Positions 1 to 64,000 of a stretch of 64,000 bases of DNA are shown here, one piece after another. The position numbers and the translations under genes were made by a program. Each line of letters opens with the position of its first letter. Positions within the stretch are counted from its first letter, which is position 1. The stretch comes from Marsupella aquatica (taxonomy: Eukaryota; Plantae; Marchantiophyta): assembly GCA_973895155.1 (NCBI GenBank), contig OZ316897.1:2743416-2807415 (forward strand). Direction: 5' to 3'. A model generated the notes under the pieces. That model ran no database searches and was not told the origin of the DNA. It worked only from the letters and a program-made list of their open reading frames with translations.

Positions 1-688
1 GTGCACTCATCAAAATGTACGTGCTGCGGATGTGGGTTTGATGGCAACAAAGTTTGAATCTGGACGATTCAACGATCTCCCTTGCTGAGCCCAAGTGATC
101 CCGTAGACATGGAGTTACAGAAAATGATCTGAGAGCGACACTAAGGCTATTAGCATCTTTATTTTGATCGCTGATGTTTAATGCTCTGTAAGACTAGATT
201 CAGCGTTGGCAATGTTGACTTCAAAGGTGCCAACGTAGTAGACTTTCCTCATCATGAGAGATGATGTATCATGTACAGGTAAATTGTGTTTGATGCTAAT
301 AGAAGGTCTAATTCCGCAACAACTGAGAAGGATGTACAAATCAATTTGAGCCACATGTAATTTTCTCCGTATCTTGCACCCTGCAGGTCAATTCAAGATG
401 AAGCATCACAGAAATCACTTGCACAGATCAAATAGATGTAAGAAACTTTTCTAACATATTGCACTGTTGTCCACGATGGCCTGAAGGGTTAGACTCAGCG
501 TATTTTTTAAGGTTTCACTTTTTAGCCAGAGTGGCGAATGTAAAGTGTGAGGGAGAAGATACTCAGAAGATTCCCTATTCAATTATTTTGCTGACCGTAA
601 GATCTCCCATATTTAAGGCTGATCATTAGATTCTGGCTAATGGGGCCTGGGATTAGGTGCTGGCTAATTGAGCCAACAAAAGAGTAAC

Positions 689-837
689 TGTTGTAGCTCA
701 TCAACAATCATTCTTCCATTCATTCCTCATCATATACATATAGCCCTTTAGGTCGGTAAGGCAGTTGGGCAGTTGGTCTTAACCTAACCGTAGTAGGCTT
801 GGTCCTAGGTAAGCTAGAGTTAACTTAGGTTACAACA
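689..837 (-). repeat. 3' LTR of mini-copia (149 bp)
   Basis: Direct repeat of 2195-2343; no differences seen by eye. Confidence 0.93.
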
Positions 838-1245
838 CTCCCCCTTGGGTGTAACATGGTATGGGGAAATGTTGCAGCCAATTAAAGCCTACTCTAATCA
901 TTATGGGGGAATGTAATCTCATTAAAACCCCCCCTCCTTTCTTGTGGGGGGAAAGAGTATTACCATTCCCTCCATGATTTAGTTTGTAACTTAACTTAAA
1001 AGTATTGATGTATTGGGCTAATGTAACCTTATATGCTAGTGTGTAAAGTTGATTCTAATGGACGTTGGTGTCCTCTGATGTTTTGTCGTGTATTGTCGAT
1101 GATGGCCATTTCGATGTCGTCTCGTTGTTCTTGGTTTGGAAAGCGCTTTCGGCTGCAAGGCTGTTGATTTTCGTCTATGATCAGGCGGAGGTCGAGCGGC
1201 TCTCCCCCTGAATGGTGTGTGTATCAACTGCGATCCCAAGTTCGG

Positions 1246-1863
1246 TTAGTTTATCTGCAATTGAGATAAGTTTCTTAGCCCTATCGAATGTGCATGCTTT
1301 TTGTGGAGAGTGGGTGGTAGGGCTTTCGTAAACATATCTGCAGAGTTTGATTCGCTTGGTATCCAGTGCACTTCAATGCTTTTGCTCTGCTGCTCCTTAG
1401 TAAAGAAGAACTTTGGGGCAATGTGCTTTGTTCTGTCACCCTTGATGAAACCTGTTTGAATTTGATCGACGCATGGTCGGTTGTCTTCGTATACATGTGT
1501 GGGTGCAGTCAGTCTTGGCGTTCCTGTGTTATAATGTATGTGGTTGATCACGTTTCGTAACCAGATGCACTCGCGGCTGGCTTCGTATAACGCAATTATT
1601 TCGGAGTGGTTTGATGAGGTCGTGGTAAGCGTTTGCTTGTTGCTCCTCCATGAGATCGCCGTTTGCCCCATCAAGAACACGTACCCTGTCTGTGACTTAG
1701 CGTCTTGAGGGTCGGACAGATATCCTGCATCAGCATATCCAGTTAGTAAGTAAGTAGCGTTCTTCGGGTAGAATAATCCCAGGTCTATGGTACCTCTTAG
1801 GTAGCGGAAAATTCGCTTGATGCCATTCCAGTGGCGTATTGTTGGTTCTGCACTGTGGCGGGT
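1246..1863 (-). pseudogene. Copia RT C-terminus plus RNase H fragment
   Basis: Open frame RHSAEPTIRHWNGIKRIFRYLRGT...GYADAGYLSDP..KSQTGYVF...SSNHSEIIALYEASREC...YEDN...DRTKHIAPKFFF...NSADMFTKAL. Truncated upstream at ~1864. Confidence 0.9.
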
Positions 1864-2180
1864 TTAGCTGTTTCGGTTGTTCACCCTAAAGTGCAATTTC
1901 ACCCTAAAGTGCAATTTCTTAATCGTTTGAGCTTTCGGTTGTTCACTGTGCTTCTGCGGGTCTGCATGTGCGGGATTGAATTTCCGCTTCTAAAATCGTT
2001 CTCGGATCCTTGATTCTCAATGGGTGGATGTCGCTTTTTCTTCCGCTTCTGTCCTTATCGTGTGTTTTCCCCGATTGGTCCTCTTGTAAAACAAATCCGC
2101 GGACGGGCGAACTCCAACTCCTCTTGGCCTACACAATAAATTCACGAGGATTGCTCTTTCGCCAGAAAAAAAATTTAGCT

Positions 2181-2194
2181 TCGTGCTGATAACG
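2181..2194 (-). promoter_or_regulatory. Primer-binding site, half-tRNA type (matches tRNA-Ile anticodon arm)
   Basis: cgttatcagcacga on the - strand directly after the 5' LTR. It has no TGG, and it matches the anticodon arm of plant tRNA-Ile(AAT) as I recall it (TCGTGCTAATAACG), with G at the wobble position. Confidence 0.65.
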
Positions 2195-2343
2195 TGTTGT
2201 AGCTCATCAACAATCATTCTTCCATTCATTCCTCATCATATACATATAGCCCTTTAGGTCGGTAAGGCAGTTGGGCAGTTGGTCTTAACCTAACCGTAGT
2301 AGGCTTGGTCCTAGGTAAGCTAGAGTTAACTTAGGTTACAACA
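2195..2343 (-). repeat. 5' LTR of mini-copia (149 bp)
   Basis: Direct repeat of 689-837, adjacent to the PBS. Confidence 0.93.
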
Positions 2344-2610
2344 GTAACCAATTTTTGCCAAAAGTGGCGAAGTATTTTTGGGGAGGTGGAATCTAGCTAA
2401 TTTTTGCCACTTAAAAAAACACTGGTTAGACTGACCTACGTCTACAGATTGAGTGTAGCCTGAATGAAGTCAAGTTGCTTATAAGAAGGTAAACATCAAT
2501 TGCTTGTGAGAGGAAATGAAAGAATCCAGTGCACCCATTTTGCAAGACAGTGTGAACTTGGCGCCAGATTCAAAATCTGGTAAAGAATTAACCCTATATT
2601 CTAGCCCCAG

Positions 2611-3490
2611 GAACATTATCATTTTCAATACATTGTGTAGCTTTACGATGGGCTTTATAAGTATTAACATTATCATTTTCAATGCATTGTATAGCTTTAC
2701 GATGGGCTTTATAGATATTGTCGTTGTCTCATTACTTGTACAGCAGCTTGAATGTCTTTCTAGACCCCCATGGGAGCAAATGGAATGTCTTTCTAGACTC
2801 CCATGGGAAGTTACTTCTAAGATTCCTGGATGCACGTGTCGCCACATCATAATCAAATTTAATCATTTGTGTTTGAGGCAAGACAAAAAAAAAAACACTT
2901 AGAACAAAAAAACCAAATTTGATTATTTGTGTTTGAGGCACGGCAAAGAAAAATAGCTAAACTTATTTGACTATTTGTGTTTGAGGGGAGGCAAAGAAAA
3001 ACATTAAACCTTATACCTTGTAAATGTAAGAACAATGGAAAATTGGAAATTAAAATTTCTAACTAAACAAAGTAAAATGTAAAGTAGGGGTGAAAGAAAA
3101 TATTTTGTGGATAAGCTATGATTGATATATGAATTTTTTTGGTAATCTATTTCAATTTTCTATTTAATTTAAACACTTTTGAAATAAGGACTAGTTGAAA
3201 GAAACTCTACAACTACCCAGGGACCATAAGAAACCCAAGAAATGAGAAAAGTAACATTTCAATTAAACAAAGAAAAGAGTAAAACAGGGGAGAAAGAAAA
3301 TAATCTTTGGATAAGTTGTGATTGATATATAAATGTTTTCTTTTGCAATATGTTTCAATTTTGTTTTTAATTTACACATTTTTGAAATAATGACAGGTAG
3401 AAAGAAACTCTTCAACTACTCTAACATTTACCAAGGTAATATAAACAACCCAAGAAATTGTTTAACTTCTCTAACATTTATCAAAGTAAC
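2611..3490. repeat. Cluster of short AT-rich tandem duplications (~33, ~55 and ~210 bp units)
   Basis: For example aacattatcattttcaat..gatgggctttata x2, gaatgtctttctagac.ccatggga x2, and a ~210-bp degenerate duplication at 3050-3420. Confidence 0.55.
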
Positions 3491-4359
3491 TTAAGAAACC
3501 CTTTGGCTACTACCGATAGAGGAGTGACAAGCAAAGATAAGAAACACCATAACTCCTATGGGTAGAGGAATACCAAGGGACTCTAAGATTCCAACTACTA
3601 TGAACAAAATAATATTTTGTATGAACTATATGTAATGTTACATGTATTCTATAGATATTATAGAGGTATTAAGGGAAACGTTTTGCATGGAGATTTACCC
3701 TTGGTATTACCATGAATGTACTCCTATTTTTCTTCAATGAAATTATCCTAACTACCTTTAAAATTCATTTCATTTAGAATACCTCATTTAATCTTTGTCC
3801 TCTCACCTATCTATTCTTCACAGCTCCAAATTAACTCCTATAATAAAAGGTTGCACCACTTTTGAAGTGGTCCTCATTCAAATTTGGAGAGGCTTTTTGA
3901 GTGAAAGAGAAGGGAACTGGAAAAAGAGAAAGGAATAAGAAGAAAATACTTATATATTGCGATTTTCCAAGCAAGAAAAGTATAAAGTCTCCCCCTTTAC
4001 CGTCCATGCTACCCCATGCTCCTCCCTCTACCATCCATGTCAATCATGCATACCAAGTGCTCCTCCCTCTACCATCCATGCCATACTATGCCCCATGCCA
4101 TATGATCCATGCAAAGGAAGTGCTGCATCATGACATCATGGGAGGAGTTTAATGACAAATATTGCATTATGAAGAAAATAGTGCACAATCTAATCAATGA
4201 GACAAAGACAAGACAAGAAAAATAGTGAAAAAGAAGGAAAAAGAAGAGGGGGGAGGGAGGATATTAAGGTTTTAAAATATTCAAATTACAAAAACAATTA
4301 AAAATTCATTCTCATTTTGTTGTACTTTGGTGGTGGTTGTCGCCTCTCTTTGTGTCATG

Positions 4360-5890
4360 ACATCTTTCACTCCACACTTTTTACTCAATGAGATCTTTCT
4401 AACAAATATATATTTTGCACCATAATATTTTTGCAACTACATCTTTAGCACAACATCATCTATTACGCATTGACGTCTTTTGCCAAACAATATCTTTTAG
4501 TAAACTACATCTTTTGCACAACAACATATTGTACTTAACAACACCATTTATTTAACAACATTGTAAATTTAACAACATATTTATGCAACATCTTTTGTGC
4601 AAGAGAGACTTGACAACATATATGACTAACAACATCACTTTACTTATGGAGCATTTTGTACTTAACAATTTTATACTTAACAACATCTTTTCTCTTAACC
4701 GACATCTTGGGTGTAGTGACATCTTTTGTCTCAACGACATCTTTTCTCTTAACAACATCTTGGGTGACACGACATCTTTTCTCCTAACAACATCTTGGGT
4801 GTCCCGATATCTTTTCTCTTAACGATATCTTGGGTGTCACGAGATCTTTTGTGCAACGCACGGGTATTGAGCTCGTAGTTCAATAAAACAAGCTTACATA
4901 ACCAAGGGGTCCTCAAACTAATTTCTTTTTCTGACTGATAGTTCTTTGTTAATCTAGGTGCATCAATGTGTTATTTGGTCCTTACAAAGCAAAACAATCC
5001 AAAATGGGATCTAGGTTTGTTTACTGAAGTAAGTTTAGAGTTTGTTAGTGCCATAAACAGTGCATTCCTTCAGTTAGGTGGACCATGGGGGTAAGATCAA
5101 CTTCTCCATCAGAATTGCTGAGTCAATCCAAGTGAACAAAGAGGATATCAAGAAATTCCAAAAATAAATTTCTGGTCATTGTCCACAAAATTCTTTGTGC
5201 TTCTCAAACCAGAGCAATGATGGAAAGGAGAACTTGTGGTCTCTATAAATCTACATAACATAAATGATGCTAATATGTACTTATTATGTAGTATTAGTTC
5301 AATGCCTTTGCCCATGCCGGTGAGTTGCACTAAAGATGTCCAGGTGAGAAAAAGAAATCAAAATGAAAAAACATTTTGAGGTGAGGAAAATAAGTTGAGC
5401 TGAGAAAAGATTTAGAGGAGAGAAAAATATAAAGGCGAGGAGAAGATGTTGAGGAGAGAAAAGATGTAAAGGGTGAGAAAAAGATGTCATGGTAAGATAA
5501 AGATGTCAAGGTGGGAAAAAGATTGGGAGATGAGAAAAAGAAAATTTGTCAAGGAGAGAAAAGATGTAGAGCTGAGAAAATGATGTCAAGATGAGAAAAT
5601 GATGTCAAAGGTGAGAAAACAATGTTGAGGTTAGGAACATGTGTCAAGGAGACAAAAGATGTCATGGTGAGATAAAGATATCAGTGGGAGAAAAAGATGG
5701 CAAATAAGATGAGAAAAAAATGTCAAGGCTAGGCAAGAAAATATAGTCGTTGCAATGTAGTTATTGAGACATGTTATGTGTGATCTAACCATACAGTTAT
5801 CATTGTGGTAGTGTTCGATGCCCATAAGATGTTCCAAAAAATATATCATTGCATAAAAGATGTTTACATCAAAAAGATGTCACAAAGGTG
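4360..5890. repeat. Low-complexity arrays in opposite orientation (acatctttt / aaaagatgt)
   Basis: acatctttt units recur at ~4360-4850 and their reverse complement aaaagatgt recurs at ~5330-5880. Confidence 0.5.
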
Positions 5891-6766
5891 ATCAGGGAGA
5901 GGGCGAGATAGGTGATGGCAACCGAGGCAGGCACATTCACACAATGCTAGGTGGGGGGTGACATACTTCTCCTCCTCATAGCTTCCCCCCACCTTTCTCT
6001 TGGGCTGCTTCTCCCCTCTCCCTTCCACCCTCACCCCATACACAACCCAATAAAGGGCAAGGGTGTACTAAATCTCCTCCTTTTTTTCCTCTTATTGCCT
6101 TAGTTTTTTTATTTTCACTTTCCTTTGCTCCACTTTGTCTCATCCCCTCCCCCTACCTACCTATGGGAGGGTATGATACTATTGAGCCCCTCACCCATTG
6201 GTGTATCATTAATTTCCCCTCCCTACTTTGAATTTTATGGCTCCTAGTCCCTTTCCCCTCATAATGGTGTCCCAAGTGTCCTCATCCCAATGGCAATACA
6301 TGGCACGCACATAAAGCCTATGCATCATGCCCCTCCTATAGAATCTTGTGGTATACCAAAATACTTTCATTGTCCTGTCTGCTTTGGTTTAGGAAGATTG
6401 TTTTTTGAATATAAAAGGCTAGGATAAAGGTACTTCTAAATCCAATGGTCATAAAATGTTCCCTCCAAAAGTGAGTTTGTAAAGGGACGACTCACAATTT
6501 TTGGTGGGATTCCTCATTATAGTAGTACATTAATTCAATGCCTTTGCAATGATGTCATTGTGTATATAAAAGATGTCATTGTGTAAATGATTTACAATGT
6601 TGCTTAAAAGATGTTGTTGTGCAAAACATATCACGAAGTAAACATTGAAAAAAGAAGTGACATGGAAGCACGATGAAAAGACCTTTGAAAAATGAAGCAA
6701 TGGAAACAAGATGAAAATATTTGTGCAAGATAGAGACACTGGCACGATGTTTAAATAGGGTCATAC

Positions 6767-6770
<4 letters not shown>

Positions 6771-6814
<44 letters not shown>
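6771..6814. repeat. (CT)22 microsatellite
   Basis: Perfect CT dinucleotide run. Confidence 0.95.
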
Positions 6815-6818
<4 letters not shown>

Positions 6819-7911
6819 GTTCCTCCTCCCCTTCTTCACCTGAAGGAGGTGGTGGGCAATGACAAGACCTAAGGGTAAGATATGGGCACATGGAGTAGGC
6901 AAAGAGACTATGGGCCCCTTTTGTTATTAATGTTTCATTTCTCCACTCCCTTTTCTCAGGGAAGAAAACAACCACCTCAATGGGGTGCAAGGTACTGTCA
7001 ATGTGGAATTTGTTTTCAACACAAAAGATTGTGGGCAAACAAGTGACCAGTGCCAATAGGTAGCAAGGAAAACTGATCCAGTGGGGAAGGCAAAAAATCT
7101 CTAGGAGCAAAAAAGAAAAGTCGAGGCAAACAACAAAAACGTTGGGTGCCACAAACAAATAAAATGGGAGACACATACAGTCAAGTAAAATTTAAATGAA
7201 GGTAAAAAACATTGTGCAAACTAAGTTGAATCTCGTTGCCATGACAATTTGCATACACTCACAAATGAAAAAAAGAAATGTGCACCTCGCCTTAGAAATA
7301 CATTAACGATGGGAGGTGTTGGGGAAGGATTCAAATTGGCCCCATGAATATGATTGGAAAACCCAGAAGAAGAAAAAAAGGAAAAAAAACATCAAATAGA
7401 AAAATATTTTGAATATAAACAGTAAACCTAAACCTGAACAGGAACAAACTAGAATTATACATCTCTTCTCCCATCATAAACCTCTCACCCATGCTTATAG
7501 CCCACTTGTAGGAGATCCTGTGTATACCGTACTGCCATTTGGCTACGCGTAATGGTTTCTTGCCAATCTTCACTCATCACAAATTTGTTTTGGGGCACTT
7601 TGTGCACAATTTGTTTTTTGAGTCCGTACTCCAACAATTCACACATATTGCCATCAAGGGTTGTCCTAGCTAGGTCGAGCAAAATCTGACAAAGACCACT
7701 AGATTACATATTTTGTAGATGCCCTTGGCCCAATACATGCATGGAAAGTTAGTTTATCAATAAACCTATACACTCAAACTTTATTTGATGAGGCCTTTTG
7801 AGCATCATTCTTGATTTCCACATGAAATATGTCTTGTCAGGGTTAAGGAGGTTTACCCATAGACTTAATGCAAGAGAACCTTTTTGAGGTCTTTGTAGAT
7901 TGCTAAAGTTG

Positions 7912-9270
7912 TGTTATCGGCCCGGTGTCCTGGGAATAGTGAGCTCTCAAGAACACGTCGGGTGCCTGGCTGCATGTGCTAATTATGCTACTTATCACTT
8001 GTAAGAGACCTCATGCATAGAACCAATTCCCTTGAGAGCCTTGTCCCTTCCCGGCCATTTCTCGAGTTCCTTGGGTTCCCTTATGCCTCTTGCGGTTTTT
8101 TCCAGATAAACTGGGTGGGAAGGGCGTACCCTTTTCTGCAAGGACTCCTAAGCACTTTTGGTACCAAGAGATATGTGTGATCTACTCCAGATAATTGCAA
8201 TAACACCAGAGTAGTCGGGGCCACGCCCACACTCCACAAATCTTTCCTCCAAGTGATAATCTTCTCTACTTGCTTCTATCAACTCTCGGCTATGATCTCT
8301 CTTCTATTACACTATTATGAACACACTCACATCCCCATCTGTGCATCTATATAGTATTAATGGATCCGACGATAATTCCAGTGTATCCTTCTTCCCCAAA
8401 CTTCTATGTAAGAACCTGCCTAATATCTACCTTCCTCTTTACTATCAACTTAATGCTCACCGTAGAATGCAAATTCAGAATCTGCGGACTCTCATTCAAA
8501 TCAATATTGACATTCATACTTCCTATTATGCTTACTAACTAAGAGAGGTTCAGTGGCAGAGCCGTCTCTACTTGAACACAGGTTCGTGGACATTATATCT
8601 ATGGTATTGGCGGCATAGCCGACCTTGCCAGATTCAAAGCTCCATATTCAAGGTACTCGAGTGGTGGCAGTGCCTTCCATGACCAAGAATCAAGAAACTT
8701 AGAACCCTTCCACCATATAAACCGACAGCATAGCCATTCCGTTAGTCCTAGAACCAATGTTCAAGCATTCATCCAATACAAATACACACAATATGCGCTC
8801 TATGCACTCTCTATCCTCGCACTCATACACTTGAAATGCTGGAAAATTGACTCCCCTGGGAGGGCGAACCTCCCTCTTATTTATAGTTGGAGCCAGGTTA
8901 CGCTGGTCCCTTTACAAGAGCATCCTAGAATTAACTAGAACTTACTAGAACTTACTTTCTACCACGGTAAATTCTAGAACTCACTTTTTACCATGGTAAA
9001 TTCTAGAACTTACCGAAATTTACCTTTTTACTATGGTAAATATAAGAAATTACTATTTACTAAGGTAGATTCTAGAAGTTAATGTATTTTACCTTTTTAC
9101 TATGGTAAATTCTAGAAGTTACTATTTACTATGGTAGATCTTGAAAATTACCAAGACTTATAATTTTACTTGGTAAAACCCAAAATCTCTTTTTTACCAC
9201 AAAAACCTCTACTTTTATATTTTTACACAAAACCAAGCTATTCTCCATATAATCTAATTCCCTTACGACA
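7912..9270 (-). mobile_element. Possible solo LTR (~1.36 kb)
   Basis: Starts tgttatc and ends ttacgaca. Minus-strand TATA (ctataaataa, ~8877-8886) and U3-like ttctagaac tandem repeats (8925-9150). No TSD found. Confidence 0.38.
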
Positions 9271-12110
9271 TGATCGGTTATTAGTGCAAGAATTATTTGC
9301 TCCTACCAGAAGCACGAGGGTGAACCTGGGTGGCGGAAGCTCTGTTGTATCCGGGGTTGTATCTAACTTGATGGCAATGGAGGTGTAGTGTTGGCTGGGA
9401 TACAACTTCTCCTTAATTATGGACCCCATTAGGGGTCCTTTCCAAAATTCCTGGCTCCACAGCGTGCCACATCATCATGGCACGCTTCAAACACGAAGGG
9501 ACTTGTTTTTGGATGAAATTAAGTTTTGAATTCGTGTTTGTGGCAACTTCTTTGTAAAAACTGGGATGCCATGCCGTAAAAGAGAATGTAAAAAAACCTA
9601 CATGCAAATCAAAAGATAAAAAGATTGAGGTAAAATTGTTCCTTGTAACCGTTTTATTTACATTTTTATTTTATTCAAAACATAAAATTTTCCCTCTAAC
9701 AATTTTTGATTTGACATTGCTGAGTCAAATCATAATGAAAACTCACGTATAATATGACGTTGGAAAGATCTTGAAGAGACGGTCCTAATGAGCTCAGGAT
9801 TGTCAACATTCGGTAAAAATTGAGTAAATAATTTTAAAAATATATTTTACCCGTGATTTTATAATCTATAACGTGAATAGAAATCTTTGTTGCACAATCT
9901 CCAAAATGTTGATCCCTTCCATGAGAATGAACCCTAAAATTGACAGATTTTATCGAGTACTAAGGAGATTCGGAGTTTTAGAATTTCTTTAGCCTTTTAA
10001 TGAACTTAACATTGATAGATTTAGTTGAGTTGTGAGTATTATGAATTTCCAATGTTCTTTAATTTTCCAATGAGTGGTCATGAGTTTCTAAATTTCTCTA
10101 GCTTTCGATAGATTCAGAATTCTACAATTGGAGATTTGTTTCCGTGAAACTTTTTGTCTCAAACAATTATGCAAGGTTAGGATTTGATGACACCAATGAC
10201 TTCTCCCTCTTTGTCCCTCTACGTGTAGGAATTGAAAAAGTATGTGATTACTTTCAATACAACTTGAGTGCATCTGACATCCCTTCAGTACCGTGGAGGA
10301 AACTATCAAACACCGTTTTGCTAAAGTGGGCAATTAAGCTACCCAAACATTAAACAGTAGTTCACATTGTAACTGGTTTTGTGATTGATGTTAATTATGG
10401 TTGCCTCGGTAAATTTGGCAATTGTTTCAAGTGTCAAGCTTTGACTTGTCCATTTTTGAATTTTTTTTCTTTAGACTTGGAGATACATCTGGGCTTCAGT
10501 TTCTAGATAATTGCCTCTAAAATAACATGGGGGTCCACGAATTAATTTGTGTTGCAGCTCCTTAGGAGAAGTGGAGGAATATGACACTCTTTAAATTTGT
10601 TTCCTGTAATGTATGCAGCTCATGTAGCCCCAACAAGAAAAATGTGGCTTTGAAATGGGCTACTTCTCTTTGTCCAATAGTTTCAGATTGGACATTGTGG
10701 TGAGGATGATCTTACCTAATTACCAGCACCTCTACACTGCTCCTAAAGAAGGTAAAGGCGACGATGCAATTCTCCGCCCCTCCTTTAAGGTGCTATCATT
10801 GTGCCATCTGAATATTGGCAAAGTTGTATGGGCTCAATTGTTATTCAGAGTATTTTTATTTCAATGTGCCTTATCAAGGGGCATCCTTTTTATCATGAAG
10901 ATTTTTAATTAATTTTTGGACCCCTTTAATTTTGGCATCTTAGAGAATTTTGAACTCATGGGGGCAGCCCTCTTATCTCTTAGATTAACCAACTACTTTA
11001 ATTTTCATCACTTGAACAAAGTTTTTAAGTCTTCTTATGAATTGAAAGAGAAAAATGACTCTAAATAATGTGAACACATGATGTCTTAAGTTCCCCTCAT
11101 GACTCTCGTTCTTAAGTTTATGGTTTTTGTTGAACAGCTTTTAACTACCCTGTCCCCCTAACTTGCCAAATTTGATACCTTGTCCCCCAAATGAAATTAT
11201 TTGTCACCCTGTCCCCCATTTCGTATATGGCTTAGTATTAACCCACCAAGGGGTTCCCAGTGCAACGTGTCAAGGCATCATTGGTCCGGATAACGTGCCA
11301 TTAACTCACCTTCCCCTTCCCGGTTGCAACCCATTTTTGCTTGGGGGCCTTCGTTCAATCCCGGGAGGAGGCCAAATGGCCACCAAGTCCCTCACAGACC
11401 AGCCTGACATGTTTTCCCTCCCTGCCTCATGAACTCCCCACGTTTTTTGCCCTTCGTGTACACATGAAAACTGCAGATTGCGCTTTTACAAAGGAGAAAA
11501 CCACACAAATGTTCACACATTTGAGCTTCTCAACTTCCGCAGTGTGACATGTTGTCTACTTTTGACATTTGCACAGCTGCAACCTTACACGGTTGAATGC
11601 AGGCATAGTGGCAAAGGGCGCACACAAGAATACAGCAAAGATGCAGCAAAGTCCTCCAATTTTCACCCTTGTTTTTGCTGCATTTTATCGCCCTTGATTC
11701 TGATCTGAAAACGTTTCTGAATCTGCTGCCCTCCTTTTCCTGAGCAAAACAAACTCGCCATCTTTGGCTTGCATCTTAATTCAATCCCTGTGGCGAAAGT
11801 AGTCAACTGCTGGTCGAGGTGACACAACAGGCTGGGCTAGGTGGAGCACTGTTGTTACTACTTTCAATGAACCAATTCTGGATTTCGAAGGCAATTTCTG
11901 ACCTGTGAGCTAATTGAATTAAAATCAACATAGCTCAAAAGCTACTTGTAGCTCTGAACGCCAGTAGAACTCCAACACAGTTTTCACTTGCACCAATTCG
12001 TTCAGCCTCTCCTCTCATCCTCTGAACTTTCTCCATTAAATCGGATTGCTAGCGCAGGGCACAGTCAAATTTCAGCAACGGTTTTCTTGTTCGCAGAAAT
12101 CGTGTCTCTG

Positions 12111-12454
12111 TGTTGAGCATAGACGACATTCGCAACGGCAAGCCCATGAACCATCCAACGCACAATAGTCGACACAAAGAGATACGTGGTTCACCTCCAC
12201 ATGAGGCTACGTCCACGGGAACACACAAGAGCTTTACTACACTCTAGGCCGATCGGCCATACCAAGCATCCACAGCACAAGCTCTCCCTATCTCTCAACT
12301 AGCTCCGTAACAATGAGCCTAAGTTTCACCAGGGTCTAGCATCAGCCCTGGCTATATGCACAACATCACTACCGCTAACATTAGCTAAGTCCTAACCCGA
12401 GTTAGACTAACTGTGGTTAGCTCATGAGTCACAAGACTAGAGCAATATCTAACA
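12111..12454 (-). repeat. 3' LTR of copia element
   Basis: Direct repeat of 18477-18820. Confidence 0.95.
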
Positions 12455-12660
12455 AACTCCCCCTTGACTCTTGTCTTGGGGACTGGACTAAATGCTACCA
12501 TATGGAATCCTCAGCGGGAAGTTCCAGACAATCACCAAACCAGGTCTCCCCCTAAAACCACAAGGGTTAACTAAGGGTTAACTAGAACTAAGTCGTAGCC
12601 TAACAGGAATGAGTAATCCATATACAAATAGTCACACATTGTTAAATAACTCTACTTGCA

Positions 12661-15600
12661 CTACAACTGCAAAACCTGCAAAGTAGCACAGTGTCTTGAG
12701 AAACTCTCCAAAGGAATCACTTTGGTAAAGGCATCGGCAGGATTGAGCTTTCCATCAATCTTGACTAGCTCAAAAGTTTTATCAGACATTGCTTGCCTAA
12801 TAAAATGGTACCTGATATCAATGTGCTTCACCCTGCTATCCATCACCTGGTTAGCAGCCAAGTGAAGAGCACTCTGACTATCACAATTTAGAGTCATTTT
12901 TCCATGCTCTAAACCCATCTCCGCGATCAACTTATCCAACCAAATTGCTTCCTTTGCAGCTTCTACTGCTGCAACATACTCTGCTTCTGTAGTAGACTGA
13001 GATATGCACTTCTGCAAGATAGATTTCCAACTGATACATCCTCCTCCAAGAGTGTATACAAACCCAGTTGTAGACCTCCTTGTATCCAGACAGCCTCCAT
13101 AGTCAGAATCTACATAGCCAACTAACGTTCTATCTGATCTATTATCAAATAGTAATCCATAGTCCTGTGTACCCTTCAGATACCTGAGAATCCACTTCAC
13201 AGCTTCCCAATGTACCTTCCCTGGATTTGACATGAATTTGCTAACCTTGCCCATCGCTAGGGCCAAGTCAGGCCTAGTACAAGTCATCAAATACATCAGA
13301 CTGCCTACTGCCTTCTCATAAGGAATCTTAGCCATCAGACCTTTCTCCACAGCATCCGTAGGAGAGAAAGCCGATGATAACTTGAAATGTGAAGCTAAAG
13401 GAATACTCACTGGCTTACAATTTTCCATGTTGAATCGTGCAAGTACTTTCCTTGCGTACTGGCCTTGACTCAAACACAACTGTCCAGTCTCAGAGTTCCT
13501 AAAAATCTTCATCCCTAAGATCCTCTTGGCCTTACCAAGATCCTTCATCCTGAATTCAGCACTCAATTTTGCCTTGAGACTGTCAACCTCAGATTGATCT
13601 TTAGCCACAATTAGCATGTCATCCACATAGATTACCAGAATGATGAAACCAAATACATCATTCTTGACTGATTTCGTATACACACAAGGATCATACACCA
13701 TCCTTGTAAAACCTTGAGCAAGCATGAAATCATCAAACCGCTTGTTCCCCTGTCTGGGAGACTGCTTCAATCCATACAAGGACTTGAGCAATCTACAAAC
13801 TAAGTTCTCTTGGCCCTTCTTCATAAAGCCTAGTGGCTGTCTCATGAAGATCAACTCTTCCAAGTTGCCATAGAGAAAAGCAGTAACAATATCCATCTAA
13901 TCCATCACCAGACCAAAAAATACAACAAGCTGACACAAGATCCGAATTATGGAATACTTAACCACCGGTGAAAAGACCTCATTGTAGTCCACTCCTTTCT
14001 CCTGAGTGAACCCTTTGGCAACAAGCCTTGCCTTGTAGATCTTATCTCCACCCTCTGAAGGACTGTCCTTCAACTTGTAAATCCACTTGCTGTCCACCAC
14101 TTGCTGACCTCGTGGAAGCTCCACCAGCTCCCATGTCTTGTTGTCACTCAAAGATTGCAACTCCCTCTGCATTGCTGCATTCCACTCATGCTTCTGCTCT
14201 GAAGCACAAGCCTCACTATACGAAGAAGGTTCTCCTTCTTCCAAGATCAAAGCCATGTCATCATCATCAGGTGCAATGTCAATGTCATCTAGCTTAGATG
14301 AGTCTGCCCATTGACCATACCTGGTAGGAGCTCTAGTAGAACGACTGGAAGTTCTTCTAGTAGATGACTCAGGCTGATATGTTGTTGCTGCTGGTTGAAT
14401 TTGAGGTACCCTAGCAACAATTTGCTCCTCTTGTTCCATCACAGGAACCAGCTCCAAGCCCGGAGCTTCTCCATCTCTCCTGCCATGAACAGCATCATGA
14501 CTAATCTCCCCCTCAACCGGGTCCGGGATGAGAGATTTCCCCTTGTCAGTATGTGAGTCCTGAGAACTCTCCCCCTCCTTTGATGATCTGGACTCATTAA
14601 AGGACACATCTCTATTGACAATTAGCTTACAGGTTACTGGATCCCATAACCTATAACCCTTCACACCTTCCTGATAGCCAAGGAAAATGCACTTCTTCGA
14701 CTTGGACTCCAGCTTGGATCAAAGCTGGGAAGGTGTAAGCACATAAGCATCACATCCAAAAATCCTCAGATGTGAGTAATCTGCTGGTCGCCCGTACCTC
14801 ATTTCAAATGGCGTCTTGAATCCAATAGAACTGGATGGAGAAAAATTTATCAAATAAGCTGTAGTGTTGACAACTTCAGCCCAAAACTCATGTGGTAAGC
14901 ATGATTGACTCAACATACTCCTCGAGCGGTCCAATAGTGTTCGGTTGAGTCTCTCAGAAACATCATTCTGCTGAGGAGTATAACTTGTTGTGAGATGGCG
15001 GGTAATCCCCTGCTCCTTACAATACGTTCCAAATTCACCGGAACTGTATTCACCGCCATTATCCGATCGAAGATATCTCACCTTATTACCAGTTTGATTT
15101 TCAACTTGGGCTTTCCACTCCTTAAAAGTGGCAAAAACATCAGACTTATTGTATAGAAAGTATATCCACACATACCTTGAGTAATCATCAATGAACGTGA
15201 CATAGTATAACCGTCCAGAATGTGAGGGAGTAGGGGCGGGACCCCACACATCACTATGTACATACTCAAGTACCTCCTTGCTGGTGTGAGTTCCAACTCC
15301 GAAGGGTTTCCTGTGCTGCTTCCCTAGCACACAGTGCTCACAAAATTCCAACTTACAAGATTGCAAATTAGAAAGTAATCCTTTCTTCTGAAGAATAACC
15401 AAACCTTTTTCACTCATGTGGCCCAAACGGAAGTGCCACAGCCGGGCCGTCTTCTCATGAGATAAGGTTACATTGGCTTCATCATAGACTACACTGCCCT
15501 CCATAACGTATAGATTGCAATGTCTCTTTCCCTTCAATACAACTTTAGTACCAGTTGAAACCTGAAGGACACCATTAGCAGAACTCCAATGATGGCCATT

Positions 15601-16934
15601 TGCCTCTAAAACTCCAAGTGAAATGAGATTTTTCATCATGCTGGGAATATGTCTCACATTCCTCAATGTTCTCACAACACCATCAAACATCTGAAATCTT
15701 ACAGATCCAAGTCCAACAACTTGACATGGGATTCCATTTCCCATCAACATTGACCCATTGGAAACCGTGTAAGAACTGAAACAATCTCTTCTAGAGCAAA
15801 TGTGAAAAGTACATGCACTATCTAGAATCCAGTCATCACTACCTGGATTTGACACTACGTTGAGAGCATAACCTTGACATCACAATATGTCATCATCATC
15901 GAGTAAATCTACCTCATGCAAGCTCGATGCTGGGTTAGCAGAGGCAGTAGGGACCTTTACTCGACAATCCCTTTTCATGTGGCCTGGCTTGCCACAATTC
16001 CAACATGCAAGAGGCTTCATCTCTTGCGATTTTCCTCTGGATTTAGATCTCCCCCGTGATGTAGATCTAAACCTGTTATGCCCATTCGTGCGCTGCGTTG
16101 CTCTTCCCTGTTCACATTGAGCGCAATGCCAGAAGAAGATGCTGTTTGTGATTGACCCAGCTTCTTCTGAGCATTATCAGACAATAAAGAGCTCACCACC
16201 TCATTATACGAAATGGACTTTAGATCTCTATACAAGAGCACCTGTTTCAAGCCCTGATGAGTCGACGGTAAAGAGCTTAGCAGAAGCAAGGCCTTATCCT
16301 CATCTTCAACTCCTTTTCCCAGGTTTGACAAATCAACCGCTAGACTGTCAAACTCATCCAGGTGATCCTGTATCTTGCTCCCTTCCTTGAGCCTGAGGCT
16401 CATCAAGAGAGACTTCTTGTACAGCCAGTCTGACCCATCTTCCCGGTAGTACTTCTCTCTTAGAGCCTTGAACAGTGATGCGCAATCCGCATAATCATCC
16501 AGCTGCTTGATGATATGCGGCTTGAGATATAGCATCACTGCATTGACAGCAATCACCTGCTCCTGTCTCCATTGCCTCACTGAAATCTCCTCCTCTCCAT
16601 CATACTGCTCTCGCGATGAAAGCAGATGAGCTAAGCCCATGGCCCGTAGAACACCCTTCACTTGCTTCTCTCAGAGCAAGTAATCAGTACGACCATCGTA
16701 CTTCTCCATCTCAAACTTCACTCCTCCAAATCTAGCCATCTCCCTCTTCTTTCCTACTACCGACAGCTCTGGTAGTAACACAACTTCCTCCACTGCACGC
16801 CGCACCGGTGATCGTACCGGTGTTATAAGTTCCTCCTCAAATGGTAGCAGCTCCTCCTCAGACTCTCCGTCTGACCGTCGCAATCCTGAAGCTCCACCGA
16901 CGCCAATTCTTCCAGTATCCTCCGAGTCACTCAT
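12661..16934 (-). pseudogene. Copia gag-pol polyprotein, disrupted
   Basis: Gag, zinc knuckle CWNCGKPGHMKRDC, protease WILDSACTFH, integrase (HFRLGH..CEHC, SDVWGP, SDNGGEY), RT (YKARLVAKG, YVDDML) and RNase H (YVDSDY). In-frame stops at 16671, 14719 and 13897, and a frameshift near 16090. Confidence 0.93.
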
Positions 16935-18476
16935 ATGAAACAATCATGAAAAAACGTCTTTTTTCGAAACTTCTCATAAAACTCAAAACTCAACACCGCC
17001 GCGTAGCCCACGAAGCTAGGAGTCCAATACTGAAATCCGAAATCAAAATCGAAATTCGACAGAAAAGTTATTCAAATTTCAGTCGGGGTGGGTAAAACCT
17101 TGGGAAACTCCCCCGTTTTGACCACCTTGGAGAATAACCGAAATACCAAGTACAACCTGTCGTCGGAATCGCGATGTGATCGGTGCGCCGCATTGCTAAC
17201 TCCAGTGGCAACGTCCTCACCAAAAAAGAACCAAAAAAGTTACCGTGCGGCGGACGGAATCTTTGTGTGACGGCCGAAAAACAGCTCTCTGTTTTTCAGG
17301 AATATTCCCGCACAGTCCAACAGGGCTCACAGGGGGCCGTTCCCCCTATCGGAGCGGTTAAAACGGAGGGCGATAGGTCCCGGCACAAAGGGAAACCAAT
17401 AAGGAGGGAAAAAGAGGCAAAATAATGGCCCTAAAGGGGGTGCTTAAGCCCCTAAACAAAAAATACAGTATAAACTGGCGGGCCCGAAGGGTGTAAGGCC
17501 GGGAGTACGCCTTGGGAATTCTCGGGCAGTGTATTAGAGCGAATGCGTACGCAGCTGCGTACACATGCAGGGCCGGTCATACGACGTCAGGGCGGGGCCA
17601 AGGCAATGACTGGCGTGGTATGGCGGAGGGCATACGAGCGCGCGAAAAGCGCCGGCCGGAATTGCACAGCTCGTCGTCGCGGCTGAAGGATGAGGGGAAA
17701 ACAAGGTGCGGGGGGGGGAGTCGGGAGGGTGTGTATACACACCAAAAGTGGCCCAAACCTAAGCCAAAAATTGACTTTATAACAAAAATGTCGTTTACAC
17801 ACCTTAACAGTTGCCGTTTCCAATGAGAAAAGTGAATGCCGCCGACGGTAAATGTGGCCAAATTGCACCGGCACAGTCTGCAGCTCCACCAGAGAAAGAA
17901 CTTTTGTTGCGTCGCCTTCACTCCGCGTCAAGTGCCAATCCCGGACTCAAAACGACCGACTCGCCTCGATCTCTTCGTTGACCCTCAGCACTTCGCGTTT
18001 CTTCCTCCGAGTCAAGCATCACGATGAGTAATCCGGTTTAGGGAAAAACAAGCACCATGGCTTGTCAAAAAACCAGAACGCCTCCTTCACTCGTCACGAC
18101 GCACTCGTTCCGCAAACGTCAGCAAACTAGATACCAAAACGACCAGCACACTCCAACCTTCAACTTGAACTATCACATGCGACGCCCTGCACACCGCACA
18201 ACTCACACCGTTGAAGAAACGATCTCTGGTTTCTCCCCCGAAATACCGTCAAACACGAATAAACCCTGAACGACGCAAACTTCAATTCCTCCGCACCACG
18301 AATACCGATCAGCGAGCTCTAACCACCGTTAGAATGCCCTCTCACGAACCTATCCGCTCAGCCACACACAATCAAGTTTCATGCGACAAAACTCTGAATG
18401 TACCATCGACAATGAACGCTGGAAAAACCTGTCACGAAAAAACCTCGTCACCTCCTGGGCATGCTCTGATACCACT

Positions 18477-18820
18477 TGTTGAGCATAGACGACATTCGCA
18501 ACGGCAAGCCCATGAACCATCCAACGCACAATAGTCGACATAGAGAGATACGTGGTTCACCTCCACATGAGGCTACGTCCACGGGAACACACAAGAGCTT
18601 TACTGCACTCTAGGCCGATCGGCCATACCAAGCATCCACAGCACAAGCTCTCCCTATCTCTCAACTAGCTCCGTAACAATGAGCCTAAGTTTCACCAGGG
18701 TCTAGCATCAGCCCTGGCTATATGCACAACATCACTACCGCTAACATTAGCTAAGTCCTAACCCGAGTTAGACTAACTGTGGTTAGCTCATGAGTCACAA
18801 GACTAGAGCAATATCTAACA
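18477..18820 (-). repeat. 5' LTR of copia element
   Basis: Direct repeat of 12111-12454, adjacent to the iMet PBS. Confidence 0.95.
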
Positions 18821-21800
18821 CTCTGATCAAAAGTGTTGTTGTCATCGTATCCCTAGCTATGGCCGCTGCAGCACATCTAAGCCAGCAGTCAATTGTTGAA
18901 GTTTGCACGAAGGTCAAACTTTAACTGCACACACAGCTAAAGAATGCAGCTGAAGTTAAGATGCAAAGTTCAGACACAACGTTTTCATATGTACAGAAAG
19001 GGGCAAAAAACATCGGGAGTTTGTGAGGGGCCCTTTGTAAAAACACAGTGCTCGGTGTGCTTACACAGAGGGGAAAGAACTTTGGGAGTTTGTGAGGCAG
19101 GGAGGAAAAACATGGGGCAGGTCTGTGAGGGACTTGGTGGCTGTTTGGCCTCCTCCCGGGTCTGAACAAAGGCCCCGAGCGAGAATGGGTCGCAACGGGG
19201 AAGGGGAAGGGGAGTTAATGGTAGGTTAATCCGGACCAATGATGCCTTGACACGTTGCACCGGGAACCCCTTGGTGGGTTTACACTAAGCCATATACGGA
19301 ATGGGGGACAAACTGACAAATAATTTGGTTTGGGGGACAAGGTATCAAATTTGGCAAGTTAGGTGGGCAGGGTAATAAAAAAGCATTTTATTGAATTGGG
19401 TGTCATTAATAAAATACATTGAATTAAAGTTTATGATTTTCATTGAATTGAGTGTCATTAATAATGTACATTGAATTAATAAATGCACACATTGTAACAC
19501 CTTTGTGTCATAGCACTTGACTCTACTGTTCATTGGTCATTCACTATGTGCTTTTCTTTACATGTGTTCTGTTTACATTATTTTATGATGAATGTACTTG
19601 CAAGTACCTTGAGGAGATCAAGGGGAAGACAGGATTGGATCATGAGAGCGGGCGTAGCGCTGCGCTGCAACGATGGTGTGGGGCAGGGCTGCCTCTTGTG
19701 CACGCCAAGGGGAGGGAAGGGAGTTGGGGTGATGATCTGGGGAGCGTCCCTAAACCCTAAACCCGGTTGGGGGGGCCATAATGGCGCTCTCCCCCTCTTG
19801 GAGGAGTGGCCGTGCATGCGGCCGGCCCTCCTCCCTCTTGGTTCGCTGTGTTGACTCGGGTTCCGTGGTGGTGTCTGGCTGCCTGGTGGTTGTTGGCTTT
19901 GGGTTTGCTGCGGAGTTTTCTGTGGTGGCTGTTGGGCTCACCCTGCTCGATACCGGGGCTGCCCTCTGCACCCTTGGTGGCCGGGCCAGGGGGTTGATGC
20001 CCCGGTTGCCGGGCTGGGGGGTTGGTGCTGCTGCCCCTGGGTTTCCACGTCGGGTAGTTGGTGTTACTTCCGGTTGACACCTTGGTCTGCGCTCCTGCCG
20101 GTTCTTCCTTGAAGTCCTTCCCGTCCCCCCCCCCCTTTATTGGGTTCTTTAATTTGCCTTTGGGTTCATGTCTCCTGGTTTGGCGTTCCTGTCGTTTTCT
20201 GGGCATAAGATATATATTCACACTTAATATGTATTCTTTCTACTCTTGTATTTTATTCACTTACATATCACTATAAGACAAAATATCAAGCATGTTCCAG
20301 GATGAGCATTCTATATAGGTTTCTAGATAATTCAATAAGTGTAAATACCCACCAATATGTATGTGTGTGGAAAAAGTTATGGAACCGTAAAATGCATGAC
20401 CATGAGAAGTTAGAGTATAGGCTTCTAGACAAGGGCCCCACCAATATGTATGTCATCATGGTGGTGTTCTTGCTGTGATCTGTGTTCTCACGAGGACATT
20501 CTCCATTGCTTTTTGGTCGTGTCCAATTTTTCAGAAGATCTGGGTTTGGATCTTTGCTATTATTCAGCGTGCTGTTGGGCTGAATGTTGCCATCTTCCAA
20601 TTTGAGGCTGTTCATGTTTTCTTGGTGCATCACTTCCACATAATTGTGGTATTCCTCTTAATATCTGGCACATTGTTAGAGGGAGTACTATCTGGCAGAC
20701 ATGGAAAGCTCGTTGTACTTTGGAGAAGGAAGCACTTCTACTCTCTGTCTTGTGTATCCAGAGCATCATCTGGTCAGAGATCCGTTTATGTTTACGGGTT
20801 ATTTGGCAGAACGGATGGAAAAACCATAAAGAGAAGCGTGATTGTTGGCAGGAGTTGGTTGGCAAGTTGAAAAGAGGCGGGTCGTGATGGAGGCCTTTAT
20901 GAGTTAATAGATGAATGCTTCATTGTTGATTACGGCCCACTATGGGCCTTTGATCCTCCTTGAGATCGTTTTTGTACCAGTCTATTGGTTTCACTTGTAG
21001 TTTGCTGTGATCCAGGGCTGAATAGTTCAGTTTCTTTTGGTTTTTATGTGGCAATTAGTTATTCCGTTAGTTGGATTTTCCCTGGTTTATAGATGCTCAG
21101 ATCTTGGTTATTGGCTGGATCTCTTCCTGTTCTCGGGCTGAGTTGGCCCTCATCTTTGCTTTGGCTGCTTAGCTGGTTTCTCTGAGTGAGTCACTCAGGG
21201 TCACACAGGTTACTTCCCTGTTTAGTTTAATCTTGTTCCCTTTCCCTCTTGGCTGAATGTTGTGGTCTTGGTGTGGATTCTGGCCTTTGTTCCTTTTTTG
21301 GTTCCCACCTGTGACTCCCTGGTTTTATTGGGTTATACTTGTCTTACAAGTAAAGTGCTCCTTTCAAGGAAGAAAAAGAAAATGTTATGGAACCTTAAAA
21401 TGCAAAAGGACGATCATACATGATGATTTTTATTATCATTTCTCATGATGATTGTTGGTATCATTTCTATGAGAGATATGATTGAAAACCTTTAAAATAA
21501 AAATCATTACTTGAGGGGCCCATGAGTGATCCACACCCTTGGTATGCCTGAAATGAACGGATCTAAAATCTCATGGGGCCTGTCCATAAAGTAACACTTT
21601 TTTTTTCACTTTAGGTGTCACAAGTATGAAGTATCTCTCTCATCATTTCTTTCATGAAAGTTCATCATTTCTGTTAACTTTCAGTCTCGGGCGTTCTCCA
21701 TATTCCATTTACGTGATGCACTCGTGACGGAGTCCCTCACGGAGCGGACCAGTAGTGGAGAGCATAGCTGGAAGCAAGAGAACGTCACGATGCGTGCAAT

Positions 21801-22611
21801 GTTTGAAGCATTGTCCTCGATAAAGTACCGTAGTACTGTCCTGTAGCTTGCACCCTTGCGCTGCGCGAGTGCGTGGTCCCGGAGACAGAAAAAGAGAGCG
21901 GGTCGGTCCGGTCGGACCACTGGACGACTGCGATACAGAGGTGGCGAGTACGCCGTCCTCATGAACAGAAACATACGGTGGCATCGAAGGATTCGAAGCT
22001 CTGCAATAATCCTGACTCGGATTCTACCCCTGTGTGGTTGGTTGGATTATTTTGTATCAGTCTGCCTACCTGGTTTCTGGCGGGAGGATCGTTAAACGAG
22101 CATGTGCAGATATTCCTTCGAGGTTCCGATGTGCTCGTGGCTGTCATAGTAGTCCCGCTCCTCGTTCATTCATTAGTGGTTCATTCTCCGGCCCGTTCGT
22201 TGAATGCTGCATTGCGTCCACTGTGCTTCGTTCATTTTCCCGGTTACAAGAAGAAATAACACGCCGGGGTGATCTCGTCGAGGGACCATCGGTTATTATT
22301 AGTCCTTCAGTACACCAGGTGAGCTGGTGAGGCGTAACCACCGTTTTTCTTTGCTGTACTTGCATTCGGTTTGTAATAAGACGTTGGAAACCTTTCGTAG
22401 AAGTTGAGGTATTTTGTTTCGAGTGGCGGGGCGGATTAGCGCGGACAGAGGTATGCAGGCCGTGTTCCTGCTTTTCTGTTCTTTTAGATCTTTTGCCTCG
22501 CTGCATCGTTTTGGCGGTGGTTGGGCACTTCGCAGTCTGGCTCGTTGTCGATCTTTCTATTTTCACGCACGCGTCTAAGTTGTGGAGATATCCTCCTTGT
22601 GCAGCGGCGAC

Positions 22612-25600
22612 ATGGATTTGGCGACGCAAACCGGAGGAGGCATCGCTCGGACTAAAGTTGTCAATGCAGTCGATGAGTACGCATCTGGACGCTGTGCTCA
22701 CAATTTCTTGCGTGCTTTCCTTTCTTGAAATGTTTGTTACTAGTGGAATCTAGTGAGACAGAGAGAGGGAGAGAGGACTCTCATTAGCCATGCCATACGC
22801 CGGCCGCTGCGGTACATCGGCACATTTTGTAGCATATTCATTCATCCGGAGACTAAATGGTGAATCACTTGTTCCTTCTTGCTTTTTGTCCTTTAGAGAT
22901 CAGACCAATTTATCACTTCATTCTCTCTTCCACGATCGATCGACCTTGAATTCGCGCTGTCTCTCTTTTTCGTGGGGGCTCTCATGATTGCGGACACTAT
23001 TTTTCTCTCTCGCTGCATTGCGTCGCTCTGTGATTTTACGACATTGCCTTTTGGATCCTCCTCCTGCCTTTAGACATGTGTTAGACACGGATCCTCTGCG
23101 TCCATCCTCAAGTGTAGGCGTCGATTTCATATCAAATCCGTCTCAGGCTCGTGTGGCAAAGTTGTCGGAATGCAGTTGTCACGTTTCGTCTGTCTTAGCT
23201 CCGCTGATTGAACTTTAAGATATCTCCTGGAGATACGGCACAGCATTTTCATAGTTGAAACAGTTTATTGGCAGAAGCAGTTTATTTCAAAGTTAAAGAG
23301 AGCTCTACAACCTCCACACCGTCTATAGTGGACTTCCAAATCCATATCGGATAGTGTTTCTGTCAATCAGAGATGTGAGAAGTTTGTTCGACGACGGGTT
23401 CATTGGAACTTGTCTGTGGCCAGCTGTAGGATGTTTAGAACTTATATGCTCTCTGTGAGGACAAGTCAAAGCTATGCTTCTGTGTCCCTGGTTTGCGCGA
23501 GCTCTGAAATATTTCAGAGCACCTGAAATTGATATCAGTTCTTCAACGGATTTGCACACGGTGTAAAGTGCATCGATATATGTAAGGAAGCTACGACTAA
23601 GTCTTGCCTGTCGTCTCACAAGATCATCTCAAACATTTTGCAGCTATGAGAAATATCATACACAATACGGTGGAGATGAAGAGAAACGAAAGTCGAATTA
23701 CACAGATATGGTGAGATCGTCTTGGCTGCGGTGTTTCCCTTACGCTCAAGGCGTGTTTTTCCAAAGCTTTTCGCTCCGCTTTTCCATTCAAGCAGTTGAA
23801 ATGTCTGAAGGTCGACTGAAGCACCTCTTGCGTATCCGACGGCAGTCTATTATCTCATCTCATCTTCTTCTTATCTGACTGGGAACGACGTTTAGTACAC
23901 ACAATGTATGAATGCAACTCTATCCCTGTTAAAGTTCGTGCCTTGCTTTCACCTAACTGAAACATTAGCAATAATCATTGTTACAGTGCGAGTCTCATAA
24001 CCAGGGTGGCGTCCAATTTTGTGCCAGGTTAACAAATACTACGACCTGGTAACCAGTTTCTACGAGTACGGGTGGGGGGAAGCATTCCATTTTGCTCACA
24101 GGTATTTGTTTCCTTTCATGTTTTCGTGATGTCGGTTAATTCATTCATCCGCCTCCGAGTGCTTAGCAGACACAGTCTTTAGTACGCTCTGGAAACCCAA
24201 ATCTTGAAAGTTTAATGGGAGTCGCGGAACTGAATGCGTTTGGAAAGGCTCTTCAATCTCTAATGTTTTTCTCCACCTCAAGTTATTATTTGCTTTACGC
24301 AGGTGGAATGGTGAGTCTCTGAGGGAAAGTATCAAGCGGCACGAGCATTTCCTCGCTCTCAGTCTGGGACTACAACCTGGCCAAAAGGTTTGAACCCGAG
24401 CATTGTGTGCTAGTCGCTGATGATATTAGGAGACCTGCTGAGTAACTTTGGTCAGATACTACAATCTAAAACGGAAAAAGGCGTCTGTCGTTAGATAATT
24501 TGGGTATTTACAATTAGGTCGTCGTGAAGGTCGCAGAGCTAGTTCAAGGACACGAATGATAGCAAGACAATTACAGGATTTCTACCCATTCGTCACTTCA
24601 GAATCTGGTGTCTCCGCTGTAGTGCTAAACTTCGTTTTCTGATCACACCCGGTGCTTGGCTAGGACCTTGACACTGGCGCTGAATGCGGCTCCTTAAAAC
24701 TTTCACGGTTTCTTTTTTCTGTATGCCAGGTTCTGGATGTTGGTTGCGGGATCGGTGGTCCGCTCAGAGAGATAGCTAGATTCAGGTGCTTGTAATTTTC
24801 AGCTGTTACCCTCATCCAACCAATCTGCTTTTCTATCGGTGTCGTTCACAGTCTCCCATAGTGGGCTTCTTGCACAATCTAGCTTTTCGCATTTGTAGAT
24901 GCACTAGTTTAGAGCTGAAGACATTTTGGAAAAAATTGATAATTAAATTTTCGGTTGCAGTGGAGCTCACGTGACGGGTCTCAACAACAATGCTTACCAA
25001 ATTTCAAGGGGCCAAGTATGTCCTGAAACTCATGAAAAGCTTGAAGTTTGAATATGGTCACCACATGTAAATGTGTCCAAGAAATGTCACGTTCTTAAGT
25101 ATAGAGCCTGTCAGCTGCTTTAGAAACGAACGTTTTGAGGCAGATGGTCTCTCGTACCTTAGTTGTTACAAGTCATCTAGATGTTGGCCGTTGAAGATGC
25201 TACTTGTTCTGAGCTGAATGTCGTAATTTGCAGGTGCTCAACCAAAAGAAGGGCCTAGACAAAACCTGCGATTTTATGAAAGTATGTATGTTTCAGCGTA
25301 ACGAGATACGTGCTTTTTCACTTCTGTACTTTTACCCTGCTGACGTGGTGAATTTCTCACTCATCCTTGTACCAATGTGCAGGCAGATTTCATGAAAGTT
25401 CCAGTGCCAGATAACACATACGATGCTGTGTACGCAATTGAAGCAACTTGCCATGCCCCTGATCCGGTCTGCTGCCGCCCGATGTTGTCTTACCTCGTTA
25501 CATTAGTGCAAGAAACTGATTGCGAGACTTTCTCCATATGCATTACAAGAGGATGAACTATCCTTTCACCTTTCTGTCATAGTCAGCTGATAGATAGCTC

Positions 25601-27566
25601 TCTGGTCAATGTCCTAAGGTTGTTATTCTCCGCTGCAGGTTGCTTGCTATTCGGAAATGAAGCGGGTTCTAAAGCCTGGGCAATATTTTGCTGGCTATGA
25701 ATGGGTGATGACAGAGGCTTACGATCCCGAAAGCGATGTCCACAATAAGATTAAGGTAAGCTGCCCTGGACACTCTTTTCTGCGGTCTGTTTAGGGCACT
25801 CAGGTGTCTGAGACTGTCAGCAGGATGCTTAAGCCATTGCAACAGATTGTCTCTGTTCTTCCTTTTGGTATGACCTTCACAAATTCTGTGGACATGGGAC
25901 GCAACCTCGTCATGCTTGACTTGAGAGTAGTTGAACCCTTAGACCAACGAGGCTGACAATGGGTGTCAGTAGAGATCCACATTGTAGGAGCTTTTGTTAG
26001 ATGATAATCTTGCAGACTTCACCATTCGCCCTTTACAAGTAATGTAGTTGTCCTAAGGTAGCGGGCTTCAGCATGCTCCAGTGCAAGATTTAACATGCTT
26101 TCAACATATACAATTCAACATGGTAGGATGACGATTTAGAAACTGCGCCATACATTCCACAAACAAACTTGTCTTCATTTGGCATTCAAACTGACTTTAT
26201 GAGAAAGGGATACGCATCGATAATCTTTCTCAGCGCTATCCTAGAGGTGCTGAAAAAGTCTGCCTCACTGGAACGCTCTCAAATCGGATACTTTTTGAAT
26301 TCCGCAGGCAGATGTCGAAATTGGAAATGGGTTACCGGAGATTCGAACAGGACAGCAAGTTGTTGAGGCACTCAAGGCAGCAGGGTTCGAGGTCTGTCCT
26401 CAACCGTGCTTCCTTTGACTTAACTGTTTCAGCATTTGAATCTTTAATATTTACCATCCCTTGCATTACAAAACGCATGTTTCGTTGCCTATGTATTGAT
26501 AATCTCTTTGCTTTCGCTGTCGCCAAAGATCCCTTTCCTGCAAAGGAAGTCTCAACTACAGTCAATAATTAGCATCTGTTGTTGGATTGTCTTTTTGCTC
26601 ACCTGAAACTAGGGAATATGGTTTCGTTTTGCATGGACTATATACAGTAGAAAGTGAAGCTCTGAAATGCTGCATGCAGACTTTGTGTTGTCTGTAATGG
26701 CTAAGTTGGCTCCTTGGTGTAGGTGATCAGGGTAGAAGATCTTGTCAAAAGTGCAGAGGTTCCTTGGTATCAACCTTTGGATCCTGATCATTTTTCACTG
26801 AGCAGCTTCCGAGTCACCAGACTTGGTCGCTTCGTCACGCGCAACTTGGTATGTCGATTGCCCTACTGCTGCTTGACGTAGATAGGGTCTAGCCGACCGG
26901 GCTGATTGGTGATTGTTAGCTTGTAATGGGCTATTGACTAAGCTCATTGTAATGTTTTTATGTTGTCTATTTATTGAGTGATTAAAGGAAGCATTGCCCT
27001 TGCCATTTAGTGCACCTTATTTTAATCAACCCGTAGAGACAGCTGTTGAAACCCGTGGCCTGTAATCTGTCTATTGAACCTCGTGAGCATTCAAAACCTG
27101 AGACCATAGCATTGAATTGTAAGGCCCTTCCCTTTGCGAGGTGCAGATATGGTGGCGTGGGTTCACGGACGTTGAATGATGTGATTTGTTAATGGCTTTG
27201 TAATTCTGCAACGACCCCTAAAGCTAAGATTTACAGGGCAGCCATCGTTATGCTTTTGTCGTTGATTTGTTCTGCGTGATGCCTTCAGGTGACCTGCCTG
27301 GAAGCTATTAAGTTGGCTCCTGCTGGTAGCGTGCGTGTCAGTAATTTCTTGGAAACAGCTGCAAATGGTCTTGTGGAAGGGGGCAAGTAAGTTCAACTGT
27401 TGTGCATGAAACTCTTCAGTCAAATTCCCTTACTTACCTGATGACCTACTGTTCACTCTAGGATACAGGTATCACATCTGACACAGAGCTTTGTGTTGTT
27501 ATCCTCTGCAGGAAAGAGATATTTTCGCCACTGTATTTTTTCTTGGTTCGTAAGCCCCTGGAATGA
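22612..27566 (+). CDS. SMT1: Cycloartenol-C24-methyltransferase (sterol methyltransferase 1), 13 coding exons, 337 aa
   Basis: GT-AG exons 22612-22676, 23644-23710, 24028-24101, 24303-24387, 24730-24785, 24961-25015, 25234-25281, 25383-25466, 25639-25755, 26308-26391, 26723-26848, 27289-27386 and 27512-27566 join in frame (1014 nt). Motifs: MDLA start, [44 protein letters not shown], terminal RKP. Confidence 0.95.
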
Positions 27567-30500
27567 TCTCAAGCCCTTCTAAAACTCCCGACAGCCATGA
27601 TTTCCTTCCCATTCTTCCGATTTCTAAAATGTGTTTTGAGTCACAGCTTTGTCAACCCTGTAGTTGTTGCTTGTTTCAGGCGATGAGACTACCACTTCAA
27701 TGTACTTATGAACGTATCAAAGCAAAATTCTTTGGTCAGGGTGATTCCAAGCAGTACAGGATTTGGTTTACTCATTCAATTCCTTTCACAACCTCAGATT
27801 CTCGAATCGTTCATGTGTATCTTTACCCCTGTCGTGTAATCCATCGAGTTTCAACTTTATAAGACTAAGTAGTTGTAGATCAGACCATAGTCAGTGCCTG
27901 TGGGTTGAAACGTGGTTGTAAGGGATCATATATTTTGCACAGGGGTGGCCTTTCTTGGGATAATGTCAGGTATTTTCTATCACAAATCATCCCTTGCTTA
28001 GACCCTAAACCATGAGCCGCTCCAATTTTTGTATCAACAAATATGTAGTTCCACATTCACCATATTCACGAAGTGTCAGATGCACATGTTCTGGACTCTT
28101 GTTTCACGTGCAATGTCTGATAAAAATTTGAAGTCCCTATCCAGGTGTTCTGCAACGAGCCTATTCTAACCTCTATTTCGTTGAACTCATTTGATTATGC
28201 TCTCTCAACGCTCGATCTGAGTTCATCTGCTGGCGAGAACAGTGCTTGGCCTCAATTCCTTTAGAACATACTTTCTGACGGGGAAGCCCAGAAATTGCTT
28301 ACATGTGGCTCCCGAAGCCCGATGGGACGACTCTGCCTGCCCTAAAAGCCAAATAACTGTGCATCTTGACGTCAATAAATACAGAGATTTTAATCAGATA
28401 CATTTTAATTTAACTTATTAAAGTAATAAGTATTCACATATCTTGCTACAACCCAAATTTAATATACTACTCATGTTTTCTATTCCCAATTGGACATACA
28501 CCAAACACTGCAGAGCTGCAGCAAGATGGGCAGATGAATTTATATGATGCAATCAAAACTATGCCAACCTACTCCAGTGTTTAGGCTTGAAGTCAGCGAG
28601 ATTCAAAGCAAGAATACATAAATGTGCAATCATCGCTAGAAGGTTAAAAGAGAGATCTGAACCCGGGTATTGACGAAGACCAATCGACCAGTAAGCTTGA
28701 TCGCTGGGACAAAAACAAATTAGTGTCGCGCGTCGGGAAGTTGACTTCAGGACTAGCTATGGATAATTCTGGCTGGGATGATAAGCTTGAGAGATATCCG
28801 TATCTCACGCCAACTAGAACGTATCTCACGCCAACTAGAACATGCATAGTCGTCCTCATAGAACATACCTCAATAAAGTGAACGACTTCTAATGTAGTAC
28901 ACTGACTAAATGTCGGATATATATCTTAAGTACTCAAAGTCCGACACATCCTCATTCACACGACATCAGCATTGCTAGAACCTACCTAGAAATGATTGAC
29001 AAGCACTTAACAACAGCATTTCAAACATGTTGTCCGAGAACACGACCGTGGAAAAACAATGCGCTAAATTTGAACATGCACAAATATAGTCAGCTGCTAG
29101 TTGCCGTTCCATGTGTGACAATCGATTTGCGATTATCACTTCTGGTCACAATTAACGCTGTAAGGTTTTGCTCCGCGTCGTTCATCAGACGGACAGTAAC
29201 ACGCTCTCAAGTGTCGACAAGCATTGCGCACTGTCTATCCAATGGAGCTTTGTAAAGGACAAAAGATTGACGAACAATATCCCGCACTACACATTGATCA
29301 ATCCGACTACGTACGATGTGAAGGTCTGACGATTGAGAGACGCTGGAAAGTGGAAACACACCTCATCAACGCCAAAGAAGCTTTTTCGATGTTTCCTTTG
29401 CTTCATTGACTTGTTGGCGTTCTGCGTTCTGCCGTCTGAGCGATGGCATTGGAGCGAACAGTGCGGGCGAGTGGCCGATAGCGCAAACTACGGCACCGTG
29501 GCGTTGAAGCGTAAACTGCGGGCGAGTGGCCAATTGCGCGCAATGCCGCGGTGAAGAAGAAGTGAAGAACGGGTCGATCGGAGGCCTCTCGTCGGCTGCC
29601 TGTGCAGAAAAGTGTTAAGCATGTATCGATTACAATGGGGAACGAGAGAAGCTGGAAACGCACCTCATCGATGTCGAAGACCCTATTTCGGTGTTTTCTT
29701 TGCTTTATCGACTTGTTTTTTCCCTTGAAACCCGAAGGCTGACCCATCCACTGACCCATCCAACTGAGGATAGACATAACTCCGGATATCTAGCTATTTG
29801 TTTTAATGGAATTTTCTTTTTTAGTATTTATTGTATCTTATTGACTAATAGTAAATGTTGCATGATGACATTAGAATAAAGAAAAATTGGTGGTTGTAAG
29901 AGAATGACAGCAACTGATGGTACATTGGTACAGATCTAATGAGGTTACAATCATACTTATTACAATGAGGATGTTTAGTGTAGCGGCACTCACAGAATTT
30001 TGAATTAAGTTAGTAAATACACTTTATAACCATTGAATGTCAGTATTACTCCTCAGCCCAATGGTTAAAGGAGTAGGTTGGGGAGTGAAGATAGAGCCAG
30101 GGTTTGAAGCTCTTAGAAGACATAGCCCCTCAATGACAGCACGCCAAGGCATTGGGACTAAGGTGAGGGTACTTTACATATTAATTCATATCTACAACTA
30201 TAATAGATAATGCCACCATTTTTTGTACTTAGTCCTGTTATGAAATCCAAGATTGGCGGGAATCAAAACTGGTCGTTAGATATTTTAGAGTATTTTCATA
30301 TTCATTTGATTAGCACTTGCCCTCTCTGGCGAGGCCTCCACGCCCGTGCCTTAATTCTGGACCCCCCTCGCAATATATGTATACGGGCATCAATGCTCAT
30401 GATGCCTCGCCGGCCCTCACAATGCCTCACCCTCCCCTCTGTCCCAATGTGCTCGCCCCTGCTTCTCGCCCACCCCTCTGTCCACGCCCTGCCTCACCCT

Positions 30501-31109
30501 GACGCCCTTGCCCTGACACCCTGCCTCGCCCTCCCTCAGTCCCTATGTGTTTGCCCCTGCCTCTTGGCCCCCAGCCCAACTCCCTATGGGTCGGTCCTCC
30601 TTTTGCCGTGCAACGCACAGGCATAGGGCTCGTACAAGGAAATATTTAAAGGGGGTTTGTTTATATTCAAAAAGTCAGGAATTACAAAGCATGGACTACC
30701 CCAAAAGCAAATTAAATATGAAATAACTATCTATAAAAATAGCATTCATGAGCAGGTCAGGTGGATTCGCCATATAGCAATGCCGGAAAAGCAAACTCCG
30801 GAACATGCATCTCTGTAGGGTAGCCCATCAGGGGGTCATAATATTGTGCGGGTCATACCCAAGACCAGGAGGGAGAGAGGGCTTGACGAGAGCCCCAAGC
30901 TGACCAACCAGGGCCAAGGAGAGACCATACACCCCACCATACACACACTTACAAGTTCTCCCTATCCCTCAATTGACTTCATAACAATGAGCCTTAGTTT
31001 CTCCTGTCCAAGCAAACACCGCTTTGAATATAATGTGCAACATAGTTAACCCTAAACATAATCTGTTTTTGTAGTAGATTAAACTATAAACTGTTGCAAA
31101 GTAAATATC

Positions 31110-31250
31110 TAATTTATGCATCGATCACCAAGTGTGAACACATACCCAATTGTTAATCTCCTCTGGTCTAGATCTTGTCCATAGTCAAAATCTACATAGT
31201 CAATCAATGATATAACATTTTTTGCATTTGCATCACATATAATAAGACCA
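31110..31250 (-). pseudogene. Small decayed copia RNase H fragment
   Basis: LIDYVDFDYGQDLDQRRLTIGYVFTLG resembles [27 protein letters not shown] in the element at 12-18 kb. Confidence 0.6.
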
Positions 31251-33624
31251 TGATCAACAAATGTTATGCCAAAAGTAATTGAAAATGCAAACAAAAGGAA
31301 TCACTTGGGTTGAAAAGAACATGAGGAAAGGGTCCGTGTTGGTTTTGGCAGTGCCAAACAACTTATAGAATGTTTGAATGGATTGTTTCAAGAAGGAACT
31401 ACCCCAAGAAAGGAGAACAAATTTGCTGAAAAGGGGCCAACAAGTACAAGAAGAAAGAGTACCATAGAAACTAGAAGGGAATATTATGTTACATGAGAGG
31501 AGCACATTTTTGAGCCAAATCATGTGACTGGAAACAGGTACATGTAAGTAAACTTTTTTTAGGCAAGAACAGTTGGCTCCTTTTGGCACGACTTTAAGGG
31601 TACTACAGTAAAAATATCTACTGTTCATCTGCTGCACATTGTGGTATTACCACATAAATACAATGCAAATTGATTCCTTACTTGTAGAGTGATTATCTTG
31701 CAATATTCCAAGAGGACAATTCACAAAGTGCATTTTTGTGGTTTGACGTCACAACTCACTTAATATAATAATGCATTGTTTTGGCTCTTTCATATTTGAT
31801 ATTCCCAGTTATGTATGTATATGATAGAGCAAGTGTAACGCAGTCATAACGTATAGTGTATTGTACTGTGCAAAATAGTGCACATTGCATACCAACAGAG
31901 TTTGGTTTATTATTTTCGAAGAATATTGTCTGGAGTGGTGGCAAGAGAAACACTCGCATTCCAGAGAAGGGTATATTTAAAATTTTGGGGTGATTCGGTA
32001 ATATTCCCTACATACTTCAGATTAATTTCCCAATTGAAGAACTCATCTGTTACTACTTATAATGGGAGTTCCACTCCTTTGGGCCCTCAGTTAGTCTTAT
32101 CTGGTGGAAGGTACTTTCACTCCTTTTGTGCCGGCTCTCCGAGTTTTCTGTTCAAGTTTTCCCTCCATGGTCATTCCACTCGTTGGGTCCCTTGGCTGTA
32201 TTCTCGTTTAATACTCATCGCTCAGAAATTTTGCATGGAACCAGTGCACCACTAGCAAGTGACTTCTGGTTATGTTTCCAATTGGAGGGTCCATCGGCTG
32301 GCAAAAATGCACCACTTGGCGTCCATGCAGGAGATCCCTCTTTCTTCTCATCATCGCAACTTTGCATTTCACGTTTTGCATCAAGGTTTTTTTTAATGAA
32401 AGTGGTCAGGGTCAGGTCGACTGGTCGAGTTAGAAGTTGTTCACTTGATCAGTTAATTTTTTAATGAAAGGGGTATCTGCCTTTCAGGACGGATCAGTTA
32501 TTTAAATCTTGAGTCATCGAACAATGTTTGATACTTGGCACACTGACGGAATCTGTGGTAATACGCACTATAACTACCTCCAAGGAACATAACTCATTAT
32601 CAATAGCGTGGCAGTCCGTGGCGCAGCCATTATCCCATTCAGACATTGCCACACAAGGCCATGCACAAGTCTATTAATCATTGTGGTCCCTACATTGACC
32701 AAGTACCCGAATCTGTGATTAGCATCCATGGCGAAAGTCTTAGTACATCTAAGTCTTGTTTTCTTAAAAGTGTTTCGTTTTTGGAACCAACTCCGGATTA
32801 ACTCCGCGAATCCGTCCACTGGTACGGTCAACTTCAACAGATTTGCTGTTGAATGACTTTTTCTCTCTTTAAGGTCAGCGGCACTTCTCTATTCGTTACT
32901 TTGAGAGGAAATACACTTCTCAACCATTACTTCAATGATCTTTGTAGAAAATTTACTGTTCAAAAGATTGTAAATGATTTTCGTATTAGCCTCCAGGACG
33001 TCCTTTTGTCAGATTGGCTCGTCATGTGGCTGCAGTCTATCTCGCTTTCCACGGTTCAGCTCTCTCGCAGACAACAAATTCCACATTCAGTCAGTCTCAC
33101 AGCGAGATGCTGCAGATGTCCCACTTTTCAAAGGTCCCAAAGCCCACCTCTCACACGGTAGGAGAGAAAAATTAATGAACGACTTCCACCAAAGAAATGT
33201 TGAAAATCCTTCTTTTCAATGCCCAATAGAGATCCATAAAGAGGCCACTGGAAAGGGAGGCATGACAAATGTGGAGTCTTCAAGCTCTTGCTTTTATGGA
33301 CCTGGAAACCCTTGGTCCTGAGAACTTTTCACTCAACACAACTTGCTCATTATAATCAGGTGCTCCCGTGAGAATCCTAACCCCGGGTATGAACTTCAGA
33401 GAACTTGACCAATCAATTTCTTTGAATGATCTGCTTGTGCGATTATTGTTTTCAAGTCTGCCAATTGGCGCTTTCCATGAAAACATCGTCCAAACTCTTA
33501 CACATACTGACTACCGGATCAGGTATTCAATATCCTCCAAGCAACATTGCAACAAGCTTGGACTCTACCTGTGGACCAAAACCTAGAATCACCAATAACC
33601 CTTCAAACCAACAAGACCGACTGT

Positions 33625-33793
33625 ACTGAGGATAAAACAGAGGGGTGTCAGATCTGGAAACTGGATTGTAGCACATTTCCTTTGGTGAATCTTACCTGCT
33701 AGGTACAGACTACACTGAGGATAACACAGAGGGGTCTCGGATGTGGAAACTGGATTGTAACCATTTCCTTTGGTAAATCTTACCTGCCAGGTA
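33625..33793. repeat. ~88-bp tandem duplication
   Basis: actgaggata..acagagggg...ggaaactggattgta...tttcctttggt.aatcttacctgc.aggta occurs twice. Confidence 0.75.
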
Positions 33794-35685
33794 TGTCAAG
33801 GTTAGCATTCACATGCATACCATCTGAACATACAAATCTGGAGACGCAGGATACAATCACCCTCACATCAGTCTTATATAAAAAGTCAGGATCCAGGGCT
33901 TGAACCTATCACGTTAGGAACAAACCACCCACTGACTCACCTTGCAGTTAAATAGCTCATAGCCCACAAGAATTGACTTAAACATGTGGACAGGCTACAA
34001 CCACCAATCTTCAACACCCTCTTACCAACCACAAGAATGCATCGGACGTGCATAGCCGTCCACATCAGAGGGATACTGAACACTTGCACATATAACAACA
34101 TAACATCTGAGAACTGGCAAGGGACTCTCACTCAGAATTGTCTTCAAAGCAAAGAACGTGCCCAGATACTTCAGGGAGTCTGCACCCTTGGAATGAATAC
34201 AAATAACATCATCAGTCTAAAAACTGTTCACTAATTCAAGATACGAAACACGAAACAACGTGGCAGACCACTTGCCGCATTAAAAATTCGTCCATTACTG
34301 TCGACCAATATGTGATAAGGGCAAAAGCCTCATCCAACCATCAATTAACAATTTGTGCAGATGACCAGCAGGGACTGGTGACAAATATTATCCAAAATTT
34401 AACAATCTCAGCATTGTCATGGACCAAGAGTAGTGGGCAGGGACTGCAAACTTGAATATCCAAACCACAGTGCTATACCCCCTTGTGGAGACCTTCAGAT
34501 CTGTCATATACATCATCAACAAAGAATTCTAGCTATGATCTACAAAAAGTGACTCAGACAAAGAGCATAACATGGCTCCAACCTAAAAGGTGAATCTCCT
34601 GCCAAGCTTGGCACGGTGTTGGCACAGGACGGGAAGCCTAGCGATATAACCACTTAAATCACTCCCCTTGCAAGCCTTCGTAATCCATGCCTGTACGAGA
34701 CCTTTCAATTTCTCCACTAAAACCATAAAAGGTTATCCTCCTGACTAGGATGATGATTGCAATCAAGCCTGGCAACTGGATCAGGGAAGGTAGATCAATA
34801 ACAAGATTTTGAGACTGGTTCTTGTCGTAAGAAGTATGCCTGACTATATTTACTCCAAAGTCTATTAACTAAGGTCACAAAAAACCTCTTCCTCAATGGA
34901 AAATTTCTGGATGACAGCCTAAATGCAAGGGCACTGGCTTTGTCAGTCGGGATTCAAGGGACTGAACAACTCAATATCTTCATTTGATTGGTAAAGCTAC
35001 CCTGGTAGGCTGCAGACAATCGTACCTTATCCTTCAATGGTCAGCCCATACCATTTACAATTGCAAATCTCACTTCTCACTGAGGCTATTCAGGCACAAG
35101 AGCCAGATACACCGAGCATAACTAATGCACACATCTAGCGCGCATACAAGGAGAACTGTCTACCATACGAGAGAAGGAGTCCCCACTTTTGGCTGTGGAT
35201 AGCCCAACCCTTCTTCTTTCTGTGTGGCTGGCAAAGCCACTTGACACCCTTATTACCCTAGCCATGTGCCCAAAACTCATTACTGTAACACACAATCTCG
35301 CAGCATGATAGACACTCCTAGCATGCCACTTCCTTGTCCAGCTTCCCATGCTTTGGTAAATCAGCTGCTTTTGTGAGCTAGAAGAACTCAAAACATAGTA
35401 GCTAGCAACGATTCAAGCAAAGGCTTTGATTCTAGCTGTGACCCATGGCATAACTGGCAACCTGTAGTAAGCCGCAACCCCACAGAGTGTTTTACAAAGA
35501 CAAGTCTTGGTTTCAAAGAGCAGCTTAACTATTGACAGCAGGAAGTAGTCACTTCGATTTCTCACCTCCTAGCAAGAATAGACAGGACTCACTTCTCACA
35601 GTTCCAAAAGAACTCAAAGATGAGTCTCTCAAAGCATTGACATACAGATATCTTCCTCATGCTTTGAAAAGGCTATACCGATCAT

Positions 35686-38600
35686 TCAGCCAAAACCCCC
35701 ATCAAAGCCGTCACCGCCACCTTGATTATTGCTCCTCTTCCTCTCTCTCCAATTATCGCCCCAAGCTCTAGCCTCTGCAACAGCCCGTTCACGTTCTCGA
35801 GATGGAGCTACTGATCTGTTATCTTTGGGAGTCCTACCTGTGTGCCCAGGACTGTCTCTTTGAGAATCGTATTTTTCCCATTCATCTGAATCCCTTTTTC
35901 TAGCTGTACCTGTATCGGAGCCCCGACTTCCATCGTAGGACCCATTTGTCCTCCCTCTTCCACTCTCCTTTGGTCGAAGGTCAGGTGATGCTGCTGAAAG
36001 ACTAGATGGAGATCGTGGACCCCCTTGCCTCCCACCTCTCTGACGTTCTTCTGTTAAAGGAAGCATAGGGCTGTTACCGTGACGCTCCGAATGACCACTC
36101 AGCTTCTTCTCTTTCTCTTTTTTCTCCCGAGAAGGTGTAGGTGGCGCAAACCTACTACTCCCGACTGGATGGAGACCGGGATCGTAGGTTTGTGACGCTA
36201 GATAACTAAGAGCAGTCACAACGTCGCCGATGAGTGGCCTGGTAGCAGCCTGTTCTTGAAGACACATTGCTGCTACGGCCAGAGCCTGATATAATCCTCG
36301 CATCGGATACCGCCCTTGTAGCATTGGATCTGCCATAGAAGGAAATTTCCGGCGGTCCTTGAAAAGTGGTCGTGCCTACAACCACAGCAACCACTTAGAG
36401 TCATTGAGCTTCATCAAAATCGTTCCCAAATGCTAAACCGTAACTGGACAACATAAATGAAACAGTCAAAAAGTTTGTTGACGCCATGAATTAAACCAAT
36501 CCCTCTTCATAGAAAGAATTCATCACCACAACCTGCTCGCAAAATCGACCCCTTAAAGAGCACGTCGCGTAGATACGAGGGTAAACAGGGACCGTAACCA
36601 AAGCCACGTTATGTCTAACTGCAGCAACTCTAGCAAAGCTGCTGTACAAAGTGAGAGAAAACTGTCTGGGATCAATAAAGGAAAACAATCTACAGACAGA
36701 AGTCCCGATTACTTCCTCATACGACTATCGAGAGAAGAATTTTTCCCAAGTGCCCCCATCTGACGATCGTTAAGATCGTTAGGTGACATCTTCATTCTTG
36801 CAACTGGTGATGCCTAGTATACAAATATAGCTACCAAATCTCAGCCGATATAGAATGTCGCGTCAAATTAAGAGCCTCCAGCAAATGACCCCTTTTCACA
36901 CTTTCAATCTCTCCGGCCCTCGACCAACTTTCAAATCACTTTCAAAGCATGGAATTCATTGGTGCTCAGTGACCATACCCAAGCCACGAGATTGTGCTCG
37001 CCAGCAGCCCTCGCATTGTCTATAGCCTTCCTTCCCGTGATCAGCTCCAACAAGACAACCCCAAAACTGTAAACATCCGACTTCAAAGTCAACTGCCCTG
37101 TCATAGCGTATTCCGGAGCACAGTAACCATAGGTTCCCATCACACGAGTGGAGACGTGAGTTTTATCTCCAACTGGCCCCAGTTTGGCAAGCCCAAAGTC
37201 TGACAACTTCGGGTGGAAATCTTCATCCAGTAGGATGTTGCTAGACTTGAAATCCCTATAAATAACAGGCGGATTGGCTTTGTCGTGCAGATATTCTAGT
37301 CCTCTTGCTGCTCCAGCTGCAATCTTCATTCTCGTGTTCCAATCCAAAGGTTCTTTATCGGGGGGTAAATCTGCATTCAATAACCCACCCAAATCGCACT
37401 GGTCAGTTTTGAGCTGCAATCTCGAAAACCAGTATGACCACCCACGATCTAATAAGCCGAAGGCGGTAAATACATGTACAAATTCAGGGCCATATTGATG
37501 TTGGAATGTATCTGGACCCTCATAAGAGATCGTTACAGCCGCTTGATGTTAACATTTAGAAACCCCTGAGATACAGTATCGATTGCGCAGCAAAATGAAA
37601 CGAAAAAGGCGACACAAAGTCGACTGGAGTACACTTTAAGATGGCTTTAACGTTAGTGGCAGATCTCACCATGCAAGTGATCCTCCAGAGACCCAAGAGG
37701 CATATATTCGTACACTAGCAGTCTCTGGTCCCCGTCAGCGCAGTAACCGATCAAATTCACGAGATTGGGATGGTGAAGGAGGCTCAACATCAACACTTCC
37801 ACCAAAAATTCACGATTTCCCTGAAGCCCATTCCGATCCAGCTGTTTCACAGCCACCACCTGTGGATGATTGCATTTGGAAAGTCAGGAAGGACATCGGA
37901 GTTCCATGGACAAACAATACGAACGCCAGGAAATGCCGACACAGTCTACAACTGTCCATTCTCGGAACCCTCTGACGCCTGGAATGTAAAGAATGAAAAG
38001 TCCCGAGGAATTCCGCAAAGAACTTGCCTGGCCAGTGCTCTCCATACGTCCCATGTATACCCGACCGAAACCTCCTTCGCCCAAGAGACATTCCGGTCTG
38101 AAGTTCTTCGTCGCAGCGGCAAGTTCACGGAAGGTAAATGTTTGTGCTGCAATATGGGTTGCTCCATCATTGTTCGGAGCTATGTTCTTAACATCACCCG
38201 AATTTCCTTTTCTGATCTTAAGATCTGCACCGTAAAAACCACACAACAAGTTAAAGGTGAGGAAGTACCAGAAATCCTACGCGGCACTAGAGTTTGCTAC
38301 CTACAGGCTTGATCCCAGTTCCTCACAACGTCACACTCCAGAGCAGATGGAAGACGACAGATCAGCCAAATCGCAGATCCGAAAGGCGAAGGAATGGTGC
38401 GAAGCGGGGTACAGAGACATCCCCCTGCCAAATAACCAGCTACTGGCAAAAGGGAAGGCAGCATTCAAGAATTAAACATCGCAGAGGGCACTTAAACCAC
38501 ATCAGGTCTTCTCCGGCAACATCGCAGCGCCAGGACACTGTCAATTAGACCACAGGGCCATGCGGCGTATGATGAACGAAGTCCGGCACAGTTGCGACCT

Positions 38601-39186
38601 CGGGAAGCGCTTAACATAAAGGAGAATGTGACGAACTGACTTAAACTCGTCTAGACGGACCATGGACCACAGGATCTGTGACTCCATGGAGTAACTGTCC
38701 CAGGATCCACATCTTGTTACTTTCCCAGTGCAAATCGAGGATAATTGATGACAGGAATGGCAGCAAGATAAATATAACCGAACGCCCCCAGGCTCAGATG
38801 AATGGCGAGAAAATGGACTCGGGAACGAGTCAGTTGCCCACGAAAGCCACGGACTAGATAGATCGCGGAACAATATGCCAAAACTAACGAATCTGAGACA
38901 GCTCGATCGCATGCCACCGGCGGACCTAATTACCATCGACGAACGCGGGGTGACGGCATGAATGAACCAGCTTTTGCTATCCTAAATGGAACAAAGCTTC
39001 GAAATGCTTCTCCTGCACCGTGTTGGGGTACAAGATTGATTGCAACTCACCAGAGTGGGACTGAGACTTGGAAAGACTGTGGTGGTTTGTTGATGGTCCA
39101 ATCGTCTGGCTGTCGCGATTAATGTCGTTGCTCTTGAGCGGCTTCCTATCTTGCTTCTTAGACCCGAAACAAGAGAAACAGCCCAT
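35686..39186 (-). CDS. Receptor-like cytoplasmic kinase subfamily VII (PBS1/PBL27-like), 5 exons, 534 aa
   Basis: Exons 39051-39186, 38028-38224, 37670-37859, 36979-37370 and 35686-36375 join in frame (1605 nt). N-terminal MGCFSCF acylation motif, [61 protein letters not shown], and C-terminal [11 protein letters not shown]. Confidence 0.95.
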
Positions 39187-40559
39187 GTCTGGCTCCTGTG
39201 ATTGCTTACGAAAGGCCAGCGGCCCAGGCCTCATACTTCCAACTTACCTTGCCGCATCTGACTCCGAAGAAGCCACCGTAGGCTTCTTCGCCTCGTCTCC
39301 ACTGTGTCCGGCTCTGCTCCACCACCCTCCTCACTACAACGCACTTCGCCTATCAATCTCTCCACCCTATCAATCACACGATAACTTTGGCCCCCCCCCC
39401 CCCAACCTGGCTGCCAGCCTGCCCGCCTGTTTCCTTGCGTTGCCGTCTCCAACCTCCCTCCTGCCCCCTCTCTCTCCCTCCCCTTCCCCGTACCCTGCTC
39501 TTCCGGACGATCACTAGTGCGATTAGATTCCTTTCTCAGAGTATTTGCACAGTAAGTTCACCGTCTTCCCCCGACAACACCGAGTGCAGGCTTTCCTATC
39601 CTTCCTCGCGTCAATCCATGCCAGATGCTGTGACACCACTGTCTTGGTGGCACCTCGGATCAATGTCCAGAACCTCGAACAGCTCCACAGAAGCGATGAG
39701 ATGTCTCAGACAGGAAGAAGATCAAGGTCGTGGTGGTGGCCGAACCGACGACACAGCGAGCTAGATAGAATAGAAGCTAGAAGTACAGAGCGGAAAGGAA
39801 AGAAAAGCAGCAAGCAGAGGAAGATGCAAGGAAGGAAAGGACGAAGCAAGAGAGCGGGAGTGCAGCCGGACGACGATGACGACGAAGAGTGCAGAGCAGG
39901 AGGTGAGGTGAGGAGAGGTGAAGCAAGGTGAAGCGAGAAGAGCAGACACTGAGCAGAAGGACGACGAGTAGGGCGTTGTTTGCGGGCCCTTGCAGCAAGC
40001 ACTGCTACTCACTACCACTGCGTTGCGAGTCCGCTTCTGCCGCTCTCTGTACTCCTACTCCCTGCTGCTGCTGCTGGTGCTGGTGCTACGTGCTCCGTGA
40101 CCATCGACGGAGCAGGCCGATTGCCTCCCGGTCTGGCACTCATTCATTATTGATTGATTGATTCAGCGGGACGAGTCAGTAAACTTCGCCCGAAAGGCCG
40201 AAACAAAGGTCATCAGGATGAAGCGAGAGGAGAGGAGAGGAGAGTGAGCAGTAGGCACTCATCACCGAGGGAGGGAACGGAGGTCTGCAGAGGAGGCAGC
40301 CGACTCCTCACCGAGTGAGAGCACAGGTACAGTCCTGCACAGTGGAGCAAGGGGACGACGCGAGTCTCTTCATCAATACTACTGTAGTAGTTAGTACAGT
40401 CGTAGTAGTGAGGAACGGAGGCCGGAACGGAAAAGGGCAGACACGCAGGCAGGCAGACAGGCGCAGTGCCCCCCTTGTCCGCCCGGCAATTGACTCAGCC
40501 GGCATCCATTTTTTAATGCAATTCTACCCAGCCCGCCAGCGTGCGTGCAGTAGTAAGTT

Positions 40560-41080
40560 GTCTACCCCGCCAGACCAGTCTAGAGCACCAGACCAGGCAA
40601 GGCTAGGCTGGGCCAGGCCGACCCTACCAACCCGAGAGCAGAGCCCGGACCGAGCCAGAACCCAGACTGAGCCCAGGCTGAGATGGAGCCCGCACTCCCC
40701 TAACCCAGACCGAGCCCAGAGGCAGACAGACCCCAGAACCAGCCCGAGCATGGCCCCAGGCCCAGATGGACACAGAGCCCAGATGGAGACAGAGCCCAAA
40801 CTCAGCCCAGACCCAAACAGAGCTCAGACCCAGCACAAACCCAGACCAAGCCCAGATCGAGCACACCAGACCTCACCCATTCCCAGTAATACTATTGACT
40901 AGAGGGCAGCAGTGGCTGTCAAAAACTCCTCCTGTACAGTAACTGAATGAATGATGTCAAAAACCCCTCCAGCTGCAGTCAATAGTCTACCCGGACCACA
41001 CCAGGCCAGATCACACGAGAAGAGCCCAGACCCAGACCAAGACCCTCCCCAGCCCAGCCACAGTGAGCCACACCCTAGCC
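40560..41080. repeat. Degenerate GC-rich short-period repeat (gagccc/cagacc units)
   Basis: Many agccc / cagac units upstream of the kinase gene. Confidence 0.45.
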
Positions 41081-43812
41081 TAGCCATTTTTTCCTCATGT
41101 TGGGAAGAACTGGTTTTTTTAGTCTTGGGCAATGTAGGGTGAAGTCATGAGTATCTGTGGTCTGAAGGAGGTATGATACCGTACGTTAGTCTTAGTAAAC
41201 ATACACACTTAGATCTGCCACAGTTTCAGGATGACCATCAGATCTAGCCACAAGTCTTAGACAAGGAAGATGAATGGCCAATTTTTCCAGTGTTAATTTT
41301 TTCTTGGCATTCCAAGACAAATTCTGGGCAAGAGTTTAGCAAAAATTTACCACTAAGAAAAACATGGGAACGGAGTGAGGGGCAACTTCCCTGCTTCCCC
41401 GCAAAGCTTTTTCCATCATAAAAATTCTGGCATATGCATGTGAGCCATTTTATTTCCCTAATTTCAGGAGAACCATTAGATCTGACAGCTAACTGTCTTA
41501 ATAAGATAAGGATGTGGCAAATAGAAGGGGAGATCTATCTCTAATATATTAAGTTGCCACAGATTTTCCAGGTATGTATAGGTAAAATATATATCCTAGT
41601 TTTGGCCCATATACAACGTTCAAACCCAGCCAATACTGATCACTACAGTCAGTGGAGCAGTAGTTGTAAAACCCCCCTTCTATACTGTTACAGTAACTTC
41701 ATGGAGATGTAGAAACCTCTATATAGTCTTGTAAAAACCCCGCCAGCTCCAGTAAAGTTGTGAGGGCAGATTCACTTGGCTGTGCATAGTAAAGCTACAA
41801 TAAATAGTGTTGTAATACAAAATCTGTCATATCAAAGAGAGACAGATTAAATTTGTTGAGCAAGAGCATCCCCACCCATCATGCCAATTCCAGGACACTA
41901 TTGGCCTAGGTAGGGGTAAGTTTAGATAGCTGTCATACATACAGGCGGGTGCACCCTGCTTGGAGCCCCACCCATCTTGGTTGACTGGAAGCTCTAGCAG
42001 CATTGGCATCAGAGGAGGTGAAAGTGACATTGTTGGGCATCTGTTGATCTCTTCCAGAATGGGCAATGTTGTCAATGTGTGATGGCGTGGTGCATAAGCC
42101 GGGATTCAATTCATGGCCGGGAAGTTGGATGGTGATAGTGGGCCACTGAGTGGGCAACAATGGATTATAGTTGTTTGGTTTGATTTGCAAATGGTGCCAA
42201 ACTTGCACCTGCCCAGACACTTTGAGGACAGGTGGGAATGCTCTAAAGTAAAGCTAGCTCTTGGAAGAGGGTGATATTCTTTTACATAAAAGCTTGTTGT
42301 AAGGAATTCCTCACAAGGACAATAACACAACCCTTCAAACTAATACACTATAAAATTGTTTGTATTGCATGTGATGTGAAAACGCACTTGTCCACATAGT
42401 TGATCACCTGCATTCTAAAATACATAGCCTGTCCTTACAGGCCCCTTCAATCATAGGTGCCTTTGTCACGAAAAGTGCATCCAAAATATGAGTATTCAAA
42501 GAAATGGGGGTTGCGTTTCACAAGAAATCAAGTGGATTGTGGAAAACCAAACCTTAAATTGATGAATGCATGATCTGAAGACCATTTCTATATTCCCTGT
42601 CCTCATCCTCCAGCCCCCTTTTGGGATCATGGGCAACTATTTGGTCGGTTACATTGTAGCAAGACAACCCTCCCCTGCTATACAACTTTTTTTCCAATTC
42701 TCCCATCCACATTTTGTAGCCATCTTCCAAGATCTGGGAGATGTTTGAGTCCATCAATGACTATAGAGCTTACTTAAGATTGGAACTTCAATTGGAACAG
42801 TGCCATTCTATTTGAGGAACTACCTAGCAGAGACATTGTCTTGCTTTGGACCAAGTTTTTTGAGAAAGTTTGCAAGAAGCACAATAACCTTGATGGGGCT
42901 CTATCATCTAAGCAATTCATAGCATTCTGAGGAAGAAACGGGGGAAGAAACTAGAAACGCACAATGTGAAATCAGGTAATCAAGAAATAATTTTTGACAT
43001 GACATGTTACCCTTTGTTCAAGCCGGTAGCTACTGCCTATGTGCTTGCTATAAAATTAACAGTGGAGGACGGCAGAGGCAAACTTGCCAAGGAAGAAAGC
43101 AGATTGTGAACCTGTTCGCTAACACTATTTTTGAAACAATGAAAGCTATGACTAATTGCACGTTGAATGAGTTTTGACCTGCATTGACTTGGAGGGGGGG
43201 CTGCAGGAGGACGGTGGAGATGGAGGAGGAGGAGCAACGTCTAGATTGACATTAACCTAAGAAAACAACTAGTGAGGCATTAGAGATTTAGTCAACATTA
43301 TATATAGTGCATAGTTTATGGCCATTATGTAGAGTCTAGATCATTATAGATTCATTATGTAGATTGTGATTAGATTATAAGCTTTTCAAGACTCAGCCAA
43401 GTGGACTTTCTTTGAAATCTCATTTGGACTTCCATATCATTTAGACTTGTGAGTCATCAAATTGTAAAATTTTCTTACATAATCAATAACTTTGATCTCC
43501 ATCTTTTTTTCTTTCTTTTTTTTCTTTATCTCCATCTTGGAATTTCTCCTTATGTAAAAGTCCAAAATTGTTTTCTCTAGCTCCGTTATCACTTATATAA
43601 CCCAGACTAGCCCTATGTTCATGCGTTGCACAGAAGATGTTGAGTCAAGGCAAGGATATCAAGGTGAGTCAAATTTGTCAAGGCAAAGCAAGTTTAGATG
43701 TCAAGGTGAGGCAAAGATGTCAAGACGAGAAAAGAAATGCAAGGGAGGCACAAAAGTGCAGGAAAGACAAAGAAATGTAAGCAAGGCCAAGAAGGCAAAA
43801 GAAATGTAGGTG

Positions 43813-45143
43813 AGGCCTGGAAGGAGATCACGATCCCAAAACATGTTGGCGGCTTAGGCATCCTCCCCTTCAATGAGATGGCACAAGCTCTTAAGATGCG
43901 ACACCTCTCGAAGCTCATCCGTGATGAGGGTTGTGAATGGGTGAGAATGGCACACATAATAATTGAGGACGGACTGAAGACTGGACCCAACAAAAAAGAG
44001 AGACGCAGATGGAGCGCAACGGAAGCAATCCTGTTGAGCGATGAGCTGGTTATCAAAGGGTCTACTACCCTTAAGGGCCTTCTCAAAGGGTGGTATGCAA
44101 AATGTACACACTTAACCTTTCACTTTGGGGTGGGCGAACTCCCGGACAGCTTGTCGATGGAACAAATGGTCCTTCTCTACACACGGGACATGCAATCAAC
44201 TAGCACGGAACAGGAGGGGAAGGAACTGAGAAGATACATGGCTAACCGCAGCATCAAACAAGCTACATACTGGTGGAACACACAGACTGGATGGCTGACA
44301 CAGGAGGCTCTCAACACCAAAATCAGAAGCAATAGACACAGAGGATACCCAGAATTCTCCAGATTCTACACTCTCCTAAGGGGATGCTCTGGCCTCTCCA
44401 CGGTAGGATTGCAGACGTGCAAAGGATGGAAATGGAAGTGGCAGGGCTGCAATCGGGGGTGGACTTTCCCCAACAAAGTGTGGACCAACTGTTCCCCACC
44501 AACCATCCAGGACCCCAATACTTTAAACAGAAGATGGGGGCAACAACGCACACCTGAACAGTGGAGCAAACTCTGGAAGCTACTCTGGAAGGGATGGACC
44601 ACACCGAATGTCAGGTTCTTCATTTGGAGACTACTACACCACGGTTTCTTCAACAACGGCAGAGGCAACAGATGGAAGGTCTGTGACGGAATATGTTCCA
44701 GGTGTAAGACTGACATTGAAACCACAAAACATTTGTTCTTCAGTTGCCCTAAGGTCCAAGATCGTTGGGGCGATATGCGCAGGCTGGTGCAGAGCGCCCC
44801 CTCGCTTTGATCCCCCGCTCACTTGCTTTTTGAGGCCATCTATGGTGCCATCATTCGGCAAAAAAGGAAACCGGGCCCTGTTATTATGATAATGGAGATG
44901 TGTAGCAATATCTGGAAAGAGAGGAACGCGGCCACGTACTCTCAATTCCTTGGGCATCTCCCAGGGTGGGTGACTCTCAGACATACAGAAATGCACCTGA
45001 GAGCTATGCTCACCTACTGCAATTCCAACAAAAAAAAGAAACAGGTCAGGACTGCTCTGGATCATCTAAACATCATCCTTGCCCCTTGGGAGAAGACTGA
45101 CAGCCCCATTGCTCTCAACTCTCTCAACTATGAAGATCGATGA
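43813..45143 (+). pseudogene. 5'-truncated L1-clade LINE ORF2 C-terminal region (zf-RVT)
   Basis: AWKEITIPKHVGGLGI, FIWRLLH, CSRC..IETTKHLFFSC and NIWKERN are plant L1 motifs. In-frame stop at 44808-44810. No RT core present. Confidence 0.85.
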
Positions 45144-45695
45144 TTTTGGTGAATGTGGTTTTAAGCCCGAGCGGCACTTCTGTAGGAGTGATAGGTGGTA
45201 TGATATTGTTCACATTGTTGACTACGTTAGAGATAGGTTTATGGTTGTTATGCGTAGGGACACTCATTTTACGAGTGTCTGGACTCCTAAGGACAGCCAA
45301 TAGAGGAATTATGAGTATCTTGTGTACTTACACCCTCCGTATAGGGGTAGAATTGCTAACGGACATTTTTACAGAGACCGTGGGGTGAATGGCCGCACGT
45401 GGCTGCCCTCTGTCTCTTGGCCGGATTAGGTTGTTTGGCTTGCTGTGCTCCCGGGGCGGCGGTTGTCCCTGGGTTCGCGTCTGTTTTTTTCTCTCTTGAG
45501 CGGGGTTCTCCCCCGGTTCCCCCCCCCCAAAAAAAGAGGAAGTTGTTGAGATATTTGAGGTGTTGTTACAACAATTTTGCCCCAATATGTTGTTGCTGCT
45601 ATGCGGTCATGCAACCATGTTTTTGTTGCCAAGCTCAATTCTCAAACATTGCACAGGAAGCTGGAGGTAAAGTAAAGAAGTGCACACGAGGCCAA

Positions 45696-46052
45696 TGTCA
45701 TGCCGAGGGACAGTGCCTCCTGTGCACATCGGCATGTCCCTCGCATGCCCGCTAGGTATGTAGTTAGGGCTAGTGTACTAATTGAGTTAGTGTCATGTTT
45801 TTGTAGCGAGTCTGGGTCATTCTTGAAGCAAAGGTGTTTGTTAGTGTGATGCCTGGACCCGGTCCTACTTAGGGCATGTTTTTCTTTGTCGTTTTTCAGT
45901 TCTTCTTGAACGCTGTTGACAGAGCTCAGACAGTGCTTGTCGGTTCAGTACACGGGATTCACACAGTGATTCGTTAGATGCTCCCGGCCGATCTTGGCAT
46001 CCCGCCGGTTTTCGATTCGATTTCAGTACGATTGTTTCTCTTACGCCTTTTA
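45696..46052 (+). repeat. Terminal repeat A1 (357 bp)
   Basis: Direct repeat of 55065-55422, about 10 differences counted by eye. Confidence 0.93.
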
Positions 46053-46066
46053 TTCAAGAAGAACTG
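46053..46066 (+). promoter_or_regulatory. Self-priming type PBS
   Basis: ttcaagaagaactg directly after A1 is the exact reverse complement of cagttcttcttgaa (45897-45910) inside A1. Confidence 0.72.
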
Positions 46067-49000
46067 GTCGAGATAGTGGTGAAGGGAAGAAGATTGCTCG
46101 TGACAATTTTGACAATTTCTGGTGAAGCCATTGCAATTTCTTCGACAGACATCGGAGTGACGAGTTAAAAGTTATGGGTTTATTATGGTGTTATGTGTAT
46201 ACTTAAGTGTATACACATAACAAGGGGCCCAGATTTTTCTTGCCTGCCGCAACTCGATCTGCTTCCATAATTGCTTTTGACTATGGCTACTGACTGCTGA
46301 CCTTTTTTGGGCCATATTCGGTGTTTTCCGGTCGCAGCGCGACCACCTTCCCTTCCCCTTACATTTTGACGACCCTTTGGGGTCCTGTTCTTTCTTTTCC
46401 ATCATCGGCCGTCATTTCTTTTTGCCTCCCCTTGCAGCTACCGTTGCGAGCTGCCTCCCTGTCCTGCCTGTGTATACACATGCGGGGCTCATCATTGCCC
46501 CTGGGTTGCGCATAGGGCCATGCGCCCTCCCTTCGGCGTTTTTCTTCCTCCCTCGCCTGTTTCCAGCAATTACACAGTAGGGAAGGGGGATTAAGTTGAG
46601 GCATAAGCATGGAGAGGGCACGAGGCCCTATTATGCATTAAAGCAGGGGCAAGGGGGAGGTGAAAGCAGGAAGGAGGGGGAGCGAGTGTTAGGAGAGGGC
46701 ACCAAGCCCTATGTTGCATTAAAAGGAGGGGGAGGGGGAGTTCACATACGACTCCCTTCTCTAGGGAGTACTTTCACCAGGGCACGAGGCCCACAGAAGC
46801 ATTTAAGGAGGGGATTGAGGGGGAGTTCGTAGCCTCCCTCTTCGAGAGCTCATAAGGAGAAGGGGGGGGCGCGAAGCCCTATGCTGCATTAAACGGAAGG
46901 GGAGTACATTCAAGCCAGGCACGAGGCCCACAGCGCATTTAAGAGGGGAGGGGGAGCTCATAAGGAGAAAGGGGCGCAAAGCCCTATGCAGGGCTCGAGC
47001 CCATTAGGGGCCGTTTCTTTTTCCTTGCCTCGCCCTTTTATTTTTGCCTCGCTTTCGCTTTTATTCGCTTGCAGCATATCGCACGGTGCCCCCGAGTGTG
47101 TATACACACTCGCTCGGTTGCCGGTCCCCACCTGATTTTTCTTTTCGTCGACGCGCACCTTCTGTCAGTTTCTGGGTCCACGTCGGGGCCGACATATACA
47201 CTTAAGGGGGCCCCTCTTTCACGTTTTTTTGGCCATTTCTTTGCGGATTTCTTTGTTGCTGCCGACGGTCATCTGCATAGGGTTGCGGGCCCGGGGTATA
47301 CACATGGGATGGCAATCCAACATTGCCTATGTATACACATAGGCAAGTGCGACGGGGACACAATTTGAGGTTTTAAGGGTCCTTTTCCCTGATGGTCTTT
47401 CGACGGTGACGGGTTTTCTCAGTCTTTACACATTTTGCACATTTTGGGTACATCGGGTATTGTCACACAGCATGTCAGTAGACGAGCCAGGAGGTAGCAG
47501 CTCATCACCACCAACACCCCGGTACCACTTACGGAGTGATCCACGACCCTTGGTGCCAATTTCATTGGAGTCTCGGCAATTTCGACGACGTCCGCAGACA
47601 GCAGCAGCACCCACACCACGCAATCCTTCTGCTCAATTTGGCGGTCGCTTCACCACAACCCCGAAACCTGCTATCACTTCCTTGCCATTTACCCCTTCTG
47701 CATCAGTGGTTGTTCCAGCTTCACCGGCATACAGCATGGATGCTAGCCACTCATCTGGCCGCATTGAGCGCTTCAGCGGGCGGCCAGGCACTGTTTCTTT
47801 GCGTGAGTTCAAATCCACTTTCTATACTATTGTTTACAAATTGGAGTTGAAGTACGGCAACAATTTCACAAATGCTTTTGCATTTAAGCAACTAGCCAGG
47901 TATGTGCACCATGAGGCTTTGGATGTGTATGAGCAGCACTCTCAACGGCTGCTTGCTGTCACACAATTGCCTAATCCTACCTATGCTAGTGCAATTGCAG
48001 CTGCCTCACAACTGGCATTACAGAATGCCATTGCAGCCCATGCTGCTGCTCCTGCTACTTCCCCTCCTACTCCAGTTCCTACCACTGCGCTAGTTACTCC
48101 CATTGTCTTGGCACAGGCTACATCAGGCATTTCTCCCACTATTGATTCTCCTGCCTTTGCTGATCCAATGGCTGAGTTTTTTCAGGTTCTTGAATTGGAA
48201 TTCCCAATCAAGAGTGCTGACAAAATCATGCAGTTGGCTACCTTTGTGAGGCAACGCGATGAAACATTGAAGATGATGTATTGCCGGCTTCTCAAGCTGA
48301 AGGAGGACACCCAGAGCATCACTGACCTAGAGGCTACGCATCGCTATCTTCGTGCATTGGAGGGCACACCAGCTCTCCATTCGCAAGTGTTGCAGCAAGT
48401 ATTCTCAGAGTTTGGAGACAGCAACACATTGCTCAATGTCTATGACACTGCTGAGAAACTTGAGTTGGCCCATGCACATTATGAGGCCAGTATTGCGCGT
48501 CCACTGCGCGATCCAAGTACTAGGTTGCTGCCCCTACATTGGCCACCCCTTCCCGTTTGCCATAATATGGTTCCAAGACCAAGCCAGCACATGCTGCTTT
48601 CATGCTACCATCTTGTAACTACTGTGATAACCCTAATCACAAGGCTAATGATTATGATATTGTTGCTGAGGACCTGTCTTGTGATTTTTGCGGGAAAGTG
48701 GGCCACTTGGAGGCAGTTTGTTTTGCCAAATTCCAAGAGAGGAAGTAGCTACGACAGCAGGCCCCTCATCCTGCTCCTGCTTCCACTCCCCCACCAGCTA
48801 GGAGGGCTCCTATTGCCTTAGTTTCTCCTCCTTCCAGTGGCAAAGCACCCGGGGCCAACAAATTGCCCAAGCAGCAACAGAAGCAGCTAGCTCAGAAGGA
48901 GGCTCACAACGCACAGGCAACTCAACTCCAGTCTCTGACTCATGAGGTTGAGTCCCTATGTGCCCAACTTGCCAACATCAAAGGCAAGTCACCTGCCTCT

Positions 49001-50584
49001 GCTGGTCCCTCTCAACCGGTTGGTCACGTGCAACCGATCCCTGGCCCAGGCACCACTGACAGTTCAGCACCTCTTCCCCGCTCTTTCTATGGCTTGCCAT
49101 TTGATGCTCATAGGGGTGAGTGTGTGCTGTCCTCTACTACACAGCCTGGCCTTATGGCAGAATTTTCAGATTCATTCTGCCCTTCCTATTTTGCTTACCA
49201 GCAGGCCAGTGTTGCCTCCCGTATTGCTCCCACCCGCCGCATTGTACAGGCTAATGGTCTTGCTGCTGGTCCTATGACTAGAGCCAGGGGAGCTCGGGCT
49301 GTCATGCCCCAATCTTTTCAGCCACTCATACTTGTTGAAGACTGCACCTTGTTGGCGAGGGGGGAGGGAGCTGCAGCTACATCCATTCCACCACCAGGTG
49401 CTACTGACATTTCACAGGGAGTTGTTTCTCCTGAGCTGCTTGAGCATGTCACCTCCGGTATGGCACAAAGGATTCTTACAACTCCACTTTTCAGTTGCCA
49501 TGATTTATAGCTGGATGCTAGAGCTGTCATCAGAGCACTAGAGGGCTCACTGCATTCTTCATCAGCCCCTGTGACACCGGTTTTGGAGGTCCAATCTCAT
49601 GTACATACTGGACCTTCTTCTTCTCCATTACATGCTTCCACTGGTTTGGCTATCCCAGTACCAATTTCCAGTGGTACAGATGATAGTATTGTTGCAGATT
49701 GTGTGACCAGAGCTACAATGGATTCTGGTCATGCTGCTCCATCTTTCCTAGCTATGTTGTTGAGTGGGAAGACCGTGGACACTAACTCCCTTCACAAGGT
49801 ACCTCATCATTTGCCAAAAGTGGTGCCTAGTGACAGGACTTTAGTTTCCACCACCATTGCCATTGTTGACAATAGGAATTCAGTGGTCAAGTTGGAGGGT
49901 CACACTCCTCAGGTGGTCATGCTAGACACAGGCGCTCAACCAGTGATATTGGGCATTCAATTTGCCAAGAAGATGGGACTACTGACTGATCATTTACAGC
50001 AATCCAGGTGGCACATTCGGACTGCTAGTGGCACTGTGGAGGATGTGCTGGGTGAGAGTTCTACTTTACTCACTTTCACTTTTAATGGAGGTACAGATCA
50101 GGAATTGCATTTCCCAGTCAGATATTTGGTTACCAATGCCACTACGTATGATGTGCTCATTGGCCAGGAGGCTTTGTTCCCACCAGGTTTTACCATTGAC
50201 AACTGGCATGAGCATGCATACTACAGAGTTGATTGGCATACGGATGGCTCACACTTGGGCTACATTCCACTTGATTTGCATGGTGCTCATACACCTATGG
50301 CTCACCACTGTGTGTTGAAAGCAGTGCACACAACTACCTATGTCAACCACCCATTGTAGGATTGGATTGAGGAGGATGATGATGAGGTGGTTGCTGCACA
50401 TGCTGCTACACGTATAGCAGCACTTTCCATCAACGTGGATCATCAACCAGAGGTGGTACAACGGCTCCAAGCAGCCCATGGACCTTTGGTGGCTGCATTG
50501 CGCAAATTTGAGGACCTTGGGCAGCACAATGGCCAACCAATAGCCCCAATCTTGAGCGCACCAGTTACATGGACTCCTCCTTGA

Positions 50585-51510
50585 GATGGCCTTACATTGC
50601 TTGAGCTTTTTGGTGGCATTTCTACAGGCCTGGAAGCTCTCCTACAGTCTGGCATGGTGGTGAAGTAGTACATCTATGTGGATATTGATCCAGGTGCAAG
50701 GCAAGTGGCTGAATCCCGTCTACTGGAATTTTTAGAGCGATTTCCCTAGCAGTTTCCACACAATGCATGGAAGTCTGCATTTTCTTTCTTCCCTCCAGAT
50801 ATCCAGCTTGTCCAGCACCGGCACTTAACCCTTCTTGGTTCCCTTGATTTGATCATAGCTGGTTGGGAATGCCAAGGGTTTTCAGCTGCTGGTCACGGTG
50901 CTGGACTGCATGATTCTCGTTCTGGCCTTTTCATAGCATTGGTTCAGATTCTCACCTGGGCTCAATCCCTTTATCCTGCTGTTGGTTATATCATTGAGAA
51001 TACTCCATCTCAGTTTGACCAGCGTCCACAGGTGAAAGAGGATTTCAGTGTGGTCCAGCACTACTTGGGACCACCCCTTCTCATTGATGCAGTGCACTGT
51101 GGTTCTTATGCACATCGTTTTCGTAACTTTTGGACTAACCTTGCACCACCTTCCTTGTTGGAGTTAGCTCTTCACCACACATCCAGGGACACTAACCTCA
51201 CAGTGGACCAGATTTTGGATCCTGACAGTTCTTGCCAACTAGTTACACGACAAGAGTCAGCACCTTGGTATCCAGCCAATACCATTGGACAGCCCCATGC
51301 TGCTTGGCCTACATTTGTGTCCTTTCCAGGTGCACATGCTTTTCAGGGTGATGGTCCTGGCCTGGTTTACCGACATTCTACCGGTACATGGGATGAACCT
51401 AGTCCTGAGGAGAGAGAACGGGCTATGGGCTTGCAATCCGGTACTACAGGCCACACCCACATCACCAGGCTGGCCAGGAATGCTTTACTTGGCAGGGTAA
51501 TGGATCTCAC
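50585..51510 (+). pseudogene. C5 cytosine DNA methyltransferase domain (DNMT3-like motifs) within pol
   Basis: Same frame as PR and RT. Motif I LLELFGGISTG, II YVDID, IV DLIIAGWECQGFSAAG, V DSRSGLF, VI YIIENT, VIII AHRFRNFWTNL, IX PEERERAMG, X RLARNALLGRV. Stops at 50666 and 50747. Confidence 0.88.
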
Positions 51511-54500
51511 TGCTCTCACTTGGCTTCTGGTCACTTGCATCCTTTTTCAGATGTACATTCATCCAGCATCAGGAGTTCCAGCCCTACCACTCCATGGTGC
51601 TGCTACATGGCATCCAAACCAGGTGCACTTACCTCTATTCAACACTCACCGCTTCAGTCCAAGTGTTGGGGGGGAGGAGGTCCCTTGTAATGTGGCTGAC
51701 ATTATTTCTGAGTTTCATCGTGTGGATCAGACCAGAGCAACAAGTACAACAGGCCTTGGAGAGGCCTCATCACCTTATCAGCAGCATGCTAGCAGCTTGG
51801 ACAGTGGAGAGGCTGGCACTTCTGGCTCTTCAAGCATGAGTACATCAGGTCCTATTCCTAGTGTTGCCAACTACACATTCATCATGGGCAACCACTTGAG
51901 TAAAAGATAGAAGGACCAGCTGCTGAATTTGCTCCTCAAGCATGAGAACGTGTTTGCTTTCTCTATGAAGGACTTGGGTAAGTGCAAGACTATGCAGTTC
52001 TCCATTGAGTTGGCTAATGAAACACTTATCTTCAGGCGGAGACATCGTTTGAGTAAGCATGAGTGGCAGCTGGTGGATGAGAGGTGCCAAGAGTTATATG
52101 AAGCTGGTCTTATTCAGCCATCTACATCAGATTTTGCAGCAGCTACAGTGATGCCAGCAAAGAAGGATTCCAGTGGATTGTGGACAGAGAAGCGCATGTG
52201 TGGGGACTACAGGCCATTGAACCTGGTCACACCCCAGGATAGGTACCCCATGCCACGGCCAGAGGAGTTATTTGACAGGATTGGAGACTCAGACATCTTC
52301 ACTCTTGTGGATCTAAGGCAAGGCTTCAACCAGATTTTGCTGTTTGCAAAGGATCGCAAGAAAACAGCTTTCCATGGTAGTAACCAACTATGGGAGTGGT
52401 TGGTGATGCCATTTGGCTTGAAGAATGCGCCCATATTCATTCAAAGAGTCATGGACCAGGTTCTTCAAGGTGCTGAGTTTCTGAAATGCTACATTGATGA
52501 TGTGTTGGTCCACAACAAAGGATTTGACCAGCATCTACTTGACCTTGAGGAGCTATTCATGAGGCTTAAGAAGGTGAACCTAAAGATACACCCCAAGAAG
52601 TGTGAATTTGCTGTCAGATCAGTAGTATATCTTGGGGATCGCATTCTTCCAAATGGAACCATGGCTCACTGGGCCAAGGTGGTATCCATCTTGGAAATGC
52701 CCACTCCTACCGATGTTCACACTTTGAGGAGTTTTATTGGGTTGTGCAATTACTATCGGATCTACATCAAAGATTTCAGCATCATTGCACACCCATTGTA
52801 TGCTTTGTTGAAAAAGAATGTGACTTGGACATGGAGTATAGATGCTGAGGCAACATTTGCCACTTTGAAGGAGAAGCTCTCAGAATACCCGGTGCTGAGA
52901 AGACCTAATTTCAGCAAGGTCTTTGTGCTACACACAGATTGGAGTGCCCTTGGGATTGGTGCCATTCTGGGCCAGCATGATGAGGAAGGTAAAGAATACG
53001 TCATTGCCTATGCATCCAGGAGCAACAATCAGGCATAGAGTCATTATTCTTCTTATGAGGGTATGCCTTGCTGTTGTGTGGGCTGTCATACATTACAGAC
53101 CCTACCTCTATGGGACCAGGTTTGTTCTCTACACCGACCACCAGCCCTTGAAGTGGTTGATGACCAACGAGAAGCTTGCTCGTTGGGCGCTCATACTCCA
53201 GGAGTATGATTTTGAGATAATTCATAGGCCTGGTGTGACACATCAAAATGTTGACACTATGTCCCGCAGCCCTTTGATTGCCTCTGATGATTCCTCAGAT
53301 GCACGACAGGATTTCGACCAGGTTTCCATCCTGCCTACATTTCATGCATCTACCTATCTTGCTTTGCTGCCATGCTACGTTGTTGACCAACCTGTGGTGG
53401 ACATATGGGAGGACAACGACACTCTGAGATTTTTGCAGCATGGGGAGTACCCCATACATGTTACTGCTGCCCAGAGAGACCAAAATCAGCAAAGGTCCAA
53501 GCGTTACTTGTGGAAGGGAGATCATCTCGTGCGCTGCTTGCCAGACAAGGAAGTGGTGGTTCCACCCATTTATGAGAGGGTTGGCCTTATCCGTAAGGTA
53601 CATTCTGAGCTTGGTCATTTTGGCGTTAAGAGGACTTACAGCCTCTTGGTCCCTCATTATCATTGGAGAGGCATGCATGGCCAGGTTCAAGATGTTATTG
53701 CCCGGTGTGAACAGTGTGATAGGGTGAGGACTTCTTTTACATCTCGGCAACCCACACTTCATCCACTCCCTATTCAGGGCATGTTTTATCGTTGGTCATG
53801 TGATTTGGCTCGAGAATTACCCCTCACATCTCGGGGTAATCTCTACATCATGATCATGATAGAGCATTTCTCCAAGTGAATAGAACTTGTGGCATTGCCG
53901 GATAAGACCTCCCGTAGCACCAGCCTAGCATTCCTACAACAAGTTCTCAGCCACTTTGGAGCTTGTGCAGAATGTCTCACTGACCAAGGCTCAGAGTTTA
54001 GAGGAGAGTTCTAGGAGCTGCTTGATCAGGCCGTCATTGATCATCGTCTGACATCACGAGATCACCCACAGGCAGATGGCTTGGCAGAGCGCATGGTTCA
54101 GACATGCAAGAAGGGTCTCCAAAAGATTTGCCTCACCAAAAACAAGGAGGATTGGGACCTGGCCTTACCCTACATTGCCATGGGGTATAGGATGTCTAGA
54201 CATGCATCATTGTCTAACTTTTCTCCCTACTTCTTGTTGTTTGGTCGTCACCCAGTTCCACCTTCTGCTATTGCTGCTCACATGCTTCAGGTGGTGGACT
54301 TGGATTCAGTTGTGACTTGGTCTGATGTGATCTCTGAGAGGGCTGCCCTATTCAGGAGGGTTATGCCCATGGCCATGGAGAATTTGGCCATTGCACAACA
54401 TAGGGACACATTGCGTTATGCACACACACAAGGGGGCACTTTTCAGCCCAAGGTCAGGAAGTTTGATGTGGGAGATTTTGTGTACTTGCAGCGGCAAGCT

Positions 54501-54695
54501 AACGACACCTTGGACACCTCTACCAGTCGTACTATTCTCAGGGTTAAAGCTATTCGACCGTCTGGAGTGCTAGAGTTACAAGGGGCAGATGGGCGCACAA
54601 TTGTTGACAATGCCAAGAATTGCGCCCCTTGTCATCTGCCTAACTTGGATCCCACCATTGTGACTTCTACCTGGATTCCACTTGTGGACTACCCT

Positions 54696-54830
54696 TGCAA
54701 AGTGTGTTTGCGAATTGATGATGCTGACCAGATGCTGCTGTGTGATAATTGCAATGGAGGGTACCATCTTTTTTGCCTTCAGCCTGAACTTACCCAGGTG
54801 CCAGAAGGGTTATGGTTTTGCCCTTCCTGT
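54696..54830 (+). other. PHD finger at integrase C-terminus
   Basis: C4HC3 pattern CKVC...MLLCDNCNGGYHLFC...VPEGLWFCPSC. Confidence 0.9.
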
Positions 54831-54887
54831 GCTCCATGTACTACCTGACTTTTCTTCAGCCCTCCTTTTGGCTGTGGTCTGGGGGGA

Positions 54888-55062
54888 TACAGAGGTTTAC
54901 ACCTCCACTACGTACATACCACCGTAGTTGCTTTTTCTTGGCACTTGTGAATGTGATTGGACTTTTTCTAAGGATGTTGGTTGCTAGCAGCTTGCACATA
55001 TGCATTGCCGGTGACTTGTATGTTTTCGATACACTATGGCTACGATACTATATGTCATGACA
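54888..55062 (+). repeat. Repeat B1 (175 bp), preceded by short PPT gggggga (54881-54887)
   Basis: Direct repeat of 55423-55597, about 6 differences. Ends catgaca. Confidence 0.92.
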
Positions 55063-55064
55063 AC

Positions 55065-55422
55065 TGTCATGCCGAGGGACAGTGCCTCCTGTGCACATCG
55101 GCATGTCCCTCGCATGCCCGCTAGGTATGTAGTTAGGGCTAGTGTACTACTTGAGTTAGTGTCATGTTCTTGTAGCGAGTCTGGGCTGTTCTTGAAGCAA
55201 AGGTGTTTGTTAGGGTGATGCCTGGACCCGGTCCTACTTAGGGCATGTTTTTCTTTGTCGTTTTTCAGTTCTTCTTGAATCGCTGTTGACAGAGCTCAGA
55301 CAGTGCTTGTCGGTTCCGTACACGGGATTCACACAGTGATTCGTTAGATGCTCCCGGCCGATCTTGGCATCCCGCCGGTTTTTGATTCGATTTCAATACG
55401 ATTGTTTCTCTTACGCCTTTTA
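55065..55422 (+). repeat. Repeat A2 (358 bp)
   Basis: Direct repeat of 45696-46052. Starts tgtcatg. Confidence 0.93.
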
Positions 55423-55597
55423 TATAGAGGTTTACACCTCCACTACGTACATACCACCTCAGTTGCTTTTTCTTGGCACTTGTGAATGTGATTGGATTTT
55501 TTCTAAGGATGTTGGTTGCTAGCAGCTTGCACATATGCATTGCCGGTGACTTGTATGTTTTCGATACACTATGGCTATGATACTATATGTCACGACA
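55423..55597 (+). repeat. Terminal repeat B2 (175 bp)
   Basis: Direct repeat of 54888-55062. Ends CA and is followed by the TSD ccaa. Confidence 0.92.
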
Positions 55598-56943
55598 CCA
55601 ATAAGTTTTGTAGTTTGGCTGTGTCTCTCATGTAGTGACGCTATGGTTGCAAAGGTGTCATCATTTTGGTTGAGTGCATCTTACTGCCAAAATATTGTCA
55701 TTTTGATCAATGGTGTTGCTACAAACTTGATATTGAGGGGAGTGACGGCACGAGAAGGGGATAGTAGCACAAGATGGGCAATGGCGGCGGGGCATTGCAG
55801 GGTCCAAGGACAGGTCCACACTTGGCCTATCTTTTCAGTGCTACATGGAGGGATAAGTTTTTTTTTCATTTTTATCTTTATTTCCCTCCCCCACACCCTC
55901 TCGCTCCCTCACTCCCACCCTTTGCTGTCACCACCATCTTCTCTTGCGTATTGTAGGCAGAATGGAGCCTTAAGGAGGGCACATTAGGGAGGGAGGAGGC
56001 ACACGTGGTGAGCCAAGGCATACAAAGTGCACAGAGATGGCAGGGAAGAGGGGATTAATGGTTTTTTTGGTGAATCAAATTGTTCGAAAACAATGGGGTT
56101 CCAACAGACAGCCATAAGTTTATTGTGATTTCATTGTGAAAAATGTTGTCATTGCACATAATCAATTGATGCAGTAAACTCAAATCAACACAAAAGCCGG
56201 GGATAGAAGGCTCAAATGGGTAGTGAGAATAGGGGCAAGAGTCAGGTTAGAAATCGGCAGTGTCAATGATACAGAAGATGGAACAAAAGCAAGGGATGAA
56301 AGGTGCAATTGGGGCAAAGCCAGAGCAAGACTAACACAGATGCCGAGGCATGTCAAGCAAGCTAGGTCTTGGAAAAAGAATGTAGGGAGCTTGGTCTAAT
56401 CCTGGGTCTTATTGGCCCACATTGAAAAAGCTTGTCTTTATATTAAAGGTCTCTAAGCTCATCTTTAAGAAGAATGTTGGAAGTTTAGATGGAAGAACAA
56501 AATTTTGGACTTTTTCTCTAAAACTTTAAAATGATAAAACAAAGTTTTAAATTTTTTGAAAAACCAGACTCACACTTTTTTTGTTTTATTCATTTTGGGG
56601 AAAGGCCTTGATGTTGTTGTAAAAGTGATATAGTAGGGGAGGGCAAGAGAGAGTGGGAGGAGCACAGGAGAGGCTATGGCCACCAGGGCTTTGTGAGTTC
56701 AAGGTGTGCTTGCACGATGCTATGTGGAGGGAACATCTTCAGTTTTTCCCCTCTTTCCAGTTTTCCCTTCCTTGCCCCTCAGTTCTCCCCCCCCCCCCCC
56801 ACTTTGTTCCATTTGGCACGACCAAACAAATATAATAAAAAGATAAGGAGTAAATAACTTATTATTTTTATAAGTTCCCGTACTCAAAAAGCCAAGCCTC
56901 TCATGCCCTAAAAGATTCTCATGCAAACGTACTTAAGTTCCGG

Positions 56944-57214
56944 CTCCATGCCCCCCAAAAACACTTTATGTGCCTCTAACATAGTAGCTATCACATGTGC
57001 CTTATATGTTACTGTAAAAGTAAGTAAAACACACATACCTTGTATTATACTATAAAAGTAACTATATATTTGGGCGTCACTCCATGCCCCCAAAAAACAC
57101 TTTATGTGCCTCAGTCTAACATAGTAGCCATCACATGTATCTTATATTTTACTTTAAAAGTAAGTAAATAATACATAACTGTATTATATTATAAAAGTAA
57201 TTATATATTTGGCG
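56944..57214. repeat. ~135-bp tandem duplication
   Basis: ctccatgccccc.aaaaacactttatgtgcctc...taaaagtaa.tatatatttgg occurs twice. Confidence 0.8.
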
Positions 57215-59036
57215 GGTGACGGGAGAGTCTCATTCCCTTTTTTTCAAGTGTGAACGCAAATGACTCAAAATTTGGGCGTGATTGCATATTACAATAGGTG
57301 ATGTTCATGTTTTCCCTTTCCAAAACTGCAAAATTATCCACTTTTGTATTTGGTTTATTTAGAGGCTAATTGAGATGTTTGCTATATAGATTTGGAGACC
57401 AGTATTTAATCCACATGAAAAATTGGAAAAAAGGTTTTGGCTATCATGAATAAGCCAATAAAAATATTGTATAAATCTTGCAAATTTAACTTGGATACCT
57501 GGCTAATGTAACTTCTTGGAAAAGCCTGATTGGAGGTTTAGCTACTTAATATTACAGAAAAAAAACCAACCGTCCTCATCATTACCTATACCAAAGTTTA
57601 TTAGAGCTCAGTTATATCACATTTCCTTACCAATACCCAAAGAGCAGGATATCATAAATCAGAGTGGCAAACTTTTAGGGCTTTGTGTGTTCTTGGGGCT
57701 AGTTTATGCAGGTATCCCCCACCTGTAGGGTTTCCATGGAATAAAAGCAGATTAGCCAGAAAATTAAAATTTTGAAATATGGTATCACTGATCTTGAAGA
57801 GGTGGAGGATCAGATCCAAGTACAATACAAATACTTACTAGGCATACCCTTTGGGTTGAATTTGGCTCTTTGGCATTTGTTTTCCATCCTCTTTGGCATT
57901 GGCATCCAACCATATCAAGTACTTATAGTAATGGTGTAAATCACGCCTAATTAATCCGTGGACCCTCTTATTTTTTTGTTGCATACTCAGATTACTGGTG
58001 TGTAAGCTCTTTCCGCTCTCTTTAGACAGTCTGGAAACCGTGCTCCTGTGGAGATGCTCAGGTCCCACGTTGTAGTCTCCTTATTGAATCAACTTTGGCT
58101 GTGACACCGGGTCTGGTAACTCATTCCTACATCTGCATATACATCCCGAAGCAAATAACTTGCACATGAGTTGGCAATTGTGTTGTGTAATTGATGGTTG
58201 TGCCTCTACGTCAATTTCTACCGTTCATGCACAACTTTGCTAGCAAGCCTCAACAGCAATTGTGACTCACTGCAGTGTCCCTCTTGGCACTTAGAAACTA
58301 CTTTGCTAGGTCTAACTTTAATCATCGTTTCCTTGTTTATATAGCTTTCTAATCCTATAAAGAATGGAAAAAATCCCTTTCAAACCAGAAGGCAGATTGC
58401 ATTTCTTTGAATATAAATTTTGTCTTTCATCTTGAAGAAAAAGAAGGGCGTTCTTGCATCATTGTTCCGACACAATTGAAATACATAGATCCACCCTAGG
58501 TTTTCCGTCAAAAACAAATTGTGCATTGCCCAAGTTTTGCATTTTCCAGACCTTGGTTACTGCTCTAGCGCAAATTTTGATAGTGTCATTGAGCTGATTG
58601 TTTACCCATGAGAGCTTCTCTGTGTATAAGTTGAGATCAGCTTCTTGATGATGAATTGATGATGTGAAGTTTGCCTTGAGTACTGTCCACGCTGAACGAC
58701 AATTGCCTTTTAGACCATCAGTTTAGCTCAGGATAAAGTCTTTGCACTATCTATTTTTGATCATCCTCAGAATTGGCTGATAGTAAGTTGTGGAAGTGGG
58801 CACCTTGGCATTTATTGATGGTGCTTTTGACGATTTTGTGCACATGAACAAAAACAAACACGTACGTTTCTTGAGCCGATTTCCAGTGAACAAGAATTTT
58901 AAGGGTCATGCCTTACCTTGAATTGCCATCTGGACAGTTAGTTTGGCCAGAGTGTTTAACTGGCATATGTTGTCTAAAAGCCACATGATCTTTCATATTT
59001 CCTACAGAAGGCATCAAGTGTTTATGCTCTTCTTAA

Positions 59037-59406
59037 GGAGGTGTTTACAAAAGACAGCAAACAGGAAACAGGATTTAATAACAGAAACTGGTAACCGGAA
59101 AAAAAATTGGTAACAAGAAAATGGGTGGAAATTTCTTTTTGGAAATTTTTTTTTGAGAATTTTTTGTTTGTTTGTTTGTTTGTCGACCAGTTTTTTTTGC
59201 TAGCGCCCGGCGCTGCTAATAGTAGCGCCCAAAGCTAGCCAAAAATGTTGCATTGTTAATTTTTTTTGGAAATAATATGTTTTAGGAGACATTTTTAAAT
59301 TATCATTTTTCCTGATAACAGTGATTTTTTCCTGGTAATAGCATATTAAAAACAGGAAAAAAAATTCCTGTTTACCTATTTCTTGTCTCCGTCGCTATAC
59401 CCCTTC
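59037..59406. mobile_element. Possible Tourist-like MITE
   Basis: Flanked by ttaa on both sides. Weak TIRs (ggaggtgttt / ataccccttc), subterminal aaacagga / tcctgttt inverted motifs and a central GC palindrome. Confidence 0.35.
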
Positions 59407-62400
59407 TTAAGAACATCCAAACTCGAGAGCTCTTAGTTGTGAAACCTATTCACTCACCGAAGTGGAACTCAATGGAATACTGCCCTATCTGGTTCAAGAT
59501 TTAGAGCTTGCTGTTAGATATCTAGGATTCATGGTCTCTCAGCAAGCAGTCTGATTGTATGACCAACGCCATCTTAGACACCAATCAGTTATGATAGTTG
59601 AATGTGTTTGTCACTTTCAAGATGTTTGTCGTAGGATAATTTTTTAATGTTGATGCCATATTTCTTTTGAGATTCTAATCAGCAACCATTCAGTCTCATT
59701 TTGGACCATGCTTGTGTTATCAAATTGCCCAATTCCCCGCATCAGGAATCTGGCACAGTACAAGGACATTCTGACTTTTGTTAGGGTAGTAACTTAATTG
59801 CCCTTTGGTATTAAACACTGACATATCTTGTTACTTTTCTAAATTTAATGAGAAATATACATAATTATATGATTAATGTGAATTTACAAATGTTTAAAAA
59901 GGTAAGTAAAACGGTTATTGTTTAAAAATGTTCATCTCTGACTTCCTCTATATAATGTTTTTTTATGCTTAGGTTTTATGTCATGGCGACCCAAAAGTTA
60001 CAAAAAATAAATTGTAAACAAGATTTGGGTTTTTATTTTTCTTCCCAAAACTGTCATGTTGTGTATGTTGTAGTCCTTGCTGATGTGGCATGCTCTTGTG
60101 TCAGGAATTTTGCAAGAGTCCCCTAATGGGGGTCTGTAACAAAACATTGTTCCATTCTGAATTCATGTGAGTGCTTGCGAAAGCCCCTTCATATTCATTC
60201 AGGTAATTATATATCACGCTGCTAGACAATAAAACATGCTCAATGGAACATACAGTCCCAAAGGCAAGAGACCCAACAGAGGAGTAAATTGGGTTGTTAT
60301 CATCTTTTTTGAAACAATCTGAAGTTTTCAAAAAGTAGGAAACACTTTGCCAATGAAATTAAAGTAACTGAAAGAGTGCAACAAAGCCCTGAAAAATGGA
60401 CATCATGGACTTAGTTTGGTAAATTTGTGGAAAGTGACACTTTTACATCTTTACAGAGAGACGACATAGGAGAGAAATCTTTGAATGATCAGTACAGGCT
60501 GCAATGGGAATTAGATTATATCTTTCAATTTCTTGGTGCTGGGATTTACCCTCTTTGTAAACAGCCAACCATTTTTTAAGACGGCAACCCAAGGCCGAAA
60601 GCCAAATCACTACAGAACAAGAACTTGTAGGGGATTTACAGAGTGTAGTAGCATTCAAAAACAATCTTGCAAAACAAGAATAACGAGGGTTCTACACACA
60701 AAGCCTCAAGCAACAATACACATTCAAGCTAATAGCCAACTTATCAAATACTAGAGTTAAACTAGGGTTCATAGGATAAAATTGTGTAGAGGTCCAGATC
60801 TATTGTAATGGCAAATTACACATACCATGGCACATGGATATGCATCACAAAACTGCCAACTGCAAGAGATCTCCAATGTATGGTCCATGTTTAGATTTGA
60901 GTGATGGGGGTTGAATCCTATGTTAAAAGTGGAATTACCCAACAAATTTAGAATAATGCCAAACGCTCTTGCTGAAAAGGAAGCTTGGATTGTGCGTCAG
61001 TGAACCTCACAACCCCCATTGACCTCCATAACATTTACATTCATAAGTGTAACAAAACCACCCAGAACCTGCATAATCACAAATCTCTTGTTTTGGCACT
61101 CATAAGTCTCCAACTGTGGTCTGAACGAAGTGAAAATTAGTTTGTTGGAAAGCTTTCATCTAAGAGTTTGAAGTTGATTTTGAAGATACTTAAGGAAGTT
61201 AGCATGATGCAATTTTTCACAAGTTTCTGAGTTTTTCTGGGTCCAGATTTTCAATGAGAATTGTCACTAAAGCTTTGCTCAATTATCAAATATTTGTCTC
61301 TCCAGATCTGTCTCTCACACACTCTCTGCCTCCCTGAATGTCTAACGTACATTTTAAAGCGTCGCTATTTCTCACGTTGATGGTTTATTTTATCACCTTT
61401 TATCTTCAGAATTTTGGCACGGCTGGGCTTAAATTAGACAGTTCGAAAATATCTTTTCTAATGAAGTGAAAACGAGGGGTAGACTTTTATGGGGCACAGG
61501 CCATTATTGCCCTCTTTGGATGTCTTTACTACCTTTACGTCACAACGACACAACGGGGGTGGCCATATCAATTACTGACCAACGTCCCAACATCATTGTC
61601 CAGGTTGCCGTTGAGCCTCTCATATGGCGCAAACCAATTGGAAGCTTTGGGCTCCATCAAATAGGGGCCAGACCACAAAATAATTGAAAAGCGTTCTCCA
61701 TCAGTTCCAATCAGCCCACTTGCTCCAGAATTAACTCAGTGGGTGAGAATCTGCTAAAAAATGGCAACCAATTCCTTTGTTAACAATTAAAAATTTGAGT
61801 CTTAGATGAAGGTTGGTCAGATGCAGCCACTGGCAAGCAAAACTATATATTCTGATTCTACGAACACAACAAAATTAAAAATAAAGAAATTGTGTGACTA
61901 CAAATTAAACTGAAGCTTAGGGAGGAAAGGGGGGGAGAGGGGAGCAGGTTACAGGCTTCACATAAACACTCTAAAGTAATTGAAACGTTTGGCATGTCTG
62001 TCTGGAATGATTGCTTTACTGTGGACTCTAACCAAGGTACACGCTTTTGATCAAGTCCACTGTATAATTGATGCTCTCTCTCTCTCTCTACATATACAAA
62101 TATAATATAATAGAATTGACTTTTATGTTCATTTAAAGTCACCATTGGCAGAACATAAGAGGCACCTGTCTAAAATTTTCACATTTTAGTCATGACCCTC
62201 CTCTAGTAGGGTGTCTCAAATCTTCATAGTTACGGATGATGGCATTTGGCCATAAACACATGGCCATAGCTCTTTCACCAGGTCGTGTAAATGTTATTTT
62301 TCACTAGCCTCTATGTGGCTTATGGTTGTGGAGTGTGACCAAATTTTATGGCAGAAAGTTTTGGCTCATGAATTTGGTAGTCTATAACTTTTTATGTTAG

Positions 62401-63079
62401 TTGTTTCAACTACTAAACTAAGGATTTAGTAGTTAAATTTGACCTTAATTTCCAAAGTAGCTAAATCCCCATCAAATTTTGAGATTTGAGACCTCGATCC
62501 TATTAAGATAACCTCCTCCATATATTCATGAAGTGGCCCCCTAAATATGCCCAATGTGGTGAGGAACTTTAGTGGAGAACTGGCACTGAGGACAAGAGAA
62601 TACTCATGGAATATGGGTTTTGAGACGCCCTAATAGATTTCTCAGCAGCTGGAAACAATGACTGGGAATTTTACAAAGGATGATTTGTAAAACTTGCAGA
62701 ATAAAATTTTCAGTCCGCGGATCTATAAGGGCGTCTCAAATATGGGCTGCTGAGCATGAAAATCTGCCAGTAAAAATCTGCTTTGCACAGAGGGCCATAC
62801 AGAAAGATTTAAACCGTCAGCTAACCAGGCTGCTAATGCAGAATTTGTTTCAAACGAGTGACATACACATCTAAATTATATACTTTTGACTATTGCTAGA
62901 TGCCAAGATGAGTTAAGCAGGATAGTGTAGGGGCAATCAGCTTGGCGTAATGACAGTAAATTATTGGATTTTTTTCTTTCTGATTTTAGGCAGTGTTTGT
63001 GAGACTTGGAAATATTTACAATACCTGTTTAGTAATATTCTAAGCATTAGTTTCGAGGTAAAATGCTGAGATGTCAATC

Positions 63080-63990
63080 AATGTATACATTGTTTTGAAA
63101 GCAAATCCAGATAATAATTTATGGAGTTGCTACAATCCAAAGAATCTGAACTTGGATGGACTTGTTCAGATTCTTGGAACGATTCATTCAAAGCATCCAG
63201 GGTTCAGATTCTTTGGATTGAACAAGTCTTGGATGGACTTGTTCAAAACATTGAAATAACTCAGATAACATTGTTTACATTTTTGACTCAAATTTGGCTT
63301 GTAAATGGTCTCCTTGCTGTTTGCAGTGGGTTTCCATTACTTACCCAACAGGCCTCACAACTTGACTACCTTGAATCTAATAGATGTCAAGACATCATGC
63401 CATTACTCAGGAACACTGGTTTGCGCTTAACCTACATGAAATTTTCCAATATTTGTAATCATGATATATGATATTTGACCATCGATCTATGTGTACCTTG
63501 GAATTGGAGCAAATGATGTCCAAAAAGTCTCAGAGGAAAAAAGTGGACATCAAAGACCATGCTGAAAGTTGTGTGTAGCTTAAACTTAGATTATTTTTGA
63601 GTCTTTCAGATAAATTGACACATCTGCCAAATTCTAAGGTAAAATAGCCAATAATTTATGGCTTTGATGACCCTGTCAAGTAAGTAGTCAAGATGTCACA
63701 CACATTGAAAATGGGCAGGATTCTCACAAATATTGTGACAACTCAATGATTTCTTAAGCTCTAGGCTTGAATATGTGCTTTAGCAGTAATGGAGTGGCAG
63801 AAATTGTTGATATAACTTTCTCTCATTGATCCATTTTACTTGCTTTCAATTGGGTTGAGATCAGAGACAAAAGACCTGTTGAAAGAGCTCCTGGCAACAT
63901 TGTTGAGCTACTCAGATTATATTCCATTGAGTAGAGGGCATTTTAAATTGTCTTTACTGCTTTCTCCACATGGATGTCAAAGTTGTCAAC
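63080..63990 (+). pseudogene. Possible degraded leucine-rich-repeat gene fragment
   Basis: Scattered LRR-like peptides across frames (KNLNLDGLVQI, GLLAVCSGFPLL, LDYLESNRCQDI) with frameshifts and stops. Confidence 0.25.
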
Positions 63991-64000
63991 TGCAATACGC

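Follow-up and report, generated by a model that had tools for sequence, protein, structure and literature searches.

A 64-kb window of the liverwort Marsupella aquatica genome (the whole stretch of DNA analyzed, 64,000 nucleotides) contains what appears to be a decayed Ty3/gypsy-type LTR retrotransposon, probably of the Dnmt3-bearing lineage originally recognized in Klebsormidium nitens, whose terminal repeats are split into two parts and arranged as A-body-B-A-B. Our survey of related copies supports this layout as a family trait, neither a rearrangement nor a misassembly. We consider that the integrated form is probably a two-LTR cDNA in circularly permuted order, generated through the replication cycle proposed below.

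Repeat alignment and direct reading of the window bore out the split layout that the original prediction had described, A1-body-B1-'ac'-A2-B2. A1 and A2 share 97.2% identity over 359 columns, and B1 and B2 share 96.6% over 176, in line with the earlier claim that the two pairs are similarly diverged. A repeat search found A and B twice each, with no further copy of either in the whole 64-kb window, and B is absent upstream of A1, such that the 5' end consists of A only and the 3' end of B-A-B. The element starts with TGTCATG and terminates with CATGACA (the end of B2 also reads CACGACA); the TG...CA ends and the ccaa target-site duplication, previously placed at the start of A and the end of B, were read at both flanks. 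The spacer between B1 and A2 is the dinucleotide 'ac' (55063-55064), reading CATGACA-ac-TGTCATG, and, as judged from the sequence, this B|A junction is an internal pair of integrase end-sites, 2 nt apart. A2 and B2 adjoin directly, with a 2-nt AT that can be assigned to either (B2 starting at 55422 or 55424). A1 is predicted to comprise the promoter part, R and U5.

Table 1 Features of the Marsupella aquatica element, in window coordinates
Feature	Position	Strand	Evidence
Left target-site duplication, 4 bp, ccaa	45692..45695	+	Identical tetranucleotide at 55598-55601
A1, 5' terminal repeat, start TGTCATGCC	45696..46053	+	97.2% identity with A2
Putative self-primer sequence within A (CAGTTCTTCTTGAA), inferred transcript 5' end	45897..45910	+	Perfect complement of 46053-46066
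Putative primer binding site, self-priming (Tf1-like) type (TTCAAGAAGAACTG), at A1 end	46053..46066	+	Complementarity to A
gag-like ORF, 492 stop-free codons, no Pfam match	47343..48818	+	ORF scan
CCHC zinc knuckle following the gag-like ORF, different frame	48680-48721	+	Motif
Aspartic protease, DTG at 49925	49511..50356	+	PF13975, E 9e-07; motif
C5 cytosine DNA methyltransferase domain in Pol	50750..51907	+	PF00145, E 1.8e-06, passes curated cut-off
Reverse transcriptase (YIDD at 52490) and RNase H start	51911..53035	+	PF00078, E 1.8e-26; PF17919, E 3.3e-17
RNase H end and integrase H2C2 zinc domain (53574-53733), different frame	52899..53876	+	PF17917, E 9.4e-16; PF17921, E 1.4e-13
Integrase DDE catalytic core	53780..54250	+	Read-through translation: WSCDL, TDQGSEF, ADGLAERM
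PHD finger	54696..54830	+	PF00628, E 3e-12
G-run, 3' end of polypurine tract, adjoining B1 start	54881..54886	+	Direct read; conserved
B1, internal B copy, end GTCATGACA	54887..55062	+	Repeat alignment
Palindromic B|A junction GTCATGACA-ac-TGTCATGCC	55054..55073	+	Direct read
A2	55065..55423	+	Repeat alignment
B2, 3' terminal repeat, end CACGACA	55424..55597	+	A-end joined to B-start, 2-nt AT overlap
Right target-site duplication, 4 bp, ccaa	55598..55601	+	Direct read

Related copies were collected from a liverwort genome (Calypogeia fissa), from JGI/ENA metagenome contigs, which also bear plant-type genes, and from Klebsormidium nitens. This evidence base consists of integrated copies, mostly old and broken; in the metagenome set, ORFs reach 554 aa at most. 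The B-A-B 3' end was present in about 20 (19-21) independent insertions. All 20 independent 5' ends carried A alone, the A-B-A-body-B form being found at none of them. Five loci retained the full A-body-B-A-B structure (L019, L038, L060, L064, and L083), and all complete copies start with TGTCATGCC and end with GTCA(C/T)GACA. Perfect 4-bp duplications flank eight insertions: the window copy (ccaa), L060 (tgac), L064 (tgtg), L026 (tgca), L033 (ccaa), L058 (catg), L020 (ccac), and the solo L025 (caat); in L019 and L038, three of the four bases match. The B|A spacer in relatives is invariably 2 nt (GC, AC, AT, or TA). A1/A2 and B1/B2 identities track together, at 97/97% in the window copy, 91/92% in L019, 84/88% in L038, and 84/86% in L064. 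Approximately 14 independent copies consist of A-body-B only and are mixed among the B-A-B copies on the reverse transcriptase tree; these could have arisen by later B x B deletion or could represent a second product of integration.

The original prediction proposed tallying the ends and target-site duplications of other copies and named conventional matched LTRs as the outcome that would speak against it; the layout recurred, and no such copy was seen among those surveyed. A conventional element (A+B or B+A) that underwent a one-off rearrangement, or was misassembled at this locus, could be argued from the single copy within the window, its only support. The same layout and intact duplications recur in many independent insertions across separate assemblies and taxa, which refutes this explanation and leaves it a practically negligible chance. 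Descent of the copies from one segmental duplication is likewise excluded, because they differ in their flanks and duplications.

The body is of gypsy type. Its order is gag(CCHC)-PR-C5 DNA methyltransferase-RT-RNase H-integrase-PHD finger, within which Pfam matches place the canonical Pol order PR-RT-RNase H-IN at 49511-54250. The integrase core is interrupted by two in-frame stops (53877-53879 and 54012-54014); the claim of a DDE integrase was nevertheless upheld, by the H2C2 domain (PF17921) and by the D, D, and E motifs of the read-through translation. Intact relatives have an integrase matching PF00665 (rve), and the piece at 54015-54845 is 86% identical to a relative (P0001) that itself matches rve and PHD. 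A chromodomain was not found at the integrase C-terminus, which instead carries the PHD finger. The methyltransferase, located between PR and RT, displays motifs IV (ECQGFS) and VI (ENT). The domain is kept in relatives, with 66% identity between the Calypogeia fissa and Marsupella aquatica copies; for another relative (P0121), the solved-structure matches were DNMT3A/B/C only, with weak E-values (2e-4 and above). As stated originally, no tyrosine recombinase is visible: Pfam gave no family match at E up to 1 among element-strand ORF pieces of at least 50 aa, a search that may overlook divergent recombinases, and little unassigned coding space exists beside the gag and spacer ORFs.

With gypsy elements of the Metaviridae type, the element shares the Pol order, the H2C2/DDE integrase, the TG..CA ends, a short target duplication, and the placement of the putative minus-strand primer site behind the 5' repeat and of the polypurine tract ahead of the 3' repeat. 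However, gypsy elements have a matched LTR at each end, which this element and its related copies lack.

The primer binding site was correctly placed at the end of A1 in the original prediction, but it is not of the tRNA type. No tRNA-type TGG primer site occurs at the A1 border, and this candidate was rejected; the sequence adjoining A1 complements an internal site in A instead. Across copies, the 11-15 nt located 3' of A1 can pair with a site that lies 160-200 nt from the start of A, at the equivalent position in relatives; in most copies the complement is perfect over 13-15 nt. Compensatory changes distinguish the window copy (TCAAGAAGAAC/GTTCTTCTTGA), L064, L037, and the remaining copies (TCTAGAAAAAC/GTTTTTCTAGA), and in the minimum-free-energy RNA fold the pairing between self-primer and primer site closes the stem. 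This complementarity and its covariation fit Tf1-like self-priming as the probable mode of initiation. Elements of the Tcn1 clade, from mosses and club-mosses, are also predicted to self-prime (PMC6317226). Compared by features, Tf1/sushi and Tcn1 elements resemble the present one in having no tRNA primer site and in a U5-adjoining sequence that complements the inferred transcript 5' end, whereas they have ordinary matched LTRs and an integrase chromodomain in place of split repeats, a PHD finger, and a DNMT.

The polypurine tract preceding B1 reads GGTCTGGGGGG|ATACATG in metagenome copies, GGGGGGG| in Calypogeia fissa, and GGAGGGGAG| in K. nitens. In every copy, A1 is directly followed by the minus-strand primer site, and the polypurine tract, with its G-run, directly precedes B1; reverse transcription is therefore expected to yield a B+A LTR, as originally proposed. 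The TG..CA ends and 4-bp duplications map to the B|A palindrome, which is internal to this B+A LTR.

The A2|B2 junction joins the end of A to the start of B with an offset of -3, -2, 0, +1, or +3 nt among copies, the extra bases matching those with which the primer site begins. These variants are spread across the LTR tree without following its phylogeny. Two copies (L020 and L024) carry one-sided deletions anchored exactly at the junction, and some junctions show AT and TACAT microhomologies. Such micro-heterogeneity is as expected of joined cDNA ends and supports such an origin, although indels acquired after insertion, in old copies, could account for part of the variants.

The original prediction overstated the novelty of this layout on a gypsy body, as KnitGypsy-Dnmt3 of K. 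nitens showed it in 2018: de Mendoza et al. described its repeats as 'the same as that of a DIRS retrotransposon' (PMC5890265, Fig. 4c legend). That study presented the acquisition as restricted to the K. nitens lineage and did not give the ends, target-site duplications, primer sites, or mechanism (PMC5890265). Both elements have A-coding-B-A-B repeats and a Dnmt3-like C5 methyltransferase within a gypsy-type Pol; the host of one is an alga, whereas the other resides in a bryophyte. A K. nitens locus in our set, L085, is a candidate KnitGypsy-Dnmt3 copy, on a contig that begins inside the integrase and leaves the DNMT region outside. Its IN-PHD protein is 52% identical to that of the window, its B1 follows a purine-rich tract that includes a G-run (GGAGGGGAG), and its junction, ..CGCGACA-GC-TGTCACGCC.. 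(..CGACA-GC-TGTCAYGCC..), has the terminal motifs of the window copy. The self-priming complementarity, the polypurine G-run before every B1, and the A2|B2 junction variation are newly described here.

The resemblance to DIRS-type elements raises an alternative in which a DIRS/PAT-like pathway driven by reverse transcriptase generates the layout: A2|B2 and B1|A2 would be copied from the parent RNA or formed by template switching, with no DNA joining, and the sole role of the split repeats would be to restore ends missing from the transcript. Indeed, A1-body-B1-A2-B2 is the arrangement described for PAT, TOC1/TOC3, Ngaro, VIPER, and SymbioDIRS-Dnmt3 (PMC4157794, PMC5890265), and the short microhomologies noted above (AT and TACAT, at some of the A2|B2 borders) are also compatible with template switching. 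However, PAT/Ngaro-type elements encode a tyrosine recombinase, and the present element has none visible, carrying instead an H2C2/DDE integrase and RT-RNase H-IN domains of gypsy-type Pfam families. Tyrosine-recombinase retroelements of the DIRS type are not known to produce a target-site duplication, in contrast to the 4-bp duplications and TG..CA ends observed here. The primer site and polypurine tract lie exactly as the classical LTR pathway requires for B+A, and the junction variants are independent of the LTR phylogeny. On balance, we regard this alternative as improbable.

In the replication cycle that we favor, the transcript would begin in A1, approximately 200 nt in, and run through B1 into A2. 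Its 5' end would fold onto the site 3' of A1 and prime the minus strand in a Tf1-like manner, and the plus strand would be primed by the G-run before B1. Reverse transcription would then give a B+A LTR and the cDNA BA-body-BA, in which the integrase end-sites TGTCATG.. and ..CATGACA are juxtaposed within the LTR, 2 nt apart, and form a palindrome, away from the LTR tips. Joining of the cDNA tips (A-end and B-start), as a closed circle or otherwise, would create A2|B2. Finally, the DDE integrase would open the palindrome in the LTR beside the primer site and insert the resulting ends with a 4-bp duplication, yielding A-body-B-A-B. A closed circle is proposed only as a candidate integration substrate.

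The postulated cleavage has precedents: the DDE integrases of foamy virus and, in vitro, of HIV-1 cut back-to-back end-sites, at palindromic LTR-LTR junctions, at the CA, leaving them ready for integration (PMC1180852, PMC1905944). In retroviruses, this palindrome arises only upon ligation of the LTR tips, whereas here it lies within each LTR and the ligated A|B would not be an integrase site. Moreover, the 2-LTR-circle route is accessory or debated in retroviruses but would be obligatory for this element. DDE enzymes of the IS3/IS30/IS911 type integrate a circle through abutted ends with a short spacer (copy-out-paste-in). These are bacterial DNA transposons without reverse transcription, and the resemblance is an analogy only.

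A symmetric two-LTR circle would contain two identical B|A sites, and A-B-A-body-B insertions would consequently be expected as often as A-body-B-A-B; such a circle fails to explain their absence (0/20). This strict asymmetry is accounted for by a route through linear cDNA, in which the 5' LTR becomes duplex first and the 3' LTR is still single-stranded when the integrase assembles. The integrase would cut the palindrome of the 5' LTR and insert the ends, and the host would end-join the A-end and B-start tips, in keeping with the variable A2|B2 junctions and their resection-like one-sided deletions. The sequences do not discriminate between this route and the circle model. The linear route is purely hypothetical, and each insertion would leave a chromosome break for repair, which seems costly; we consider it possible but rather unlikely. 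If both palindromes were used after synthesis, the linear-cDNA route would predict A-body-B insertions, and these do exist.

The gypsy element on the plus strand at about 45696-55597 of the window had originally been described as carrying split direct repeats, with two segments arranged as A-internal-B-A-B. Repeat finding, BLAST against the whole window and reading of the borders bore this layout out. A1 and A2 are 97.2% identical (10 differences in 359 columns) and B1 and B2 are 96.6% identical (6 differences in 176); when the region was BLASTed against the entire 64 kb, no additional copy of A or B was found. The 5' end of A reads TGTCATG and the 3' end of B reads CATGACA, with ccaa lying directly outside both. 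The internal junction is CATGACA-ac-TGTCATG, in which the ac spacer separates B1 from A2, while A2 passes into B2 with no spacer and an AT ambiguity of 2 nt. A G-run adjoins B1.

Features of the split-repeat element in the window, with domain order from Pfam scans of stop-free pieces and a read-through translation
Feature	Position	Remarks
Target-site duplication, left	45692-45695	ccaa
A1	45696-46053	
gag-like ORF	47343-48818	CCHC knuckle at 48680
Aspartic protease		DTG at 49925
C5 cytosine DNA methyltransferase domain	50750-51907	PF00145 above curated cut-off; motifs ECQGFS, ENT
Reverse transcriptase, then RNase H		YIDD at 52490
Integrase H2C2 zinc domain		between RNase H and integrase core
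Integrase core		D, D, E motifs; in-frame stops 53877-53879 and 54012-54014
PHD finger		C-terminal, 3' of integrase core
G-run	54881-54886	adjoins B1
B1	54887-55062	
A2	55065-55423	
B2	55422/55424-55597	
Target-site duplication, right	55598-55601	ccaa

The body of the element agrees with the initial assignment of a DDE integrase and no tyrosine recombinase: the H2C2 domain and the D, D and E motifs are present, and no piece, including the gag-like ORF, the ORF at 48749-49507 and others, matched a tyrosine recombinase family in Pfam at E values up to 1. Intact relatives have an H2C2, rve and PHD architecture. Since several more stops and frameshifts accompany the two integrase stops, the window copy is dead. 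Between the primer site and gag, the leader contains degenerate tandem or dispersed direct repeats (46600-46990, approximately 80-85% identical), in which Tandem Repeats Finder called no array. Leader repeats occupy the same relative position in metagenome copies (L008 573-1098, L022 75-462, L025 5021-5405 and L059/L060 2175-2584).

The integrase-PHD (IN-PHD) piece matched hundreds of relatives, including sequences from the liverwort Calypogeia fissa (86% identical) and the charophyte Klebsormidium nitens (52%), gene models of Sphagnum magellanicum, and many metagenome contigs from JGI and ENA on which plant-type genes also occur. The survey covered the C. fissa locus and three loci from metagenomes, followed by the 80 metagenome loci retrieved with the reverse transcriptase (RT) piece. 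Each locus was compared with itself, and its A and B segments were annotated from libraries of the two repeats; duplicate records of one insertion were removed by their flanks before independent ends were counted. A stood alone at all 20 independent 5' ends. Among approximately 36 independent 3' ends, 19-21 carried B-A-B and about 14 carried B alone. Complete A-body-B-A-B copies were found at L019, L038, L060, L064 and L083/L084, and no copy surveyed had matched conventional LTRs. Recurrence of the layout in separate assemblies rules out misassembly. The split-repeat layout is thus a family trait rather than a local accident, and the copies surveyed do not bear out the one-off rearrangement that, by the original prediction, matched LTRs elsewhere would have shown. 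None of the 80 metagenome loci held an intact copy giving a full polyprotein, the longest stop-free stretch being 554 amino acids.

The C. fissa copy (L001) has a B-A-B 3' end and a truncated 5' part in which homology starts late in the protease. We rejected it as a complete copy on account of this truncation and of an inverted solo A-B unit lying upstream (1660-2236, 99% identical), which has no matching 4-bp duplication. The same locus contains an insert of approximately 415 bp in the RNase H-integrase region (9434-9848), which recurs about 10 kb downstream (19298-19711); a 75-bp partial copy in inverted orientation is situated between the DNMT and RT regions, about 2 kb upstream of the insert (7358-7432). 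This sequence may be a small non-autonomous transposon. In the metagenome locus L023 (3525-3960; L030 is the same insertion), the first 440 bp or so, comprising A1 and about 140 bp of leader, are inverted and followed by approximately 1 kb of unrelated sequence. We considered a DIRS1-like inverted repeat here and rejected it, judging the structure a secondary rearrangement. C. fissa also harbors distantly related DNMT-carrying gypsy elements (L001 14512-16188 and L086 5949-11149), which are 31-40% identical to the window element in DNMT and 45% in RT; no terminal repeats were detectable around the one in L086.

Complete copies all start with TGTCATGCC and end with GTCA(C/T)GACA, and perfect 4-bp duplications flank the window element (ccaa) and the copies at L060 (tgac), L064 (tgtg), L026 (tgca), L033 (ccaa), L058 (catg) and L020 (ccac), as well as a solo A-B unit (L025 16842-17322, caat). 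In the older copies L019 and L038, the duplication matches at three of four bases. The spacer of the internal B-NN-A junction is 2 nt in every case, most commonly GC, with AC, AT and TA also found. The K. nitens locus reads ..GGAGGGGAG|B..CGCGACA-GC-TGTCACGCC.. and its 3' end ..CGCGACA|ccta, so that a charophyte has both the layout and the terminal motifs in common with bryophytes through conservation.

We next consider which LTR reverse transcription would produce. The original prediction placed a primer site directly at the end of A1, and something does adjoin A1 there, although not a site of the tRNA type. A canonical tRNA primer site (TGG...) is absent from the A1 border in the metagenome copies, and the TGG of the window element (46065-46067) lies 11 nt downstream of A1, off the border. 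In most copies having a 5' end, the 11-15 nt directly 3' of A1 have a perfect complement 160-200 nt into A, with a loop of 110-140 nt between the partner sites; in the window element, 46053-46066 (TTCAAGAAGAACTG) pairs with 45897-45910. The common primer pair is TCTAGAAAAAC/GTTTTTCTAGA, from which the window element, L064 and L037 differ on both sides with pairing kept. The predicted RNA fold of window positions 45897-46070 closes on this stem (z = -1.9). Judged from these sequences, the complementarity next to A1 is the signature of predicted Tf1-type self-priming, which we prefer to tRNA priming. The Tcn1 clade of mosses and club-mosses is likewise predicted to self-prime (PMC6317226). Such a site would place the transcript start inside A and make the end of A the end of U5. 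A purine run, GGTCTGGGGGG or similar, lies directly 5' of every B1, marking the start of B as the start of U3. The LTR made by reverse transcription would thus be B+A, as first proposed, and this assignment is now based on conserved, covarying sequence.

The A2|B2 junction, where the two tips of such LTRs would meet, is precise in most copies, consisting of the exact end of A followed by the start of B (..CAAT|ATACATG..). In the window element and three separate lineages, it is short by 2 nt at the AT overlap; other junctions contain one or three extra bases (T, TTT), corresponding to the first bases of the primer site, and one copy is short by 3 nt. These variants are scattered on the tree of the B-A region. 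Two copies have one-sided deletions anchored exactly at A2|B2: L020 joins an intact A-end to the last 29 nt of B, and L024 joins an almost intact B-start to the first 78 nt of A, with TACAT microhomology. Variable joints and one-sided deletions are the pattern of ligated retroviral LTR tips. This argues that A2|B2 represents joined cDNA tips, remade in each cycle, in copies old enough that later indels are possible. Across copies, A1/A2 and B1/B2 lose identity in parallel, which is the expectation for two pairs that each started out identical when the element inserted.

The integrated element would be a circularly permuted BA-body-BA. Joining of the two cDNA tips would yield A2|B2; the molecule would be cut open at the B|A palindrome that lies in the LTR adjoining the primer site; and the opened palindrome ends would be inserted with a 4-bp stagger. 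Palindromic LTR-LTR junctions can be cut by foamy-virus and HIV-1 integrases (PMC1180852, PMC1905944), making the palindrome-opening chemistry plausible. It had been suggested that the element circularises its cDNA and inserts the circle through an internal att site, a reading that is partly supported. The internal attachment site and the joined cDNA tips are well supported, but a simple closed two-LTR circle as the substrate is contradicted by product asymmetry: such a circle contains two identical palindromes, so that A-B-A-body-B would be expected as often as A-body-B-A-B, and the former occurred at 0 of 20 independent 5' ends. A kinetic model offers a way out of the missing form, in that integrase would act on the 5' LTR, which would become double-stranded well ahead of the 3' LTR, with tip joining as a later step.

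The copies that end in B alone also bear on the mechanism. A-body-B copies lacking A2-B2 (L026, L033, L058/L074 and approximately 10 further loci) have intact 4-bp duplications and are interspersed among B-A-B copies on the RT tree. They may be deletions between B1 and B2 (B x B), or may be a second integration product that takes one half-site from each LTR. Tentatively, and with slightly less than even confidence, we propose an ancient DDE-integrase LTR lineage of charophytes, liverworts and probably mosses, in which integration obligatorily uses a palindromic end-site inside the LTR and every provirus is a two-LTR molecule in permuted form, bearing split direct repeats. If true, this mode of retrotransposition would be intermediate between those of classical LTR elements and DIRS/Ngaro elements, and split direct repeats would stem from the integration of joined cDNA ends, irrespective of recombinase type.

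A full-text literature search found a single direct precedent: De Mendoza et al. 2018 (PMC5890265) describe a K. nitens gypsy element, KnitGypsy-Dnmt3, whose Pol contains a Dnmt3-type methyltransferase. None of the other papers searched mentions it. The split layout was already noted in that study, where the legend to Fig. 4c equates the repeat structure with that of a DIRS retrotransposon, so the novelty originally claimed holds only in part. The authors regard the Dnmt3 acquisition as confined to the lineage of K. nitens, and their paper gives no ends, duplications, primers or mechanism. Since KnitGypsy-Dnmt3 has the same domain set as the window element, and since a fuller relative (P0121) has DNMT3A/B/C as its sole, weak, solved-structure matches, the window element is best filed as a land-plant member of the KnitGypsy-Dnmt3 lineage. 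The IN-PHD piece and the terminal motifs provide the link to K. nitens; no K. nitens proteins were returned among the DNMT homologues, for which the search's word and length limits are probably responsible. Membership in DIRS, PAT or Ngaro is ruled out by the lack of a tyrosine recombinase, the target-site duplications and the gypsy-type RT-RH-IN. The element shares predicted self-priming with Tf1/Tcn1 but has a PHD finger in place of their chromodomain. New here are the bryophyte extension, the conserved palindromic ends, the 4-bp duplications, the self-priming site and the junction anatomy.

With these results, the known range of the Dnmt3-carrying gypsy lineage grows beyond Klebsormidium to include land plants. 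Split direct repeats are usually taken as a hallmark of tyrosine-recombinase retroelements, yet here they accompany a DDE integrase, clean duplications and classical primer sites. Because LTR-finding software presumes matched LTRs, elements of this kind are missed or misclassified. Conservation of the layout from a charophyte alga to bryophytes makes the lineage a tractable case for studying integration and the origin of split repeats. It raises the questions of whether joined cDNA ends or circles can be the normal substrate of a retroelement integrase, how split repeats originate, and why a retrotransposon should encode a Dnmt3-like methyltransferase and a PHD finger of its own.

The window holds several other features. 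A Ty1/copia element on the minus strand (approximately 12111-18776) encodes gag, Pol beta-barrel, rve and RVT_2 ORFs; its direct repeats begin at 12111 and 18477 and share 99% identity across the 300 nt shown, and it appears to have inserted recently. Among named sequences, those most similar to its RT come from the liverworts Calypogeia, Marchantia and Riccia (69-71% identity), which makes a liverwort the probable source of the window. Less than 1 kb upstream of the left end of the split-repeat element, a 357-aa ORF with a zf-RVT domain (43737-44807, plus strand) is probably a LINE-type fragment. Elsewhere in the window, an ORF piece with a protein kinase domain (36934-37419, minus strand; PF00069, E 3e-25) is probably a host-gene exon. 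Two identical 149-nt direct repeats (689-837 and 2195-2343) lie 1506 bp apart.

Follow-up and report, generated by a model that had tools for sequence, protein, structure and literature searches.

What does a retrotransposon gain from carrying a cytosine methyltransferase in its polyprotein? Why transposons should carry such enzymes has been asked since 2018, and the sole Gypsy case was low-copy and algal. The 64,000-nucleotide stretch of DNA from the liverwort Marsupella aquatica analysed here (the window) raises the question for a land plant. An earlier note, made from the letters alone, had placed a C5-methyltransferase (DNMT) between the protease (PR) and the reverse transcriptase (RT) of a broken Gypsy copy. 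At issue are the identity of this domain, its retention, its origin and its possible role.

Architecture of the element

The element is a Ty3/Gypsy retrotransposon at 45696-55597 that starts with TG, ends with CA and is flanked at both ends by CCAA. Its repeats have the split layout A-coding-B-A-B; these split repeats, absent from the earlier note, tie the element to the algal KnitGypsy element. Its features are as follows.

45692..45695, + strand: left copy of the target-site duplication, CCAA, a 4-base repeat flanking the element
45696..46053, + strand: repeat A1, TG start, left element end; 9 mismatches in 358 bases against A2
46054..47471, + strand: 5' leader with purine-rich, imperfect short tandem repeats at about 46.6-47.0 kb, whose number and length vary among run contigs
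47472..48750, + strand: gag, frameshifted here near 48.5-48.6 kb; no Pfam match; 24% identity (E 1e-7) to the Gag of protein P0014
49886..50299, + strand: aspartic protease (protease models, motif), with the DTG motif within 49919-49936
50585..51550, + strand: DNMT3-like C5-cytosine methyltransferase domain (Pfam, HMMER, fold), unpermuted, with GWECQ as motif IV and ENT as motif VI
51911..52840, + strand: reverse transcriptase (Pfam, motif), YIDD at 52490-52501; a stop lies directly upstream at 51908
52841..53250, + strand: RNase H (RH; Pfam), interrupted twice, by stop 53036 and by a frameshift close to 53.06 kb
53574..54545, + strand: DDE integrase (INT) with HHCC finger (Pfam, motif); stops at 53877 and 54012
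54696..54830, + strand: PHD finger ending the integrase (PF00628, E 1e-11); natural stop at 54846-54848
54878..54886, + strand: G-run abutting B1, likely the polypurine tract; a G-rich run occupies the same place in 7/7 complete relatives
54887..55062, + strand: repeat B1, CA end (repeat comparison)
55063..55064, + strand: 2-base spacer in the near-palindromic B1/A2 junction (CA-nn-TG type), probably an integrase site left uncut; a 2-base spacer is present in 15/15 relatives shown
55065..55423, + strand: repeat A2 (repeat comparison with A1)
55422..55597, + strand: repeat B2, CA end, right element end; 6 mismatches in 176 bases against B1
55598..55601, + strand: right copy of the target-site duplication, CCAA, a 4-base repeat flanking the element

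With stops read as X, the frame 48749-53038 encodes, according to Pfam, first the protease, then the C5-methyltransferase and RT, and last the beginning of RNase H; the next frame encodes RNase H, integrase and the PHD finger. In the former, RVT_1 matches with E 2e-25, and two protease models score 24-26 bits, slightly below their cut-offs. The methyltransferase model PF00145 exceeds its gathering cut-off of 22 bits in this stop-repaired frame, with 26-28 bits (E 2e-6 to 8e-6) for the window copy and 40.5 bits for a natural relative, L003. The placement of the domain between protease and RT, in the frame of the polyprotein, is thereby borne out.

The Gypsy domain order PR-RT-RH-INT is present, with a DDE integrase. 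Membership among the DIRS, PAT or Ngaro elements was considered and rejected on account of the rve integrase and the target duplication, in place of a tyrosine recombinase. Neither a chromodomain nor an adenine methyltransferase gave a Pfam match in the element; no tRNA gene was found within the 64-kb window, and no tRNA primer site was identified. The PHD finger resembles those of the chromatin readers WSTF, CHD4, KDM5, ATXR5 and BAZ2B, several of which read unmethylated H3K4.

This copy is dead. The stops to which the earlier note attributed its inactivation amount to nine premature ones (49508, 50357, 50582, 50666, 50747, 51908, 53036, 53877 and 54012), and two frameshifts, in gag and in RNase H, add to them. 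The insertion is fairly young, because A1 and A2 differ at only 9/358 bases and B1 and B2 at 6/176.

Elsewhere in the window, a young Copia element with a few stops lies on the minus strand at 12111-18776; its repeats, at least 300 bases long, are 99% identical to each other. The inverted repeats around it (11139-11460 and 19062-19381, about 320 bases, 83-92% complementary) may belong to a DNA transposon into which another element was inserted. On the minus strand at 35689-37548 lie the exons of a host kinase (Pkinase, Pfam), which we take to be PBS1/PBL-like; a search with the kinase tail led no further than Streptophyta. The 3' fragment of a LINE with zf-RVT (43710-44810) adjoins the element on its left. 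At 689-2343, two identical 149-base repeats surround an RNase H fragment (1249-1863) that has no Pfam match and is presumably Copia-like, with little CpG loss. Degenerate short tandem arrays with periods of 17-19 and 35 bases are found at 4682-5698, 40625-41063 and 43632-43756, and the array of 5.3-5.7 kb recurs at 43.6 kb.

Identity of the methyltransferase domain

Motifs I to X were located at 50603-51499, in the canonical, unpermuted order that had been read from the letters:

50603-50620, + strand: motif I
50675-50689, + strand: motif II
within 50846-50884, + strand: motif IV (GWECQ)
50990-51004, + strand: motif VI (ENT)
51110-51142, + strand: motif VIII
51407-51430, + strand: motif IX
51467-51499, + strand: motif X

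The proposed start of the domain stands, whereas its end moves about 40 bases beyond 51510, to about 51550. Stops 50666 and 50747 fall inside the domain, and 50582 lies directly 5' of it.

By sequence, the closest solved relatives of the window copy are DNMT3A/B/C (E 5.5e-7). A family profile of 70 sequences, most of them about 30-45% identical to the first row of the alignment, matches DNMT3A/B/C with E 7e-26 (DNMT3A, 94 bits), compared with E 3e-15 to 4e-12 (49-59 bits) for DRM-type enzymes and E 4e-10 (42 bits) for M.HhaI. The fold agrees: an AlphaFold2 model of the stop-free domain of L003, built with 70 sequences (pLDDT 97.1, pTM 0.93), aligns with DNMT3A/B from end to end (Foldseek E 1e-19 for DNMT3A), with Z 29.9 and an rmsd of 2.4 over 269 aligned residues, against Z of at most 26.2 for bacterial enzymes. 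Both strings that had been likened to DNMT3 earlier lie within the HMMER alignment, but the likeness of RLAR is partly luck, most relatives having RLER.

Two other identities were rejected. The domain is not a DRM, since its motifs run from I to X without circular permutation; DRM chains align by their C-terminal part to the N-terminal part of the family profile. Nor is it a host plant DNMT3: RT follows the domain, which is therefore not a stand-alone gene, and there is no Pfam match to DUF3444, the C-terminal domain that host plant DNMT3s carry according to the accessible text of PMC6453930.

The SAM loop, the catalytic Cys, the Glu-Asn of motif VI and the Arg-x-Arg of motif VIII are all present; across the 70 sequences, conservation of the Cys, Glu, Asn and one motif VIII Arg is complete or at least 90%. 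The Pro before the catalytic Cys is absent, being replaced by Glu in the window copy and in 75/80 related loci, while Marchantia and Klebsormidium-type relatives retain it. To our knowledge, a Pro directly before the catalytic Cys is near-invariant in C5-methyltransferases, and the P-C form is seen both in DNMT3A and in phage enzymes. We found no report on the effect of this Pro-to-Glu exchange in the literature searched.

Retention and selection across the family

Of 256 relatives detected in metagenomes, 80 loci were kept, some of them apparently the same copy from different samples; having been fished with the methyltransferase domain, these loci cannot reveal domain-less sisters. They appear to be peat-moss-like, their proteins being close by eye to a named Sphagnum magellanicum record, and the family of the window is distinct from them, because synonymous sites are near saturation between the two. 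The order PR-DNMT-RT-RH-INT-PHD recurs at conserved spacing in the 80 loci. Where a locus had room, PR was found in 63/66, RT in 67/68, RNase H in 59/59, integrase in 54/54, the PHD finger in 47/47 and Gag in 47/51.

The catalytic Cys is kept in 79/80 loci, the Glu before it in 75/80 and the Trp in 67/80, the other 13 having stops there; motif VI has its Glu in 71, its Asn in 78 and its Thr in 75 of the 80. The W-E-C and E-N-T forms, which the earlier note had pointed out as departures from the usual context and from ENV, are thus family traits and not decay. The two in-domain stops of the window copy are private or rare, recurring in 0/76 and 4/74 loci, and only 2/80 loci have at least 300 stop-free codons in the domain.

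Median dN/dS between the window copy and the loci is 0.11 for the methyltransferase, compared with 0.10 for PR, 0.08 for integrase, 0.05 for RT, 0.14 for Gag and 0.21-0.31 for the linkers; dS is near saturation in these comparisons (pS about 0.7), and 67/80 of the methyltransferase pairs are unsaturated. Unsaturated pairs of loci agree: the domain gives 0.10 at dS 0.97 for L001-L003, where the PR-DNMT linker is conserved as strongly as the domain, and 0.09 for L003-L004. The pair L002-L003 gives 0.40, from few changes. Among L002-L080 the medians are 0.40 for DNMT, 0.37 for RT and 0.48 for integrase; values of about 0.4 in such young, decayed loci reflect decay and are silent on recent selection. 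Judged by a Ka/Ks limit of 0.2, the domain is under purifying selection in distant pairs, at 0.07-0.11; in young decayed copies the value is about 0.40, as for RT. Lack of an HMM match, absence of the domain from sister copies and neutral evolution, which the earlier note had named as the outcomes that would speak against it, were not observed; the domain is retained in 80 loci.

Read depth over the element greatly exceeds that of its flanks in four sequencing runs, which come from two studies. Single contigs of run X2 have depths of 1,022-1,207 over DNMT, 1,292 over PR and 1,334-1,497 over integrase, with flanks at 15-25; these are single-contig depths, and summed depths are not a copy number. 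The high-depth X2 contigs over the domain retain ECQ and ENT, and high-depth contigs lack stop 50747 and the RNase H frameshift. Differences between the window copy and the run contigs are mostly of the deamination type. Natural relatives encode Gag, PR, DNMT and RT in one frame (P0004, P0139).

Relatives, range and trees

Proteins of the same kind occur well beyond Marsupella. Calypogeia fissa has a PR-DNMT relative (66%) and an RT 85% identical to that of P0002; further named relatives come from Sphagnum magellanicum and S. compactum. In Marchantia polymorpha, the annotated gene MARPO_0091s0058 (P0400) has the order PR-DNMT-RT-RH with W-P-C and ENV; it is not named in the literature searched. 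A Closterium relative has DNMT-RT with W-E-C. Klebsormidium nitens has RT-INT(-PHD) proteins in the same RT clade, and P0014, which shares a 90% cluster with a K. nitens record, has Gag-PR-DNMT with F-P-C, ENV and a homologous Gag.

In the RT tree (161/167 rows) the relatives group together, and the Gypsy RTs of fungi and arthropods stand outside this group. The window copy groups with Calypogeia and the peat-moss-like copies (0.997), its position between the Calypogeia protein and the peat-moss-like copies having weak support (0.59), and these RTs group with the K. nitens proteins (0.81). A search with RT for domain-less sisters returned many proteins that begin just before RT.

Searching 50% representatives without a profile yielded 1,356 clusters at E of 0.001 or less, 183 of them at 1e-30. 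In the best 150 of the 1,356 representatives, the domain stands after RNase H or before integrase in 83, before RT or after protease in 15, and alone in 52; integrase follows without RT between them in 67. In P0187, P0191, P0201, P0230, P0232, P0147 and others, a DNMT3-like domain follows RNase H and precedes integrase; a PHD finger and a C-terminal domain come next. The full order RT-RH-DNMT-INT-PHD with this tail is found in 15 of the best 150, and P0147 adds a chromodomain. Judging by a motif, we take the C-terminal domain of the P0187-type proteins, which has no Pfam match, to be adenine-methyltransferase-like. A further set (P0007, P0010, P0011, P0013, P0016, P0162 and P0165) joins protease to DNMT, with F-P-C and ENV, and ends after the domain; some of these proteins have long unrelated N-terminal parts.

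In a tree without host DNMT3, all domains from retro-elements cluster to the exclusion of five phage enzymes (support 95.6). Both DNMT trees recover the integrase-side group as a clade, and they differ in where it attaches: midpoint-rooted FastTree parts protease-side from integrase-side domains (0.96), whereas the phage-rooted fast IQ-TREE nests the integrase-side domains beside the window family (100). For IQ-TREE every fourth integrase-side row was taken (22/85), and the DNMT trees drop rows with fewer than 230 or 200 aligned residues.

Repeat layout and integration products

Among the 46 loci of at least 9 kb, both repeat pairs were found in 7 and the B pair alone in 8. The 4-base target duplication, exact in the window, is exact in 4 of the 7 complete relatives, has one mismatch in 2 and is lacking in 1. 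The 3' LTR of LTR elements begins after the polypurine tract, and B1 directly follows the G-rich run in 8/8 complete copies. The A2/B2 join is precise in 3/8 copies and altered by small indels in 5/8, as expected of joined cDNA ends.

The 40 relatives with room at the 3' end have B-A-B in 18 cases, B alone in 20, B-A in 1 and none in 1; the 30 with room at the 5' end have A alone in 24 and none in 6. The A-coding-B copies, which lack a direct repeat, include L028, L037, L039, L052, L058, L061, L065 and L071, and may stem from circles with a single LTR or from recombination of B1 with B2 after insertion. In L045 a further A+B unit, resembling a solo LTR, stands by itself about 8 kb downstream.

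The repeat data fit a model in which a circle is cut at the B/A palindrome and integrated. It should be noted that the mirror product A-B-A-coding-B is absent from all 24 5' ends with a repeat (30 with room), which the simple circle model leaves unexplained, because a randomly cut two-LTR circle should also yield that form.

A possible role for the enzyme

In working copies the DNMT domain would be made and packaged with Pol, as its sharing of one frame with RT suggests. Reverse transcription would yield LTRs of the form B+A, with B from the G-run and A ending at the leader; the cDNA ends would then be joined into a circle, the source of the variable A2/B2 join, and integrase would cut the internal B/A palindrome, giving A-coding-B-A-B with a 4-base duplication. 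The circular intermediate may give the enzyme time to act, and the PHD finger would steer integrase to chromatin. A pre-methylated insert would go unrecognised as foreign DNA or be kept quiet. Each part of this model has its own standing. The domain of working copies is predicted, with some confidence, to be catalytically active, because the SAM loop, Cys, Glu-Asn and motif VIII Arg are retained over long distances. If the enzyme is active, cDNA would quite probably be its substrate, being the simplest candidate, as was likewise proposed for SymbioDIRS-Dnmt3 in the accessible text of de Mendoza et al. (2018; PMC5890265, from which we cite accessible text throughout). That the element's own cDNA, probably circular, would be methylated by the domain before integration has, in our opinion, close to an even chance, though a little short of it. 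The Glu in place of Pro, the silence of the Klebsormidium enzyme in yeast and the lack of a clear CpG mark count against the model. As to the last, the CpG observed/expected ratio of pol is 0.25, compared with 0.33 in the Copia of the same window, which lacks the domain, and 0.33 in L003; CpG depletion was rejected as a mark of self-methylation, not being distinguishable from this control.

These same points bear on the possibility that selection maintains a domain with little or no catalytic activity, which binds DNA or SAM, coats the cDNA or decoys the host methylation machinery. The exchanges of Pro for Glu in motif IV and of Val for Thr in motif VI would suit such a protein, as would the occurrence of xEC in 82 of the best 150 distant representatives, a CpG loss no greater than that of the neighbouring Copia, and the Klebsormidium enzyme, which gave no methylation in yeast, a result its authors deem inconclusive (PMC5890265). 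We nevertheless hold it to be fairly unlikely: binding alone need not keep the Cys, which like the Glu, Asn and motif VIII Arg is invariant or at least 90% conserved, and P-C and E-C forms are mixed through the DNMT tree, which fits a tolerated exchange. Alternatively, an active enzyme might work mainly after or around insertion. It would then methylate the target site, the copy once integrated or other host DNA in trans, and the PHD finger might guide it where cleavage of the polyprotein is incomplete. The likeness of that finger to chromatin readers points this way, as does the sister group with the domain directly before integrase, near the integration machinery (67 of the best 150). In the window family, however, RT and RNase H separate the domain from the PHD finger, and the protease would probably free it; the Klebsormidium methylome is not unusual (PMC5890265); and an effect in trans would help other elements too, which would make long retention harder to explain. 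We consider action after insertion unlikely, and prefer methylation of the cDNA before it.

Two further alternatives concern how the domain was acquired. A one-off or neutral capture of a piece of host DNMT3 by the window copy or a recent ancestor accords with the broken state of this and most related copies, and is refuted by the same position and length of the domain in 80 loci at dN/dS of about 0.1; the same position in Calypogeia, Marchantia, Closterium and the Klebsormidium-type protein, and the lack of introns and of a DUF3444 match, leave it next to no probability. As regards the source, a phage or bacterial DNMT3-like C5-methyltransferase is a more serious candidate, since of five phage enzymes the best three reach 75-80 bits against the family profile, not much less than DNMT3A, and the algal clade has been called divergent (PMC5890265). 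Against this, DNMT3A/B come first by both sequence and fold, the phage enzymes are 24-29% identical (ten rows shown) and phage and plasmid matches 24-35% (rows shown), and the published tree puts the algal elements with Dnmt3 (PMC5890265); an origin of this kind therefore seems improbable. DNMT3 is, judging by these comparisons, the best source for the domain, if not the only possible one.

Known systems and significance

The Klebsormidium precedent invoked in the earlier note is correct. KnitGypsy-Dnmt3 of Klebsormidium nitens (de Mendoza et al. 2018, PMC5890265) is a Gypsy element with a Dnmt3-related domain in its polyprotein, DIRS-like repeats and purifying selection. With the window element it shares the Gypsy domain set, an unpermuted and intronless Dnmt3-related domain, the A-coding-B-A-B layout, which is spelled out for SymbioDIRS and said to be matched by the Klebsormidium element, and purifying selection (PMC5890265). 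P0014, which serves here as a proxy for KnitGypsy-Dnmt3, has the Gag-PR-DNMT order and homologous Gag of the window family, but differs in having F-P-C and ENV rather than W-E-C and ENT (P0014-type domains are 35-37% identical), and in ending after the domain, where the window-family frame runs on into RT (P0002, P0139). The window family is further set apart from KnitGypsy-Dnmt3 by its land-plant host and high abundance.

Other known systems are more remote. SymbioDIRS-Dnmt3 of Symbiodinium likewise has a Dnmt3 domain in Pol and A-coding-B-A-B repeats, and its domains methylate CG in yeast; it is a tyrosine-recombinase element of a dinoflagellate, whereas the window element has a DDE integrase, protease, PHD finger and 4-base target duplication (PMC5890265). 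Cellular DNMT3s (animal DNMT3A/B and moss PpDNMT3; PMC6453930, accessible text) have the same fold and motif order as the window domain, which differs from them in its 21-27% identity, E-C instead of P-C, longer insertions, lack of a PWWP/ADD or DUF3444 match and location in a polyprotein. The EpiLTRs and DAM-LTRs of Cymbomonas and Euglena are also Ty3/Gypsy elements with DNA methyltransferases and a chromatin reader; in the accessible text of the preprint (bioRxiv 10.64898/2026.05.21.726589) their DNMT is sister to DNMT4 and accompanied by DAM and a chromodomain, and they are kept apart from the streptophyte Gypsy-DNMT3. The DNMT4-like enzyme of the EpiLTRs also distinguishes them from our integrase-side relatives of the P0187 type, whose domain is DNMT3-like. 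A PHD finger in a Gypsy element is not peculiar to this family: REM1 of Chlamydomonas is reportedly one such element. Chlamydomonas Gypsy-7a_cRei has a PHD finger in Gag-Pol, and its figure legend does not include a methyltransferase (PMC9940879, accessible text).

The earlier note regarded such enzymes as not standard in land-plant Gypsy lineages. We found no report of a land-plant Gypsy-Dnmt3 in the accessible text of the literature searched; preprint supplements could hold land-plant records. None is reported in the accessible text of PMC10952607, PMC12885004, PMC6317226, PMC8566409, PMC11982613, PMC6453930, PMC4157794, PMC8557442, PMC6673714, PMC9940879 or bioRxiv 2021.11.30.470311. The accessible text of PMC6317226 mentions no such methyltransferase for the plant Gypsy lineages of REXdb (Phygy, Selgy, Tcn1, Chlamyvir, OTA). 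"Streptophyte" Gypsy-DNMT3 is mentioned, with citation of PMC5890265, in the accessible text of bioRxiv 10.64898/2026.05.21.726589 and PMC12344493. The view taken in the earlier note needs qualifying in that the lineage appears to be old and common to several bryophytes and streptophyte algae.

By the sequence evidence, then, the domain is real and under selection, and the element is of the KnitGypsy-Dnmt3 kind. That kind is known from Klebsormidium; notable here are the land-plant range, the abundance, the Glu-Cys motif and the permuted repeats. The family occurs in land plants, in high abundance and under selection; one relative, MARPO_0091s0058, is annotated in Marchantia polymorpha, a species for which genetics and methylomes exist. 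The family raises the question of whether Glu can stand in for the conserved Pro of the C5-methyltransferase catalytic motif. LTR finders would miss half of the related copies, because the A-coding-B form has no direct repeat, and bryophyte DNMT gene counts may include such elements.

A wider picture can be drawn only tentatively, and we think it rather doubtful that all of it holds: an undescribed Gypsy lineage across green plants would have kept an active DNMT3-type Glu-Cys enzyme since before land plants, moved the domain between two places in Pol, added an adenine methyltransferase in some branches, and integrated from end-joined circles that are methylated and cut at an internal palindrome. 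If true, de novo methylation in mosses and liverworts would have a second source, carried by transposons, of which Marchantia polymorpha would possess a copy.
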